Assembly: GCA_965198065.1 (NCBI GenBank)
Contig: CBDAON010000004.1
Coordinates: 1,312,001 to 1,376,000 of the forward strand
DNA: 64,000 bases
From: Longimicrobiales bacterium
GTDB lineage: Bacteria > Gemmatimonadota > Gemmatimonadetes > Longimicrobiales > Gaopeijiaceae
Direction: 5' to 3'
Positions 1-64,000 of this stretch are shown one piece after another. How positions within the stretch are numbered: the first letter of the stretch is position 1; each line of letters begins with the position of its first letter. The notes beneath the pieces are model-generated. The model saw only the letters and a program-made list of their open reading frames with translations. It was not told where the DNA came from and did no database searches. The translations under genes and the position numbers were made by a program.

Positions 1-699
1 CACGTAGAGCGAGATGCCGAGAAACATGAGAAAGAACGCGAACGCCGCCGCTGAGACCTCGGGCCGCCGAAGCATTCCGAGGTAGGAGCGCAGCGCCCCC
101 CGCACCGTTACCCGCTCCGCGCTCCGCTCCACATCCGGCTGGGGGAGGCGCAGAAGCACCAGTACGAAGGTGGCACCCATGGCGGCGCTGTACAGGTAGA
201 AGGGGGTCCGGAAGCCCAGGCCTCCCGCGAGCACGATCCCGAGTGGAATCCCCAAGATCTGCCCGGCCGCCGCGCCGCTCATGATCCAGCCGGTCGCCCA
301 TCCTCGCCGCTCGTACGGGAAGTAGTCGCCGACGTACGACACGGCGGCTCCGCTGAGCACGCCGCCCGCGATGCCGGCCGCGATCCGCACCGCGATGAAG
401 GAGGCGTAGCCTACCACGAGGCCGTGCAGGGCGAGTGCCGCGGTCATGAGCCCCGAGCCGATGAGTAGGATGCGCCGCCGGCCGATCCGGTCCGAGAAGG
501 GGCCCGCGATCACGGCGAAGAGCCCGACCATGGCCGAGTACGCCGAGACGAGAGTGCCTAGTAGCGCGTCGCGGATACCGAGCGCGTCACCGATCAACGG
601 GAGGATCGGGGCGATGACCATGGTCTGGCTGCTGGCCGAGAACACCAGAAGCCAGAGGGCGAAGACCACCATCCAGGGACGGGGGCGGGAAACGTTCAC
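1..699 (-). CDS. MFS transporter, runs off the left edge of the window
   Basis: Hand translation from GTG at 699: MNVSRPRPWMVVFALWLLVFSASSQTMVIAPILP...GPFSDRIGRRRILL (MFS motif A) with multiple hydrophobic segments. Confidence 0.85.
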   Translation of the reverse strand, partial: MNVSRPRPWMVVFALWLLVFSASSQTMVIAPILPLIGDALGIRDALLGTLVSAYSAMVGLFAVIAGPFSDRIGRRRILLIGSGLMTAALALHGLVVGYASFIAVRIAAGIAGGVLSGAAVSYVGDYFPYERRGWATGWIMSGAAAGQILGIPLGIVLAGGLGFRTPFYLYSAAMGATFVLVLLRLPQPDVERSAERVTVRGALRSYLGMLRRPEVSAAAFAFFLMFLGISLYV

Positions 700-835
700 G
701 GGGACGAGGTGGCCATGACCGGGGGGGGAAGTATACGCGGGGTCCTGCGGCCGGCAACATTCAGGCGTTCGTGCTTGCCCGCCTCGGGAGGGGCGTCCAG
801 CTTGGGTTAGGACCCCAGCACTCACGAGGAACGCC

Positions 836-2431
836 ATGCGAACTGCAAGGAAGGAGCCGACCGTCGCGCCGCTCGCGGCCCTCGCTCTCAGCACCGTCGC
901 CCTCCTGGGCACCGCTCCGGTGGCGGCGGGGCAGGCGACGATCCGCACCCAGGCGGAGCCTCTCGCGTTTCGCGGAAGACACGAGCTACGACGGCATGAT
1001 GGAATACCTGGGCCGTCTCCAGGGAGCGAGCACGGAGATGCGCCTCGGAATCTACGGGCAGAGCCGCGAGGGGAGAGCCCTGCCGGTGGCGATCTTCTCA
1101 CGCCCGGCCGCCACGCGACCCTGGGAGGCGTGGGCGCTGGGGAAGCCCATCCTCGTGCTTGCCACAAACGTTCACGGGGGGGAGCGGGTCCTTCGGGAGT
1201 CCGTCCTCATCCTGGCTCGTGAGCTCTCGACCCCGGGGACGTTGATGAACGACGCGCTCGACGAGCTCACGATCCTGGTCGTTCCCCAGATCAATCCGGA
1301 CGGCTTCTCGGCGCTCCCGGTGCCGACTCGGGGGAACCTCTGGGGGGTCGATCTGAACCGGGACTACATGAAGCTCGAGCAGCCCGAGATCCAGGCCTAC
1401 GTCCAGGACATCCTTCTCGCGTGGGCGTCTCACCTCGTCGTGGACGGTCACAGCGGAGGGGCCCAGCCGTACAACCTGAACTACCAGTGCCCGTCGCACT
1501 CTACCCCCGACCCGCGGATCACGACGCTGTGCGACGAGCGCATCTTCCCGGCCGTCCAGAGGCGGCTCGCGTCGGAGGGTTACGCTGCCTGGTACTACTT
1601 CCGGGGGAACGAGACCCGCTGGGACGTGGGCGGCCCGGAGCCACGGGTCGGGAGAAACTACGGCGGCTTCGCGAACACGATCGCGATCCTGTTCGAGTCC
1701 CCGGACGGGCAGCGGGCCACGGACGCGGTCCGAAGCGGGCTCCTCGGCTACCAGGCGGTCATCGAGTGGGCGATGGAGAATCCGGCCCTCCTGCTCAGCA
1801 CGGTCCGCGAGGCCCGGCGGGAGGCGATTGCCCTGGGAGAAGGTCCTACGGGCGACGTGGCTATCGAGGTGGAGTACGAGCCGGAGCCCTACCGGGTCGA
1901 GTATTTGCTCGCGAGCGGGCCGCCCGGCGCCCGCCAGATCCGGGAGATCGTGAGTGACTCGCTCATGAAGCGACCCGTCGCCGCGCTTGCCCGCCGACGA
2001 CCGTGGGCCTACGTGCTGCCCAGGGACGCAGCGGCCGCCGTAGAGCTCCTGGGCCGCCACGCCGTGCAGGTCGAGGAGCTCCGGGAGCCCGTCCAGATGA
2101 CAGTGGACGCTTACACGATCGGAAACGTGACGTACGAGGACTCGCACAGTCACAGTGCGGCGACCAGGCTGGAGGTGGTGGGGAGCGTCACTCGCACGGT
2201 CACCCTTCCCGAGGGCACGTACATCGTCCGCACCGGTCAGATGCAGGGCCGGGTAGCGGCTCACCTCCTCGAGCCCGAGACGCGGGACGGAGTCGTCTAC
2301 TGGAACCGGATGGACGCCTGGATCCCGAAGGCGGACGTGGACGCTTACCGCGCGGGCCGCGGCCAGCCCCGATCTTCCCGATCTACAAGATCATGGAGCC
2401 GACGCCGCTTCCGACGTTCCTCCTGCCCTAG
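836..2431 (+). CDS. Secreted M14-family zinc carboxypeptidase with two compensating 1-bp frameshifts (about 959 and about 2365)
   Basis: Signal peptide in the 836 frame; VHGGE, NPDG, DLNRD and VDGH motifs in the 771 frame; C-terminus APIFPIYKIM back in the 836/2003 frame, stop at 2431. Confidence 0.75.
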
Positions 2432-2470
2432 GGACGCTCCGCGCAAGCCGGGTCGAGTGGAGGGTGGGGG

Positions 2471-3418
2471 CTACTTCCGCTGGTCCTCGAGCGAGGGCCC
2501 GTCTCCCGGCTCCCCCGTCCAGAGCAGGTGGCGGATCCCGTCCCCACCCCCCTCCTTGGCCTCGTACATGAGGCCGTCCGCGACGCGGATCGCGTCGTCT
2601 GCGGTGTCCACCGGGGCCTCGAATGTCACGGCCCCCATCGAGACGCTCACGGGCCAGCCGCCCTCGCCCATCGCCTCTCCGATCTCCTGGCGCAGCTTTT
2701 CTAACGCCCCTTCAGCCCTGCCGAACGGTGTCTCCGGGAGGAGAATGCCGAACTCGTCCCCGCCCAAACGGGCCGAGAGGTCCGTGGTCCGCATCGTGCT
2801 CCGCATGGTTTCCGCGACCCTCCTGAGCACCTCGTCACCCTCCGCGTGACCGAGGGTGTCGTTCACCTCCTTGAAGTGATCGAGGTCCATGTACGCGAGC
2901 GTGAAGATCGTTCCGTAGCGGAGGGCCCGGTCAATCTCGGCCGACATGCTATCGAAGAAGGCGCGGGTGTTCGCGAGCCCGGTCAGGTGATCCGAGAGCG
3001 CGAGCTGCTTCTGCGCGGCGAGGGACTCCTTGAGGCGAACGGTGAGGGCCACCACCACGAGGAAGGTCGTGAGCCGCACTCCCGTGTTCCACGCGTTCGT
3101 CCAGATCGGGAGGGGATCGGCGTGCGAGAAGTGGTCGGCGGCGAGCCAGACGATGGCCGACAGAACGCAGGCGAAGTATCCGGCCCGCTCGGCCCCGTAC
3201 CAAGAGGTGACGGCGATCGGGAGGAGGTAGAAGGCCGAGAAGCGAAAATCGAACTGGAGCGAGAGGTCTACGATCCCCAGCGCCAGGATCACGACGACGA
3301 CGATGCGCTCGAACGCGGCGGGAGAAAGGCGGGACAGGATCCGGTCCAGGCCGCCGATGAGGCTGCCCGGCCCAGACTCCGGTGGTGCGATCGGGGGGAG
3401 CTCCGGTGGGGTGGTCAC
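2471..3418 (-). CDS. Membrane-anchored diguanylate cyclase (GGDEF)
   Basis: N-terminal TM helices, then DHLTGLAN, DLDHFKEVND, RLGGDEF. Confidence 0.92.
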   Translation of the reverse strand: MTTPPELPPIAPPESGPGSLIGGLDRILSRLSPAAFERIVVVVILALGIVDLSLQFDFRFSAFYLLPIAVTSWYGAERAGYFACVLSAIVWLAADHFSHADPLPIWTNAWNTGVRLTTFLVVVALTVRLKESLAAQKQLALSDHLTGLANTRAFFDSMSAEIDRALRYGTIFTLAYMDLDHFKEVNDTLGHAEGDEVLRRVAETMRSTMRTTDLSARLGGDEFGILLPETPFGRAEGALEKLRQEIGEAMGEGGWPVSVSMGAVTFEAPVDTADDAIRVADGLMYEAKEGGGDGIRHLLWTGEPGDGPSLEDQRK

Positions 3419-3461
3419 GCGGGCGACGGTGCGCCGGGGAGGGATCCGGTGGGGGACGGGG

Positions 3462-3642
3462 TCAGGTGGGGGCTTCAGTGGGGCTTTCCCTGGGTCCCCT
3501 CACGGGGTGCTTGATGACCACCCCCTCGACCATGAAGACCACGTCCTCCGCGATGTTCGTTGCGAGGTCCGCGATCCTCTCGAGGTTCCTCGAGAGGAGG
3601 AGCAGCGACATCGGCGGTCCGATCCAGCGGGGGGTCCTCCAT
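3462..3642 (-). pseudogene. phoU: Orphan C-terminal fragment of a PhoU-like protein
   Basis: MEDP/RWIGPPMSLLLLSRNLERIADLATNIAEDVVFMVEGVVIKH matches the PhoU C-terminus; 1-bp shift in a homopolymer run near 3630. Confidence 0.65.
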
Positions 3643-3659
3643 CACTGGAGGTCACGAGG

Positions 3660-5729
3660 CTACGCCGCCTCCCCGAGATTCCTTCGGATCAGGGCGTCCG
3701 GGTCGGGCCCTCGGCCCATGAACTCCCGGAAGAGCAGCGCCGGATCCTCCCGGTCCCCCGCCGAGAGGATCGTCTCCAGGTAGCGGCGGCCCGTCTCTCG
3801 CTCGAAGATCCCCTGTTCCTGAAAGACCGTGAAGAGATCGGCCTCGAGCACCTCGCTCCACATATACGAGTAGTACGAGGCCGCGTACCCCCCCGAGAAG
3901 ATGTGGAGGAACGAGGGGAGTGGATTCGCGGCGGCGAAGCTCGGTCCGGGCGAAAAGGCCTGGAGCTGCTCGGTCACCCACGCGACCACGTCCCCGTGCC
4001 GATCCGGCCGATACTTGGTGTGGAGTGCCAGGTCCAGCGTCCCGAATCCGAGCTGACGCATCTGGCGCCAGCCTCCCAGGAACCGGCGCGCCCGCTGCAT
4101 GCGTTGGAAGAGCTCATCGGGAAGCCGTTCCTCGGTTTGCCAGTGGCGCGCGAAGAGGTCGAGGGACTCCCTCTCCCAGGTCCAGTTCTCGAGAAGCTGG
4201 GAGGGGAGCTCGACCCAATCCCACGCGACGCTCACGCCCCCCCGCCTCGGGATCGGAACGCGTGAGCTGAGGTGATGAAGGAGGTGCCCGTACTCGTGGA
4301 AAAGGGTTTGGACGTCCCGATGCGTGAGGAGCGCCGGACGCTCCTTCGACGCTGGCGGGAAGTTCGCACAGATCACCCCGAGGTGCGGTGGCACCCGGCC
4401 GTCGGGCTCGGGCGTGCCATAGCTCAGGTCGTTCATCCAGCCGCCCTGCTGCTTGTTCGGGCGAGGGAAGAGATCGATGTAGAAGCCCCCGAGAAACACC
4501 CCGTTTTCGTCGGTCATCTCGAAGTAGCGAACGTCCGGATGCCACGTCTCCTCGACGTTCTGCTCGACGACAGTGAGCCCGAACAATCGCCGTCCGGTCT
4601 CGAAGAGGCCTTCCAGGACCGAATCCAGCGGGAAGTAGGGGCGGAGCTCCTCGTCGTCCAGCTCGTAGCGCTCCCGCTGGAGGTGCTCGGCTACGAACGC
4701 CACGTCCCACGGCTCGAGGGGCTCGATCCCCAGCGTGCGGGCGTGGCTCTCGAGCGCCCCGAAGTCCCGCTCCCAGAAGGGGCGGGTCCGTTCGACGACC
4801 TCGGCCACGAAATCGCGCGCTTGTTTTCCCGAACCGGCCATCTGCTCCTCTAACCGGTAGTCGGGAAAGTCGGGGTATCCCAGGAGCTCGGCCTTTTCGC
4901 GCCGGAGCTCCAGGATCTTCGGGATGAGGGGACGGTTGTTCCACGGGGCCTCCCTCCCCCGCGCGAAGAACGCCTGGTGGATCTCGGCACGGAGGTCCTG
5001 GTCATCGCAGCTCTTTATGACGGCCTCGAACGAGGGATGGTCGAGCGTAAGGACCCAGCCCTCCTTCTCCGAGCTCTCGGCCTTGGCGCGGAACCGCTCC
5101 ATCGCGTCGTCCGGGATGCCGGCGAGCCGCTCGGCATCCGTGACGTGGAGCTCGTACGCCGCCGTGGCGTCCAGCACGTGCTCCGAGAAGGAGCGCTGGA
5201 GCTGGGCCAGCTCCACGTCGATCGCCTCGAGCCGCCCACGCCCCTCCGGATCCAGATCGGCTCCGGCGCGCCGGAAGTCCCGGAGCGTGTGGTCGAGGTG
5301 CCGCCTCTCGAGTCCCTCGAGACCCGCGGCCTCACTGGACTCCCCGTAGCTACGCACCCGACGCCAGAGCCCCTCGTCCAGAAAGAGCGTGGACCAGAAG
5401 CGCGAGACGTCCGGGAGCACTTCCGCCCAGGCCTCCCTGAGCTCGGGCGTCTCGGCCACGCCCAGGAGGTGATGCGCCGCGTTCGTCCGCCGCCGGAGCC
5501 GCTCCATCAGGTTGTCGAGCGGCTCGATCGTGGTCGCCCACGTGAGGGACTTCGTGCTCGAGGCGAGCTGGGCGACCTCGACGCGAGCCTCCTCGATCGA
5601 CTGCCTCACGCCCGGCACGACGTGCTCGGGCCAGATCCGGTGGAAGGGAATTCGGAAGCCGACGTCGAGCATGGGATTCGGGATGTCGGGCTCGGCTGCC
5701 GCGCTCGGGCCCGGATTCGCTTCAGTCAC
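3660..5729 (-). CDS. prlC: M3-family metallopeptidase (oligopeptidase A)
   Basis: LFHEYGHLLH zinc motif, VELPSQLLE, HIFSGGYAASYYSY; GTG start overlaps the msrA stop (GTGA). Confidence 0.92.
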   Translation of the reverse strand: MTEANPGPSAAAEPDIPNPMLDVGFRIPFHRIWPEHVVPGVRQSIEEARVEVAQLASSTKSLTWATTIEPLDNLMERLRRRTNAAHHLLGVAETPELREAWAEVLPDVSRFWSTLFLDEGLWRRVRSYGESSEAAGLEGLERRHLDHTLRDFRRAGADLDPEGRGRLEAIDVELAQLQRSFSEHVLDATAAYELHVTDAERLAGIPDDAMERFRAKAESSEKEGWVLTLDHPSFEAVIKSCDDQDLRAEIHQAFFARGREAPWNNRPLIPKILELRREKAELLGYPDFPDYRLEEQMAGSGKQARDFVAEVVERTRPFWERDFGALESHARTLGIEPLEPWDVAFVAEHLQRERYELDDEELRPYFPLDSVLEGLFETGRRLFGLTVVEQNVEETWHPDVRYFEMTDENGVFLGGFYIDLFPRPNKQQGGWMNDLSYGTPEPDGRVPPHLGVICANFPPASKERPALLTHRDVQTLFHEYGHLLHHLSSRVPIPRRGGVSVAWDWVELPSQLLENWTWERESLDLFARHWQTEERLPDELFQRMQRARRFLGGWRQMRQLGFGTLDLALHTKYRPDRHGDVVAWVTEQLQAFSPGPSFAAANPLPSFLHIFSGGYAASYYSYMWSEVLEADLFTVFQEQGIFERETGRRYLETILSAGDREDPALLFREFMGRGPDPDALIRRNLGEAA

Positions 5730-6268
5730 GTATAGAGCTCCTGGAAGGCAAGCCGTGCCTTGGCCACCTTGGGCGTGATCACCGCCGAGCAGTACGGCTG
5801 GGACGGATTTCGCCGGTAATAGTCGTGGTGCTCCCTCTCCGCGGGAAAGAAGGTCTCGAGCGGCTGGATCTCCGTCACCACGGGGGCGTCCCAACGTCCC
5901 TCGGCCTTGAGCGCACGGACTGCGGCCTGGGAAATCCGCTCCTGCTCGGGGCCATCGTAGAGAACGATGGAGCGATACTGCGTGCCGACGTCGGCGCCCT
6001 GGTGGTTCAAGGTCGTCGGGTCATGGACCGCGAAAAAGATGTCGAGCAGCGTCGCGTACGAGATCGCGTCGGGGTCGAACGTGACCCGGACTACCTCTGC
6101 GTGCCCGGTCGCCCCCGAGCAGACCTCCCGGTAGGTGGGCGAGGGATGGGTCCCTCCGGCGTAGCCCGACACGACTGCCTCCACGCCCTTCAGGCTCTGG
6201 AAGACCGCCTCCAGGCACCAGAAGCACCCGCCTCCCAGCACGGCCGTGTCTCGCTTGCCTGCCGTCAT
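5726..6268 (-). CDS. msrA: Peptide methionine sulfoxide reductase MsrA
   Basis: GGGCFWC motif, GHAEVV, QGADVGTQYRS. Confidence 0.97.
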   Translation of the reverse strand: MTAGKRDTAVLGGGCFWCLEAVFQSLKGVEAVVSGYAGGTHPSPTYREVCSGATGHAEVVRVTFDPDAISYATLLDIFFAVHDPTTLNHQGADVGTQYRSIVLYDGPEQERISQAAVRALKAEGRWDAPVVTEIQPLETFFPAEREHHDYYRRNPSQPYCSAVITPKVAKARLAFQELYT

Positions 6269-6295
6269 CGCGTTTTCCCCACTCGAGGCCGCGTG

Positions 6296-9200
6296 TCACG
6301 ACTCCACCCGGACGAGCCGCACATGCGCCGGGCCGAAGAGCTCGCGTAGCTGAGACAGCGCTTCGCGCTCCGGAGCCACCCGGAGCGTCCGCGAGCGGAG
6401 CCGGGGCGGCTCCCCGGCTCCCTCCTCGCGATCCCCCGCCCCGTTCCCGATCCAGATCTCCACGGGCGCGGGCCCCGGGTGGGCCGAGAGGATCTCGCGG
6501 GCGCGTCCAAACACCTGGCGCTCGACCTCGGTTCCCGGCAGGAGCTCGATCGCGAGGGCGATCTTCCCGCTCTCACCCACGGCCCCGAGCGATTCCGCGG
6601 TGTCCAGGAAGATCGGCGGGTCCTCCTCGTCCCGCTCCCGATTCGACACCGTGCCCCGGAGCAGCACCGCCGCGTCCTGGACGAGCACGCCCTTCGCGCG
6701 CTGCCACGCTTCGCCGAAGGCCAGCACGGTTGTCGTTCCGTGGAAGTCCTCTATCGTGATCTTCCCCCACTCGGAGCTATCGCGGCGGAGCACCTGCCGC
6801 TGAACCTTCGTCACGACGCACGCGAGCTCGATGTCCTGCCCGGCAAACTCCGCCAGGCTCGCCGTGTTCGCCGGCCCGAACGCGTGAGACAGGTCGCTGA
6901 ACCGGTCGAGTGGGTGCCCCGAGATGAAGAAGCCGAGAGCCTCCTTCTCTCTCGCGAGCCGTTCGTGCTCGTCCCACTCGGGGACGTCGGGAAGCTCGGA
7001 GGCGATCCGCTCCATCGCGACATCCCCGGCGTCGAAGAGCGAGGCCTGTCCCGCGGCGGCCTCCGCTTCGCGGGCCTGCACCTCGCCGTACGCGGCGTCG
7101 AGCCCGGCGAGAAGCTGCGCGCGGTGCCCGAACGAATCGAGGGCGCCGGCTGCGATCAGGGCCTCGCACGCTCGCTTGTTGAGGGCCCTGAGGTCGACTC
7201 GCTCGAGGGAGTCGAAGAGGCTCTGGAAGGGGCCGCCCTGGTCGCGGCCGGCCAGAATCGAGGAGACGGCTCCGGCCCCCACTCCCCGCACCGCCCCGAG
7301 CCCGAATCGGATCCGATGGTCGTCCACGACCCGGAACTTCCAGCGGGATTCGTTCACGTCGGGGGGGAGGACCTCGATCCCGTCCCGGAGCTCCGGCAGC
7401 ACCCTTCCCAGCTCCCGGCAGTCCCCGATGTACTTCACGACATCGTCCGTCCGGTCCAGGACCGTGGAGAGGAGCGCGGCCATGTACTCGGCCGGGTAGT
7501 GCGCCTTGAGCCACGCGGTCTGGTAGGAGAGGATGGAGTACCCGACGGAGTGCGCCTTCACGAACCCGTAGCGGCCGAACTTCTCGATAAGCCCGGCCAG
7601 CTCCTGCGCCACGCGCCGGCCCACCCCGCGCTCGACGGCCCGCTCGACGAACGCCTTCAGCTCCCGGACGATCAGCGCGGCGTCCTTCTTCCCCACGGCC
7701 TTCCGGAGCACGTCCGCCTCGCCCAGCGTGTAGCCGGCTAGAATGTGGGCGATCGCCATCACCTGTTCCTGATAGACGATGACCCCGAACGTGGGGGCAA
7801 GCGCCTTCTCCAGGGCCGGATGCAGGTAGCGGACCGGCTCCTGGCCCAGCTTCCGCCGGATGTAGACGTCTGTCATTCCCGAGTCGAGCGTTCCCGGGCG
7901 GATGAGCGCGTTCACGGCGACCAGGTCCTCGAACCGGTCGCACCGCACGGCGCGGAGCTTGTCCGACGCGAGCGCCGACTCGAACTGGAACACGCCCGAC
8001 GTCCCACCCTTCGCGAGCATCCGGTACACGTCCGGATCGTCGAGCGGGACGTCGTCCATCGTCTCGTATGTCTCCCCGGTCCCGGGATGCCTCAGCGCTC
8101 CCACACGTTCCCGCACCATCTCGACCGCTTCCTGGATGACCGTAAGGGTCTTGAGCCCCAGGAAGTCCATCTTGAGCATCCCGGTGTCCTCGAGCGCGTT
8201 CATGTCGAACTGCGTGACCACGACGCTCTCGCCCTCTCCGTCCCCCCCCCCTCCTCGGGTCTGCTGCAGGCACACCGGCACGTAGTCGTCGAGCGGCCCC
8301 GGCGCGATCACGATCCCGGCCGCGTGCACGGACGCGTGGCGAGACAGTCCCTCCAGGGTCATCGAATAATCGAACAGCTTGCCGTGACGCTCGTCGCTCT
8401 CGTAGAGATCGCGGACCTCGGGGAGCCTTCGGATGGCTTCGCGCACCGTGTAGCTCTGTCCCGGCTGGTTCGGGATCAGCTTCGCGATGCGATCCGTCTC
8501 GGAGGGCTCGAAACCCAGGGTGCGCCCCACATCTCGGATGACGGCACGTGACTTCAGCGTCCCGAACGTGATGATCTGCCCGACCGCGTCCCTCCCGTAC
8601 TTCTCCCGCACGTAGTCGATCACCTCGCCCCGGCGCTCGAAGCAGAAATCCACGTCGATGTCGGGCATGGACACGCGCTCAGGATTCAGGAAGCGCTCGA
8701 AGAGGAGATCGAACTGGAGCGGATCGAGGTTCGTGATGTGGAGCGAGTAGCTCACGACCGAGCCGGCCGCGGATCCCCGACCGGGACCGATCGGGATTCC
8801 CTGCTCCCGGGCCCAGCGGATGAAGTCCCAGGTGATGAGGAAGTAGCCCGCGTACCCGGTCTTCAGGATCACGTCGAGCTCAAAGTCGAGCCGCTTCTGG
8901 ACCTCGGGCGGAGGTGGGTCGCCGTAGCGCTCCCTCGCGCCCACGTTCGCGAGGTGGACTAGGTAGTCCCCCTCCGTTGCGTATCCCTCCGGCAGGGAGA
9001 ACGCGGGCACGTGGTAGCTCTTCTCGAAATCGAGCGCGACCTCGTCTGCGATCCGGAGCGTGTTCTCGATGACGTCGGGACGGTCCGCGAAGGCCTCCCG
9101 CATCTCCGCGGGGGACTTGAGATAGAGCCCGTCGTCATATCGCATGCGGGCCGGATCGTCCTTGTCTTTGCCGAGCCCGATGCAGAGGAGGGTGTCGTGG

Positions 9201-9850
9201 GCCTCGTGGTCGCTTCGGCGGAGGAAGTGCGCGTCGTTCGTGGCTACCACGGGAAGGCCGAGCTCCCGGGCGAGCGCGAAGATTTTCTCGTTCAACTCGG
9301 CCTGTCCCTCGGTGCCGTGGGCCTGGACCTCCAGGTAGTAGCGGTCAGGAAACAGGTTTGCGTACCAGGACGCGGTTTCGCGCGCGGCCTCGGGGCGACC
9401 CTCGAGCAGGTGTCTCGCGACCTCTCCCGCCAGGCACGCCGAGGCCACGATGAGCCCCCCGGAGTGCCCGGCGAGTAGCTCGCGGTCCATGCGGGGGCGG
9501 TGGTAGAACCCCTCGGTGAACGCGAGCGAGGAGAGCTTCACCAGGTTTCGATACCCCTCCTGGTCCCGCGCCAGGAGCAGGAGATGGTAATACGCTCGGT
9601 CCGATGCCCCTGCGCGCGTCCGGTCCCGCCGATCCCCGGGAGCCACGTAACCCTCCATCCCGATGATCGGCTTGAGCCCGCCGCTCTTCGCGAGCTTCTG
9701 GAACTCCCACGCTCCGAACAGACAGCCGTGGTCCGTGAGCGCCAGCGCCGGCATCTCGAGCTCGACGGAGCGCTTCACCAGATCGGTCAGGCGGTTGGCG
9801 CCATCCAGCAGAGAGTACTCGGAATGTGTGTGTAGGTGGGCGAAGGACAC
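6296..9850 (-). CDS. dnaE: DNA polymerase III alpha subunit
   Basis: PHP domain HLHTHSEYSLLDG, GRGSAAGS, MPDIDVDF, C-terminal OB fold; 1184 aa. Confidence 0.98.
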   Translation of the reverse strand: MSFAHLHTHSEYSLLDGANRLTDLVKRSVELEMPALALTDHGCLFGAWEFQKLAKSGGLKPIIGMEGYVAPGDRRDRTRAGASDRAYYHLLLLARDQEGYRNLVKLSSLAFTEGFYHRPRMDRELLAGHSGGLIVASACLAGEVARHLLEGRPEAARETASWYANLFPDRYYLEVQAHGTEGQAELNEKIFALARELGLPVVATNDAHFLRRSDHEAHDTLLCIGLGKDKDDPARMRYDDGLYLKSPAEMREAFADRPDVIENTLRIADEVALDFEKSYHVPAFSLPEGYATEGDYLVHLANVGARERYGDPPPPEVQKRLDFELDVILKTGYAGYFLITWDFIRWAREQGIPIGPGRGSAAGSVVSYSLHITNLDPLQFDLLFERFLNPERVSMPDIDVDFCFERRGEVIDYVREKYGRDAVGQIITFGTLKSRAVIRDVGRTLGFEPSETDRIAKLIPNQPGQSYTVREAIRRLPEVRDLYESDERHGKLFDYSMTLEGLSRHASVHAAGIVIAPGPLDDYVPVCLQQTRGGGGDGEGESVVVTQFDMNALEDTGMLKMDFLGLKTLTVIQEAVEMVRERVGALRHPGTGETYETMDDVPLDDPDVYRMLAKGGTSGVFQFESALASDKLRAVRCDRFEDLVAVNALIRPGTLDSGMTDVYIRRKLGQEPVRYLHPALEKALAPTFGVIVYQEQVMAIAHILAGYTLGEADVLRKAVGKKDAALIVRELKAFVERAVERGVGRRVAQELAGLIEKFGRYGFVKAHSVGYSILSYQTAWLKAHYPAEYMAALLSTVLDRTDDVVKYIGDCRELGRVLPELRDGIEVLPPDVNESRWKFRVVDDHRIRFGLGAVRGVGAGAVSSILAGRDQGGPFQSLFDSLERVDLRALNKRACEALIAAGALDSFGHRAQLLAGLDAAYGEVQAREAEAAAGQASLFDAGDVAMERIASELPDVPEWDEHERLAREKEALGFFISGHPLDRFSDLSHAFGPANTASLAEFAGQDIELACVVTKVQRQVLRRDSSEWGKITIEDFHGTTTVLAFGEAWQRAKGVLVQDAAVLLRGTVSNRERDEEDPPIFLDTAESLGAVGESGKIALAIELLPGTEVERQVFGRAREILSAHPGPAPVEIWIGNGAGDREEGAGEPPRLRSRTLRVAPEREALSQLRELFGPAHVRLVRVES

Positions 9851-9866
9851 GGGCAGGGGCGGTTCG

Positions 9867-10880
9867 CTACGACACGCAGCGGAACGAGTCCAGGATGGTC
9901 TGGAGCTGGATCATGTACTCGTATTTATCCCGGTTCGGCGCGTAGAGCCAGGCGTCCATCAGATAGAGCCGATCCTGCTCGGGGCAGGGCAGCGCGCGAG
10001 CGATGAAGGGACCGCCTCCGGGCCACGCTCCCGGAAGGCTCGCCCACGCGGACTGGTATTCCACCCCCCGGAGGTCTCCGACGGCGACGGGCCCGTACGA
10101 GACGATCGCGGTGTCGAGCCGCTGGGGATCGATGTAGTACGCTTCCGTGAACGACCGGCGCCAGTCGGCGAGGTCGCTCCGGGTAGGGAGCTCGTCCGGA
10201 ATCGGCGAGGTCCAAGTGAGGCCGAGCTGTCGAATGAGCTCCGAGGGGCTGGGGTTATCGTTCCGGAAGCGATAGACGGAGTCGCGAACCAAGTACCGGT
10301 ACACCGCGGGCAGCCGCAGAGAGAACCCCGCGGTCCGAGCGAGCGAATCCGCGAGCGCCACGTTCTCGCCGGAAACGAACATACGGTCGCGCGCATACTG
10401 GCGGAACTGGGAATCCAAGAGGTCGTGGAGCTCGTCTACGAGCGAGGCGACGGCATCGGCCTGGCCCGTTCGGGGAAGGAGGAGGAGCGAGACCAGCTGG
10501 CCGCTCGCCCAGACATCATGCGTCTGCACGATGTCCGCGGGAGTCGGCACGACCTCCTCCTCGAGAGCCGCGAGCACTTCGTCTACCCACGGGTCGCCCG
10601 CGCTTCCCAGCACGAGCACCTGACGGAAGCGGCGGAGACTGCTCCAGCCGCCCGGCTCCATGGGATCCTGGTGCGTGATGCGAAACGGCCGCTCGTTCGT
10701 CACGGCCTGAATCGTCGGCGCCATCGCGTCGCGAAAGCGCGGCTCGACGTCGGCCCAGAGCGCGGGATCCGCGGCCACGATCAGGGCGTTCGCGTCTCCT
10801 TGGGCCATCGGGGGTGCGCACGCGGAAGCGAGCAGGACGGCACTCGAGCCGAGCAGGAAGGTGATCAGGCGTCGGGACAC
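9867..10880 (-). CDS. Putative lipoprotein, DUF4837-like
   Basis: Lipobox-like LLASAC after a hydrophobic leader; C-terminal GGGPF...DAWLYAPNRDKYEYMIQL; start codon uncertain. Confidence 0.65.
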   Translation of the reverse strand: MSRRLITFLLGSSAVLLASACAPPMAQGDANALIVAADPALWADVEPRFRDAMAPTIQAVTNERPFRITHQDPMEPGGWSSLRRFRQVLVLGSAGDPWVDEVLAALEEEVVPTPADIVQTHDVWASGQLVSLLLLPRTGQADAVASLVDELHDLLDSQFRQYARDRMFVSGENVALADSLARTAGFSLRLPAVYRYLVRDSVYRFRNDNPSPSELIRQLGLTWTSPIPDELPTRSDLADWRRSFTEAYYIDPQRLDTAIVSYGPVAVGDLRGVEYQSAWASLPGAWPGGGPFIARALPCPEQDRLYLMDAWLYAPNRDKYEYMIQLQTILDSFRCVS

Positions 10881-11133
10881 GATCGTGCCGTGAGCGGGAC
10901 CGCGGAGGCTTGGGGGTTCGAAGTATCGGATAGCCCCGGACGGCCCCATGCGTTCCCCCCTGGAAGCGACGGTTGGGGCGTGGGTCGGCCCCCCTGGAAG
11001 GTCTTTACGGGCGCCCTCTTCCGCCAGCGGAAACCGTTCTTGACTTTCCCCCACCCACCTCTAGAATTGCCCCGAACTGGGAGCGCGTCTTCCCGGATTC
11101 CGCGCGCACGGAATCAGTGGAGGAGGAAAGTCC

Positions 11134-11379
11134 ATGACGGACCGTGGGGTCTGGCTCTTAGAAGAGTCCTGGGCGGAGCCCGAGCTCTTTACCCAAGACG
11201 AGGGCGACGACGTCGAGGACGAGGATTGGGAAGACGACGAGGGGTGGGACGACGAAGATGAAGAGGACGAGGACTGGGAGGACGAGGACGACGATTGGGA
11301 CGATTGGGGGGACGACGACGACGAGGGCACGGACGAGGGTGGAGGCGGTCGCATTCTGTGGAATCTGCGCGTTGCCTGA
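11134..11379 (+). CDS. Small, highly acidic D/E/W-rich protein
   Basis: Strong RBS GGAGGAGG upstream of ATG; 81 aa low-complexity acidic ORF. Confidence 0.55.
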   Translation: MTDRGVWLLEESWAEPELFTQDEGDDVEDEDWEDDEGWDDEDEEDEDWEDEDDDWDDWGDDDDEGTDEGGGGRILWNLRVA

Positions 11380-11466
11380 CCCAGGCGCGCCCCCCTCCGA
11401 GCCTTTCTCCGGTCTTGTCCGACCCTGACTTATCCCTATCGCGTCCCCGAGGGTCCGCTATACCGC

Positions 11467-12042
11467 GTGGCGGAAGTCGTCCGCCGAAGCCGGTTCATCG
11501 CCTCGCTCGGCCCCGCCCCAGACCCCGAGGAGGCTCAGGCCTTCATCCGTTCCGTGCGACAGTCCTTTCCAGATGCGACGCATCACGCCTGGGCGTACGT
11601 GGTTGGGCCGCCGGCGAGCACCGCCCAGGTGGGCATGAGCGACGACGGGGAGCCGCACGGAACCGCCGGGCGCCCGATTCTGAACGTCCTCCTGCACTCG
11701 GGAATTGGTGACGTCGTGGCCGTGGTCACGCGCTACTTCGGGGGCGTGAAGCTCGGGACGGGCGGCCTCAGCCGCGCGTACGCCGGGGTGGTCAGCCGCG
11801 GCCTCGAGGCACTCCCGACGGCCGAGCGAGCCCGGCTGATCGACGTAACGGTCGAAGTTCCCTTCGCGTCGGCCGACGCCCTCTTTCGGCTCCTGGAGGA
11901 GCTGGGAGCGCGGGACCGGACGGAGAGCTACGGATCGGGAGTCGTCGTTAGGGCCAGGATTCCCGAACGGGCGCTGGAGGAGCTGCGGGCAGGTGTGGCG
12001 ACGTTCACCTCCGGCAGGGGCCGGGTCGTCGAGTCCGCCTGA
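11467..12042 (+). CDS. yigZ: YigZ/IMPACT family protein
   Basis: RSRFIA, DDGEPHGTAGRP, VTRYFGGVKLGTGGL. Confidence 0.93.
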   Translation: MAEVVRRSRFIASLGPAPDPEEAQAFIRSVRQSFPDATHHAWAYVVGPPASTAQVGMSDDGEPHGTAGRPILNVLLHSGIGDVVAVVTRYFGGVKLGTGGLSRAYAGVVSRGLEALPTAERARLIDVTVEVPFASADALFRLLEELGARDRTESYGSGVVVRARIPERALEELRAGVATFTSGRGRVVESA

Positions 12043-12091
12043 AGGGACCCTGGGGCCGCACTCGCGGCCAGCTCGCGGGTAGGGACAGCGC

Positions 12092-12850
12092 GTGACCCCT
12101 CGTCGGAGAGGAGCCCGTGTCCCCACGGGGGCACATCGGGCTCTCGGAAGGCTCTTCAGCACCGCGGCGTTTGTCTCGCTGGCGGCCTCGGCACCCGCAT
12201 GTGCCCAGGGGGACGAGCATCGAGACCGCCGTCTCGAGATGGTGCGAACCCAGATCGAGGCCAGGGGAGTGGAGGATCCGGGTACGCTCGGCGCGATGCG
12301 CTCCGTTCCCCGGCACGAGTTCGTGCCGCCCGCGCTCGTAGAGCAGGCGTACTCCGATCGTCCGCTGCCGATCGGCGAGGGGCAGACGATCTCCCAGCCC
12401 TACATCGTCGCTTTCATGACCGAGCAGCTGGCGCTCGGCCCGGGCGACAGGGTCCTGGAAGTGGGCACCGGGTCCGGGTATCAGGCCGCGGTGCTGGCCG
12501 CCCTAGGCGTCGAGGTGTTCACGATTGAGATTGTGGAGAGCCTGGCCCGCTCTGCCGAGGCCCGGCTCGCCCGCCTGGGGTACGATGTGACCGTACGGCA
12601 TGGGGACGGCTATCTGGGCTGGCCCGAGGAAGCACCTTTCGACGCCGTTGTCGTCACGGCGGCGCCGAACGACATCCCCCAGCCGTTGATCGATCAGCTC
12701 CGTCCGTTGGGACGAATGATCATTCCGGTGGGACCGGCCAACGGGGCGCAGCAATTGGTCCTCCTGAGGAAGGAGGAAGACGGGTCCTTTCGGGCGGAGG
12801 CCGTCTTGCCGGTCCGGTTCGTTCCGTTCGTTCGGGATTCGCAGCGCTGA
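12092..12850 (+). CDS. pcm: Protein-L-isoaspartate O-methyltransferase
   Basis: GQTISQPYIV, VLEVGTGSGYQ, APFDAVVVTAA, VRFVPF. Confidence 0.95.
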   Translation: MTPRRRGARVPTGAHRALGRLFSTAAFVSLAASAPACAQGDEHRDRRLEMVRTQIEARGVEDPGTLGAMRSVPRHEFVPPALVEQAYSDRPLPIGEGQTISQPYIVAFMTEQLALGPGDRVLEVGTGSGYQAAVLAALGVEVFTIEIVESLARSAEARLARLGYDVTVRHGDGYLGWPEEAPFDAVVVTAAPNDIPQPLIDQLRPLGRMIIPVGPANGAQQLVLLRKEEDGSFRAEAVLPVRFVPFVRDSQR

Positions 12851-12899
12851 GGCGAACGTTGAGGCAGGAGAAGTCCCTGGTTAGACTTGCAGGTTCTTG

Positions 12900-12973
<74 letters not shown>

Positions 12974-12998
12974 TTGAACTTACGGTAATCGCGGGCCG

Positions 12999-13029
12999 GA
13001 TTCCCTCCATTTGATTCCCTCCAATTGAT
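12999..13029. repeat. Tandem 14-bp direct repeat, probable integrase arm-type sites
   Basis: GATTCCCTCCATTT GATTCCCTCCAATT GAT between the tRNA 3' end and the integrase stop. Confidence 0.55.
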
Positions 13030-13030
13030 C

Positions 13031-14194
13031 TCAGGAGCGAACCCTCCGGCGCTGCTCAAGGGCGTTCCTGAGTTGCTCCTCGTCAGCCCGCTGGTAGCAC
13101 TGGAGGACCGTCTGCGTGGTCTTCCAGCCGCCGAGTTCGCAGAGCACCTTGAGCGGCTGGTCCATGAGGTCGGAGGCGAACTTCCGCCTCAGGGAGTGCC
13201 AGCCTCTGCCACGCACGGGCTCCAGTCCCGCGAGTTTCTGGGCCTTCTTCCACCAGTCACGCGCCAGTGAACGGCTAACGCTCTTTGAGGGGTCCTTCGG
13301 AGCGGGTAGTACGGGAGTGTCCCCGATCCCGGGGTTCGTCTTTCGCGCCTCTTCCAAGACGGCGATCGCCTCGGCGGTTGCCGGCGTCCGGTGTTCGTAG
13401 CCTGTCTTCTCGTGTTCCCCACGCCATCGGATCACTCCGCCTTCCAAGTCGATGTCCGACCATCGAAGCTGTCGGATCGCACCGATGCGGTGTCCCGTAT
13501 CGTGGGCGAGGACCAGAGCGACGTGAAAGCGCCAGTCCAGCTCCAGATATACTTGGAGCAGGGCTTGGTATTCCGCCTCGGTAAGCACCACCCGCGTCGG
13601 GTTTTTTTCCGTGGGTGTCTTCAGGCCCCTCAGCGGGTTTGCGTCGAGGAGCAGCTCACCCTGCTCGTCCCTCGATTGCGCGGCCCAGTTGAGGACCGCG
13701 AGCAGGAACTTCAAGTCGCATTCGATCATTCGATCGGACACGGGTTTGCCGCTCGGGCCGACCTTGCCCGACCGCCGTTCCCGGATGAACCGATCCCAGT
13801 CTCTCTTGGACAGTGTTGCGGGGTCGCGATCCGGGCCGAAGACCCCGAGGAACATCTCCATTGTGGCCCCATCATACCTCTGGGACTGTCGAGCCTTGGT
13901 GGGCGTCACCTCATTACCGTAGATGTCAAAAAGCGTATCCAGTGTGAGTGGCTCGGGCGCGGCGTCCGCTCCGTCTTCGATCTCCGGCCCGACGTAGCCT
14001 GCGGCGACTTCGTCCGCCTGCTTCTTCGCCCGCGCCCAGTCGCGATGCTTGAGCGACCTGCTCAGCTTACGTCCGCCCTCGCGCCACTGGATCTGGAACA
14101 GACCGGTCTTGGGATCGGGGAATACCCGTACCCGGTTCCGGCCCCATTCGCCGGCGCTGTAGCTGCGCCGACTTCGTTTCGTGCGTGCCATCAT
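13031..14194 (-). CDS. Tyrosine recombinase/integrase of the ICE
   Basis: TGHRIGAI (R), HSLRR (HxxR), GGW, QCY (Y); adjacent to the tRNA. Confidence 0.93.
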   Translation of the reverse strand: MMARTKRSRRSYSAGEWGRNRVRVFPDPKTGLFQIQWREGGRKLSRSLKHRDWARAKKQADEVAAGYVGPEIEDGADAAPEPLTLDTLFDIYGNEVTPTKARQSQRYDGATMEMFLGVFGPDRDPATLSKRDWDRFIRERRSGKVGPSGKPVSDRMIECDLKFLLAVLNWAAQSRDEQGELLLDANPLRGLKTPTEKNPTRVVLTEAEYQALLQVYLELDWRFHVALVLAHDTGHRIGAIRQLRWSDIDLEGGVIRWRGEHEKTGYEHRTPATAEAIAVLEEARKTNPGIGDTPVLPAPKDPSKSVSRSLARDWWKKAQKLAGLEPVRGRGWHSLRRKFASDLMDQPLKVLCELGGWKTTQTVLQCYQRADEEQLRNALEQRRRVRS

Positions 14195-14577
14195 CAGGCT
14201 CCTTGCTCGATGACGGACTGCACGATCTGCGCGGTGGAAACCTCGCGAAGCGAGGGCTTCGCCGCCAGACGCGGGGTAGCCGCTCCGGTCTTACGGGGGA
14301 GGTGCCTCAGGGCGATCCTGGGCGCGCCGGGCCTTCCGGCGTTCGGGATCCTGCCGTCGCGCACGAGGCGGCCGAGATGGTCCGCGGAGTAGCCGCTCTC
14401 CCTGGCGGCGTCGGTCAGCGAGAGGGTGGTCTCGTCCCTCTCCCTGAGCGTGGCCTCGAGCTGTGCCGCGCACGCCTCGAGGGCCACGGCCGGTGTCTCG
14501 CCCCCGTATTGGCGGAGCGTCTTGGCCTGCGTCCGCCAGGCGCCGGGCAAGGTCTCGACGGATGCGCGGCCAGTCAT
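14194..14577 (-). CDS. HTH protein, probable excisionase
   Basis: LSLTDAARESGYSADHLGRLVRDGRIP HTH; stop overlaps the integrase start. Confidence 0.7.
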   Translation of the reverse strand: MTGRASVETLPGAWRTQAKTLRQYGGETPAVALEACAAQLEATLRERDETTLSLTDAARESGYSADHLGRLVRDGRIPNAGRPGAPRIALRHLPRKTGAATPRLAAKPSLREVSTAQIVQSVIEQGA

Positions 14578-14626
14578 GTGCGCATCTCCGGATCCTGGCG
14601 GCCTGCGTCCGGCCAGGTCTCCGCGT

Positions 14627-14941
14627 TCACTCCCACTCGCCCTCGGCATCTCTCTTGAGAGCGCGGGCGAGCTCGGGATCGCCCTCGCCGCGCCGGACTG
14701 AGCGTTCGACGAGATCGACGCGGCGTCCCAGGTCGGAGAGCCCGGCAGCTCGCGCGACGGCGTAGATGGCGGCCGCAACGGCTGCGAGTGCCAGCCCGGC
14801 GTGTACTGCGATCAAGATGCCGTGGTTGGCGAGGATCACCGTCCAGAACGGCGCGAGGAATTCGAGGCGCGGACCGGCGAGCAGCACGGCAGACCCCGCG
14901 ATCGCGGCGGTGAGTCCCGCGCTGATCTTCCAGGGTTGCAT
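14627..14941 (-). CDS. Small membrane protein, unknown function
   Basis: Two hydrophobic segments and a charged C-terminus; co-directional within the operon. Confidence 0.6.
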   Translation of the reverse strand: MQPWKISAGLTAAIAGSAVLLAGPRLEFLAPFWTVILANHGILIAVHAGLALAAVAAAIYAVARAAGLSDLGRRVDLVERSVRRGEGDPELARALKRDAEGEWE

Positions 14942-14950
14942 GGGGGCGGG

Positions 14951-15838
14951 CTAGAGTTCAAGCGCGGCGGGATCCCGGTCGGTCGGCCCTCGCAGGGAGG
15001 AGCGATCTCCGCCGTCGCCCACGCCGAGTGAGCGAAGCAGGCGCGCGGCGGCCGGTCCGTTGGCGTGCATCCGGAACCCGGCGGCCACCTTGGCACGTAT
15101 GGAGCGAGCCCGGTAGTTGCCCGATGCGACCTCAATGTTGACGCGTCCGGTGCGCCCCTCGGAGTCGGTGTACTCGATCTGCGCATCCGGGTAGAGCACG
15201 CGTCCCCGCGCATCGATCGGCAAGCCGAGCTCCTCGGCCACGCGGTGCCGCTCGGCGTCTGCGGCCCGCCGGCCGTCTTTCGCCCGCGCGAACTCGCTCT
15301 TGCGTGCTACGGCGCTCTTGAACTCGCCGTCGAGCCGCACACGGCGGACGGTGGCCCCCTGCTCGATCAGGCGTTGGTGCTCCTGGCGGCAGGCCCGATA
15401 GATGGCGGTGTCGTGCGCGGCTTCGGCGGGCCGGGTACGTGCGAACCCGATCTCCTGGCCGGGATCGATTCCCCGCTCGGCGGCCAGCTTCCGGGCCTCG
15501 GCCACGCCTTTCCGCGTGAGGGTCAGCACCTTGAACGGGTTGCCGTTGGGTCCAGTGGCTCGGGTTTCTTGGGCGAGCCCCTCGCGGATCCAGGCGTTCA
15601 CGGCCCGCCGCGTGGTGTAGGGATGGCCGCCGAAGTGAGCCTCGGCGAGATCGCGGTACGAGACGGCGCCGTAGATGCCGATGTCGGCGAGCGCCCCACG
15701 GCACCGTTCGCGGAAGGAGATGGACCCGCGGTCCCGGCTCGCGTCGTATTCTCGGCGATGGCCGTCCCGCATGCGGTAGATAGCGCGGCTTTGCGGCGCG
15801 GCGGGACGCGGGTCCAATCCGATCGTGCGGTCGAACAT
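14951..15838 (-). CDS. wHTH + PD-(D/E)xK-type protein, Replic_Relax-like candidate relaxase
   Basis: wHTH ending LTLTRKG, AAHDTAIY, YPDAQIEY...VNIEVASGNY; located in the ICE transfer operon. Confidence 0.6.
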   Translation of the reverse strand: MFDRTIGLDPRPAAPQSRAIYRMRDGHRREYDASRDRGSISFRERCRGALADIGIYGAVSYRDLAEAHFGGHPYTTRRAVNAWIREGLAQETRATGPNGNPFKVLTLTRKGVAEARKLAAERGIDPGQEIGFARTRPAEAAHDTAIYRACRQEHQRLIEQGATVRRVRLDGEFKSAVARKSEFARAKDGRRAADAERHRVAEELGLPIDARGRVLYPDAQIEYTDSEGRTGRVNIEVASGNYRARSIRAKVAAGFRMHANGPAAARLLRSLGVGDGGDRSSLRGPTDRDPAALEL

Positions 15839-15861
15839 CTCCTAGGGCTCCTTCCTTGACC

Positions 15862-16890
15862 TCAGCGGCTGGGGCTGAAGCTCCGTTTCGGGACCGGCAG
15901 CGGGAGCTCCGGCCTTGCGGCGTGCAGCGGGTCGGGAGCGCGGGTGGCGGCCACGGCCACCGGCTCCCGTTCGGCCTGTCGATCGCGGTTTCGGGCCAGC
16001 ACGAAGTCGGAGATCTTCTGTGCGTCGGCCGCGGCGCGGCGGATCTCCCTTGGGTCCTCCTCGAGCGCCGCGACCCACCCCTCGACATAAGCGGCCCCCC
16101 GGCTCGGGTCGTGGCCGACGCCCACGCGCTCGCCCGTCATCATTGCGCTGATCTCCGCGCGGAGCTCCTCCTTCGCATAGGCCGGTGAGCCGAACCCTTC
16201 GCCGATCCCTTCGATCAGCGTTGCGCGGTTCATCCGCTCGGGATGGCCGGTGCTGTGCCCCAGCTCGTGGAGCGCGGTCTGGTAGTAGTGGTTGGCCGAG
16301 GGGAACTGCACCCGCTCGGGGAGCACGATCTCGTCGTGGTTCAGGTTGTAGAACGCCCGGTCCCCCGCCACGTGACGGACGGTGACCCCGCTGTCCTCGA
16401 GGACGCGTTCGGCCTGCTGGTGCACCTTCCAGAGCGGCTCGGCCGTTGGTGTGGGCCGGGCCGGCAGCCCGTCGGCCTGCCCGGCGTTGAAGACGTTGTA
16501 CTGCCGGACGACGGGCGTGGGCAGGCGCTCGTGGCGGTAGATGCGCTTGCCTTCGTTGTCCCTGACCGGCCGCCCGCGCTCGTCGGTCACAGAGATCTTC
16601 CGGTGGTCCTGGAAGGAGAGGATGCGGGTGCCCTGCTCGCCTTTTCTGACTTGGCCGCCCCGGGCCTGGATCTGACGGTAGGTTCCCCAGCGGACGTCGG
16701 CGTAGCCGCGTGACTGTGCGACGGCCGCGAGATGCAGGCTGTTCCCTCCCGAGTAGGAGCGTCCAGTATCGACGTTGGCGGGAAGCACACGCTCGCCCGG
16801 CCCCCAGGGCTTCTGCCAGGGCGCAGTGCCCTGGCGGATCTGCTCGATGACCCGGTCGGCGAACTGGCGGTGATATTCGTCGTGTTTCAT
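15862..16890 (-). CDS. ardC: ArdC-family ssDNA-binding antirestriction protein (DUF1738 + zincin-like)
   Basis: APWQKPW, YSGGN, WGTYRQ, VRKGE, ALHELGHSTGH, YAKEELRAE. Confidence 0.9.
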   Translation of the reverse strand: MKHDEYHRQFADRVIEQIRQGTAPWQKPWGPGERVLPANVDTGRSYSGGNSLHLAAVAQSRGYADVRWGTYRQIQARGGQVRKGEQGTRILSFQDHRKISVTDERGRPVRDNEGKRIYRHERLPTPVVRQYNVFNAGQADGLPARPTPTAEPLWKVHQQAERVLEDSGVTVRHVAGDRAFYNLNHDEIVLPERVQFPSANHYYQTALHELGHSTGHPERMNRATLIEGIGEGFGSPAYAKEELRAEISAMMTGERVGVGHDPSRGAAYVEGWVAALEEDPREIRRAAADAQKISDFVLARNRDRQAEREPVAVAATRAPDPLHAARPELPLPVPKRSFSPSR

Positions 16891-17117
16891 CGGTCTTCCT
16901 CCTCGGGGCCGTGCGGATCCTCCGAGGCGTCTCGGATCTCGTCCTCGGTGCCCACGTCCTCGGGGAAGAGGCCGTACTGCTGGGCCAGCGATGCCGGCAC
17001 CTCGAGGGCCTCGCCGCCGTCCCATGCGAGCTCGCGGTCGAAGTCGTCGAGCGTCTCGACGCGGACGATCTTCTCGTCGCTTTCCATGGGTTCACTCCTT
17101 GGCTGTTGGTTCTTCAT
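16887..17117 (-). CDS. Small acidic hypothetical protein
   Basis: RBS GGAGG; stop overlaps the ardC start (ATGA). Confidence 0.55.
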   Translation of the reverse strand: MKNQQPRSEPMESDEKIVRVETLDDFDRELAWDGGEALEVPASLAQQYGLFPEDVGTEDEIRDASEDPHGPEEEDR

Positions 17118-18075
17118 CGTGCTTCCTCCAGACGGTGTCGGTGAGCCAGCGGTTGGCAGCCGAGTCGTAGCTCCGGACCCTGATCGCCTCCTCGACGAAG
17201 CGTCGGCCCCCTCGCCGGGTCATGTGAACGACGAGATGGATGCCGTCGACCACGCCCCTGCAGGTGACCTCCCAGGGGAGCGCCCCTCCTGCCTGCATGG
17301 CGCAACTCGCCAGGCGCGATAGCGCGGAGCGGGCATTGTTGGCGTGGACGGTGGTGAGCGATCCGCCGTGGCCGGTGTTCAGCGCCTGCAGCAGATCGGC
17401 GGCCTCGCCGCCCCTGACCTCGCCGACGACGATGTGGTCGGGCCGATGGCGGAGAGCGTGGCGGACCAGGTCGCGGATCGACACGGGCGCCTCGGAACCC
17501 GCCGCTCCGGCCTCGAAGCGCAGGCAGTTCGCGCGCTCGATCCTGAGCTCGAGCGTGTCCTCGATGGCGACGATGCGCTCCTCCTCTGGGAGCAGCTCGA
17601 TCAGTGCGTTCAAGAGCGTGGTCTTGCCCGAGCCGGTGCCTCCGGAGACCAAGATGTTGCGCCGCGAAGTGAGAGTGTCGCGGGCGACGAGGAACACCTT
17701 TTCCGGCAGGGCGCCCTGCCGCACGAGGTCTTCGGCCGAGAACGCGCGGCCCCCAAACCGGCGGATCGTCATGGCCACGTGGGGGCTCGCGGGCGGCGTG
17801 CATATGGCGACCCGCGAGCCGTCGTCGAGCCGCGCGTCGAGGATGGGGCGCGCGGCCGGATCGAGCCCGAGCGGCCGCGCGATGTGGATGGCCGCCCGGT
17901 AGAGCGCGGCGGCGGTGAGCGCCGGTGCCTCGAGGGGCTCGAGCTCTCCGCCGCGCTCGACCCAGACGTTGCCGGGGCCGTTGATCATCAGCTCGGAGAC
18001 CTCCAGGTCCTCGAGCACGCCCTCGAGGCCCGGCAGGAACGGCTTCAGGTGGCCGATTCCGCTTGCGCGCTTCAT
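17092..18075 (-). CDS. virB11: VirB11/TrbB/CpaF-type secretion ATPase
   Basis: SGGTGSGKTT, IEDTLEL, RHRPDHIVVGEVRG, NTGHGGSLTTVHAN; ATG overlaps the virD4 stop. Confidence 0.9.
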   Translation of the reverse strand: MKRASGIGHLKPFLPGLEGVLEDLEVSELMINGPGNVWVERGGELEPLEAPALTAAALYRAAIHIARPLGLDPAARPILDARLDDGSRVAICTPPASPHVAMTIRRFGGRAFSAEDLVRQGALPEKVFLVARDTLTSRRNILVSGGTGSGKTTLLNALIELLPEEERIVAIEDTLELRIERANCLRFEAGAAGSEAPVSIRDLVRHALRHRPDHIVVGEVRGGEAADLLQALNTGHGGSLTTVHANNARSALSRLASCAMQAGGALPWEVTCRGVVDGIHLVVHMTRRGGRRFVEEAIRVRSYDSAANRWLTDTVWRKHDEEPTAKE

Positions 18076-20111
18076 ATCCGGCCCTCCTCGCGGAGCCGCC
18101 AGTAGCCCACGTCCCTCGGCAAGTAGTGGGGCTTCAGGTAGACGCGCCGGGCAGGGAGCGACTTCGTGCCGTCGTAGGGCAGACAGATCGCCTGGTAGTT
18201 GGCCAACAGCGCGAACTCGCGCGGCGTGAACACGGGCTCCCTCTGCTGCCGGAACGACTTGCTCGCGCCGATCGTGCCGCGGCCCCCTCCGGCGCGTCCC
18301 GACAGCAGCGAGAACTCCGGGCGGCCCGTGGTCTCGGTGAACGTGTAGGAGGGCTGCGTCTTCATGACGCTCCCGCACATCTCGGACGCGATCCGGGCCG
18401 ACGACTCGTCGCTCAAGGACAGGAAGATCCGGGTGCGGAGCGTCTGGACCAGGGTGCGCCAGGCCTCCGTGCCCGACAGCACGGAGCGGAGCGAGGAGAT
18501 CGACTGCGTGGCCACGATCGGGATGCAGCGGCACTGCCGCGTCAGCGCGAACGCCTTCTCGTCTCCGGACGGATCGTCCTGGCCCACGGTGGCGAACGCC
18601 TGGTACTCGTCGCAGATGAACACTGCGGGCCGGAGGTAGCGGCCGGGCTGGCGGGCGGCCTCGGCAGGCCGCCGGAGCAACGCCTGTATCCAGGCATTCT
18701 TCAGCAGCACGCCGATAGCGCGTCCGAGCGCCGGGTTGGCGCCCGCGGGCATGTTGAGGGCGAGGACCCGGCCCTCTTCGATCAGCTCGGCGAGCGGTGG
18801 CAGCCGGCGGCGGAGCCCCGGCATGGGCCGGACGGCCTCGGGGTCTTCGTCCGGCGCAGCACTATACATATGTATGGATTCATCCGGCTCCGGAGGAGGC
18901 GGACAGAACATGCTCGCGACCTGCGGCTGGTCGAAGAGGGACAGGAAGACCGAGATGCCCTCGACGATGGAGGTGCGGAGCTTGGGGTCGAGCGCCATCC
19001 AGTCGTTCAGGTACCAGCGCTCGATCGCCTCCACCTGCTCCCTGAGCTCGCTGCCCGCGCCGCCCTCGCTCTCCTCGGTCTCGAACGGGATCTCGAGCTC
19101 GGCGAGCCGATCGCTCAACCCGGGATCGAGCTGGCAGGTGGCCTTATCGGTGCCGGCCACCGGCTCCCAGGCCCAGTCCTCGAGAGACTCCTTGTGCGTG
19201 AACAGATCGCTGCCGGCGACGGTGACCCGGACCGGGCAGAGGCGGGCGACCAGATCCCGGGCCGCGCCGATCTTTCGCGCGAACAGCTCCGCGTCGATCG
19301 TGCAGCGGTAGATGTCCTGGAGCGTGACCCAGCCCCCCGGCAAGAGCCGGTGCAGTTCGATGATCCAGCGCACGAGGTTCGTGTAGGCTTGCTGCCAGAA
19401 CGGTTCGCGACTCTTGCCGAAGAGCTGGTTGATCAGGGAGGCGACGCTGTAGGCGAGCGAATAGGTGTCGAGCAGCGGATCGTCGAGTGGGTTCCACTGC
19501 CAGGCGCCGCCGAGGCCGATCTCCAGGTAGTCGTCCCCGCGCCCGGCGCCTTCGAGGATCCGGCGCACGCTATGACAGAAGTCGCCCTTGACCTCTAGCA
19601 CCAGGGCGCTGGCCCGTCGTGCGGGCCGGTCGGCCTGCCAGGAGAGGAGCTGCTGGGCGAACGGATACATGCAGGCTGAGGTCTTGCCGGAGCCGACCGC
19701 CCCGACGATGAGCACGCCCGTATACAGCCCCGTCTCGGGGATCACGAGCCAGGAGGGCCGCTCGCTCTCGCGCGGGACGACGGGATGGTGGAGCTCGCCG
19801 ATCACGAGCGATGGTGTCTCGTCCTCGGGCGAGGCGGGCCAGGGTGGCAACGTGCCCCGGCGCCCTCCTCCCGCTCGTGGCTGGAGCCAGACTCTCCAGA
19901 CCGAGAGGCCGAGGCTGCCGAAGAGCACCACGGCGACGGCGGGCGCCACGTAGTACCAGACGCGGATCACCGTGTGGAAGCCCGGATCGTGGTAGGCGAT
20001 CAAGTCCAGCACGGGGTTGCCGCCGGGGCCGGGGAACGGCGCCCGGAACGCGTGAGCGATGGCGGCCGCCGAAGCGAGGCCCACGAGTACGAGCGTCGCG
20101 GGCTTCAGCAT
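18072..20111 (-). CDS. virD4: Type IV coupling protein (VirD4/TraG-like)
   Basis: N-terminal TM segments, GAVGSGKT, LEVKGDF, FICDEYQ, VATQS. Confidence 0.85.
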   Translation of the reverse strand: MLKPATLVLVGLASAAAIAHAFRAPFPGPGGNPVLDLIAYHDPGFHTVIRVWYYVAPAVAVVLFGSLGLSVWRVWLQPRAGGGRRGTLPPWPASPEDETPSLVIGELHHPVVPRESERPSWLVIPETGLYTGVLIVGAVGSGKTSACMYPFAQQLLSWQADRPARRASALVLEVKGDFCHSVRRILEGAGRGDDYLEIGLGGAWQWNPLDDPLLDTYSLAYSVASLINQLFGKSREPFWQQAYTNLVRWIIELHRLLPGGWVTLQDIYRCTIDAELFARKIGAARDLVARLCPVRVTVAGSDLFTHKESLEDWAWEPVAGTDKATCQLDPGLSDRLAELEIPFETEESEGGAGSELREQVEAIERWYLNDWMALDPKLRTSIVEGISVFLSLFDQPQVASMFCPPPPEPDESIHMYSAAPDEDPEAVRPMPGLRRRLPPLAELIEEGRVLALNMPAGANPALGRAIGVLLKNAWIQALLRRPAEAARQPGRYLRPAVFICDEYQAFATVGQDDPSGDEKAFALTRQCRCIPIVATQSISSLRSVLSGTEAWRTLVQTLRTRIFLSLSDESSARIASEMCGSVMKTQPSYTFTETTGRPEFSLLSGRAGGGRGTIGASKSFRQQREPVFTPREFALLANYQAICLPYDGTKSLPARRVYLKPHYLPRDVGYWRLREEGRI

Positions 20112-20160
20112 CGCGCTGGCACCCTTCCCGGAGGGATACATGGCCGGGAGCGACCCCGCC

Positions 20161-20397
20161 GGGGGCAGAGCGTGTGAAAACACGCACGCCCCCACGCCAT
20201 CACTAGGGCGTCCGCGGGCGGGGTCGCTCCCATATCCGCCTCATCGGCCCGTCTGGCCACGTCCGGCCGGGCAGCTGAGGCGTAAGACGCAGTGGCGTCG
20301 GCGCATATGCGGTGGGCCGCGTGTGAATCAGGGCCGGGCCATTCTGTGAATCGACCCCCCGCGTCGTTTTCACGTCCTAGTGGTGGCATGACACGCA
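20161..20397. other. Highly structured intergenic segment (candidate oriT, ssDNA signal or ncRNA)
   Basis: GCGTGT-GAAA-ACACGC hairpin; 15-bp long-range stem 20196-20210/20373-20387; nested GCCTCA/TGAGGC stem; repeated TGTGAA. Confidence 0.45.
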
Positions 20398-20403
20398 GGC
20401 CGG

Positions 20404-21338
20404 TCATCGGAAGTGCGCCCCGGAGAGGCGCACCGTTTGCCAGGTGCGGCCGGTGTGGATCGGCCCTCGGCCGCGCTGCCGACGTGCCTGCTTCGTCAGC
20501 GTGACGCTGCGTTTCAGGGCGGCTTGCAGGCCTCCGAACTCGTCGAGGATCTGGATCGCACCTTGAAGGATGGCGCGCTCGATGCGGTCGATCTCTTCAC
20601 GGATCCCGGCGTCCGGTTCGGCCGGGCCGGAGGCTTCTGCCCAGCCGCCGAGTATCGCCCGGGCCCGAGCAAACTCCTCGAGGGTGCGGACGACGGCCAC
20701 GACCTCGACGGATCGGCCGCGCTCGCTGAGCGCTTTCCAAAGGCCGCGGTGCGCTTCGCCCCAGGAGCGGAGCGCGGTCGTGGTATCGTGTCCGGGATCG
20801 ACGTAGACGAACACGGCGCGCTCGGCTTCGAGCGCGACCGGCAGCTTGACTGGGAAGTAACGCCGCGTGTTACCGGCCGCTCCGCGGTAGAGCCGCGAGG
20901 GCAGGATCCGGCGTTCGATGCCGAGCGCCTCGAATGCGCCGACCTTCTCGGACTCGGTCGGCAGCCACGGCAAGTCGGGATGCTCGAGCACGTAGTCGAG
21001 CGAGAGCAGGCGACGCATGAGCACCGCCTCGGAAGCGGCCCGGCGGTGGCGGATGTCCTCGGCGCCGAGCGCTCGGTAGATGCGCCGGCTGAAAATCCTG
21101 CACACGCGGCCGATGCCATTGATGCCGGGCACGGTCTCTTCGGTGGCCGCGCCTTGCGCGATCAGGGCGTGGACGCCGCGCCGCACCTGTTCGGGATGCG
21201 CATCGAGGAACCGGGACCACTGGGCGCGGATGAACACGCCGCTGTGGAGACAAGCCAGCGCGATCCATTCGGGGCCTGGCGTCCCGTCCAACCGAACGGC
21301 TCAAGGGCCGCTTCCCGTCCCCGCAGATGGGCGATCAC
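20404..21338 (-). CDS. wHTH-containing hypothetical ICE protein, frameshifted near 21272
   Basis: GTG start overlaps the virB8 stop; VIAHLRGREAALEPFGWTGRQA joins EWIALACLHSGVF across a homopolymer run. Confidence 0.65.
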
Positions 21339-21804
21339 CTGGGCTGCTCCGTGACCAGGGCACGGTCGGCCTGGAGGTAGGTGATGAGGATGCCCATCGG
21401 GTTGTAGACGACGAACTCGGAGGGAATGACGGTGAGGAACGTGAACCGGAGCGTGATCGACCACCGCTCCCTCAGGGTCTCCTGCCCCTGCCGGAGGTGG
21501 ACTAGGTCGAAGTCGGCGGTCGCGCCGTGGGGTGCCTCCGGTGCGGGGTGGATGCGGAGCACGGCCTGCTCGACCTGGAGCTCGGTGTCGGCGGTGCCGG
21601 CCGCCATGGCGGCGACCTCGGCGCCGTCCCTCGTGAACGCGGCGTTCGCCAGCTCGGTCGAGAGGAAGCGTAGGCTCCGGGTCCAGTGCTCCTCGACCGT
21701 CGCCTGGCGCCTGGAGTAGAAGTCGGCGATGAACCGGTTCAGGAAATACTTGGTCGTGGGATCGAGCGGATCCGCCTGCGCCGTTGCGGCCTCGTAGGCC
21801 ACGG
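21335..21804 (-). CDS. virB8: VirB8/TrbF, 3' part (gene split by element 1)
   Basis: VAYEAATAQ...KYFLNRFIADFYS...YNPMGILITY (VirB8 NPxG motif). Confidence 0.85.
21786..21804. repeat. att core, left end of element 1
   Basis: GCGGCCTCGTAGGCCACGG, identical at 26777-26795. Confidence 0.92.
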
Positions 21805-21913
21805 ACATCCAGAATCTACCGGTGTCCAGTGCCATCCAGATAGATTGCTAAATTACTGTAGTTAAAGGGCTTTATCTACCTTATCCGGCATCTTGCGCGG
21901 CTCGCTACATCCC

Positions 21914-21942
21914 TTGATATCCATCTCCATCCCCTATATTAT
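21914..21942 (+). promoter_or_regulatory. Sigma70-type promoter of integrase 1 (probably leaderless)
   Basis: TTGATA-17 bp-TATTAT, ATG 6 nt downstream; same arrangement upstream of integrase 3. Confidence 0.7.
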
Positions 21943-21948
21943 GAGGGT

Positions 21949-23181
21949 ATGAATGCCGTAGAGAACACCGCCGATCCGCCCCGGAAGACCAAGCCCAAGG
22001 GCCGTCACCCCGACAAAGCCCTGTCCGCCGCCTTCGTGCGCACGGCCCCGCCGGGCAGATATTGCGACGGCAATGGGCTCTACCTCTTCGTTCAGCCGAG
22101 CGGAGCCCGGAGCTGGATTCAACGGCTGGTCATCCGCGGCCGTCGCCGTGACTGCGGACTCGGCAGCGTCGCGCTGGTCTCGCTCGCCGAGGCTCGAGAG
22201 AAGGCGCGGGCCAACCGCAAGCTGGCCCGCGAGGGCGGCGACCCGCTGGCGGAGAAGCGCCGCGCCCAAGGCGTGCCCAGCTTCGCCGAAGCCGCTGCGC
22301 GCGTGGTGCAGCAGAAGCAGGCCGGTTGGCGCAATCCGAAGCATTGCCGCGACTGGATGTCGAGCCTGAGGCGATTCGCCTTCGCGCGCATCGGCGAGAT
22401 ACCGGTGTCGCAGGTGACGAGCGCCGACGTGCTGGAGATCCTTGCTCCGATCTGGCACACGAAGGCGACCACCGCCCGGAAGTTGCGCCAGCGCATCCGC
22501 ACGGTGTTGGAGTGGGCCGTGGCGATGGAGTTCAGGACCGACAACCCGTGCGACCGCCTCGGGCCGGTGCTCGGAGCGCAAGACGCCGTGGTGCAACACA
22601 TGCGGGCCTTGCCGCATCGCGAGGTGGCATCGGCCCTCGAGACGGTGCGGGCATCGGAGAGGATGCCCGTCGTCAAGCTGGTGTTCGAGTTCCTGGTGCT
22701 GACGGCGGCGAGGTGGGGCGAGGTACGGGGGGCCGAATGGGCCGAGATCGATCGGAGGGAGGGTGTGTGGACGGTTCCAGCCACACGGATGAAGGCGAAG
22801 CGCGAGCACCGGGTGCCGCTGTGCCGCCGCGCCATGGAGATCCTCGAGGAGGCGCGGACGCTCGACGACGGCAGTCCGCTGGTGTTCACCGACGGGGCAG
22901 GCAGGCAGCTCAACGGCAAGCGGCTGCGGCGGCTGCTCCGAAAGCACGGGATCTCGGCCGTGCCGCACGGCTTCCGGTCCAGCTTCAGGGACTGGGCGGC
23001 CGAGGAAACGGACCATCCGCGCGAGGTGATCGAGGCGGCGCTGGCGCACGTGGTCCAGAACAAGGTCGAGGCCGCGTATCGGCGCACGGACCTGTTCGAG
23101 CGCCGCCGCCTGCTGATGAACGATTGGGCCGGGTATCTGGCCCGCGAGCGTCGAGACCCGGAGGCCGGTCCCAGCCGCTGA
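21949..23181 (+). CDS. P4-like tyrosine integrase (Arm DNA-binding domain)
   Basis: DGNGLYL, GLGS..VSLAEAR, LTAARWGE, HRVPL, PHGFRSSFRDW, ALAH, AAYRR. Confidence 0.95.
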   Translation: MNAVENTADPPRKTKPKGRHPDKALSAAFVRTAPPGRYCDGNGLYLFVQPSGARSWIQRLVIRGRRRDCGLGSVALVSLAEAREKARANRKLAREGGDPLAEKRRAQGVPSFAEAAARVVQQKQAGWRNPKHCRDWMSSLRRFAFARIGEIPVSQVTSADVLEILAPIWHTKATTARKLRQRIRTVLEWAVAMEFRTDNPCDRLGPVLGAQDAVVQHMRALPHREVASALETVRASERMPVVKLVFEFLVLTAARWGEVRGAEWAEIDRREGVWTVPATRMKAKREHRVPLCRRAMEILEEARTLDDGSPLVFTDGAGRQLNGKRLRRLLRKHGISAVPHGFRSSFRDWAAEETDHPREVIEAALAHVVQNKVEAAYRRTDLFERRRLLMNDWAGYLARERRDPEAGPSR

Positions 23182-23249
23182 GGCGCGAGCCGTTGAGGCC
23201 CGATCCGAGGCCGATCCACGGCTGGCTCATGACCCCTTAAGGGTCAAGA

Positions 23250-23308
23250 GCCAGCCTACCCTTTGTACCCACAAAGGGGCTGGCGAGGGGCTCCGCCCCT
23301 TCGATCCC
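23250..23308 (+). other. oriT-like hairpin A
   Basis: GCCAGC-cta-CCCTTTGT-accc-ACAAAGGG-GCTGGC then GGGGCTCCGCCCCTTCGATCCC; homologous block in element 2. Confidence 0.5.
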
Positions 23309-23551
23309 GAAGGATGCCCGCGCTCTGCTGCGGTGTGCCGTGCTCGCCCAGCGTGCGAGCCGTGTCCGGTCGCGCCCGATGGAGCCTGGCCAGGCGGCTC
23401 CGCAGCGACCGCCTCAGCGTCACCGGCGCAGCTCGCGCCCACGCTCGGCGGACACCGCTCGAGGGGTTGGCCGAAGGGCCGGAGTCCCGGGGAAGGCGCC
23501 TGGCCCCGGGAGGGAAGGAGTGGCCCCCCGGTTCCGATGCCACGGGCTAAT

Positions 23552-24172
23552 TCAACTGAACGTCGCGGCCCCCGAGAACGACTCGTTGATCTGAGCGCCG
23601 CACGCCTGCCCGGCGACTGTGATGCTGAACCCGAGCAACGCGTCCGGATCATCCACCGACTCCAAATCCACATCCATCCGGCATGACCCACTCCGACCGT
23701 CGCCCGTGGCCCACTGAACCGTCCCGGCCACGGTGCCGCTGATCTCGAACATGAACTCTGTCGAGATTGACAGCTCGATGCTCATCTCCACCTCGGGCGC
23801 GCCGTCCACGGTAAAGGTGATCCCGGTCCCCGTGTGCCTCTCCATGCAATCCGCGTGAACAAGGGTCGCCGACACGCCCACGCCGGCGCCGTCGTCGCCC
23901 GGTCCTAGGGAAGGCGTGACCTGTGCGTCCACTGCCACCGTTCCACCTATCGTGCATTGGCCCGTGAACTGTAGGCTGGCGCCGCCAGGGGTCACGATCT
24001 CGTTGATTTCGTCGCCGCTCAGCAGCTGGAGGCCGGGGTTCATCGTTACCTCGAGGAGCGCGAGAGCCTCCGCCGGGGTCAGCGAGTCTTCGGGCTCCGT
24101 CGAGCTGCCACCGCCGCAAGAAGCCACGGCTAGTCCGACACTCAGAATCACCCCTGCTCGAATTCGGCGCAT
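23552..24172 (-). CDS. Lipoprotein cargo, unknown function
   Basis: Signal peptide with VASC lipobox; RBS GAGGA. Confidence 0.75.
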   Translation of the reverse strand: MRRIRAGVILSVGLAVASCGGGSSTEPEDSLTPAEALALLEVTMNPGLQLLSGDEINEIVTPGGASLQFTGQCTIGGTVAVDAQVTPSLGPGDDGAGVGVSATLVHADCMERHTGTGITFTVDGAPEVEMSIELSISTEFMFEISGTVAGTVQWATGDGRSGSCRMDVDLESVDDPDALLGFSITVAGQACGAQINESFSGAATFS

Positions 24173-24189
24173 AAGTCACGTCCTCTGTT

Positions 24190-24400
24190 GTGGCAATTTC
24201 TGATTCGGGAGCGCCAACTCGCGAATCGATCCCGGCCGGTCGCCTGAGCGGGCGTGAGCGGGATCACCCGTTCCGCAACCACCGGCGAGCCCTTCTCTTC
24301 GGCACGCCCCGACCGTGTCCGGATGTGCCGTGATAACACTCCCGGAGCCTAGGAGGTCCTGTGTGGGCGCCGCCGGGTTGAGCCGGAGTGAGATCCCTGA
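24190..24400 (-). pseudogene. Decayed mobC-like (RHH) gene
   Basis: Fragments ISLRLN, LSRHIR and IRELA in shifting frames, downstream of an oriT-like hairpin. Confidence 0.35.
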
Positions 24401-24522
24401 CTCGGGCTCGGGTCGGTCACTTTGTGACGAGCGAGTACCGGCGTTCAGTAAGGCCAACAGCACGGCAGGCGGGCGAGCGAGCCGGGCGGCCGCTCGCTGC
24501 CCCGGCAGCGGCCCGGTAAGTT

Positions 24523-24615
24523 GGGGGTTCAAGGGGGGCGCAGCGTCCCCTTGGCCAGACCGCAATGTTTGACATTGCGTGGGCTGGCTTAAGCACCTTA
24601 GTGTCCGTCTAAGGT
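24523..24615 (-). other. oriT-like hairpin B
   Basis: GCCAG..CGCAATGT-ttg-ACATTGCG..CTGGC flanked by CTTAAG/CTTAG/CTAAG repeats and a GGGG...CCCC stem. Confidence 0.45.
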
Positions 24616-24912
24616 GGCGCGACGGCGGTCGGAAACGCACCCGCCGGGGGGGTGTTGGCCCCCGGCTTGCGCGTCCCCTCTGAGTTGCTGGTGAAGCTCT
24701 CGTGGGCTCACCTCCGGAGCCGGTCACGGTGCGGGGGGGTGAAGCGATCCGGCGCGCAAGCCCGCCAGGTTCGCACGTGCGGGGATCGGATCGGCGGGGC
24801 ACACGGGGCCTCCGGGGAGCTTCACCGCCGGGGGGATCGCATCGCAAGCGCTGGCGCTAGGCAGGGGCGGTCTGAAGGAAGTAGTGGTCTGATCTTCCTG
24901 TAACGAAGACGC

Positions 24913-25299
24913 TTAGGCTGGGTCTCCTTTCTTGATACGAATTCCTGCGCAGAAATAAGCGATGATCGCCCACGCCGGTATGACCAAGTACGGAAACGGG
25001 TCGGTTGCGATCTCGAAGGCAATGTCATTTCGCAGAATAATCAACAGCACTATAGACACCAGAGCCAAGGCTTCTACGGACCTCCGAAGCATCGTCTCCT
25101 TTCTCAAGCCTAGGAGTCTCCTCTTTCGAGACCGGTAGGCGAGAGCGCCAAGAATCATAATTGGTCCGGCAATGAATCCTGCCGTGTCGTCCCCGGCCGC
25201 CAACCGGGCGGGAGCTCCGAGGAAGTAGATGGCGCCAAACACAATGGCCAGAGTGGATCCTAGGAACCGCATGTCTGGCACGAACCGGTTCGCTTTCAC
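24913..25299 (-). CDS. Small integral membrane protein cargo
   Basis: About four hydrophobic segments; GAGGAGG RBS before GTG. Confidence 0.65.
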   Translation of the reverse strand: MKANRFVPDMRFLGSTLAIVFGAIYFLGAPARLAAGDDTAGFIAGPIMILGALAYRSRKRRLLGLRKETMLRRSVEALALVSIVLLIILRNDIAFEIATDPFPYLVIPAWAIIAYFCAGIRIKKGDPA

Positions 25300-25720
25300 G
25301 ACAAACGCCTCCTCACCCGTAGGATGTAGCGAGAGGCCAATCTTAGGGGATCGCATCCGGGAGCGAGCCCGCCGGGGCGGATCGGATCGCAAGCCTGCCA
25401 GGCGCGCACATGGCTGCCTCCGGACCTACTGGGAAAGGTGCACCGGGTGGTGCCGTTAGTCCGACGGTCCAAGAGAAACCGGTGTGTAGAATGCGACCAT
25501 GCGGCACGTGTGGCATACGAGAGGAATTACGGGGAACAACTCATCTTCCTCGGACTGCCCCTGGAGGAACCATAGCCTACTGCCGGGTTCCAGAGTTTCT
25601 TGGTTCCGGCAATGTAGGCAGATGATGCCATGCTGGCGCAGGTGAGCTGATTACTCTCCTCAGCTCTTCACTGGTCAGCTTATCGGACCGGGTGTACTCG
25701 ATTCTGTCCGGATCCATGCG

Positions 25721-26311
25721 TCAGCCGCAGGCTTCCTCATTCACGCGGAGGTAGTCGAGGATGAACCCGTCCAGGTACTCGGACACCGTTTGCATGATGA
25801 AGCTCGCGCTCCCGCCGTGTGTGCCGATGGTGTCCCTTTCCCATGTGGTGGCCACCCCCGATTCTCCGCTTCTGGGGTCTTGGACGGACTTAAAGAGCTC
25901 TAGGCTGATATCGAACGCCGGGCTGAACGTCCTGATATTCAGCTCCAGCATCTGGCCGCCGCCCGAATCGTACAGCCTAGCGGCCCGCAACCGGCTCTCC
26001 ACCATCGTCCAAACGCGCTCCTTGGTGAGCCCCATTTCCTCCGCCTCGTCGCCTGAGACTAGACCGACGGCATACACCGGCGCGCACTCGGTGAATAGCC
26101 CGAAGCGGTCAACGTACGTCCCGTCCAAAATCTCCGCGAACACGTTGCACGGCGGCAGTGCCTGGTCCGGGTCGGCGGACACCGGCGGAGCGCCTGACGG
26201 GTCCTGCTCCGGGGCGGGCTCCGCCCTGTCGAAGTCGTCAACCTGGCACGCGAGCGGCACGGCGAGCGCGAGGCCCGCCAGAGCGAGCTGGCAGACACGG
26301 TGGGCGCTCAC
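25721..26311 (-). CDS. Lipoprotein cargo (paralogue of 41118-41960)
   Basis: PLAC lipobox; FTECAPV, ESRLRAA, FILDYLRVNE motifs shared with the paralogue. Confidence 0.75.
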   Translation of the reverse strand: MSAHRVCQLALAGLALAVPLACQVDDFDRAEPAPEQDPSGAPPVSADPDQALPPCNVFAEILDGTYVDRFGLFTECAPVYAVGLVSGDEAEEMGLTKERVWTMVESRLRAARLYDSGGGQMLELNIRTFSPAFDISLELFKSVQDPRSGESGVATTWERDTIGTHGGSASFIMQTVSEYLDGFILDYLRVNEEACG

Positions 26312-26562
26312 GGGGCCGGGCCGGGCTCGGGGGGGCGCAGCCCGGAGCCGCGCCAGCCGTCGATCAGCCCCTCGATCCGCGCCACGCGTTCCCGCAGGTC
26401 CGCGACGTCGCGGCGGATGGCGACCGCGAGCACGATGCCCACGCCGTCCGCTCGATGGCGGCGAGGGAGCCCGCGCGGAGTCGGATCAAGACTTGTTCGG
26501 GGTACAGCGTTCGCCGCCGGGACATTCGGCGGGGCTCTTGTCCGCCTCCAAGCGTGCGCCAA
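26308..26562 (-). CDS. Short coiled-coil peptide, possibly a remnant
   Basis: IRRDVADLRERVARIEGLIDGW heptad; stop overlaps the next start; N-terminus unconvincing. Confidence 0.35.
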   Translation of the reverse strand: MAHAWRRTRAPPNVPAANAVPRTSLDPTPRGLPRRHRADGVGIVLAVAIRRDVADLRERVARIEGLIDGWRGSGLRPPEPGPAP

Positions 26563-26760
26563 GGGACGGTTGGTCCGGTCATTGCTCGTCCTCCGTTGCG
26601 TCGGCGCGGACCTTCAATCCCCACTGTCTAACCGACGGGTTCTGCAAGGTTCCCTTCCGCGAACGTCCACTGGGGTCGAACGGATTCCCGTACGGAAAGA
26701 GGGATCTAATGAGGGGATCGGAGAGAGTTGGTCAGCAGTAAGTTATTATATATCAGTATC

Positions 26761-26994
26761 TTATAATCTTTCTGTCGCGGCCTCGTAGGCCACGGCCTCG
26801 GCGCGGCCGACCTCGTCGACCCGCACCACGATGGGCCTGGGCGGCTCGACGGTCGCGATGCGAAGGAGCAGGACGGCGAGCGCGAGGCATCCCCCTGCTA
26901 GGATGATTGCAAGAGTCCGGAGCTTTCGGTTCGCCTCGACGGTCTCGCCCCAGATCTCCGCGTACTCGCGGCCGGCATCGTGTTCTCGGTTCAT
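26761..26994 (-). CDS. virB8: VirB8/TrbF, 5' part (truncated by element 1)
   Basis: MNREHDAGREYAEIWG...TM...PIVVRVDEVGRAEAVAYEAA, then a stop inside the element. Confidence 0.85.
   Translation of the reverse strand: MNREHDAGREYAEIWGETVEANRKLRTLAIILAGGCLALAVLLLRIATVEPPRPIVVRVDEVGRAEAVAYEAATERL
26777..26795. repeat. att core, right end of element 1
   Basis: GCGGCCTCGTAGGCCACGG. Confidence 0.92.
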
Positions 26995-27005
26995 GGATGT
27001 CTCCT

Positions 27006-28016
27006 TCAGCCTCCGGGGACTGGGGGGCGGGGCGGGTTCGCGGCAGCCGTGAGGCGCCCGCCGCCGCGCACCACGAGCGCCATCATGCCCGACCCGACGG
27101 ACCCGGATCCGGAGACGAGCATCGCGGCGAGCTCGCCCACCTTCATGCCGGCCATCAGGCCGGAGACGACGAGCGGGAGGAGAACGACGACCCACAGCCC
27201 CAGCTCGGCGGGGTCGGAGGAGCCGGTGCCCATCAGGGCACCGGTATAGGTGGTGACGTAGCCCATGCCCACGCCCATGAACACACGGAGGATGGCTCCC
27301 GCCACGACGCCGTAGAGCGTGTAGACCATGAGCGTGCGGAACCATCCCCAGAACAGGAACGCGAGCGGCTCGAACAGCAGCCAGGGGATGAACACGGGGC
27401 CCAAGAGGATCACGATCGCGAGCGCCACCTGCGCCCAGATCACCTGCGCGTAGGTCAGGCAGAAGAGCGCGACTAGGCCGAGCACGAGCGGCACGCCCAT
27501 CATCAGCGCGACGAGGGCGGAGAAGAACACGCTCACGCCCTCGGTCACGAGGGTCATCAGGCTCCCGCCCGACCATGCCGCGCCGAGCCGTGCGGCGAAC
27601 GCCTGCACCAGCGCGGTCATCTCCGTGTAGCCGACCGACACGACGTCGGAGATGAACAGGTTCTGGAGCCAAATCCCTCCGGCCGCCACCGTGGCCGGGA
27701 ACGTGAACCCCACGCCCGGGATCGGGACGCTGTAGTAGTGGAGTAGCGTCCGGGGGATCGCGATCCCGAGGACGACCCGCACGAGCGCCCAAGGCTCGAG
27801 CGTGCCGCTGTAGGCGATCTTGAGGCCGGTCCAGGCGACGACGATCGCCGCGAGACCGCCCCAGAGTTGGTGGCCGAGCGTCAGCACGTCGGGCGCGGCG
27901 CCGCCGATCACCGTATCGAGCACGACGTCCAGGAACCCCTTGAAGTCCTGGAGCTGATCCGCGGGGATCTGGGCCGGGACGTTCGGATCGATCGACTGAG
28001 GGGGAGGAAGTTGCAT
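27006..28016 (-). CDS. virB6: VirB6/TrbL-type inner membrane T4SS protein
   Basis: Polytopic, LLGPVFIPWLLFEPLAFLFWGW; position in the operon. Confidence 0.85.
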   Translation of the reverse strand: MQLPPPQSIDPNVPAQIPADQLQDFKGFLDVVLDTVIGGAAPDVLTLGHQLWGGLAAIVVAWTGLKIAYSGTLEPWALVRVVLGIAIPRTLLHYYSVPIPGVGFTFPATVAAGGIWLQNLFISDVVSVGYTEMTALVQAFAARLGAAWSGGSLMTLVTEGVSVFFSALVALMMGVPLVLGLVALFCLTYAQVIWAQVALAIVILLGPVFIPWLLFEPLAFLFWGWFRTLMVYTLYGVVAGAILRVFMGVGMGYVTTYTGALMGTGSSDPAELGLWVVVLLPLVVSGLMAGMKVGELAAMLVSGSGSVGSGMMALVVRGGGRLTAAANPPRPPVPGG

Positions 28017-28035
28017 GACGGTCGCTCCCCGGGGC

Positions 28036-28947
28036 CTAGGCTTGGCCGCCCATGTAGAACGACGGGACCTTGAAGAGGAGCCCCTCCCGGAGCCGGTCGC
28101 GATTCTGGAGCGCGGCCGCCCGCATCTGCTCGTACATCGCGTTCGTACGGAGGCGTGCGTCCCTCCACTCGGCGAGCCGCTCGAGCCGGTCGATCTCGGC
28201 CTGCTGCATCTGGTTCGCCTGCTCGACGGCCTGATAGGCGAGCACCTGCGCCACGGCGGCGTTGATCCGGCCCTGCGTCAGCGCGGCAGCCACTTGCGCC
28301 TGCTGGAGCGCCGTGTTGGACAGATTGCCGTTCGCGGTCAGGTCGTCGAACGAGCCCTGTGCGCTCTCGACGGTCGAGGCGAGCGAGGCCGCGGCGTCCA
28401 TCATCGCGTAGTCGAGCACGCGCTGGCGGTCGGCGGCCTCACGGGCCTGGCGGTAGTCCTCAACCGCGCGCGACGACGCCTCGGCCGGGCGGTTGCGGAA
28501 CAGCTCGAGGATGTCCGCCTCGCTCACCTGGTCGGCCACCCCTTGGGCGCTCCGCCAGACGTCGGTGAACGAGTCGCCGCTCCCCATGTCACGCACCGCG
28601 TCGACCAGCTCGCCGGCTGCGCCGGTGAAGTCGGAACCCCAGTCGAGGCCGTCGCCGACGAGGCCGATGGACCCGGCCGCCAGCTCCGCGAACGGCTCGA
28701 TCAGCCCATCCACCTCGCCCCGCGCAACCTCCTTCATGTAGTCGAGCTGCTCCTCGAGCTCGGTGAGCTGGCGGGTCATCGTCCGCATCTGGCGGATCTG
28801 GTTCGCGATCTGGGTCGCCTGGTTCACGATCATCTGGGCACGCTGAATCGCGCCGCTGATGGCGCCCAAGAAGGCTTCGGCCGGCGCCGCGCTGGTCAGG
28901 ATCAGGATCGGGACCAGGAGGACGGCGGTAAGGGTTCGGTGACGCAT
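28036..28947 (-). CDS. TrbJ/VirB5-like T4SS protein
   Basis: Signal peptide, NQATQIANQIRQ helical Q-rich segment; AGGAG RBS (alternative start 28968). Confidence 0.7.
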   Translation of the reverse strand: MRHRTLTAVLLVPILILTSAAPAEAFLGAISGAIQRAQMIVNQATQIANQIRQMRTMTRQLTELEEQLDYMKEVARGEVDGLIEPFAELAAGSIGLVGDGLDWGSDFTGAAGELVDAVRDMGSGDSFTDVWRSAQGVADQVSEADILELFRNRPAEASSRAVEDYRQAREAADRQRVLDYAMMDAAASLASTVESAQGSFDDLTANGNLSNTALQQAQVAAALTQGRINAAVAQVLAYQAVEQANQMQQAEIDRLERLAEWRDARLRTNAMYEQMRAAALQNRDRLREGLLFKVPSFYMGGQA

Positions 28948-28964
28948 TAGAGGCTCCTTTCGTC

Positions 28965-30251
28965 TCATTGCCGTGTCCCGGGCCTGGGGACCAGGACATC
29001 GGAGGTGAACCAGATGCGCAGGCGGTGGCCCGCGCGGATCGTGATCGTGGGAAGCCGGTTCAGGAACCGGTCGAGGACCGAGGTGGCGCTCTGGCCGAGG
29101 CCCTGGCCGATGCCAGCCCTCAGGCCGAACGGCGAACCACCGGCCAGCGTGAGTCCGCTCAGGACGCCCACGGCTCCGGCGGCCGCGAACGTGCTGAAGT
29201 AGTGGCGATCGACCTCGTCCCGAAGCGCACCCTCGCCCGCCTGGTTCAGGCCGGTGAACTCGAGGCCGATCCAGCTCCCGCCGGGCAGGAGGAGCCGGTG
29301 GAAGCCGACGGCCAGCCGGCTCTGGTCCTGGTCCTGAACGGCCTGGGCCGTGCCGACGACGCGCGTGCCGCGCGGGATCAGAACCCGTTGGCGGTCGGCC
29401 GAATAGAACGGCACCGAGACCATGGCGAGCACCGGTCCGGGGAAATCGCCCGTGAGCTGCGTGAGAAGCACCGCCTCGAGGAACGAGCCCTCGTGGATCC
29501 GCTCCCAGCCCGGCGGGTCTTCGGGCCGGACGCTCCGGCCGAGCTGAATGGGGCTCGGCGTCCGACGGGAGGCTTGCTGCGGCATCGCGCTTGCCGGCTC
29601 CGGGGCCGGTGCAGCCAACCCCAGAGCTCCGAGCAGCCGCTCTTCGGCTGCCAATTCGTCCTCAAGCGTCGCGACGGACTGCTCGAAGGAGGCGAGCGCC
29701 GCTTGGACCGTGTTCTCGAGGAACGCCACATCCGCGTCGGCCGCATCGCCGGTGCGCGGGCCGCCAGCCTCGGACGACTCCAGAGTCGCGTTTGGATCGC
29801 GGTACGACTGGGCCACGGGAAGGGTGCGGAGCGAGCGTGTTCTTCGCTCCAGCTCCTCCAGCCGAAGCGCCTCCCGAAGCTCCGACTCCACCGCTCCGAT
29901 GCCGAGGGCAGCGGTGTTCGGCGCCTGGGACTCGGCCTGGATCCGGGCCATCTCCTCGGCGGCAGCGGCCTGCCGGCGCTCGAGCTCGGCGCGCGCCCGT
30001 GCGGCGGCCTCCAGAGTCTGCCGCTCGGCCTCTTGCCGAATGCGCGCCTGGAGCGACCTCCCCATCCCGTCGTCGACAGCCTGCGCCTCGGGCAGGGCTA
30101 CGAGAGTGTCGGCTTCCTGGGGACCCGTCATCGCCCAGGAGAAAAGCAGTCCACCGACGAGCACGGCGATCAACACCACGCCCGCCTTCGTCACGATGCC
30201 GCCCGGCAGCGCGCCTTCCGGGGGCCGGACCCACTGCTTCCAGCGGCTCAT
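28965..30251 (-). CDS. virB10: VirB10/TrbI
   Basis: GSFLEAVLLT, LIPRGTRVVG, G.GALRDEVDRHY, PTITIRAGHRL. Confidence 0.9.
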   Translation of the reverse strand: MSRWKQWVRPPEGALPGGIVTKAGVVLIAVLVGGLLFSWAMTGPQEADTLVALPEAQAVDDGMGRSLQARIRQEAERQTLEAAARARAELERRQAAAAEEMARIQAESQAPNTAALGIGAVESELREALRLEELERRTRSLRTLPVAQSYRDPNATLESSEAGGPRTGDAADADVAFLENTVQAALASFEQSVATLEDELAAEERLLGALGLAAPAPEPASAMPQQASRRTPSPIQLGRSVRPEDPPGWERIHEGSFLEAVLLTQLTGDFPGPVLAMVSVPFYSADRQRVLIPRGTRVVGTAQAVQDQDQSRLAVGFHRLLLPGGSWIGLEFTGLNQAGEGALRDEVDRHYFSTFAAAGAVGVLSGLTLAGGSPFGLRAGIGQGLGQSATSVLDRFLNRLPTITIRAGHRLRIWFTSDVLVPRPGTRQ

Positions 30252-31110
30252 CGGAGCGCTTCCGCGGCGTGAACCGCCAGGCAGCCCGCTTGTCGCCGAT
30301 CTGCAGCCACCCGTCGGCCAGTACGTGGCGGGCGACGTACAGCCCGTCATCCGTCAGATCGTAGGCCACGAGCGCCGGTTCCCCGTCCCGGAGCTCATAG
30401 AGCGCGGGCGACTCCTGTGCGTGGGACCTCAGATAGGTGAACTGCCCGTCGTGCCACATCGCCTCGACCAGGAACGGTCGGTCGGCCGCGTCCCCGTCGA
30501 GCCGGTACTCGAACGCGAGACGCTCCGGATAGGCGGCACGGAACTCCTCGATCGCCGACTCAGCCTGAGTCCGGGCCTCCAGGATGCTGGCCTCGGCCGC
30601 CTCCCGGGCACTCCGCGCGGCCTCGGCCGCCTCGGCGGCCATCTGTTGGTAGGCCGCGACCTCGCTCCGCGCGACGAACGCGGGACGGCCGCTGCCTCCA
30701 GAGAGCCGCGCCGCCTCTGCTCCGGACTCTACGCGAACGACCAGATGAGGCGGCCCGTCGCTGTGCTCGGCCACCAGGAACGAGTAGATCCGCCCCGACT
30801 CGCAGACGAGCGCGATGTTCGTCGCCGCGTCCGGCCGCAGGGGTTTCAGGAACGCGACGTTCGCGGCGCCCGCCAGATGCCAGTACTCCGAGTCGCCGAC
30901 CACGAAATCCAGGATGTTCTCATCGGCGGGGAGCACGATCACCGTCGTGTGACGGACCTGCGTCCGCAGCCGGTGGATGCGGTCCTCGCCCTCCTCCGGG
31001 ACCGGCACCCGGAGGAACGCTTGGTCGTCCTCCTGCTGGGCGGTAGCCCCGGCGGGGAGGGCAGCCAAGAGAAGGGCGGTTAGAACGAGGGGTGCCATTG
31101 GTGGTCGCAT
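29662..31110 (-). CDS. virB9: VirB9/TrbG; the recognisable domain ends near 30260 and the ORF then runs on into virB10
   Basis: Signal peptide, TTVIVLP, GDSEYW, FLKP, ATNI, WHDGQFTYL, PALY. Confidence 0.8.
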   Translation of the reverse strand: MRPPMAPLVLTALLLAALPAGATAQQEDDQAFLRVPVPEEGEDRIHRLRTQVRHTTVIVLPADENILDFVVGDSEYWHLAGAANVAFLKPLRPDAATNIALVCESGRIYSFLVAEHSDGPPHLVVRVESGAEAARLSGGSGRPAFVARSEVAAYQQMAAEAAEAARSAREAAEASILEARTQAESAIEEFRAAYPERLAFEYRLDGDAADRPFLVEAMWHDGQFTYLRSHAQESPALYELRDGEPALVAYDLTDDGLYVARHVLADGWLQIGDKRAAWRFTPRKRSDEPLEAVGPAPGRRAAGRHRDEGGRGVDRRARRWTAFLLGDDGSPGSRHSRSPARGAGCRRRDGEVAPGAHSARGRAADSGGRRTGARRARAPAGRCRRGDGPDPGRVPGAEHRCPRHRSGGVGASGGASAGGAGAKNTLAPHPSRGPVVPRSKRDSGVVRGWRPAHRRCGRRGCGVPREHGPSGARLLRAVRRDA

Positions 31111-31116
31111 GGCGTG

Positions 31117-32959
31117 TCAGCTCCTTGCGTTGGGGGTGGGGGTGGGGGTGGGATCGTCTCGGCTCGCGAGCACCTCGAGCGCCCGGCTGAGTCCGTGACG
31201 CTCGACGGCCCGGGCCCGCTCCTCGGCGTCCAATGCGGACGAGGTGTAGAGCCAGTAGCTCTCCGGATCGACCTCGAGCCGGAGCACCGCCGCCCCGTCC
31301 GGGCGGCGCAGGTAGAGCTCGCGTTTGGGGATCAGGCCCCGGACCTGGGCCAGCTCCGACTCGTTCAGCCGGAACAGCGCTCCGACCTCGTCGGGGAGCT
31401 CCGGGTTCGCGAGGAACAGCTTGGTCGGGATCGACTCGAGGAGCGCCGCCGCGCCCGGCGTGGCCGTGACGTCCACCGCGGACTGGGTGGCGAGGATCAG
31501 CGCGGCGTTCTTCTTCCGCCACGTCTTCGCCGCCTCGGCCAGGTAGCTAAGCACCGCCGGGTCCTGCAGGTAGCGCCAGGCTTCGTCCACCACCATCAGC
31601 TTCAGCCGCGTCGCCTCGGACGGATCCTCCACCTCGAGCCGCATCCGCTCGAGCAGATAGGAGAGTGCCGCGTCGCAGAGATCCGGATGCTCGACCGCAC
31701 CCGCCAGATCGATCACCTGCCAGTCGGCGAACTCGAGGTCCGGCGCCCCGCCCGCCGGGTTGTCGAAGTAGGCGCCCCACGCGCCGCCTTGGGTCCAGCG
31801 GCTCCATGCCGGCCACGTCGCGGACGGAAGCGAGCTTGCCAAGACGCTCAGCGTGCGCCGCTCCGGCTCGAACGCGTAGAGGTCCTCGATCCGCGCCCGG
31901 ATCTCGCTCGTATCCGCCCCGCTCGCTTCCCAACCGCCGAGCTTCAGGAGCCGGAGCACCCAGCCGGTCAGGAACTGGAACGTCCGCGTGCCCGCCGGCA
32001 GGGCGAACGGCTGAAGCCGGAGCGTCGGCTCCGCCTCCCCGGGCGAGAGCTCCAGGTAGCGGCCCCCGAGGAACCGGGTCAGCCAGCGGTAGGAGCCGCC
32101 CAGGTCCAGGATCAGGACGCGCGGGTCGTACCTGAGAGCTTCGACCAGCAGGAAGTTGAGCGTGAAGCTCTTCCCCGAGCCGGTCGCGCCGAGCATCAGC
32201 GTGTGGCCTACGTCGCCGGCAAACAGGTCGTAGTGGTACGCCGTACGCCACGGGGTCTCCAAGACCGCGAGCGACTCGCGACCGAGATGCTTGCTCTTTG
32301 CCGTGCCCCGGGGCGGCCCGAAGAGCGGCGCCAGGCTCGCCGCCACACCGGCCGACACGAACACCTTCCGCACCTGCCGCCCACGCGGCTGGGCCGGCAG
32401 CCGCGCGAACCAGGCCGGCAGCTGGCCGTAGCCCTCACGGATCACCTTCGCGGCGTGCGCGGCGAACAGCCGACGCAGGTCGCCGTCCACGCGTTCGATG
32501 CTTCCCAGCTCGCCGTGGAGGGCCACGGTCAGCGTGGCCTCGCCGTAGCTCACCCCGTCCGCTTCCAGCTCGACCAGCGCCTCGCCCAGCCGGTCGGACT
32601 CGGTCGCCGCGGCCGAGTCGACCATGGCGGCCGCCGTGCCCTCGGTCTCCTGCACATGCGCCATCATCGAGTAGCGCCTGGCGAAGTAGTGGCGCTGCGC
32701 GCCACGGATCCGGCGCCTCGCCGCCTCCATCGCCCACGGCCGCCACTCGAGCGAGACCGTCATCGCCGCGTCCAGGCAGTAGAGCTCCTGGAGCAGGTTG
32801 GCCCGGGCCTGCCCAGGCGGGGACAGAAGCGAGTACAGGATCACCGGCTGGCCGTCGAGGCGCAGGTGCCCTCGCTCCGCCTCGAGTTCCGAGAGGGCGA
32901 GCCGCCAGTTCATACCGCTCCCCGTCGCGCCGTCCCACACCGTGCCCGGACGGTTGATC
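31117..32959 (-). CDS. virB4: VirB4/TrbE ATPase, 3' part (gene split by element 2)
   Basis: GHTLMLGATGSGKS, DLGGSY, VVDEAW, RKKN, ATQS. Confidence 0.9.
32949..32959. repeat. att core, left end of element 2
   Basis: GACGGTTGATC, identical at 37251-37261. Confidence 0.85.
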
Positions 32960-33311
32960 TACTGTCTATCCTGTTGCTATTTCGTCATAAGTATATGACT
33001 TATAGTTATTTATGGATGTAGTAGTTTTTGGTCCGACTCGTTTATATCGTATGTGATCCCGTATAATTGGCGTGCGATTACACGGGAACCTACGGTACGT
33101 TCGCGGACCCCGTGACGGGTTCGACCTTCGGCGTCGCGCGGGGCTGAGAAAGACCACGCAGATGACGATGCCCCCCTGAGCGGCGGCCAGATCCGCAATG
33201 GACCAGAGCCCGCCCGCCAGTAAGACCATGAGAATCGCGACGTCGATGGCAAAGAGGGGGCGATTGTATACCCCGTGCACGTCACCGGAAGGCCAGTTAG
33301 CATGAGGACCC

Positions 33312-33500
33312 ATGGAGCACCCCCCAGGAGACCGCCAAGCCGCCAGCTTCGGACGATTCAGAGCCAGCGTGGGCGATCTAGAGGTCCACGGACGGCCATA
33401 CCCGAGAATGCAAATGCTGACCGTTCAAGAGATCCTAGACGGGAGGCGGTTCGACACGCCTAGCGTCGTGGGCCGTGGATCGTCTCAGACCGTCTTCGGG
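33312..33500 (+). pseudogene. C-terminal fragment resembling DNA methyltransferase/restriction fusion proteins
   Basis: YPRMQMLTVQEILDGRRFDTP motif with no upstream catalytic domain. Confidence 0.4.
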
Positions 33501-33987
33501 ATCGCAGACGGAAAGGCACAGCAAGTGCTCAAGATTGATGGACTAAGGCGGACCGGTCTCGCTATTGGGTCACGCAACCGGGAGACACCCACCCAGCGAA
33601 AGGCAGCGTGGCCGAGCTGATGCGGGCGCTTGCGAAGGAACTCGAGGTCCCCATCTACGTTGACGACACCAGGGAGACCCTCGCGCTGAGGCTCGCCCGG
33701 GCGAACCCCGAGCGCTGGAAGGAATTTATCACGGAGGAGCACCTAACCGAGTCTGGAGCTGCGGACTCGACACCCAGGAGTGGACCCCATGCTAAGCCCT
33801 GACTCCGGGCTGCAAAGCCCATAACTTGTTATCGCGAAGTTCTTCGCTAAGCTCCTCAATGTTGATGATGCGACGAGACCCAGCTACTTTTACCACACGG
33901 GCAGCTGCGGACCGGTGAGCCACGTCGCAGACAGTAGTTCCCGCACCCAGGTCTAGCGTCCTCCAACCTACGGAAGAAGGCTACACG

Positions 33988-34644
33988 ATGCGTCTCGCAC
34001 CTCATCTCCTCCAGCAGGTTTCTCCACTTTTCGCACTTGCGCTTTCCGTCAGCCTACTCGTCCCGGGAAGTGTCCAAGGGCAGACGAGCCTGTCACTCCA
34101 GGCCGGCGCCAGCCTCGCGACCCTCGGAGGGAGCGACGTAGACAGCGCTGATTCTCGAACCGGCATCAAAGTTCGGGCATCGGCTATCCTGCCACTTACG
34201 ACCAGCCTTGGTTTGCAGCTTGGGGCTGCCTATGCAGCAAAGGGCGCGACCGAGCAGGAAGATGGTGTGGATTTGGCGTTTGATCTCGACTACCTGGAGA
34301 TACCCCTGCTTCTGAGGCTCAGCCCTGCCGTCGCGGGCACCCTATCGCCGCACTTCACCATCGGCCCGACACTCTCCTTTCGGGTGGCCTGCAACGTGAG
34401 CGGAAAGGCAGAGGGCTTTGAGATTTCAGTTGACTGCGATGATGCAGAATTTGCGGACTTGAGCTTGAAGACGATTGACTTTGGGGCAGTGGCCGGTGCC
34501 GGTCTAGACATCGCAACGCCGGGTTCCCTGTCCGTGTCGTTGGATGTCCTCTACAACTTTGGTCTGGCGTCCATCTCCGAGTCGGACGATGTGAAGAATC
34601 GCGCGTTCTCGATCCTAGCGGGCATCACGTTCCCCATAGGATAG
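33988..34644 (+). CDS. Outer-membrane beta-barrel (porin family) cargo
   Basis: Signal peptide, LDYLEIPLLL, DFGAVAGAG, terminal GITF strand. Confidence 0.85.
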   Translation: MRLAPHLLQQVSPLFALALSVSLLVPGSVQGQTSLSLQAGASLATLGGSDVDSADSRTGIKVRASAILPLTTSLGLQLGAAYAAKGATEQEDGVDLAFDLDYLEIPLLLRLSPAVAGTLSPHFTIGPTLSFRVACNVSGKAEGFEISVDCDDAEFADLSLKTIDFGAVAGAGLDIATPGSLSVSLDVLYNFGLASISESDDVKNRAFSILAGITFPIG

Positions 34645-35539
34645 CAACCGAGTTCGAAACACAACCACGCCGTGTCGAACGGGCGAGCTGACGGTCGAGC
34701 TTACGAATGAGGCGCGACTAGGGCCACGACGATTGAGATGAGCCACTTCCGTCCCGTTTTCATTGAGCACTCCCCATTTGGCATTTGGGGCCTTGACACC
34801 CGGGACGTGGTAGTGCCGGGCCGTTTGTCGCCATGACCCGTTCTCCCGTCCGCATAACCCCCTTAACTGCCTCTTATGACTGCATAACTTGCGAGCCACT
34901 GAGCGCGTGTCAATATCGGAAACGGCTACTTATGGTAGTCGGTAAGTAACCGTTAACACCATCAAATTGTTGGACTTCGGTGGCTCCCTAACTCCGCTCC
35001 CCACGAGCGCGGGCCACCGCTATCCGGCGGCACCAACACACACGGCAGGAGAATGCAGGGATGCGGTGGACCCCGGCGTTGACAACACGAGTGTGTGGAG
35101 TGTCTATGGTAGGTTTGCTCGATGGCTGGCCGAGGGCTGATCGCCCGTGGCACGGCCTGGCAAACCGCACGACTCGCCCAGGTGCGCTTCCGATGAGAAG
35201 CCGACCCCTCACGCCACCACTGGGATGTGCAAGACACATCAGGGGTTGATGCACATATGGCCCCAGTCGTGATGTGCAGAAGCAGGGCTCGCTATCCTAT
35301 TGGGGCTGCGGCAGTTGCGCGCGGCGGCGCCCGCCCGGAGACCGCGAACGGGACAGCGCGCGGGTTAAGGGGAGCGACCCCCGGATTCGATGCCTCGATC
35401 GGCATCGCGGAGGGTTGGCATGTGCACACCCATGCCACCCTCCGCCGGGGGTCGCTCCCCTCCAGCAATCCCTAGCGGGAAGGCCATCAAGCGCCGCTGC
35501 GAGCGCGGCGTATCAACGAATCCGGCCGCCGGTCGCGGC

Positions 35540-35730
35540 TTTTCACCAGCTAGGTGGCTCGGCAAGTCGTCCCAGTGAGGTCGGCGTCGGCGCTCGACCA
35601 AGCCCGAAACTGCCCCGAGGTGGTTGAGGTTGCCGCCGATGCGCGCGACCTGCCGGCCGCGCTCGCACGCAAAGCGGCCGCCGGGGCAGTCCAGGTCCGC
35701 GTGCGCGCCATGGCCTGCCGGAGCGCGGGC
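35540..35730 (-). pseudogene. Decayed mobC-like gene
   Basis: RQVARIGGNLNHL resembles the MobC LxxIGxNLNQ motif. Confidence 0.55.
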
Positions 35731-35736
35731 GTCCAG

Positions 35737-35840
35737 GGGATCGAAGGGGGCGGAGCCACCCTCGCCAGCCCCTGCCGGGGACCCGCGAAGCGTGGCCACA
35801 AAGGGTAGGCTGGCTTAGGCACCGCTTAGGCACCGTAAGG
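35737..35840 (-). other. oriT-like block of element 2
   Basis: Reverse strand AGCCAGCCTACCCTTTGT...AGGGGCTGGCGAGGG..GCTCCGCCCC.TTCGATCCC as at 23249-23308; tandem GCTTAGGCACC x2 at 35813-35834. Confidence 0.5.
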
Positions 35841-35911
35841 TGTTCTCAGCCAGCTCTGCGGACGCCTCCGAAACGCCTCTCCGGGCACCGCCCGGAGCAG
35901 CGGGCCAAGGT

Positions 35912-37147
35912 CTATCTCTCGCCCGCGAGATAGGCCGCCCAATCGTCCATCAGCCGGCGCCTGCGCTCGAAGAGGTCCGAACGCGCATAGGCCGCTTCCA
36001 CCTTGTTGCGAACCGCATGGGCCAACGCGGCCTCGGCGACCTCACGCGGTGCGTTGGAACACTCGCCGCACCAGTCCCTGAAGCTCGAACGAAAGCCGTG
36101 CGGCACAGCCGCGATACCCAGGTCTCGAAGTAGCGTGGAGAGTCTGCTGCCGGGAAATGCGCGGCCCTCCGACGACGGGAAAACCAGACCGCTGCTGCCG
36201 CCGAGCGTCCGCGCCTCCTCGAGGATCTCCATGGCGCGCCCGGACAGCGGCACCCTGTGCGGGCGATGGGCTTTCGTGCGTTCGGCGGGAACCGTCCACT
36301 CCCGAGCCTCCAGGTCGATTTCATCCCACTGTGCCAAGCGAACCTCTCCCGAGCGGGCCGCCGTCAACACCAGGAACTCGAAGGCGAGTTTCGTGGCCGG
36401 GTAAGCGTGCGACTTCCGCACCATCTCCATCGCGCCCGCGACCTTCGAGTGAGGCAACGCGCGCATGTGCCGGATTACGGCTTGCTGTCGGCCAAGCGCT
36501 TGACCGAGCACATCGCTGGCGGGGTTGTCCGGCCGAAGCCCCATCGCCACCGCCCACTTCATCACCGCCCCGATGCGCTGGCGCACCCGCCGGGCCGTCA
36601 CCTGCTTGTCGTGCCAGATCGGTGTCAGAACCGCCAGAACGTCGGCTGTCGTTATCTCGCCGACCGGTCGATTGCCCAGCTGTGGGAATGCATAGACGCG
36701 CAGGCTCGAGACCCAGTCCTGCGCATGCCTGGGGCTGCGCCAGCCCGGCCGAAGCTGTTCCAGAACACGGGCGGCCGCCTCGGCGAACGTGGGCATGTCC
36801 CGGACCTTGTATCGCTCGGTACGCGGATCGCCGCCCGAGCGCGCGATCTTGCGGTTCATGAATGCCTTCTCGCGCGCCTCGGCCAGCGATACCAGCTGGT
36901 AGCCCCCGAGCCCCAGCGTGCGGTTTCGACCCTGGATCCGCAGACGCTGCTCCCATCGGCGCGCGCCGGATCGGTCCACGCGCAGATAGAGGCCGTTCCC
37001 ATCGCAGTAGTATCCGGGCTTGGCGCTGCGCACGAAGGCCGCGCTGAGTGCGTTGTGCGGCCGCCTGCCTCGGTGTTTGGGCAAATCCAATTCGGGAGTC
37101 CCCGTATAAAGTATCGTATGTTGTATACGGGAACATAGTGGACACAC
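35912..37147 (-). CDS. P4-like tyrosine integrase of element 2 (true start may be TTG at 37090)
   Basis: DGNGLYL, LTAARSGE, HRVPL, PHGFRSSFRDW, ALAH, AAYAR. Confidence 0.95.
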   Translation of the reverse strand: MCPLCSRIQHTILYTGTPELDLPKHRGRRPHNALSAAFVRSAKPGYYCDGNGLYLRVDRSGARRWEQRLRIQGRNRTLGLGGYQLVSLAEAREKAFMNRKIARSGGDPRTERYKVRDMPTFAEAAARVLEQLRPGWRSPRHAQDWVSSLRVYAFPQLGNRPVGEITTADVLAVLTPIWHDKQVTARRVRQRIGAVMKWAVAMGLRPDNPASDVLGQALGRQQAVIRHMRALPHSKVAGAMEMVRKSHAYPATKLAFEFLVLTAARSGEVRLAQWDEIDLEAREWTVPAERTKAHRPHRVPLSGRAMEILEEARTLGGSSGLVFPSSEGRAFPGSRLSTLLRDLGIAAVPHGFRSSFRDWCGECSNAPREVAEAALAHAVRNKVEAAYARSDLFERRRRLMDDWAAYLAGER

Positions 37148-37194
37148 AGCGACACTGCAACCGGGAGTATCCTACATAACTCACTGTGGTAACT

Positions 37195-37869
37195 CTAGTT
37201 ATATGATATTACTAGACATGTATGGATCGTATTGGAATCTATGTGTAGCAGACGGTTGATCAGCTCGGAGAGGAGACGGGAAGCTTCGGCGGGCTCGAGC
37301 ATCTCGATCGGCGTGTGCTCCTCCACGAGCGCCCGGCCCGCGTCCACCGTCGAGCGAAAGCGGGCAGCGGCGGCCTCGATCTCGGACCGCAGGTAGGTGG
37401 GCGCGCCCCCTCGGCGGCGCTTCCACCACTGCGTGAGCCGGGAGGCGCTACCCGATGTGGGCCCGTCTGCCACCGTCCGGAGACGGGGATCGTGCGACCA
37501 GACCAGGTAGGCCCCGAGCTGCTGCACCCGCCCGGCCAGAAACGCACTCCGCTTACGCTGCGAGACCGCTACGATGCCGGAACCCTCGTCGTCCGCGGCC
37601 TCGGGCGAGGCCGGGCGCCGGAGTAGATAGAAGTAGAGGCGCGTGTCGGCGTCCAACCCCGAAAGCAGACGCTGCCAGCGGCCCAGCACGCGGTCGATCT
37701 GCTCGGGCGAACGCCCATCGACCACCGCAGGCTCCAGCCGTCCGGCCGCGATCAACTCGCCGGACCGGGTCAGGCACGTGCGGCCGTCCTCGAGCCAACC
37801 CCAGTAGGGCAGCTCCTCGGCCAGCGAGCCGGCCGCCTCGTGGTCTCTGAGCTCAGCGGCGATCCTCAC
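37195..37869 (-). CDS. virB4: VirB4/TrbE, 5' part (truncated by element 2)
   Basis: GTG overlaps the virB3 stop; SLAEELPYWG...LSELINR, then reads into AT-rich element DNA to a stop. Confidence 0.85.
   Translation of the reverse strand: MRIAAELRDHEAAGSLAEELPYWGWLEDGRTCLTRSGELIAAGRLEPAVVDGRSPEQIDRVLGRWQRLLSGLDADTRLYFYLLRRPASPEAADDEGSGIVAVSQRKRSAFLAGRVQQLGAYLVWSHDPRLRTVADGPTSGSASRLTQWWKRRRGGAPTYLRSEIEAAAARFRSTVDAGRALVEEHTPIEMLEPAEASRLLSELINRLLHIDSNTIHTCLVISYN
37251..37261. repeat. att core, right end of element 2
   Basis: GACGGTTGATC. Confidence 0.85.
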
Positions 37870-38168
37870 CGCCCGCTCCGGATCACGAGATGCCACGGCT
37901 CTTCGGCCCACTTGCCCGGGTCGAAACGCGACGGGTAGCGCGTCCCGGCGCGGAGCACGCCAAGCATGTCCGGGTCCTTGCGGCCGGCCAGCCATCCGGC
38001 CCCAAAGCCGACCGCGAACACCACGCCGCCCGTCACGAGCGAAGCCGTCGCGTTCCACATCGCGAGCCCGAGCGTGGCGACGAGGAGAAACCCCCTACGC
38101 TCCACGCCCAGGATCGTGAGCGGACGGTTCAGCGCCGCATAACCGGCCCAGCGCCTCAGACCCCTCAT
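37866..38168 (-). CDS. virB3: VirB3/TrbD
   Basis: ALNRPLTILGVER, two TM segments, KDP motif. Confidence 0.85.
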   Translation of the reverse strand: MRGLRRWAGYAALNRPLTILGVERRGFLLVATLGLAMWNATASLVTGGVVFAVGFGAGWLAGRKDPDMLGVLRAGTRYPSRFDPGKWAEEPWHLVIRSGR

Positions 38169-38461
38169 CAGAAGAGCCAGGCCAGGAAGTTCGCCGCGCC
38201 CATCGCCATCCCGAGACCGAAGATGATCCCGGCCAGCGTCCGCTTGCTCCCGCCCTCGCCGAACGCGAACATCAGCCCGCCCACCACGATCGCGATCAGA
38301 GATAGCCCGCGCGCGATCGGACCCGTGAACTGCGCCTGCAGCTCGTTCACCGCCTCCACCCACGGGCTCGTCCCCTGCGCCCACAGCACCCCGGGGGACA
38401 GCAACCACAGCGCTACCGTGGCCCAGGCCGCCGCTCGTACCGTCCTAATGAAAGGTTGCAT
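38168..38461 (-). CDS. virB2: VirB2/TrbC pilin
   Basis: Signal peptide, SPW..., FTGPIARGLSLIAIVVGGLMFAFGE. Confidence 0.88.
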   Translation of the reverse strand: MQPFIRTVRAAAWATVALWLLSPGVLWAQGTSPWVEAVNELQAQFTGPIARGLSLIAIVVGGLMFAFGEGGSKRTLAGIIFGLGMAMGAANFLAWLF

Positions 38462-38496
38462 CGTCTGCTCCTTGGTCTCTCGCTGGGATGCGCCGA

Positions 38497-38988
38497 TCAC
38501 TCGGCTTTGCCGCGGCTCAACGCGATCTGCTTGCGGATCCACTCGTCCACCTCCTCCTCGATCCAGCCGACAGCGCGCGCGCCTAGCTGGACGGGTCTGG
38601 GGAAGGACCCCTCGGCCAGCCGCACGTAGATCGTGCTCCGCCCGAGCCCCGTGCGAGCTTGCACGGCCGGGAGCCGCACGATGCGGATCGGCACCTCCAT
38701 TTCCTGCACCATGGTTCTCGTCATCTCTCTGCCTCTCCGTTCTCTCTGGGATGAATCCCGGAGCCGGTCGCTCCGGGAGGAAACAGGGTCCACACCGGCC
38801 TCGTCGAAGCCTTCCATGAACGCCAGGAGCTGATCGACCGTCGCGAGCGTCGGGGAGCGGCCATGGCGTAGCTCACGCACCAGGTTCGGATCGCCAACCG
38901 CCTGGCGGCCAAGCGTCGCCGGCCCCACTCCCGTGCGCTCGAGGAACGCCTCCACTCGCGCCATGAAAAGCCCCTTCAGCGTCTCCAT
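38497..38988 (-). CDS. AlpA-family regulator with an extra N-terminal HTH
   Basis: IVRLPAVQARTGLGRSTIY..FPRPVQLGARAVGW; N-terminal GPATLGRQAVGDPNLV HTH. Confidence 0.88.
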   Translation of the reverse strand: METLKGLFMARVEAFLERTGVGPATLGRQAVGDPNLVRELRHGRSPTLATVDQLLAFMEGFDEAGVDPVSSRSDRLRDSSQRERRGREMTRTMVQEMEVPIRIVRLPAVQARTGLGRSTIYVRLAEGSFPRPVQLGARAVGWIEEEVDEWIRKQIALSRGKAE

Positions 38989-39394
38989 GCGAGGGACGAT
39001 GAAGGCACTTGCGCAACTACGTCAATCCGTAGGATTTAACCGACGTTCTTAGTGGATCTATTGGAATTGAAGTGGAACAGCGGCCTCTCCGACCGCTCCG
39101 CCAGCGGGGCGTCGAGCGGGTCGGGGAGAGGCGCTCCGAGGGTGGGGAAAAACGTCAATCGGGATCGGGCGAGACACGGCCGACCCGGGGGCGGTTCATT
39201 CTCCGGCAGTACACCCGGCATACTGCTCTGAAGGGTGCGTCTATACGAGCCAAGGGCCGGGCCGAGGGGCTCTAGAGCGCGATAATTGAAATCGAGTGCC
39301 TCATGGCGGGGCCGATTGGCGATGGAAGCATCGGACAGGCCGGATAGACGACAGCACTTGACCACCATGTGCCGAACCGTCGACGGGGGCACCT

Positions 39395-39780
39395 ATAGAC
39401 GCCAGCGCGGCCTCAAAGACCTCGCGTGGATGGTTCGTCTGCTCGGCCGCCCAGTCCATCAAGCTGGAACGCAAAACCGTGCGGCACGGCCGGCAGCTCT
39501 AAGTCCTCGAGCAGCCCCGACAGTGCCAGCCCCGTTCGACACGCTTTCCGCGCACACTCGGGAACACCAGCGGGTTCTCGTCGCCGAGCTTCGGTGCCGT
39601 GTCGAGGACGTGCCTAGTGCGGCGGCGCAGCGGAATCCGGTCGTCTTCGTCCACGTGGCCGGGATGGTCCACGGGCCGTTTAGCAAGTGGAGGCGGACAA
39701 GGCGGAGACCGTGTCAGGCTTGATCGGAGGGACGCCGGTGGGGATCCGGGGCGTCCCACCGCGGCGAATCCGACCAGAGG
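39395..39780 (-). pseudogene. Degraded P4-like integrase remnant
   Basis: WTIPA, RIPL, PLVFPS, AVPHGF, DWAAEQTNHPREVFEAALA in several frames. Confidence 0.75.
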
Positions 39781-40027
39781 CGGTAGATGGGGCGGCGGCG
39801 TGGGTCCGCAAGGTTGTTCTGGATGTCATGGATCGTTCAGCCCGAGAACGATGTGTTCTTGCTGACCCTAGAGAGCGAGCCGGCCACGTTCGTCAGGGGA
39901 CGGCAGCCAAGCGATCTTGCTTTCAGCGGCCTGCTGCAGTGGCGGTTCGGCGGCGAGGCGTACTGCACGGGTTCCGTTCGAACCATAAGTCTCACCTGCA
40001 AGCTGACACCCCACGGGGGTAGGAACA

Positions 40028-40723
40028 ATGGTAACAAGCAACGTCATACAGCGTATCTTCAAGATTCGACGAGGTGAGTCATCAGGTACAGCCTTTACCA
40101 CGGACCGCGGCGGTCGGCAATACGTCGTCACTGCCCGTCACGTTGTCGAAGGCATCGTGCCGGGAGAGACGATTGATATATGGCACGACGAGAGATGGAA
40201 GGCTCTGGATGTCCACATCGTGGGAATTGGTGAAGGAGAATTGGATATCACCGTACTGACCGCCTCGATCCAGGTTTCACCTACGCATCCACTGGAAGCA
40301 AGCGCCGGAGGGGTGACCTACAGTCAGCCGGTGTATCTCCTTGGGTTTCCGTACGGCCGCGACGGTGGCGGTACGGAAATAAACCGTGGCTTACCCATTC
40401 CATTCGTGAAGTCGGGGATTGTCAGTGCCATGGAGTTCGGCGATGTCAACAGGATCTACATCGACACGCACGCAAACGAAGGGTTCAGCGGTGGCCCGGT
40501 CGTGTTCCATCCTCAAGACAAGCCGAAGGAGGCGAATGAGCTTCGAGTGGCAGGGGTCGTCACCGGGTACCTTCAACATGCCCGAACGGTTCATGACGAC
40601 AGCGGGAACCGGTTGGGTAGGGTAACGGAGAACGCTGGCATTGTTGTCGCGCTTGGGATGCGGCAGGTCGTTGATTTGATCGACGCAAACCCCATCGGCT
40701 TCAAGTTGCCTACAGTTGCGTGA
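40028..40723 (+). CDS. Trypsin-like serine protease
   Basis: VVTARHV (His), LDITVL (Asp), GFSGGPV (Ser). Confidence 0.88.
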   Translation: MVTSNVIQRIFKIRRGESSGTAFTTDRGGRQYVVTARHVVEGIVPGETIDIWHDERWKALDVHIVGIGEGELDITVLTASIQVSPTHPLEASAGGVTYSQPVYLLGFPYGRDGGGTEINRGLPIPFVKSGIVSAMEFGDVNRIYIDTHANEGFSGGPVVFHPQDKPKEANELRVAGVVTGYLQHARTVHDDSGNRLGRVTENAGIVVALGMRQVVDLIDANPIGFKLPTVA

Positions 40724-41117
40724 TTTGGCGCGTGCGTTTCGTCACGATGTTTAGGATCTGCTTCCGTGTCGATGTCCGAAGAGCCGAAGTGATCATCTCG
40801 ATCGCGGCCCACTTGCGGAGGAGTGCCAACAGGCACGGTCTGCTCACAGCGATGTCACCGTGCGATCCGGCGTCGGAACGCGGCGAGGGGGGGCTCGGTG
40901 ACGATCGGGGGCGAGGTCAAGATCGCATCGTCCCGACCATCGATCCCTGCGGGAAGGCTGCGGCGCTAGGGCGCCGAATGACCACTAATTCGCGCACGCC
41001 TTTGGCGGATGAGAGCCTGGTGCAGGGGGCGTTCCGGCCTGCCAGGGTCGCTCTCTCTCCTGCAAGACGCCTATTAGGGGGATTTGGTATCCCGTTTCAT
41101 CGAGCAGCCCGGCTGGC

Positions 41118-41960
41118 TCACTGGCAGTACCCCTCGTTGACACGCAGGTAGTCGAGGATGAAGGCGTCTAGGTATGCGCTCACCAGCTCACGGACGGCCA
41201 CCCGTTGGCCCGGTTCGTCTGCAACGATTACGGATGATCTCCCGTCGAGTTCCCATGACATACGCTCCCACGTCTCAACGACCTTGAACTCACCCGACAA
41301 GGGGTCCCAAACCTCCTTCGGGAACCATGCCCGGCTCCCGTCCCAGGCAATTCCCAGTGCGAGGGGATCGCCGTTCTCCCAATCATCACCATTCCAAATT
41401 CCTGCGGACCGCAGGCGATTCTCGGCCATTCTCCGGTTCTCCCTGAGCAACTCCCCACTCGGATCGGTCGGGCCGATGTAGACGGCATTCAACTTCACCG
41501 GCGCGCATTCGGTGAAGAGCGCGAACCGTTCATCCGCGAGGGTGGCAAGCGAGTCGAGTTCGGCCGATGCAGCTTCCAGAGCGTATATCCTCGCTAACAT
41601 TGAGTCGGCTCGCGCGAGCGCCCCGCGCATCTGCTCCGATCCTGTAGCGACACGACGGGCAACTTCGTCTCGGAAAGCCCGAAAGTTGTCTAGATCGTCG
41701 ATCACGACGTCGGTATCAGCCTCCCGGAAACCCTCCCAGAAAGCCTCCCGTATGGAATCGTTGAACACCCGGCGGGAGTACAGGGAATCGTGCCGGACGA
41801 CGGCCTCTGCGTAGCTGCGTTCAGCCTGATCGCCTCGGATCTCCTCCGCTAGGTCCGGATTGCCCACTTCCGGTTGCTCTGCCTCAGGAGTTGCCGGCGC
41901 ACAGCTTCCGAGCGCGACGGTAAGGAAGATAAGCGCGACGGCCCGGTACGTGTGTGTCAT
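41118..41960 (-). CDS. Lipoprotein (paralogue of 25721-26311)
   Basis: AGGAGG RBS, LGSC lipobox; FTECAPV, ENRLRSA, FILDYLRVNE. Confidence 0.78.
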   Translation of the reverse strand: MTHTYRAVALIFLTVALGSCAPATPEAEQPEVGNPDLAEEIRGDQAERSYAEAVVRHDSLYSRRVFNDSIREAFWEGFREADTDVVIDDLDNFRAFRDEVARRVATGSEQMRGALARADSMLARIYALEAASAELDSLATLADERFALFTECAPVKLNAVYIGPTDPSGELLRENRRMAENRLRSAGIWNGDDWENGDPLALGIAWDGSRAWFPKEVWDPLSGEFKVVETWERMSWELDGRSSVIVADEPGQRVAVRELVSAYLDAFILDYLRVNEGYCQ

Positions 41961-42058
41961 CCGGCCTCCTTGAGCCCCCCTAGGCGTGAATGTCTTGCTC
42001 CTGCTAGGCCCCATAAGGCTAGAAACCTAAGACCCGCCCGCCGTGGCCCGCGAGGAGG

Positions 42059-42137
42059 CTAGGGTAGGGAGGAGTCCGAAGTGTCGAGGGCCTCTTCTCC
42101 GGCCCTAAGTCGGTCCAGATAGTCCGCCCATTCTTGG
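42059..42137 (-). pseudogene. 3' tail of a P4-like integrase gene (target of element 3)
   Basis: QEWADYLDRLRAGEEALDTSDSSLP* resembles the C-terminus of P4-type integrases. Confidence 0.6.
42111..42137. repeat. att core, left end of element 3
   Basis: CGGTCCAGATAGTCCGCCCATTCTTGG, 25/27 identical to 52127-52153; perfect IHF consensus at 42160-42172. Confidence 0.85.
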
Positions 42138-42216
42138 ATCAGCTGCGCCAATATCATTATAAACGATTGATTAAAATATACTTATCGTAAGCAAAACCGG
42201 AGGCTCACACACGGAG

Positions 42217-42777
42217 ATGGAACCGATGAAGAAGGCTCGCCGCAGTAAGAAGCTCCAGGAGGAACGAGCGCAACGAGCGGCCGGTATGGTTCTCATTGTA
42301 CTGTTCGGCTTGCTCGTAGTCCATGGCTGTACTCGCGGTGACGACCGCGAGATACAGGCCGCACTGGACCTCGAAGAGCAAGGAGATTTCGCCGAAGCCG
42401 CGCGCCTGTTTCGCGAGCTGGCCGATCAAGAGAATGCAGAGGCGCAGTACGCTCTCGGGTACAGGTATGATGCCGGTATCGGCGTCCTGGAAGACGACGC
42501 CGAGGCATTGCGCCTAATATCCTTGTCAGCTGCACAAGGGTTCGCCCCTGCTCAACGCTCCATCGCGCTTAGATACGCCACCGGGACAGGTGGCGTGGGT
42601 GAGAGGGACTTTGTACTCGCGCACATGTGGTTTAACCTGGCCTCGGTCAACGGAAGCGATTTTGCATTCGACGACAGGACCGACATCGAGCTGTCCCTGA
42701 CAGCCGACGAACTCGAACGCGCTCTGGAGCTTGCCCGTCGATGTCTGGACTCGGGCTATCAGGAATGCGGGCTGTAG
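42217..42777 (+). CDS. Sel1-like repeat protein with N-terminal membrane anchor
   Basis: AEAQYALGYRY..G.GV, AAAQG..AQ, AHMWFNLA. Confidence 0.85.
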   Translation: MEPMKKARRSKKLQEERAQRAAGMVLIVLFGLLVVHGCTRGDDREIQAALDLEEQGDFAEAARLFRELADQENAEAQYALGYRYDAGIGVLEDDAEALRLISLSAAQGFAPAQRSIALRYATGTGGVGERDFVLAHMWFNLASVNGSDFAFDDRTDIELSLTADELERALELARRCLDSGYQECGL

Positions 42778-43790
42778 AAATAGCCGATGTCCGACCTCGG
42801 GTTGGCTGGCGCTCTCTCCGACCCTAGAAAAGAGCACAAACCCGAAGGGGACCGGTGTCCCCTCGGGGTCTGCGATCATCGAAGCCCTGGCATGGCCTGG
42901 CGTGGCTCGGCAGGGCAAGGCAGGGCAAGTAAGACGGGACGCGGCAGCGTTCGACACGCTTCCCCCGCCCTACGGGATCGCTAGTCGAACAGACTCGGTG
43001 GGGCCGCCGCTTGGAGCTCCCCTCGGGGCGTGTCCCGGAATCGGTGGGCTGCGCGAAGAGCTCTAGCTGACGTGGCCTAATAGCTCCTGCCTGACCGGCT
43101 AGCCGCGTCCCCGTGGCGGATCACAAGATCGGCGCACGACTCGCACACGAGTCACTCGGCCCAAGCCGCGCCGCTCGGCCGAGGCTGCGGGGACGTGGTG
43201 AGTGGCCTCCGGTCGCGTCGCGGTCCCCGGGCCAATCTTCCCGTCGTCACGTTATCTCGGCATCCGTTCATCCGTTCGCGGCTAGGGAGAGCCCAGGGAA
43301 TCCGTTTCGCTCCGGTGGAAATAATGGTGGGAACAGCGCCACTCCTAAATCCGTAAAGCCTTTATAGTAAATGGATTAGTAGTGCGCGGAGAAACAGACA
43401 AAACGGCCTACGGCAGATCACTGATCGTTCCGATCCGACAACGCAGCCGAAGCGTCTCTCTGAACCGACCCGCATCGTCCAACCCGAATCAGGTTGGAAG
43501 AGAGTCCATGTCAGCGGCAGGCGTGAGTCAGGCCATGGCTTTGCGTTCATGCTCGGCCAGGATTCGGGGAGTGCCTCGGTTACCGAACTGTCCCGGATCG
43601 AACGCACTTCGATCGACCGTGATCGAGGCTTTCCTCAGGCCCTCCGGGAGAAGCTCGATCGGGCGCTGGCGGAGCCCGATCCGGCTGTGGGACGTGGTTG
43701 ACCTCCTGGAATCTCCCCTCTCTTGCCGTGCTTGACACTGCACGGAACCGGCTCCTCAATGTAGCTGGTATGGACACCCTGACGGCCCTG

Positions 43791-43945
43791 CACCGGCTGC
43801 CTCGAATCACGATCCGCGCAGGCCGCCGCCTTCGCACCGGGCATACCTCCGATGTTCTGATCCCTGGGCCCGGGACAGGCCATGGGACGACAAGAGACCG
43901 GCATGCGTTACCGAGCCCTCACTGCCGCCCTGCCGCAGGGCCAGA
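43791..43945 (+). pseudogene. Diverged copy of the virB10 3' end / trbJ 5' junction
   Basis: HRLPRITIRAGRRLRTGHTSDVLIPGPGT versus NRLPTITIRAGHRLRIWFTSDVLVPRPGT; nucleotide similarity continues into the trbJ start. Confidence 0.75.
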
Positions 43946-44100
43946 TGAACGCCTCCGTGGGCCGAGTACTCGCCTGTCAGGCCGTCGAGCAGGCGAACCG
44001 GATTTGCCGTGGTGGTCAACAATCCTGTGTGCCCAATCACATTTCGAACCGGCTTATATGAAACCGCATCTTTCCAGAGAGATTTATTCTTGCTCTTCGC

Positions 44101-44552
44101 ATCCTGGCCAAGGTCCCGCATCGCCTGCGCAAGCGTGTGGCGCGCGAGGTTGCCGCCGTCTTCCGGGCCCCCGGGCTCGCTAAGGCGAAGAAGCGCCTGG
44201 CCGAGATCACGGCGCGCTGGCACAACGAACTCCCCGAGGCAATGAGGGTGCTCGAGCGGGGCTTCACGGCCGCCATCCAGTTCTACGCGTTTCCCGAGCC
44301 CCACTGGGCCAGGCTACGCACCACGAACAGCCTCGAGCGCCTGCACACCGAGATCAAGCGTCGAATCCGGAGCGCCGGCGCCTTCCCTGACTGAGCCAGT
44401 GCACTCCGCCTCATCACCGCGGTTGCTCTGAGGACTACTGCGGTCTGGAGCGAGCGCCGTTACCTGGACCTCTCACTCCTCGAGCCCAAGGAGGTCGCCA
44501 AGGCAGCCTAACCGAAGCATCGAGGAGCTTCCTCTCACTTTTGGACTTGACC
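44101..44552 (+). mobile_element. IS256-family 3' remnant (nonsense codon at 44392)
   Basis: RTTNSLERLHTEIKRR; near-identical to 54471-54930 on the opposite strand; terminal GGACTTGACC. Confidence 0.88.
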
Positions 44553-44600
44553 CTCGAGGCTCGGTCCTTCGGCGGTTCTGCGACTCGACATCATGGTCCA

Positions 44601-45467
44601 TCAGACCGGTTGCAGGTTGACGAACTCCGTAAAGTCGTCCGTACCATCGGACTGGATCGCATACCGGAATCGGAGTTCATCTCTGTCGTCGCGACGCCTG
44701 GCATTCTTGATTGCGAGCACTTGAATGGCTGCGTAGAAGCCCCCCGTGTTGCGCAGTACGACGATTTGGCCGAGGGATGGTTTCCGAGAGCGAGACGTGT
44801 AGTCCAGCGACGCGGCACACTCCACCTGCGAGATCGACCTGCATCCGCAGGCCAGCCCGACGCCGTTGATGGACGGGGGATCGTTGTAAACATGAATCCT
44901 AGTGTCACTCGCACTAGACCACTTAGTTTCGAATTCCAGCACTCCAAAGCCGATGACGTAGCGCCCGTTGTAGCTGCTGTAGTCGAATACGACTTCGCCG
45001 GTCGGCGATGTCATTCTTGGCGGCGGTACCTGGGACGCTTTGCCGGCGAAGGGCTGGACGCCCAGTTTGTTGGCGATCATTGTCGCGAGTTGCGCGGGCG
45101 TGTGCTTCCGGGCGCATTCGTAGATGACGTCCGTCGGCAGACCGGGCACCCGCGTGTCATCGAAGCGAACGGGAAGGATGTACTCGTCCTTCTCCTCGAT
45201 CATGCGGCTAAGGGCCGACCGCCTTTCATGATTGGGCCAAGCCTTTGACACATAGGCTTCGGAAATGAACATTACGACGTAGGCGCTCTTTTCGGCGAAT
45301 GCTTCATGGAATGCTTCCGCGCCGCGCCGGCCCCAAAGACCGACCTTTTCGAAGCCGTCGTAGAAGACGTCGATGGATCGGCTCTGGAGATGCCGTGCGA
45401 CCTCTTCCACATAATCCCGCTGTTCCCCGGCAAAAGACAGCGCTACTTGATACTTCGGGCCGGTCAT
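44601..45467 (-). CDS. TIR-domain protein with a beta-rich C-terminal domain
   Basis: VALSFAGEQR, VFYD, FISEAY, WPNHE (putative catalytic E), ILPVRFD. Confidence 0.88.
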   Translation of the reverse strand: MTGPKYQVALSFAGEQRDYVEEVARHLQSRSIDVFYDGFEKVGLWGRRGAEAFHEAFAEKSAYVVMFISEAYVSKAWPNHERRSALSRMIEEKDEYILPVRFDDTRVPGLPTDVIYECARKHTPAQLATMIANKLGVQPFAGKASQVPPPRMTSPTGEVVFDYSSYNGRYVIGFGVLEFETKWSSASDTRIHVYNDPPSINGVGLACGCRSISQVECAASLDYTSRSRKPSLGQIVVLRNTGGFYAAIQVLAIKNARRRDDRDELRFRYAIQSDGTDDFTEFVNLQPV

Positions 45468-45656
45468 CGGACTCCCTCTCTACCGACCATTCGTCTGCGG
45501 CCGGGTCTGTCGAAGGGCTTCGCCGCCATTGCCCCTGGTTGGAAGGTAGCACGGCGCGTAGCGCGGAGCGCCATATCGTGCCACTCCCGATCAGCCGGTG
45601 AGGATAGGTGATCACCCGACCTTGCAGCTCCGGAGACATCCAGGTTACGCACCTGG

Positions 45657-45810
45657 TGAGTTGACGGGGCCGATTTGAGTTGAGCGGCCTCCGCTCCGGA
45701 TCGACTCGCGATCCGGAGGCCAGGTGAGATGAAGCTGAGCAAGGAGCAGGTGAGGGTGGCGAAGGGGCTGGCAGAGCGGGGCAGATCGGTGCGGAGGCTT
45801 GCTGGGAGAT
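45657..45810 (+). mobile_element. Short IS remnant (IS21-like left end)
   Basis: TGAGTTGA repeated; GGTGAG RBS, then MKLSKEQVRVAKGLAERGRSVRRLA HTH start that breaks off. Confidence 0.4.
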
Positions 45811-45998
45811 CTTCTCCTGGAATATGGACGGGTTGATGATCCCTAGGAGAACAGTTGGAGAAGAGCGGGGGCCAAGCTACGCGTAACGAAAGGCTGGGTG
45901 AGCGGTCCGTCGAACGGGGTGCCGGTCTGGGAACTGTACGTGTCCCACGCTGTAGAGCTAGCGATGCAGTTCAGACATCCACCAGGGATGCTCAGCAA

Positions 45999-47375
45999 AT
46001 GTCGAACGATGTGAATTCCCGCCTCTCCGATCTACTGGCCAACCTCCGTGAGTCCCCTGAAGTAGAAGTCAAGGGCTGGCTCGACCTGGAGAACAACAAC
46101 CAGCACAAGGCACGTCTCGCGAAGGCAACTCTTGCGTTGGCGAATCATGGTGGTGGCTGGGTTGTGTTGGGATTCAAGGAGGTTGATGGGACCATGGTGG
46201 AGGCTGAAGACTATCCAGCCACGCTCAACCCATATAACCAGGATCTGATCAACGGAATCGTTCGACGGTATTGCGAGCCAGAGTTTCATTGCACGGTGCA
46301 CCTGGTTCCGCATGGAGGCAAGATTTTTCCGGTGGTGGAGGTACCGGGTGGGCATGACGTTCCTGTGCGTGCCCGACGGGCAGGGGCCGATGAGAAGATT
46401 CTTCAGATGAATGCCATCTATATTCGCAAGCCGGGCCCTCGTAGCGAGCCACCGCAAAGCGGACAGGAATGGGACCGTCTCCTAGCTCGGTGCCTGAGCA
46501 ACCGAAGTGATGAACTGCTTGGCCATATTCAACGCATAGTGAGCGGGGCCGCGTCGCAAGAACGGCTTGCATCCGACAACGAGCGCCTTGATGAGTGGAT
46601 TACCACATGCTTCGATCGTTGGTCTTCACTGATCGATCAGTTACCGCCAGAAGCCATAGGGCCTAGGTTTTCATACGGCTGTTACAACTTCGCGTATGAG
46701 ATCGTGGGCGATGCGCGGGAGACTACGCTTGCCCAGCTACCGCATGTCTTGCAACGAAGCGTTGTCCACCTTACAGGATGGCCACCGTTTTGGTTTCCAA
46801 CACGAAAGGGAATCGCACCATACCCTGCGGATGGTGCCGTGGAATGCTGGATAGGCGGAGACACCGATGCAGAGCCGGGGGCACATGCTCCGGATGATTC
46901 GGATTTTTGGAGGATCAGTCTGGATGGATATGCCTTTTTGTTAAGAGGCTATCGCGAGGATCAAGGTGATCTGCAGTTCGCAGGGCAAGGAACCGCGGAG
47001 CCCGGAACGGTTTTCAGTGTCACAAAGCCGGTATGGCGCGTTGGCGAGACACTCCTGCAGGCCCAACGCCTAGCAGAGAATCTGTTCGAAGGCCCTACAA
47101 CAATTCGATTCTCTGCTAAGTACACTGGGCTCAAGGGACGATCATTGGTGAGAATAAATGGAGGAAGGCATATAATGAGAGGATTGATCTCCCGTCAAGA
47201 AGCAATCACCCCAAAAACTGTGACTATAGACTCAACGACTATCAGTACCAGTCTGCCTCAAATAGTTCATAGAATTTTGTCGCCACTATACGAGTTATTC
47301 AGTTTCTTTCAGCTCCCAATGGACCTAGTCGTGGAAGAGCTAGACTGTATGCGTAAGAGAGGCATTACTAGCTGA
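45999..47375 (+). CDS. Schlafen/AlbA_2-domain protein
   Basis: RESPEVEVK, ALANHGGGWVVLGFKE, IYIRKPGPRS. Confidence 0.85.
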   Translation: MSNDVNSRLSDLLANLRESPEVEVKGWLDLENNNQHKARLAKATLALANHGGGWVVLGFKEVDGTMVEAEDYPATLNPYNQDLINGIVRRYCEPEFHCTVHLVPHGGKIFPVVEVPGGHDVPVRARRAGADEKILQMNAIYIRKPGPRSEPPQSGQEWDRLLARCLSNRSDELLGHIQRIVSGAASQERLASDNERLDEWITTCFDRWSSLIDQLPPEAIGPRFSYGCYNFAYEIVGDARETTLAQLPHVLQRSVVHLTGWPPFWFPTRKGIAPYPADGAVECWIGGDTDAEPGAHAPDDSDFWRISLDGYAFLLRGYREDQGDLQFAGQGTAEPGTVFSVTKPVWRVGETLLQAQRLAENLFEGPTTIRFSAKYTGLKGRSLVRINGGRHIMRGLISRQEAITPKTVTIDSTTISTSLPQIVHRILSPLYELFSFFQLPMDLVVEELDCMRKRGITS

Positions 47376-47424
47376 TGAGAATACAAAAGAGGTTGCAATC
47401 CAAAGCTGATCCTGAGCGGTGGCC

Positions 47425-48456
47425 CTAGAGCGAGCGGTTCTCCTGGTCGAAGAACGTATCGCCATCGTACGAGGAGAGCTTGAACACTTCGAATCCGGAC
47501 TGGAGTAGCCCAAGTAACTTGGTCTTGGCTTCGCCTTCGCTCATAGAGTAGTTGACTACATGCTCGAGCTTCTCCCGCTCGACAGGCAAGTGCTCGACAG
47601 AAAGGTCTCGGAAAGTGTGCCAAAGGACGGAGAGAGCCTTGAGCACTTCAGAGGTGTGCCAGTCGAAGAGGATCGCGGCCTGCTCCTTAAGGTAGTCTCG
47701 CTCGAAGTACTGCTTGAACTGGGGCAAGGCCAGGTTGAAGTCGAGTTGAAAGTAGCCGTCGAACGAGTAATTCTCTTCGTTGCGATCCCGAGTTAGATGG
47801 TCGCGAGGGATGCCCCACGGGCTGTCGTCGTCGAGAAGGGGCTCTGGGAATACGAAAAAGGTGAGTTCAAGGGACTTGGGTAGACTCCGGTAGTCCTCCC
47901 ACACGTCTCGGTGGGCCCTGACCGGCTTTCGATCGAATTGAAGCGTCGCGCATGCCCCCGGAAGGTCAAGATCGAGGCGCATTCGATACGACTGCGCATT
48001 TTCGTGGAGACGTCGAGCTAGCTCTTCATTGAAATGGGGACTTCGTTCATGGAGTTGGTATGACTGCTTTCCCAGTAGCGTCGTGACTGACCGAGCCAGG
48101 TAGAACTTCGCGTAATACGTCGTGATGTTGAGCCAATGAAGCAGGCCGCCTTCCATCAAGTTGCGGGCTGCTATGTAGTTGTAGAACCCCTTGTAGAAGT
48201 GGAACAGCGCCTCATGGAGGATGATCGGACGAACCGCGACGAGCTCATCCCCTTCGAGCGAAAGCTCGATCCGCCCGTTGCTCGATGGCGTGTCATCGAG
48301 GCGTAACGCATCTCGTGTCGCCCTCGCCAGGTTCAGTTCACTTGGGCGTCTCGGCAGCTTTTTTGCAGGCCAGTAGTCGGTGTTGGCGTAGAAGCTTTGG
48401 AGATCATCTTTACTTGTCATGCGAGCCCTTAATTCAGACCACAGGTAACGCGCCAC
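47425..48456 (-). CDS. Hypothetical protein, HEPN-like
   Basis: YYAKFYLARS and RNEENY resemble HEPN-type motifs; start at 48456 or 48420. Confidence 0.6.
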   Translation of the reverse strand: MARYLWSELRARMTSKDDLQSFYANTDYWPAKKLPRRPSELNLARATRDALRLDDTPSSNGRIELSLEGDELVAVRPIILHEALFHFYKGFYNYIAARNLMEGGLLHWLNITTYYAKFYLARSVTTLLGKQSYQLHERSPHFNEELARRLHENAQSYRMRLDLDLPGACATLQFDRKPVRAHRDVWEDYRSLPKSLELTFFVFPEPLLDDDSPWGIPRDHLTRDRNEENYSFDGYFQLDFNLALPQFKQYFERDYLKEQAAILFDWHTSEVLKALSVLWHTFRDLSVEHLPVEREKLEHVVNYSMSEGEAKTKLLGLLQSGFEVFKLSSYDGDTFFDQENRSL

Positions 48457-48545
48457 TGTGCCGGCCAGGCATGTCCGCTAACGGATCTTGGCAGACGTGT
48501 CCGATTGTTGCACTTCAAACTTGATCTCAAGAGTCCTGCCGGCGA

Positions 48546-49370
48546 CTACAGGATGCTATCCATGATCCCGCGAGCAATGTCGAGAGACGCCTGGTCCCTG
48601 TCAGGCCACTGTGTGATCGGGATACCATCCTCTGGTAGCCCTTGCAGCTCGCCGAAAGGCGTGACGTTCCAATCACAAGCGCGCAGGACCACAGGAATAA
48701 CTCGAGCCGTGCCATCCCTGTGTCGGCGAAGAGCGATCTCACCTTCGACTTCGTAGCAATATCGAGATGCCAGAAAGTCAGGACTCATGAAAAGTAGGAT
48801 AACGTGAGCCTGCTCGATCCTCTCGTCGACCTCGGTTCGCCATTCGTCGCCCGCAGGAATCATCCGGTCGTGCCATTTCACGATCTCACCAAGGCGTTCG
48901 CGCACTACGAGTTGCAGCCGGACCACGTCCATTAGCGCTTCATCTTCATGCGTGTAGGAGAAGAAGATCTCGATGGGGCGTGCCGCAATGGGCGGCTGAG
49001 GGGCACCGCGCTGAGGAGGAGACGCCGCCAGTTGGCGCTCCGACGGCGGCGGATCGAGCGCTAGCAATCGGGTCGCGATAGCCCTGCAGCGCTCGGCCCC
49101 AGTGTGCCCCGGCCTGTAGGACTCAGCGTACTCGACCAGTTCACGGAGGATCTCCCCCACTAGCTGATCTGGCGCACGATCCCAGAAGCTTCGCATCCGG
49201 TTGGCCTTCGAGCCGCTATGCCCCTCAAGATACGGAGCACCGTCGATGTCGACGTCGAAGTCCCGGAAAAAGTCAGCAAACGTCCGGTCACTGAAGTTCA
49301 AGACGTAGCCGCCACCCATCTCGAGAAACTCTTCGAGGACATTCTTTTCCCGAAACCTCAGCGATGCCAT
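48546..49370 (-). CDS. TIR-domain protein with AbiJ-like N-terminal domain
   Basis: GGYVLNFSDRTF..GSKANRMR N-terminus; IFFSYTHED, WHDRMI, SPDFLASRYCYEVE, IPVVLR. Confidence 0.88.
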   Translation of the reverse strand: MASLRFREKNVLEEFLEMGGGYVLNFSDRTFADFFRDFDVDIDGAPYLEGHSGSKANRMRSFWDRAPDQLVGEILRELVEYAESYRPGHTGAERCRAIATRLLALDPPPSERQLAASPPQRGAPQPPIAARPIEIFFSYTHEDEALMDVVRLQLVVRERLGEIVKWHDRMIPAGDEWRTEVDERIEQAHVILLFMSPDFLASRYCYEVEGEIALRRHRDGTARVIPVVLRACDWNVTPFGELQGLPEDGIPITQWPDRDQASLDIARGIMDSIL

Positions 49371-49582
49371 GCGGCTCCAACCGTCTTCATGGGACTCCTA
49401 ACTTAAGATTGTGCCGTTCAAGGCATGTCTTCTAACGTTCAGAGGTTGCCAGCGCGGCTCCGTCCGCGCTTCACCGGAGCGAACGTAGTGAGCGAAGGCG
49501 GCAACCGCATTGTTATCGGACGGCGCCACCTGATAGCCAACCGCACCGAAAAAGTGCGCGCTGATCCCACAGGGATTCTCGC

Positions 49583-50022
49583 TCACCTGCGGCTGGGCCA
49601 GAAACGTCTATCTGGGAACACGCTCTCCAGACGCTCGATCAGCGCGTCGGCGGCTCTGCTGGGACTGGGATACGATTCTCCGCCCATGGTGAAGCCAGCG
49701 TTTAGCCGCAGGTCCAATTGCTCGGTACCGACCAGTTCGGGGTCGGCACCAAGCGAGAAGACATCAACAACGGAGTCTCCGATCACCGATAAGCGGACTT
49801 CGGCGAGGCTAGGCGGGTTGCCATTCACCACGGGTCTTCGCGCCGCCTCGCGCGGGAGCAGAACTGCGATAGCCGTCACTGTCGGGTCCCGATCTGGCAC
49901 TATCACGGTTCGCCGAATCGGACTTACTTCGAAGCGAGAGGAACGCCCTCTCGCGAAGAGCTCCGATCTAAGTTCCTCAAGCGCTGCCGCATTTATCACC
50001 AAGTCGGATGGGTCTCGAGCTA
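49583..50022 (-). pseudogene. 3' part of a hypothetical gene truncated by IS256
   Basis: Open frame begins at the IS end at 50023 with no convincing start. Confidence 0.4.
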
Positions 50023-50357
50023 GGATCAAAGGGTGTGTAAAAAGAGAGGCGACGTACCTTTGCGCTGAGATTTAAAGCAGCGAGCCCGGGTGACAGCCCG
50101 GGGAAAGGAACGTCGCCTCATGAGAGAGGATATCGCGGGAGCCCAGGGTGCGTCCAGCAGGCCGATGTGGGAGACGCTCGAGGGGATGGTTCGGGAGAAG
50201 GCGCAGGAGTTCATCCAACAGATCATGGAGGAGGAAGTGACGGAGTTGTTAGGCCGGGAGAAGTCAGAGCGCAGGAGTACGGTGGACTCGGCCGAGGGCT
50301 ACCGCAACGGATATGGCAAGCCGAGGCGGTTGGCGATGAGCTCGGGCACGATCACGC
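50023..50357 (+). mobile_element. IS256-family 5' remnant
   Basis: End GGATCAAAGGGTGTGTAAAAAG; EEEVTELLGREKSER..YRNGY..R. Confidence 0.85.
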
Positions 50358-50764
50358 CATGGACCGACAACGAATCCGAACACGAGACGAGAAAATCGCG
50401 GATCGATCCACGCACGAATCGACCTACTTTCGCCAGAGAGCATCCGGCGATGGGGAACCATGGCTGCGAGAGAGATGGTCTGCCATGCCGCCGATCAGCT
50501 AAGGGTCGCACTCGGCGATCTCAAGTTACATGCAGGACCGCTCCGGCTCAGATTCAGCGGTCGGGAAGTAAAGGTGACACCGGGGCTCCTCAGGTTCAGA
50601 TCCTTTCGACGGGGCCTGGGTCGGAAGGCTTCCCCGTCAAGCGGACCACGCATAGTTGGACTCCGGCGCTAGTGTTCGCGCGCGCTTTCTTCGCTCCACG
50701 GGGACGCTCGGGCGATTGATCTCTGCGGATATTAGTCGCGCCGTGTTGAGACAAAGACGGCAGA

Positions 50765-52000
50765 TCAACGGACCGGTTCGGCCTCCGGGTCGCGACTCTT
50801 GTCGGCCAGGTACGCAGCCCAATCGTCCATGAGCCGACGTCGGCGCTCGAACAGGTCAGTGCGCCGATAGGCCGCCTCGACCCTGTTCTGGACGACATGC
50901 GCCAAGGCTGCCTCGATGACCTCGCGCGGGTGGTCCGTCTCCTCGGCTGCCCAATCGCGGAAGCTGGAGCGAAACCCGTGCGGCACGGCCGCGATCCCGT
51001 GCTTCCCGAGCATCCGGCGCAGTTGCTTCTCCTCGAGCTGCTTGCCGAGCCGATTGGGAAACAGATACGGACTGGTTCCCTTCACCAGCGTCCGTGCCCC
51101 GTCCAGAATCTCCAGTGCACGACCACACAGCGGTACCCGGTGCTCGCGGTTCGCCTTCGTCCGCCTGGCCGGGACAGTCCACACACCCTCGTCCCGATCA
51201 ATCTCGGTCCATTCGGCCCACCGCACCTCACCCCATCGTGCCGCCGTCAGCACCAGGAACTCGAACGCCAGCCGGACGGCCAGCGGCACCGTTGATGCCC
51301 GCGCAGTCTGGATGGCCGCGGCCACCTCGCGATGCGGCAGCGCCCGCATGTGCTGCACGACGTCACGCTGTGGACCCAGGACCGGGTCGATCCGGTCACA
51401 GGGGTTGTCGATCCGGAACTCCATCGCCACCGCCCACTCCAACACCGCGCGGATGCGCTGCCGCAACCGCCGGGCGGTGTCCGCCTTCGTGTGCCAGATG
51501 GGAGCGAGGATCTCCAGCACGTCGGCGCTAGTGACCTCCGAGACCGGCATCTTCCCGATGCGCGGGAAGGCGTACCGCTCGAAGGTCAAGATCCACTCGC
51601 GGCCGTGCGCCCGATTTCGCCAGCCGGCTTGCTTCTGTTCTACCACACGCGCGGTGGCTTCGGCGAAGCTCGGCACACCCTCCGCACGACGCTTCTCGGC
51701 AAGCGGGTCGCCACCCTCGCGGGCCAGCTTACGGTTGGCCAGCGCCTTTTCCCGGGCCTCGGCGAGGGAGACCAGCGCGACGCTGCCGAGCCCGAGCTCG
51801 CGGCGCCGACCCCGGATGAGCAGGCGCTGAATCCAGCTTCGGGTTCCGCTCGGCTGGACGAAGAGGTACAACCCGTTGCCGTCCGCGTGTCTTCCAGGCG
51901 GGGCCGTGCGCACGAAGGCGGCCGACAGGGCCTTGTCTGGATGGCGGCCCTTGGGCTTGGTTTTCCGCGGCGGAGTGGCCTTGTTCGTTACAGTAACCAT
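50765..52000 (-). CDS. P4-like tyrosine integrase of element 3
   Basis: Same motifs as integrase 1, with long identical stretches; ATG at 52000 chosen from the conserved promoter. Confidence 0.95.
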   Translation of the reverse strand: MVTVTNKATPPRKTKPKGRHPDKALSAAFVRTAPPGRHADGNGLYLFVQPSGTRSWIQRLLIRGRRRELGLGSVALVSLAEAREKALANRKLAREGGDPLAEKRRAEGVPSFAEATARVVEQKQAGWRNRAHGREWILTFERYAFPRIGKMPVSEVTSADVLEILAPIWHTKADTARRLRQRIRAVLEWAVAMEFRIDNPCDRIDPVLGPQRDVVQHMRALPHREVAAAIQTARASTVPLAVRLAFEFLVLTAARWGEVRWAEWTEIDRDEGVWTVPARRTKANREHRVPLCGRALEILDGARTLVKGTSPYLFPNRLGKQLEEKQLRRMLGKHGIAAVPHGFRSSFRDWAAEETDHPREVIEAALAHVVQNRVEAAYRRTDLFERRRRLMDDWAAYLADKSRDPEAEPVR

Positions 52001-52006
52001 CCCCGC

Positions 52007-52035
52007 ATAATATAGGGGATGCAAGCGGATATCAA
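52007..52035 (-). promoter_or_regulatory. Sigma70-type promoter of integrase 3 (probably leaderless)
   Basis: TTGATA-17 bp-TATTAT, ATG 6 nt downstream. Confidence 0.7.
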
Positions 52036-52126
52036 TGGATGCTAAGTCGGAAGAATCCGCTAGGCTAGGTCAGTAACTCGTTGTTATAGAAGCTAGTTAT
52101 GGACTTAACTGGACGATACTGCACAC

Positions 52127-52153
52127 CGGTCCAGATAGTCTGCCCATTCCTGG
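52127..52153. repeat. att core, right end of element 3
   Basis: CGGTCCAGATAGTCTGCCCATTCCTGG. Confidence 0.85.
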
Positions 52154-52610
52154 GTCGTGCGTGGCTGCCCGAGCACCCGGCACGCTCTCCTCTCCGACGC
52201 CCCGAGCTGCTGACGTACACGCACCACACAACGTCGTCGGCCCTCGGGGCTCAGAAGTTTCCCTTGGCCGCTTCCTCCACGATCAGCTTGTCCAGTGTCA
52301 AGTCCGCCACTGCTCGCTTCAGGCGCCCGTTCTCGCGCTCGAGCTCCTTCAGGCGCCGTGCCTGGCTCACCTTCATCCCGCCGTACTCCCGCCTCCACCG
52401 GTAGTACGTCTGCTCGGTGATGCCGAGCTCCCCCCTGATCAGCTTCACGGATTTGCCGCCGGCCAGACCGACCTCTGCCTCCCGCACTGCAGTGATGATC
52501 TGCTCCGGAGTGTGTCGCTTCCTTCCCATCCTGACCTCCTCGCTGAAAAGCTTCGGACCAGCTCGATCCTAACATTGCACCTGGTCTCGTTTCAGGGGCT
52601 CAGGTCAATC
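52154..52610 (-). mobile_element. Truncated IS3-family element (orfA 52251-52529 intact, orfB cut off)
   Basis: MGRKRHTPEQII..TYYRWRREYGG..LKELERENGRLK; GGGAAAC at the orfA/B junction; end TGACCTGAGCCCC. Confidence 0.88.
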
Positions 52611-52756
52611 ACGTAGCCCGTCTTACGATCGACGAAGGTGAGGACGCAGTGCTTGTCGGAGCTTCCGATGAGGCCGGTGGTTCCTAGCGGTTGGGACGCG
52701 TTAGCTTCCGGGAGCATTCAGCCCCGGCGTCGTCTGGACCTTGAGAACCCGCTTCG

Positions 52757-54205
52757 ATGAACATTCCCTTCGACAACACCTACGCCCAGCTGCCAGAACG
52801 TTTTTTCGTCAAACAGGAACCCGCCCGTGTTCCGGAACCGAAGCTCATCCGCTTCAACCGCGAACTAGCGGCGAAGCTCTCGATCGACACCGACTGGCTG
52901 GAATCAGCCGACGGCGTCGCGACGCTCGCGGGCAATGCGATTCCCGAGGGTGCCGAGCCGATTGCACAAGCCTACGCTGGCCACCAGTTCGGTGGATTCT
53001 CGCCACAACTCGGCGACGGCCGCGCCATCCTTCTCGGCGAAGTCATCGACGCGGACGGCGCGCGTCACGATCTGCAGTTGAAGGGCTCAGGGCGCACGCC
53101 ATTCTCGCGCGGCGGCGATGGCAAATCTGCGCTCGGCCCGGTGATCCGCGAATACATCGTCAGCGAAGCCATGGCCGCGCTTGGGGTTCCCACAACCCGG
53201 GCGCTCGGCGCTGTTACCACCGGCGAAAGCGTCATACGCCCAGAAGGACCGCTCCTCGGCGCTGTGTTCACCCGCGTTGCCGCAAGTCACATTCGCGTCG
53301 GGACTTTCGAATATTTTCGCGCACGCAACGATATCGATGCCTTGCAACTGCTCGCCGATCATGCCATTGCCCGGCACTACTCGGAGGCCGCCGAAGCGAC
53401 AGATTCTTATGTGGCTTTGCTAGAGTCGGTCGCGGATGCCCAAGCGGATCTCATCGCCCAGTGGATGTCTCTCGGCTTCATCCACGGTGTGATGAACACG
53501 GACAATACCGCCATTTCCGGGGAGACGATCGACTACGGCCCGTGCGCGTTCATGGACGTCTTCCACGCACAGTGCGTCTTCAGCTCCATCGACTCCGGTG
53601 CGCGCTATTCCTGGGGCAACCAGCCCGACATCGGGCTCTGGAACCTCACCCGTTTCGCGGAAACCCTGCTGCCATTGTTGTCTGAGGATTTTGGTAAAGC
53701 GACGAAGATCGCCGAGGCCACTCTCTCCGGATATCCGAAGCGATTCGGCGGCCAATACCTCGCCTGCTTCCGCGCCAAACTCGGCCTCCCACCTGAGGCA
53801 CCAGTCGGGCTCATCAAGGAGTGTCTCGATCTACTGGGCGCCCAAGCGGTCGACTTCACACTCTTCTTCCGTCACCTCACACGTGTCGCCGGCGGAGAGG
53901 ACTCGAAAACGCTTGCGGCGATGTTTTCCAGCAGTGAGCCTTTTCAAAAATGGTTCGCCACATGGCGTAGCGAAGCCGACCCAGCCAAGCACCTCGCTCA
54001 CATGCGCGCTGCCAACCCCATCCTCATCCCGCGCAATCACCGCGTCGAGCAAGCCATCCAGAGCGCCTACGATGGTGACTTCGCGCCGTTCCACCGTCTC
54101 GTCGATGCGCTAGCAGCGCCCTACGCTGACCAGGTCGAATATGCTGATCTCGAAGCAGCACCGCGACCAGAAGAAGTCGTCCACGAAACTTTTTGTGGCA
54201 CGTAG
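52757..54205 (+). CDS. selO: Protein adenylyltransferase SelO/YdiU
   Basis: YAGHQFG, LGDGRA, LKGSGRTPFSR, HGVMNTDN, IDYGP, TFCGT. Confidence 0.95.
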   Translation: MNIPFDNTYAQLPERFFVKQEPARVPEPKLIRFNRELAAKLSIDTDWLESADGVATLAGNAIPEGAEPIAQAYAGHQFGGFSPQLGDGRAILLGEVIDADGARHDLQLKGSGRTPFSRGGDGKSALGPVIREYIVSEAMAALGVPTTRALGAVTTGESVIRPEGPLLGAVFTRVAASHIRVGTFEYFRARNDIDALQLLADHAIARHYSEAAEATDSYVALLESVADAQADLIAQWMSLGFIHGVMNTDNTAISGETIDYGPCAFMDVFHAQCVFSSIDSGARYSWGNQPDIGLWNLTRFAETLLPLLSEDFGKATKIAEATLSGYPKRFGGQYLACFRAKLGLPPEAPVGLIKECLDLLGAQAVDFTLFFRHLTRVAGGEDSKTLAAMFSSSEPFQKWFATWRSEADPAKHLAHMRAANPILIPRNHRVEQAIQSAYDGDFAPFHRLVDALAAPYADQVEYADLEAAPRPEEVVHETFCGT

Positions 54206-54470
54206 CGCGCCAGCATCTCCACTGGTTCTGGAATCCAACGCGGGCCTCTCAGTCATCCTCATCCTCTCCCGGCAGGAGCTTCTCTGCCAACTGTTCAAAA
54301 GGGTAGTGCTCCCGTTTACGGCGTTGAGGCCGCCCATCGCCGCGGATCGAATTTGAGGCAAGATCAACTGTGGTCCGATCTCCAGTGCCACCTGGCCCGC
54401 ATCGATCCTGCGGTTGATCGCGTTCGCAGCAAGCGGGGCATCGATCCATGACCACACCCAGAACCCGAAC

Positions 54471-55995
54471 GGTCAAGTCCCGAGTTGTGTGTAAAAGTGA
54501 GGGGAAGCTCCTCGATGCTTCGGTTAGGCTGCGTTGGCGACCTCCTTCGGTTCGAGAAGCGTGAGATCGAGGTAGCGGCGTTCGCTCCAGACCGCAGTAG
54601 TCCTCAGAGCAACCGCGGTGATGAGGCGGAGCGCACTGGCTCGGTCGGGGAAGGCGCCGGCGCTCCGGATCCGACGCTTGATCTCGGTGTGCAGGCGCTC
54701 GAGGCTGTTCGTGGTGCGTAGCCTGGCCCAGTGGGGCTCGGGGAACGCGTAGAACTGGGTGGCGGCCGTGAAGCCCCGCTCGAGCACCTTCATTGCCTCG
54801 GGGAGCTCCTCTTGCCAGCGCGTCGTGATCTCGGCCAGGCGCTTCTTCGCCTCAGCGAGCCCGGGGGCCCGGAAGACGGCGGCAACCTCGCGCGCCACAC
54901 GCTTGCGCAGGCGATGCGGGACCTTGGCCAGCACGTTGCGTTGCAGGTGCACGGTGCAGCGCTGGCGGCGCACCTCAGGCAGGAAGCGGCGCAGCGCAGC
55001 TGCCAGGCCCGCGTGCTCGTCGGCGATCACCAGTTCGACGCCGCTGAGACCTCGCTCCAGGAGCTGCTCGAGGAGCTCGGACCAACTGTCCTCTGACTCC
55101 TCAGGGCCTAGCGTGATGGCCAGGAGCCGGCGGTGACCGTCCGGATCCACCGCGTAGGCCACGAGCGCGCTCACGTTCTCGACCTTCCTGGCCCAGCGCG
55201 CATCGAGGAACGTCGCGTCCAGATACAGATAGGGGTGAGGCCCCTCGATGGGTGCGCTCCGCAGCGCTTCTACAGCCCCATCGAGCCGCTTCGTGACACA
55301 CCGCTCACGTAGGCCTCCACCATCATCTCGTCCACTTCTTCACTCCTGCGCCGGTAGCGGCCCATCACGTCGGCGGGCGAGCCGCCTTCCCGGCTGCGCG
55401 GCACCATCACGTCGATCTGACCCAAGCTCGTGAGCAGGCGCCTGAGGTACGTGCCGTTCCTGTGGTCCTTCCGGCTGCCGACCCGCTCGAAACGACGCGC
55501 TCCGACCATCGCTTTCAACTCCTCCTCCAGCACCTCCTCAGACGCCGAATCGAGGACTTCGACAACGGAGCCCCCTCGCCCAGCAGGCCTCTCATCGCAA
55601 GCTCGAAGTTCCCTTCCGCCAGACCGTGCAGGTACAGCTCCGGGAGCAGCGCACCCACCTCTTTGGTCCTCCGCAAGAACAGCGGCAGCACCCGGCTCTC
55701 GAACCGCTCCTCGAGTCCCCGAACCCTCGGACGCCTCACCGTGATCGTCCCCGAGCTCATCGCCAGCCGCCGCGGCTTGCCGTATCCGTTCCGATAGCCA
55801 GCAACCGCGTCCACAGCCCGCCTACGCTCCGACTTCTCACGGCCCAGCAGGCTTCCGTAACCTCCTCCTCCAAGATGCCCTGAATGAACTCCTGGGCCCG
55901 CTCCCGTACCCAACCCTCCAGCTCCTCCCACGTCGGCCGGCTGGACTCACTCCCCACTCCCGCGATATCCTCTCTTTTTACACACCTTTTGATCC
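54471..55995 (-). mobile_element. Chimeric, degraded IS256-family element (pieces of two transposases)
   Basis: Two YRNG/HRNG N-terminal pieces, YLYLDA, IADEHAGL, QRCTVHLQRN, RTTNSLER; ends GGTCAAGTCC and GGATCAAAAG. Confidence 0.88.
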
Positions 55996-56243
55996 TACCT
56001 CCCTCGTTCAAGGACATGGTATGTTGCCAGATTTTCCAAACATCAAGAGGAAGGTTGGCAGCCTGTTGAGGAGCCACGTCAAAGAGGAAATATTCAGGCG
56101 ATCGCCCATCCTAAAGCAGATCCACCAAACAGTCCAGCACGAGGGCTACGGAGGCACTTACAAGGATGATCTGACCCCCTAAAACGAGACCAAGTCCAGT
56201 TTTAGAATTCTGGACGGGTCGAGACGAGGGAAAGGAGGTCAGG

Positions 56244-56525
56244 ATGGCAGCGCCAAAGAACCTGAGCGCGGGACAGATCATCAACCAGCTACGCAAGGCG
56301 GAGGTGGCCCTGGCGAACGGGAAGAGGGTCAAGCAAGTGTGCCGTGAGCTGGGGGTGAGCGAGCAGACGTACTACCGATGGCGTAAGGAGTACGGGGGAA
56401 TGAAGGTGGGCCAGGCGAAGCGTCTGAAGGAGCTCGAGAAGCAAAACCAACGCCTGAAGCAGGCGGTGGCGGATCTGACGGTCGACAACCTGATTTTGAA
56501 GGAAGCCTCCAAGGGAAACTACTGA
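56244..56525 (+). CDS. IS3 transposase OrfA
   Basis: HTH plus leucine zipper, TYYRWRKEYGG. Confidence 0.9.
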   Translation: MAAPKNLSAGQIINQLRKAEVALANGKRVKQVCRELGVSEQTYYRWRKEYGGMKVGQAKRLKELEKQNQRLKQAVADLTVDNLILKEASKGNY

Positions 56526-57425
56526 GCCCCGAGTGGCGCAGGCGGTGCGTGGTGCACGTGCGGCAGCGGCTTGGGGTGAGCGAAAGGAAGGCGTGCCGGG
56601 TGTTGGGCCAGGCGCGCTCGACGCAGCGTCGGATCCCGAAGCGGAGGGAGGACGAGGAGGCGCTGAGACAGGACGTGGTGAAGGTGGCCCGACGGTTTGG
56701 ACGCTACGGGTACCGGATGGTGACGGGGATGCTGAGGACGGAGGGCTGGGCCGTGAACCACAAGCGGGTGGAGCGGATCTGGAGACAGGAGGGGCTCAAG
56801 GTGCCAAGTAAGCAGCCGAAACGAGGGAAGGCTGTGGCTGACCGACGGTTCTTGTATCCGACTGCGGCCCCTGTACCGACACCATGTATGGGCGTATGAC
56901 TTCGTGGCGGACCGGACGCATGATGGACGGCCGCTCAAGATGCTGACGGTGCTGGATGAGTACAGCCGGGAGTGCCTGGCGATCGTGGTGACTCGCAGGC
57001 TTCAGGCGGACGATGTTCTGCAGACGCTGAGCGAGCTGTTTGCCGAGCACGGTCCACCGGCGAATCTTCGCTCCGACAACGGTCCGGAGTTCACGGCCCG
57101 AGTGGTTCGGCAGTGGCTCGGTGAGCTAGGCGTGAAGACGCTGTTCATCGAGCCGGGCAGCCCGTGGGAGAACGGCTACAATGAGAGCTTTAACGGCACG
57201 CTCCGAAACGAGCTGCTAAAGCGCGAGATCTTCTGTTCGCTGCAGGAGGCGAAGGTGCTGATCGAGCAGTGGCGGCGCGAATACAACACCGTCCGACCCC
57301 ACAGCTCTCTGGGCTATCTACCGCCCGCTCCTGAAGCTATCCGACCCGACCCGAAGCTGCTCAACCTGCCCTTGCTACTCGGACCTCACCCCAGACAACA
57401 TGAGGCGGTTCGACTAACACTCTAG
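56522..57425 (+). pseudogene. IS3 transposase OrfB with an extra base near 56826
   Basis: RYGYR, VNHKRVER; then WAYDF, RSDNGPEF, SPWENGYNES in the shifted frame. Confidence 0.85.
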
Positions 57426-57560
57426 GTGGTACCACTTTGGGGGGCAGGTCAATAGGGCAAGCCCCCTGCCGATCGGCTCGCGGATGACGTCCTCGCGACC
57501 TGACGGCGGGCGCGGTGGGGGCCGTAGCCGTAGCGACCTGATCCTACTAGCGTGCATAGC

Positions 57561-57833
57561 ATGATAAACACGCTGGCGCTGATCTCCCAGAAGGGCAGGA
57601 GCGGAAAGACGACCCTGGCGCTTGCCCTCGCGGCGGCGCATGAGCGGGCGGGCGGACAGGCGGCGGTGCTGAACGCCTGTCCCCCTCGCGGCTCGTGGAC
57701 GGCCGAGGCGGTGCGCGGCTTCGGCTTGGCGCTGTGCCCCGTCACCCTCGGGGGTGCGAGTGGCACACGCGAAGGCGTTCACCCTCGGGCGCACGGCCCA
57801 GGAAGCGGAGCAGGATTCCCCGGCGGCCCGTGA
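57561..57833 (+). pseudogene. Internally deleted ParA-family ATPase
   Basis: SQKGRSGKTT Walker A joined directly to the C-terminal VLNACPPR segment. Confidence 0.7.
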
Positions 57834-57872
57834 GATTGAGGCCCTTTACCGATTCTGCATGGAGGCGGTGAC

Positions 57873-58091
57873 ATGACGAAAACCCTTGCCGACGCCATGC
57901 AGGCGGCGGCCGAACCGAAACCGGCGGCGAAGGGAACGCCCTCGCGGCGCGGGAAACGCGCCTGGGTGGTCTACCTGGACCCGACCACGGCCCGGCGCCT
58001 GAAGGCGATCGCGGCGCTCAACGACCGGAGTCTCCAGTCCTTCGGGGAGGAAGCGGCGGACCTGCTGATCGAGCGGTACGGTACGCGCTAG
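57873..58091 (+). CDS. Ribbon-helix-helix (ParG-like) protein
   Basis: GGAGG RBS; SRRGKR..YLDP..RRLKAIAA; directly downstream of parA. Confidence 0.7.
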   Translation: MTKTLADAMQAAAEPKPAAKGTPSRRGKRAWVVYLDPTTARRLKAIAALNDRSLQSFGEEAADLLIERYGTR

Positions 58092-58207
58092 CGTTCATAG
58101 CATGCTTGACGGGGGCACGCGCCGTAGCCGGGCACGCGAGTCCGCCCCCTCGAGACACAAACGCAGGCAACCCAAGACGTTCAAGACGTTCAAATAGGAG
58201 ATCCATC

Positions 58208-59254
58208 ATGCGTACGGTGTGCAGTGCTCTGTTGGTGCTCGTGCTCGTCGCGACCCCATGGCATGCGACCGCCGCACAGGAGCGGGGGACCATCGAGCTC
58301 GGGGCGCTGGGCCACTTCAGTAACCTCGACAAAGATGTAGGGCTGGGAGACACCTCGTTCGGTGTCGGCGGGCGCGTTGGGTTCTTCCCTGTGCGGTGGC
58401 TCGCGCTCGAGGGCGAGTATAGCCCAGGCACGCTCGAGGACATGGGGCGCAATGCAGGGTCGTGGCACCCATTCCGCGCGCTGGCCGTCTTGAACCTCCC
58501 GGTGACGCGTCACGTGACACTCTTGGCTGGCGCCGGATACAAGGGGGAGATCTGGAAGGACGACGCGACCTACAACGAGTTCGAGGGAGGAGCAACCGTT
58601 CTCGGTGGGTTACGCGTTTGTTTCGGCCGCGGGTGGTCGATACGCCCTGAGGTCATTGTCGACCACAATCCGTATCCCAACTTCCAATCGGTCGGTGGGA
58701 ACTCGAATTACCTCGGTTTCCGAATCGGGGTGAGCCGCTTCTTCCGGCGGGGACTCGAGACGTGCTCGGGAGCGTCGTTTGCGCCCGCGCCGACCCAAGC
58801 CGCTGCCCCGGCTCCAGCCGCTGCCCCGGCTCCGGCCGCTGCACCACCACCTCAACCTGCCGCGCCGCCTCGGCCAGTCGCGGCTTCGCCTGCTCCCGCC
58901 CAGCCGCCCCGGGAGATGTTCCGGCTCAACGGTGTCCTCTTCGACTTCGACCGCGCGACGCTTCGACCTGAAGGGCGCGCCCTCCTCGATTCGGCGATGT
59001 CGCTGCTGAATGCCGAGGCCGGAATCCGGGTCGAGATCCAGGGTCACACGGACCCGATCGGCACGGACGCGTACAACGAAGGTCTCTCGCTCCGGAGGGC
59101 GAACGCCGTCCGGGACCATCTGATCTCGCGAGGCATCGCGGCGTCGCGCATGACCACGCGCGCCTTCGGGGAGTCACAGCCCGTTGCCGACAACGACACG
59201 GCGGCCGGGCGACAGCAGAATCGCCGTGTCGTGGTGATTGAGATCACGAACTAG
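58208..59254 (+). CDS. OmpA-family protein (beta-barrel, Pro/Ala linker, peptidoglycan-binding domain)
   Basis: FDFDRATL, IQGHTD, NEGLSLRRANAV, NRRV. Confidence 0.92.
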   Translation: MRTVCSALLVLVLVATPWHATAAQERGTIELGALGHFSNLDKDVGLGDTSFGVGGRVGFFPVRWLALEGEYSPGTLEDMGRNAGSWHPFRALAVLNLPVTRHVTLLAGAGYKGEIWKDDATYNEFEGGATVLGGLRVCFGRGWSIRPEVIVDHNPYPNFQSVGGNSNYLGFRIGVSRFFRRGLETCSGASFAPAPTQAAAPAPAAAPAPAAAPPPQPAAPPRPVAASPAPAQPPREMFRLNGVLFDFDRATLRPEGRALLDSAMSLLNAEAGIRVEIQGHTDPIGTDAYNEGLSLRRANAVRDHLISRGIAASRMTTRAFGESQPVADNDTAAGRQQNRRVVVIEITN

Positions 59255-59761
59255 TCACGGCTACGTGCCCCGCGCGGAGAACCCCGCCGGGTTCTCTTTC
59301 TGATCTGTCACCGCCAAGGGAGGAGATGGAATTGGACAACGGGGGGGTGCAGCCTCGGAGGCTCCGGAGCCGTTAGGGGCCTCGCGCTGCTAGCTTCCGC
59401 ACGTCTTCCGGGGGCAGGTGGAGCGCATGGGGGCCAAGCTCCTGAATTCACCTGCCCGCAATACCGCGCCATGGGGCATTCCACCAACCCTGAACCCCGT
59501 TCCTTCCCGTCTTGAGCCGTTAGCTCGATCGCCCGAAAGGCATCCCGAATCCGGCGGTGAGCTCTCCAGTCGGACGGGCTGAACCTGGCCGGACATTCCT
59601 TCGGGTCCTTGGAACGTGTGCCCTTCGGGCGCGCCCCGTCTTTCGCAGCCCGGAGAATCGCCGCGCCGCGCATGACAAGACGGGTCTTCATCAAGGTGTC
59701 TTCCGCTGCCGCGCGCTCGACGCAGCGTCGGATCCCGAAGCGGAGGGAGGACGAGGAGGCG

Positions 59762-59902
59762 CCCACCAACGCCCTCGAGCACGAGGCCGACATCGCACGC
59801 GTCCAGGATTGGCTCGGCCACGCCAACGTCAGCACCACCCGGATCTACGACCGGCGTGCGCGACGCCCCGAGGACAGCCCCACGTTCCGCGTCAGCTACT
59901 GA
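59762..59902 (+). pseudogene. C-terminal fragment of a tyrosine recombinase fused to an IS3 fragment of about 50 bp
   Basis: TNALEH.ADIARVQDWLGHANVSTTRIYDRR; 59711-59762 matches about 56611-56662. Confidence 0.75.
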
Positions 59903-60066
59903 CGAGGGGATTCGCTGTCAGTGATCCTCGAGGCCTAACGGGGCTAGAAGCACCCTTCCCTTTCCCTCCAAGAAATTTCTGTTGCTTCTGGAGCCTAGAT
60001 GTGACACACTTGCACGCGTACATGCTTGCAAGTGTGCACACCTAAACATCGAAAGGGACCGAGCCC

Positions 60067-60327
60067 ATGACAGACTTCGCAAGCGCGCTTAAGAAACCGG
60101 CGACTCCGGAGTCCGATCCACCTCAGAAACGCACTGAAAGAGGCAAGGCACCGATGAATCCGTCGAGGCAAGGCACCAAGCACATCGGCGGCTACTTCTC
60201 GCCAGAAGTATCTAGGCAGCTACGCACGATCGCAGCAGTCGAAGACACGTCCAACCAGAAACTCTTGGCCGAAGCGCTCGACATGCTCTTTCAGAGTCGC
60301 AAGATGCCAATGATTGCAAACAGGTAA
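60067..60327 (+). CDS. Ribbon-helix-helix (ParG-like) protein
   Basis: SRQGTKHIGGYFSPEVSRQLRTIA..QKLLAEALDMLF. Confidence 0.8.
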   Translation: MTDFASALKKPATPESDPPQKRTERGKAPMNPSRQGTKHIGGYFSPEVSRQLRTIAAVEDTSNQKLLAEALDMLFQSRKMPMIANR

Positions 60328-60361
60328 ACACCTGCAATTGTGCACATATGCACACTACGCC

Positions 60362-61035
60362 TTAGTGTCGCCGCGCGTAGCGGGCCTTGCAGAAGCCTAG
60401 GAAGGCTGCATCCGTACTCTTCAGGGTGGGGCATCCGGACTGACGCCAGAACTCCTTCCAGTCGCTTTCCCAGGTATAGACGGTCCTCACCCAACGTGTA
60501 GCGTTTCGCGCGCTCGTACGTGTCCAACGAGCGGAAGGGTGGGGGGTCGTCCTGACGGTGGCTCTCCCACCACGCACCGCGGTTGCGAAACACCACCTGG
60601 TCAGCTTCTTCGTCGAACTCGACCGTGTAGTCCGGCAAATGGTTGCTTTCTGCCAACTGCTTGGTGAAGAAGCGAAACTTCTTCAGCGGGCTCCGTGCGC
60701 CCATCTTTTTGCGGAGGAGCTCTAGGCCGATGCGCCAGTCGGCCTTTCGGCCGCAATGCTTCCGGGCAATCTCATAGGCACGGCGCTCGTACGGCTTTCC
60801 AAGACGGAAGTAGTCTCGGTTAAGGGTCAGAACCTCGCCCGCGCGAATCGCACGGAATACCCAATCAGATAGGGTGACCTCGACCCACAGCAAGCGGCCA
60901 TCCAGACCTTTTTCGCGACGTATTGAGGAAGCATCGATAAGCCCAAACGTATCGATTTGCTCCTCATCACCCGTGCGGATGTTCGTGCTGATGGTGGTTC
61001 CTCGCAGCCGCTCTAAAGCGGCGATGAACGCAGCA
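60362..61035 (-). pseudogene. 5'-truncated, frameshifted plasmid replication initiator (RepA, RPA family)
   Basis: LERLRGTTISTNI, LSDWVFRAI, VLTLNRDYFRL, YEIARKHCG, HLPDY; C-terminus DAAFLGFC in another frame. Confidence 0.82.
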
Positions 61036-61056
61036 GAGCATCTTCGGGCTGGTTCC

Positions 61057-61278
61057 TCAGAAGTCTTCGGGAGGGACTCCGAGTCGCTCGAGCGCCTTTG
61101 GGGAGAGCTGGGGGGACCCCAGGACGGTGCCGGCATCCATGCCTCCCTCGACCCAACCCCTCTCGGGGCCGCGCCAGGTCTCGACCCGGAGCTCGCCGGA
61201 ATCCACGTCCTCTACCCAGCGACCGACCACGCCGCCGTCGCGGGAGGGACCGCCTAGCACCTTAAGTTCGCCCATCAC
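61057..61278 (-). CDS. Small hypothetical protein
   Basis: GGAG RBS; MGELKVLGG...RVETW...LERLGVP; no recognisable family. Confidence 0.35.
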   Translation of the reverse strand: MMGELKVLGGPSRDGGVVGRWVEDVDSGELRVETWRGPERGWVEGGMDAGTVLGSPQLSPKALERLGVPPEDF

Positions 61279-61948
61279 CAAGTCTCCCAAAGGGTGGGAG
61301 GTCGTTCAGCAGAGCAGTGACGTCGAGGCGCTCAAGAGAGCCGCCTCCGACCTTGTGCAACCCTACCGTGACATTCTACGCCAGGTGCAGCGAGACGTTC
61401 CGGGTGCCAAGCTGTTGGGTGCTAACCATAGAACGGCGTTCTCGTAAGTCGTGACAGGGCACCACAAGTTCCCGCCCCGCCCCCGACTCCGACAGGGGGA
61501 GGGAGGGAAGAGGGAGCACCGGTCGGCGCCGCTTCTGAGGAGCGCCGCCGCCACTCCCTCTCTCTGTCAACAGCAGTTCTTCCGCCCAGCTCCTGAACAG
61601 CGCTTCGGAGGTTGCGGAGACCAAACCACAGGAGGGAAAGAGATTGATCGAAACCCACACCGACCCCGACCTAAAGGGAGGGGGGGGTGGGGGGGCGGGT
61701 TGCCCCCCAGGGGGGTGCGCCCCCGCCCCTTTCGAGGCGTCCTCGGTCGTCGCCTTCGAGGGTGAGCATGCCCAGCTGTAAGCCGCTCCCCCTGGAGGCC
61801 TCCAGAGAACTCGTCAGCGCGGCGATCGCCGCCGCCCGTCCTGCAGGGCGGATCGCGAACGGCCGGGCTTCCGGCTTGACCTGCACAACCCGGGATAGCT
61901 AACCCGCAGCTGCGCCAGTGGACACCCCAGCCGCTGAAGGGCGCCAGA

Positions 61949-62224
61949 TCAATCGAACAAATCGGTATGGGTTCCAGTCCGAACCAGGATGAGAGCATCG
62001 TCCTCCTGGTCCCAGACCAACAGCCAGTCCGGCTCGATGTGACATTCCCAGCAAGGCGACCAGTCCCCGGTCAACCGATGCTTCCGATGTCGTGGGTCGA
62101 GAGGCTGATTCGACAGAAGTCGCTCCACGACACTCCAGAGCTTGTCGAGATCCTTGCCGCGCTTTCTGCCACGCTTGAGATCCTTCTCGAATCGCTTCGT
62201 GGTAAGCAGGCGCATTGGGATCAA
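61949..62224 (-). CDS. yafQ: YafQ-family mRNA interferase toxin
   Basis: FEKDLK, HRLTGDW, ECHIEPDWLL, RTGTHTDLF. Confidence 0.93.
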   Translation of the reverse strand: MIPMRLLTTKRFEKDLKRGRKRGKDLDKLWSVVERLLSNQPLDPRHRKHRLTGDWSPCWECHIEPDWLLVWDQEDDALILVRTGTHTDLFD

Positions 62225-62478
62225 CCGTGCCGGGCTTTGAGATCCTCCAGGCTGGTGTATTCGGTGAGTCCCTCTCCGGTGCGGGCCTGCCGCAACGCTG
62301 CGATGGTCTCGGCATTGGGAACCTTCACAGCGAACGGCAAGCCGTGATGCAGCGTTACCTGTCGATAGAACAGCGTGATCGCCACGGTTGGCGACAAACC
62401 GAGCCCCGAGAAGATCTCTTCGGCCTGGCTCTTCAACTCCGGTTCAACGCGGGCCCGGATCATTTCGGTCTTGGCCAT
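62221..62478 (-). CDS. dinJ: DinJ/RelB antitoxin
   Basis: IRARVEPELKSQAEEI..LGLS..AI.LF.RQ..GLPF..PNAET. Confidence 0.93.
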   Translation of the reverse strand: MAKTEMIRARVEPELKSQAEEIFSGLGLSPTVAITLFYRQVTLHHGLPFAVKVPNAETIAALRQARTGEGLTEYTSLEDLKARHG

Positions 62479-63226
62479 TTTGGGAACCTCCCCCGTCTTG
62501 TTTGCTGATAATGTATCCCACACGGGGAACAGATCAATAACGTGACCTTTTCTCTCCACGATCCCAGCGTCGTCGCCCCCCTCGCCGGCCTCCGCCTCGA
62601 AGATGGCGGGTGCGGGTCTCCGCGAGCATCCGCATTGGGCACGGGCTTATAGAAGTGGCGCGGGAAATCGGCCGGACCCGTCCAGGCCGTGAGTTCTCAC
62701 CTGCCGTCAGCTCGGGCCGATCCCTTGATTTCGCGCCTTCGACCGGCCGGAGAGCCGGCCAGGAGGCCCTCAGCACAGACTTCTCGACGGCGGCTGACCC
62801 GTAGGACCTTTAGCAGGGCAGCGGCTCGGTAGGCGTCGCCGGCGCATTCGCCCAGACTGCCGCGTTCGCTCGACCTCCGCGATGCCGTCGTCAAAAGCGT
62901 CTACAAGAGTACGTACCAGTACCGTAGCAAGGAGATGGACATGGACGCAGGGGGGGATCGTGCGTGACCTCGTATCTCCAATGTGGAGGACGACTTGGGA
63001 CGCACACGGGATGGTCGGAAATACGGACGTGTCCACGGGCCGTGTGTACGGGTGTTCACCCCTCACTTTTGGGGCACAGATCCTGGGGGTTGTTAGTAGA
63101 TTCAAGAGGCTGGATCATATTCGGAGGCAGCGGAGAAGCTCTGGAGGAAGGCGAGAGCCAGAAGCGGGGACTAGACGGATCGGCTTCGGACGCCTTCCCC
63201 CACGTTCAGCGGTTCCTAGAAATAGT

Positions 63227-63335
63227 TCACGCAGCCGCCTGCTTGCGCCTCTCCTGCGCCAAGTCATAGGCCGCCTGAAGACGCATCCAGTGATACTGCG
63301 TTGCTCCAACCGATGCGCTCCAGTGCCAGCGAGGA
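63227..63335 (-). pseudogene. C-terminal remnant of a HigA-type antitoxin
   Basis: LALERIGWSNA / WMRLQAAYDLAQERR across a frameshift. Confidence 0.6.
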
Positions 63336-63471
63336 TGGCGGTACGCGTCTTGATGAAAGCCTGAATCTCGGCCGCCATAGATTCGTCTTCGGACCGGACA
63401 CCCGAAGGCCGGGATCAATTTGATTTGCGATCAAACAGAGTGTGGGCCGACTCCGAACACAGTCAACGAGC

Positions 63472-63900
63472 CTACCGTTCCCAGATCACCTCGACCCCTA
63501 ACTCGCAATCGGTGGGGATCCTGAGGCGACGGCCTTCGACGATGGCCTCATCGGTGCAGCTTCCGTCGCCCGGACTCAGGCGCAGCCTGTCGCCGGATGC
63601 TGTCCAAGTGCCGGAAACCGGGATCCGGCTAGGCACCCTGGTCTGGGCAGGGGTGACATCGAAGTAGCCGGACCAATTTTGGTCCTGGCGGATCTCTAGA
63701 CGGCCATCATGAACGGTGAGGAGGGTTATTCCGGTGGTCACGTCTATTAGCGTCATGGGAAGTGCAAGACCGATGACGCTGACCAGCCGGTAGGTTCCGA
63801 TAAAGCTAGGGGCCTGTGGGGCCGTGGGGCTGCCATCGCTTGTGTCACTGCCGCAACCAAAGGTGAAGAGCACTGCGAGTAGCACGGCGAACTTGCGCAC
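63472..63900 (-). CDS. Lipoprotein, lipocalin-like beta fold
   Basis: MRKFAVLLAVLFTFGC lipobox; IGTYRLVSV, SGTWT. Confidence 0.65.
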   Translation of the reverse strand: MRKFAVLLAVLFTFGCGSDTSDGSPTAPQAPSFIGTYRLVSVIGLALPMTLIDVTTGITLLTVHDGRLEIRQDQNWSGYFDVTPAQTRVPSRIPVSGTWTASGDRLRLSPGDGSCTDEAIVEGRRLRIPTDCELGVEVIWER

Positions 63901-64000
63901 AGAGATGCCCCTGTAGGACTGTGGGCCTGATGAAGAGCCAAGATCGTGCCAGCGTACCAACTACCAGGGTCGTCGGACAATGGCGGGCGTAGAGACCGTG

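Follow-up and report, generated by a model that had tools for sequence, protein, structure and literature searches.

Integrase gene ends and a fixed position in an IS3-family element as two probable attachment sites of one clade of P4-type integrases in Longimicrobiales

The elements that carry integrases of the int3 clade probably use two sites, the 3' ends of P4-type integrase genes and a fixed position in orfB of an IS3-family element, and the copy in the window (the whole 64,000-nucleotide stretch of Longimicrobiales DNA analysed) is likely to be a stranded hybrid that has one end of each. This copy, element 3, is flanked by 27-bp repeats at 42111-42137 and 52127-52153, which had been taken for the two ends of a single insertion. 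The repeats themselves are real, with 25 of 27 bases identical, against a best match of 21/27 anywhere in the window for 300 shuffled 27-mers, and both encode QEWADYLDR on the minus strand, the differences (CAA/CAG and GCG/GCA) being synonymous. They are not a matched pair, as the right end is of IS3 type and the left end is of integrase type without the distal arm and AlpA; their cores (CGACCCA and TGATCCA) differ and their flanks come from different genes.

The left repeat reads on into LRAGEEALDTSDSSLP and a stop, and the suggestion that this is the C-terminus of a P4-type integrase is upheld by intact integrases that share the ending (L067 and L141-L143), with L067 a classic P4-type enzyme (Arm-DNA-bind_3, Phage_int_M, Phage_integrase) that ends in AFLPERRVMMQAWADYLDRLRAGEE. 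On the right, an IS3 fragment had been placed at 52154; the fusion is present, whilst the boundary was misplaced, as the IS3 reaches 52150 and the right repeat opens with four bases, CCAG, that belong to the IS3.

Table 1. Features of element 3 and its ends (window positions; a dot marks features without strand)
Feature	Position	Strand	Evidence or remark
Displaced 3' tail of classic P4-type integrase gene (QEWADYLDRLRAGEEALDTSDSSLP, stop), host side of integrase-type attR	42059..42136	-	WADYLDRLRAGEE common to intact P4-type integrases L067, L141-L143
Inferred 7-bp crossover core TGATCCA of integrase-type attR	42135..42141	-	Register agrees with TGATGCA/TCATGGA/TGATGGA at sister junctions
P-arm (element-side) remnant	42142..42184	-	83% to proximal part only of C4:881807 arm
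Sel1-repeat gene	42217..42777	+	Pfam Sel1
T4SS-region DNA fragments	43787-44003 (within 43787..44542)	.	
IS256 (Mutator) remnant	44104-44542 (within 43787..44542)	.	
TIR-domain cargo gene	44601..45467	-	Pfam TIR_2 E 3.5e-15; PADLOC PDC-S66 E 1.6e-12
AlbA_2 (Schlafen-like) cargo gene	45855..47375	+	Pfam PF04326
343-aa cargo ORF, downstream of ThsB-like gene	47425..48456	-	Neither Pfam nor PADLOC match
Thoeris ThsB-like TIR protein	48546..49370	-	PADLOC ThsB E 2.8e-48; Pfam TIR_2
Second IS256-type remnant	50017..50356	.	
int3, intact 411-aa P4-type tyrosine integrase	50765..52000	-	Pfam Arm-DNA-bind_3, Phage_int_M, Phage_integrase
P' arm (element side of attL) and integrase upstream region	52008..52104	-	TAATATAGGGGAT motif common to P arm
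Replacement tail borne by element (EWADYLDRCAVSSS, stop)	52105..52150	-	In frame where target is an integrase gene
Inferred crossover core CGACCCA of IS3-type attL	52151..52157	-	Identical bases at reciprocal attR junctions
5' 458 bp of 1271-bp IS3-family element (left end, orfA, orfB start), host side of attL	52150..52607	-	99% to full-length copies; Pfam HTH_Tnp_1

The att site lies about 150 bp upstream of int3, whose open frame contains the tyrosine-recombinase motifs TAARWGE, RTKANREH, HGFRS, LAHVV and AAYRRTD, which we take to supply the R, K, HxxR, H and Y residues, and at its own 3' end int3 contains an integrase-type target site (TCATGGA-CGATTGGGC) that is unoccupied. The motif shared by both arms, TAATATAGGGGAT, is a putative arm-type binding site. 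At the far end the distal conserved P-arm block, GATTCCCG...TAATGAGGGGAT, is missing in the window and is present at six of the seven integrase-tail attR sites that a loose pattern matched, and the Sel1 module, which has other neighbours in G139 and G347, abuts the arm remnant at about 42180. The sole AlpA match in the window, at 38500-38988, is outside element 3.

The original prediction that such elements target the 3' ends of other P4-type integrase genes is borne out for the int3 clade by a filled and empty pair of alleles and by attL and attR junctions in relatives. In the source genome the filled locus C4:381733 and the empty locus C4:15173 share 98.85% identity over 1391 bp and part immediately past TCATGGA, where a sister integrase (88% to int3) adjoins the filled copy; the displaced tail of C4:381733 was not found in this genome, which is 87.6% complete. 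The junction falls in the stretch coding for MxxWAxYL, about 12 codons past the catalytic tyrosine, and the element arm continues the frame as EWA(D/C)YLDRCAVSSS, with in-frame read-through at all four integrase-type attL sites and L081 and L090 being full-length three-domain integrases. The replacement tail would probably keep the target integrases working. Two narrow attR patterns gave no match in 5 genomes and looser patterns did match; integrase tails account for 7 of the 10 matches of an attR pattern loose enough for its reversed control to give 4 matches in 314 genomes, and L109 and L168 bring these junctions to 9. A 29.8-kb stretch of G459:C5 with TGATGGA at both ends is likely a whole element within an integrase gene, possibly as a mismatched pair, since its tail matches the end of the window's int2 gene at 92.5% and its 5' piece resembles the int1/int3 type and is frameshifted. 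This element has matches to VirB4/6/9/10/11 and VirD4, with no relaxase among the 23 ORFs scanned.

A survey of attL gave 27 matches in 13 of 314 genomes of the family, these genomes being kin and not independent samples, with 21 in IS3 (10 genomes), 4 in integrase genes (4 genomes) and 2 in other sequence; both types co-occur in G000 and G235. Collecting the insertion sites of int3 homologues, as had been proposed, therefore returned the expected integrase ends at 4 of 27 attL and IS3 instead at 21. The integrase type being the minority of attL counts against the main model. At IS3 targets the junction is always at base 458, in orfB, and the source genome holds 26 intact copies of this site. 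The reciprocal product, an IS3 3' half as attR, was found at 11 sites in 8 of the 16 genomes examined, with AlpA adjoining in all seven checked. Two elements lie whole within IS3, in G175:C3 (32.7 kb) and G346:C5 (13.1 kb), and have matched attL and attR, with one core and the flanks of one gene; no T4SS was detected among 19 ORFs scanned in the G175 element. The junction IS halves of G000 and G082 are 0-2 bases from full-length copies of their own genome, whilst for G000 the closest junction halves elsewhere are 8-10 differences away. A fixed mini-element of 458 bp was considered and rejected, as other copies extend to 1271 bp. Nor has the IS3 piece merely replaced the upstream part of a gene, as had been supposed, because the site recurs and reciprocal junctions exist; judged by its junctions, base 458 is a true second target and not a deletion scar.

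Both target types fall in one clade of 18 rows (SH-aLRT 100) in a quick midpoint-rooted tree of 95 rows, from which fetched loci below 66% identity or 270 aa and four duplicate rows were left out; L006 branches first with a support of 83. The right ends of IS3 type carry an IS3-like core (AAGCCACAGC/AAGCCACGCA). As the IS3-type ends combine an IS3-like left core with a retained integrase replacement, the clade is likely part-way through a switch of target. The integrase site would be ancestral, since the replacement tail suits integrases and is useless in IS3, with the direction of the switch read from the replacement sequence and the quick midpoint-rooted tree. Outside the surveyed genomes, the P' arm pattern gave 0 matches in metagenomes, viral contigs gave 0 matches, and the best relative in a metagenome protein search was 75% identical, with none of the 80 loci within the int3 clade.

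The mechanism is read from junctions, as excision, circles and recombination were not seen. Recombination would proceed through the 7-bp core, the integrase with the replaced tail would stay active, and the AlpA at the far end may act as a directionality factor. The hybrid in the window would be the outcome of an exchange between sister elements or between IS copies, or of an integrase reaction that joined an attL to an IS3 site, and it is predicted to be unable to excise as a unit, as the distal arm and AlpA are lost.

It is unlikely that a single integration into a classic P4-type gene made both repeats, with attL later recombined by the integrase with an IS3 site so that the 5' part of the target was removed or relocated, although the replacement segment and the displaced tail have 22 of 23 bases in common, the junction is exactly in crossover register and L006 has the same arm fused to a classic P4 gene. 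The nearest relatives of int3 (96-98%) all have IS3-type attL, which makes IS3 the most likely entry route of int3; two of the seven core bases are different, and the cargo is a patchwork that includes IS256 and T4SS remnants, with a foreign module set directly against attR. The simpler history in the original prediction, in which the IS3 fragment was fused by a chance deletion after the element had entered an integrase gene, is close to negligible: comparable decay is common in the source genome, but ten genomes hold 21 instances of the identical junction, and its reciprocal products refute such an origin.

It is also quite improbable that one ancient fusion of IS3, attL and integrase spread as a cassette, with gene conversion localising the IS part and IS3 never a repeated target. 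A derived base common to the IS3-type attL sites (GACCGG against GACCGA) would fit a cassette, as would the excess of IS3-type attL over attR (21 against 11) and the junction halves of G223 and L003, which group with those of other genomes (2-5 differences, against 12-14 from the single own full copy in hand). Target duplication was likewise found in at most 2 of 8 intact IS3 copies checked, with scrambled flanks, the split copies having scrambled flanks or missing ends in this comparison. Against the cassette are the reciprocal IS3 3' half junctions, which come from 8 genomes and show two or more different P-arm cores, the two elements whole between IS3 halves, and L091, where the EWACYLD variant of the arm stands at an IS3 junction. 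Very improbable too is an assembly chimera over the IS3, IS256 and integrase repeats. No single contig among those listed runs from end to end, and coverage is interrupted by repeats at 43-44 kb and 50-52 kb, yet a contig of run X2, possibly the source sample, covers 40500-42217 and bridges the left junction without mismatch, whilst contigs of X5 and X10 cross the right junction and reach 29-30 bases into the IS, slightly less than the 31-base rule. No attL-attR joint or empty site was present among the contigs listed, which cannot prove absence, and the result for the family would be unaffected even by a chimera.

The wider proposal, that all three elements of the window sit in mobility genes in a nested order of ICE, satellite and satellite, fares unevenly. 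Elements 1 and 2 do lie in mobility genes, a virB8-like gene and virB4, and have empty alleles in G459. The nested order is not supported for element 3, which is about 3 kb outside the T4SS-AlpA block and has no phage-satellite genes found; the window and its surroundings yielded no far-end motif of the ICE. In the scanned ORFs of the 42-52 kb stretch Pfam detected no primase, capsid or packaging gene, as would be looked for in an HE-PICI or phage satellite, and no relaxase in element 3, and no set of T4SS, coupling protein and relaxase lies between its att sites as in an ICE. It agrees with a genomic island of P4/CP4-57 type in the domains and catalytic motifs of int3, with matched attL/attR found in G175 and G346 rather than in the window, and AlpA outside the window's element. 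In archaeal elements of the SSV1/pNOB8 type the element's own attP splits its own integrase gene. The att site here is also inside an integrase gene, but attB is in another copy, int3 is intact and its own att is not inside its gene.

In replacement-sequence islands and prophages of the tRNA, icd and dusA type, as described in PMC10111431 and PMC4383910, an element copy of the target 3' end keeps the gene in frame. The arms here restore the target frame in relatives (4/4 attL) in the same manner, with a tyrosine integrase adjoining attL and a displaced fragment marking attR, whereas no host gene is restored but the integrase of another element, and at the IS3 site, where this arm occurs too, it restores nothing. 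HE-PICIs, in the passages of PMC10111431 on them, have an integrase clade tropic for genes of other mobile elements, with AlpA nearby, many site groups and off-target insertions, one PICI being in an IS110 transposase gene. They disrupt prophage late genes without replacement and carry phage genes, whereas here integrase, transposase and conjugation genes are targeted, the element brings a replacement and phage genes were not detected. Streptococcal IMEs insert in genes of Tn5252-family ICEs (Maff2, SNF2, traG/VirD4) or in oriT, no integrase-gene target being mentioned in the IME passages of PMC5704250, and elements 1 and 2 resemble them in being site-specific in resident mobility genes; element 3 has no detected relaxase. 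Passages of PMC8138268 and PMC13626063 contained nothing on integrase or transposase targets.

Intermediate states in a change of target by site-specific integrases are, to our knowledge, rarely seen. Here enzymes of one clade, 86-98% identical, use two unrelated targets, each with natural att variants, and it is possible to assay directly what core sequence, overlap homology and protein change contribute. A broader reading, on which we are evenly divided, is that the clade has come to take as its attB the DNA stretch most conserved in its own enzyme family, and to mend that stretch when it inserts; every resident P4-type element, its own kind included, would then be a landing pad, and integrase could be chained behind integrase without killing the host; the clade would have been caught mid-switch to the multicopy IS3, with the left core of attP rewritten and the right side keeping the integrase replacement. 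That the integrase of a rival is mended and not broken suggests that the newcomer hitch-hikes on its host element, and would explain the chains of adjacent integrases and the swapped integrase tails in these genomes. The hybrid also cautions that flanking repeats may join ends from different events. If true, these elements would be a natural and testable snapshot of att specificity on the move.

The 27-bp repeats (42111-42137 and 52127-52153) bounding element 3, the 42-52 kb stretch that carries the P4-type integrase gene int3, are as first described and far above the chance level: among 300 shuffled 27-mers the top score was 21/27. The tail read from the left repeat contains WADYLDRLRAGEE, which is also present in classic P4-type integrases that are intact, for instance at locus L067. 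On the right is a piece of an IS3 element (bases 1-458 of 1271 bp) that ends at 52150, thus four bases of the right repeat belong to the IS3. The original prediction was that element 3 targets the 3' end of an integrase gene, with the two repeats as matched ends of one insertion. Across the family the core idea stands, whereas the interpretation of this copy has to be revised: the right end is IS3-type, IS3 itself being a target, and the left end is integrase-type, with cores that differ at 2/7 bases.

The left arm of the window copy is about 43 bp and lacks a distal block that is present at the other six integrase-tail attR sites (attR being the end far from the integrase, attL the near one) compared, and adjoining it is a Sel1 module that is found elsewhere in other contexts. 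No AlpA gene lies between the two ends. The left junction is spanned by a contig whose run may represent the source sample, and no contig among the pieces listed covers the entire element. From its sequence the window copy is read as a hybrid relic that would be unable to excise as a unit. Its cargo is 58.8% GC against 68% for the backbone and holds two TIR genes (one ThsB-like), an AlbA_2 gene, IS256 remnants and T4SS fragments. At 47425-49370 the ORF after the ThsB-like gene encodes 343 aa and matches nothing in Pfam or PADLOC; the two are possibly a Thoeris-like pair whose effector is of an unrecognised kind.

Integrase genes do serve as targets. In the source genome a filled site, C4:381733, and an empty one, C4:15173, share 98.85% identity over 1391 bp and diverge directly after TCATGGA, the filled gene continuing to RRRLMEEWACYLDRCAVSSSTVHK and a stop, then an int3 sister (88%), the empty one to RRRLMDDWAAYLAGGSRKRYTN and a stop. 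In a family-wide left-arm search, 13 of 314 genomes had matches, 27 in all, and four of these matches (in G000, the source genome, G235, G356 and G380) are integrase genes with the frame read through, comprising two full-length three-domain integrases, a classic-type fragment at a contig edge and a decayed fragment, joined about 12 codons beyond the catalytic tyrosine. The attR search used a loose pattern, with 10 matches in the 314 genomes against four for the reversed control; in seven an AT-rich arm precedes an integrase tail, in one the arm's flank is unrelated, and two are probably chance. Two additional integrase-tail attR sites are at L109 and L168, and in a contig of run X10, with its loose end at 52152, the arm joins a classic P4 gene. 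In G459, whose coordinates are the same as those of G380, attL and attR are 29.8 kb apart with TGATGGA at both, and the gene halves may derive from different integrase types. Genes of the int1, int2 and int3 type themselves have an integrase-type target at the 3' end, in the window's int3 and at 11 other sites in the source genome, and C-terminal tails appear exchanged among them, with RRDPEA-type tails, for example, on more than one backbone.

IS3 also serves as a target. A further 21 left-arm matches, in 10 genomes, all join IS3 base 458 to the same arm, and the remaining two have other flanks. Among 16 genomes examined, 8 have reciprocal junctions, in which the arm is followed by CGACCCAG and the IS3 3' half; there are 11 in total, and AlpA adjoins all seven that were checked. 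Whole elements lie between IS3 halves at G175:C3 (32.7 kb) and G346:C5 (13.1 kb), and at G372:C3, where the ends only were read, an attL/attR pair in correct orientation is 65 kb apart. The site is intact in 26 IS3 copies within the source genome, which also has many further integrase copies. A separate sister clade, 76-77% identical to int3, is within orfB of a different IS3-family element (L010, L011, L021:5817 and G000 C4:2796319).

Of the IS halves at such junctions, the three in the source genome are 0, 0 and 2 bases away from full-length local copies, against 8-10 for the closest junction halves in other genomes, and those of G082 are 0-1 bases from a local copy. G223 and L003 show the opposite trend, in a comparison resting on one local full copy each. 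On these sequences repeated insertion into IS3 is favoured, although gene conversion may account for the local likeness of the halves.

In a quick tree of 95 integrases both targets fall within one clade of 18 (SH-aLRT 100), with 13 IS3-type attL, four integrase-type and one whose att region is lost. The labels are interleaved (two changes each), the earliest branch is L006 (support 83), which sits in a classic P4 gene, and all members carry the integrase replacement tail, a 3' end that substitutes in frame for the displaced one where the target is an integrase gene. The left core at attR varies with target: GGCGCAGC, GGCACGGC and similar precede integrase tails, and AAGCCACAGC, AAGACACAGC or AAGCCACGCA, resembling IS3's own CAGCCACGCA, stand ahead of IS3, with G248 intermediate. 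We infer that integrase genes were the ancestral site, and attP would have been remodelled on one side while the clade moved to a site existing in dozens of copies. The 7-bp core is deduced from identity blocks, and its variation (TGATGCA, TCATGGA, CGACCCA) would reflect either relaxed core homology or attP cores that follow the last target.

The replacement-sequence rule is stated in PMC10111431, which also describes an integrase clade aimed at prophage late genes without replacement and a PICI within an IS110 transposase gene. IMEs sited in ICE genes and oriT appear in PMC5704250, and protein-coding targets are common (PMC10484663, PMC12884075). No title or abstract among those found in the literature searches describes elements that insert at the 3' end of another integrase's gene and restore it, and supplements may list such cases.

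Features of the window and int3-type genes interrupted by intICE relatives
Feature	Position
tRNA-Ile	left part of window
intICE, tyrosine integrase	13031-14194
ArdC gene and T4SS cluster	between intICE and AlpA, as listed from left
int1, P4-type integrase	21949-23181
int2, P4-type integrase	35912-37117
AlpA	38497-38988
int3, P4-type integrase	50765-52000
int3-type genes hit by intICE relatives, source genome	C4:452342, 2685154, 136031, 511787, 2074410; C3:55358
int3-type genes hit by intICE relatives, other loci	L030, L031, L082, L086, L089

The insertion of elements 1 and 2 (carrying int1 and int2) in T4SS genes is confirmed, as G459 has the same T4SS block without either of them, its virB8-like gene being intact and its virB4 coding for 877 aa. 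The proposed nesting of satellite in satellite in ICE is not supported for element 3, which is outside the T4SS block (edge about 39130); a search within and near the window did not find the intICE far-end motif. The gene whose tail is at 42059 may have belonged to the element that carries the T4SS. At C3:45793-45928 of the source genome there is a far end of intICE type, accompanied by a displaced 3' fragment of tRNA-Ile; it lies away from the window's ICE, of which it may be the separated other end. Near-identical copies of the AlpA-virB4 region, element 2 included, occur at C4:4295-5022 and C4:2866017-2867837, spanning both ends of the contig, either a recent duplication or an assembly repeat. 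Secreted or lipoprotein-like ORFs in different elements (25721-26311 and 41118-42014) have alike C-termini (…YLDxFILDYLRVNE…) and no Pfam family.

The window corresponds to C4:1312001-1376000 of the source genome, G000. The closest integrase relatives (86-97% identity) are in Longimicrobiales (Gemmatimonadota) MAGs. Sister integrases L050, L055, L056, L051, L070 and L053 sit in Ig-like/cadherin repeat, LRR, pilin and relaxase genes, and surface proteins could be shuffled by insertion into repeat-protein genes. Relatives of intICE (about 78%) insert in int3-type gene bodies at two sites like GYCGAGKNGRC, near codons 270 and 375, and the reciprocal halves are present. The integrase-targeting clade is itself a target, in this case destructively. 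Judged by flanking ORFs, sister clades are in ArdC, IS21 istB, IS200-like transposase, relaxase, other integrase, pilin and Ig-repeat genes, and tropism for mobile-element genes is therefore a trait of the family.
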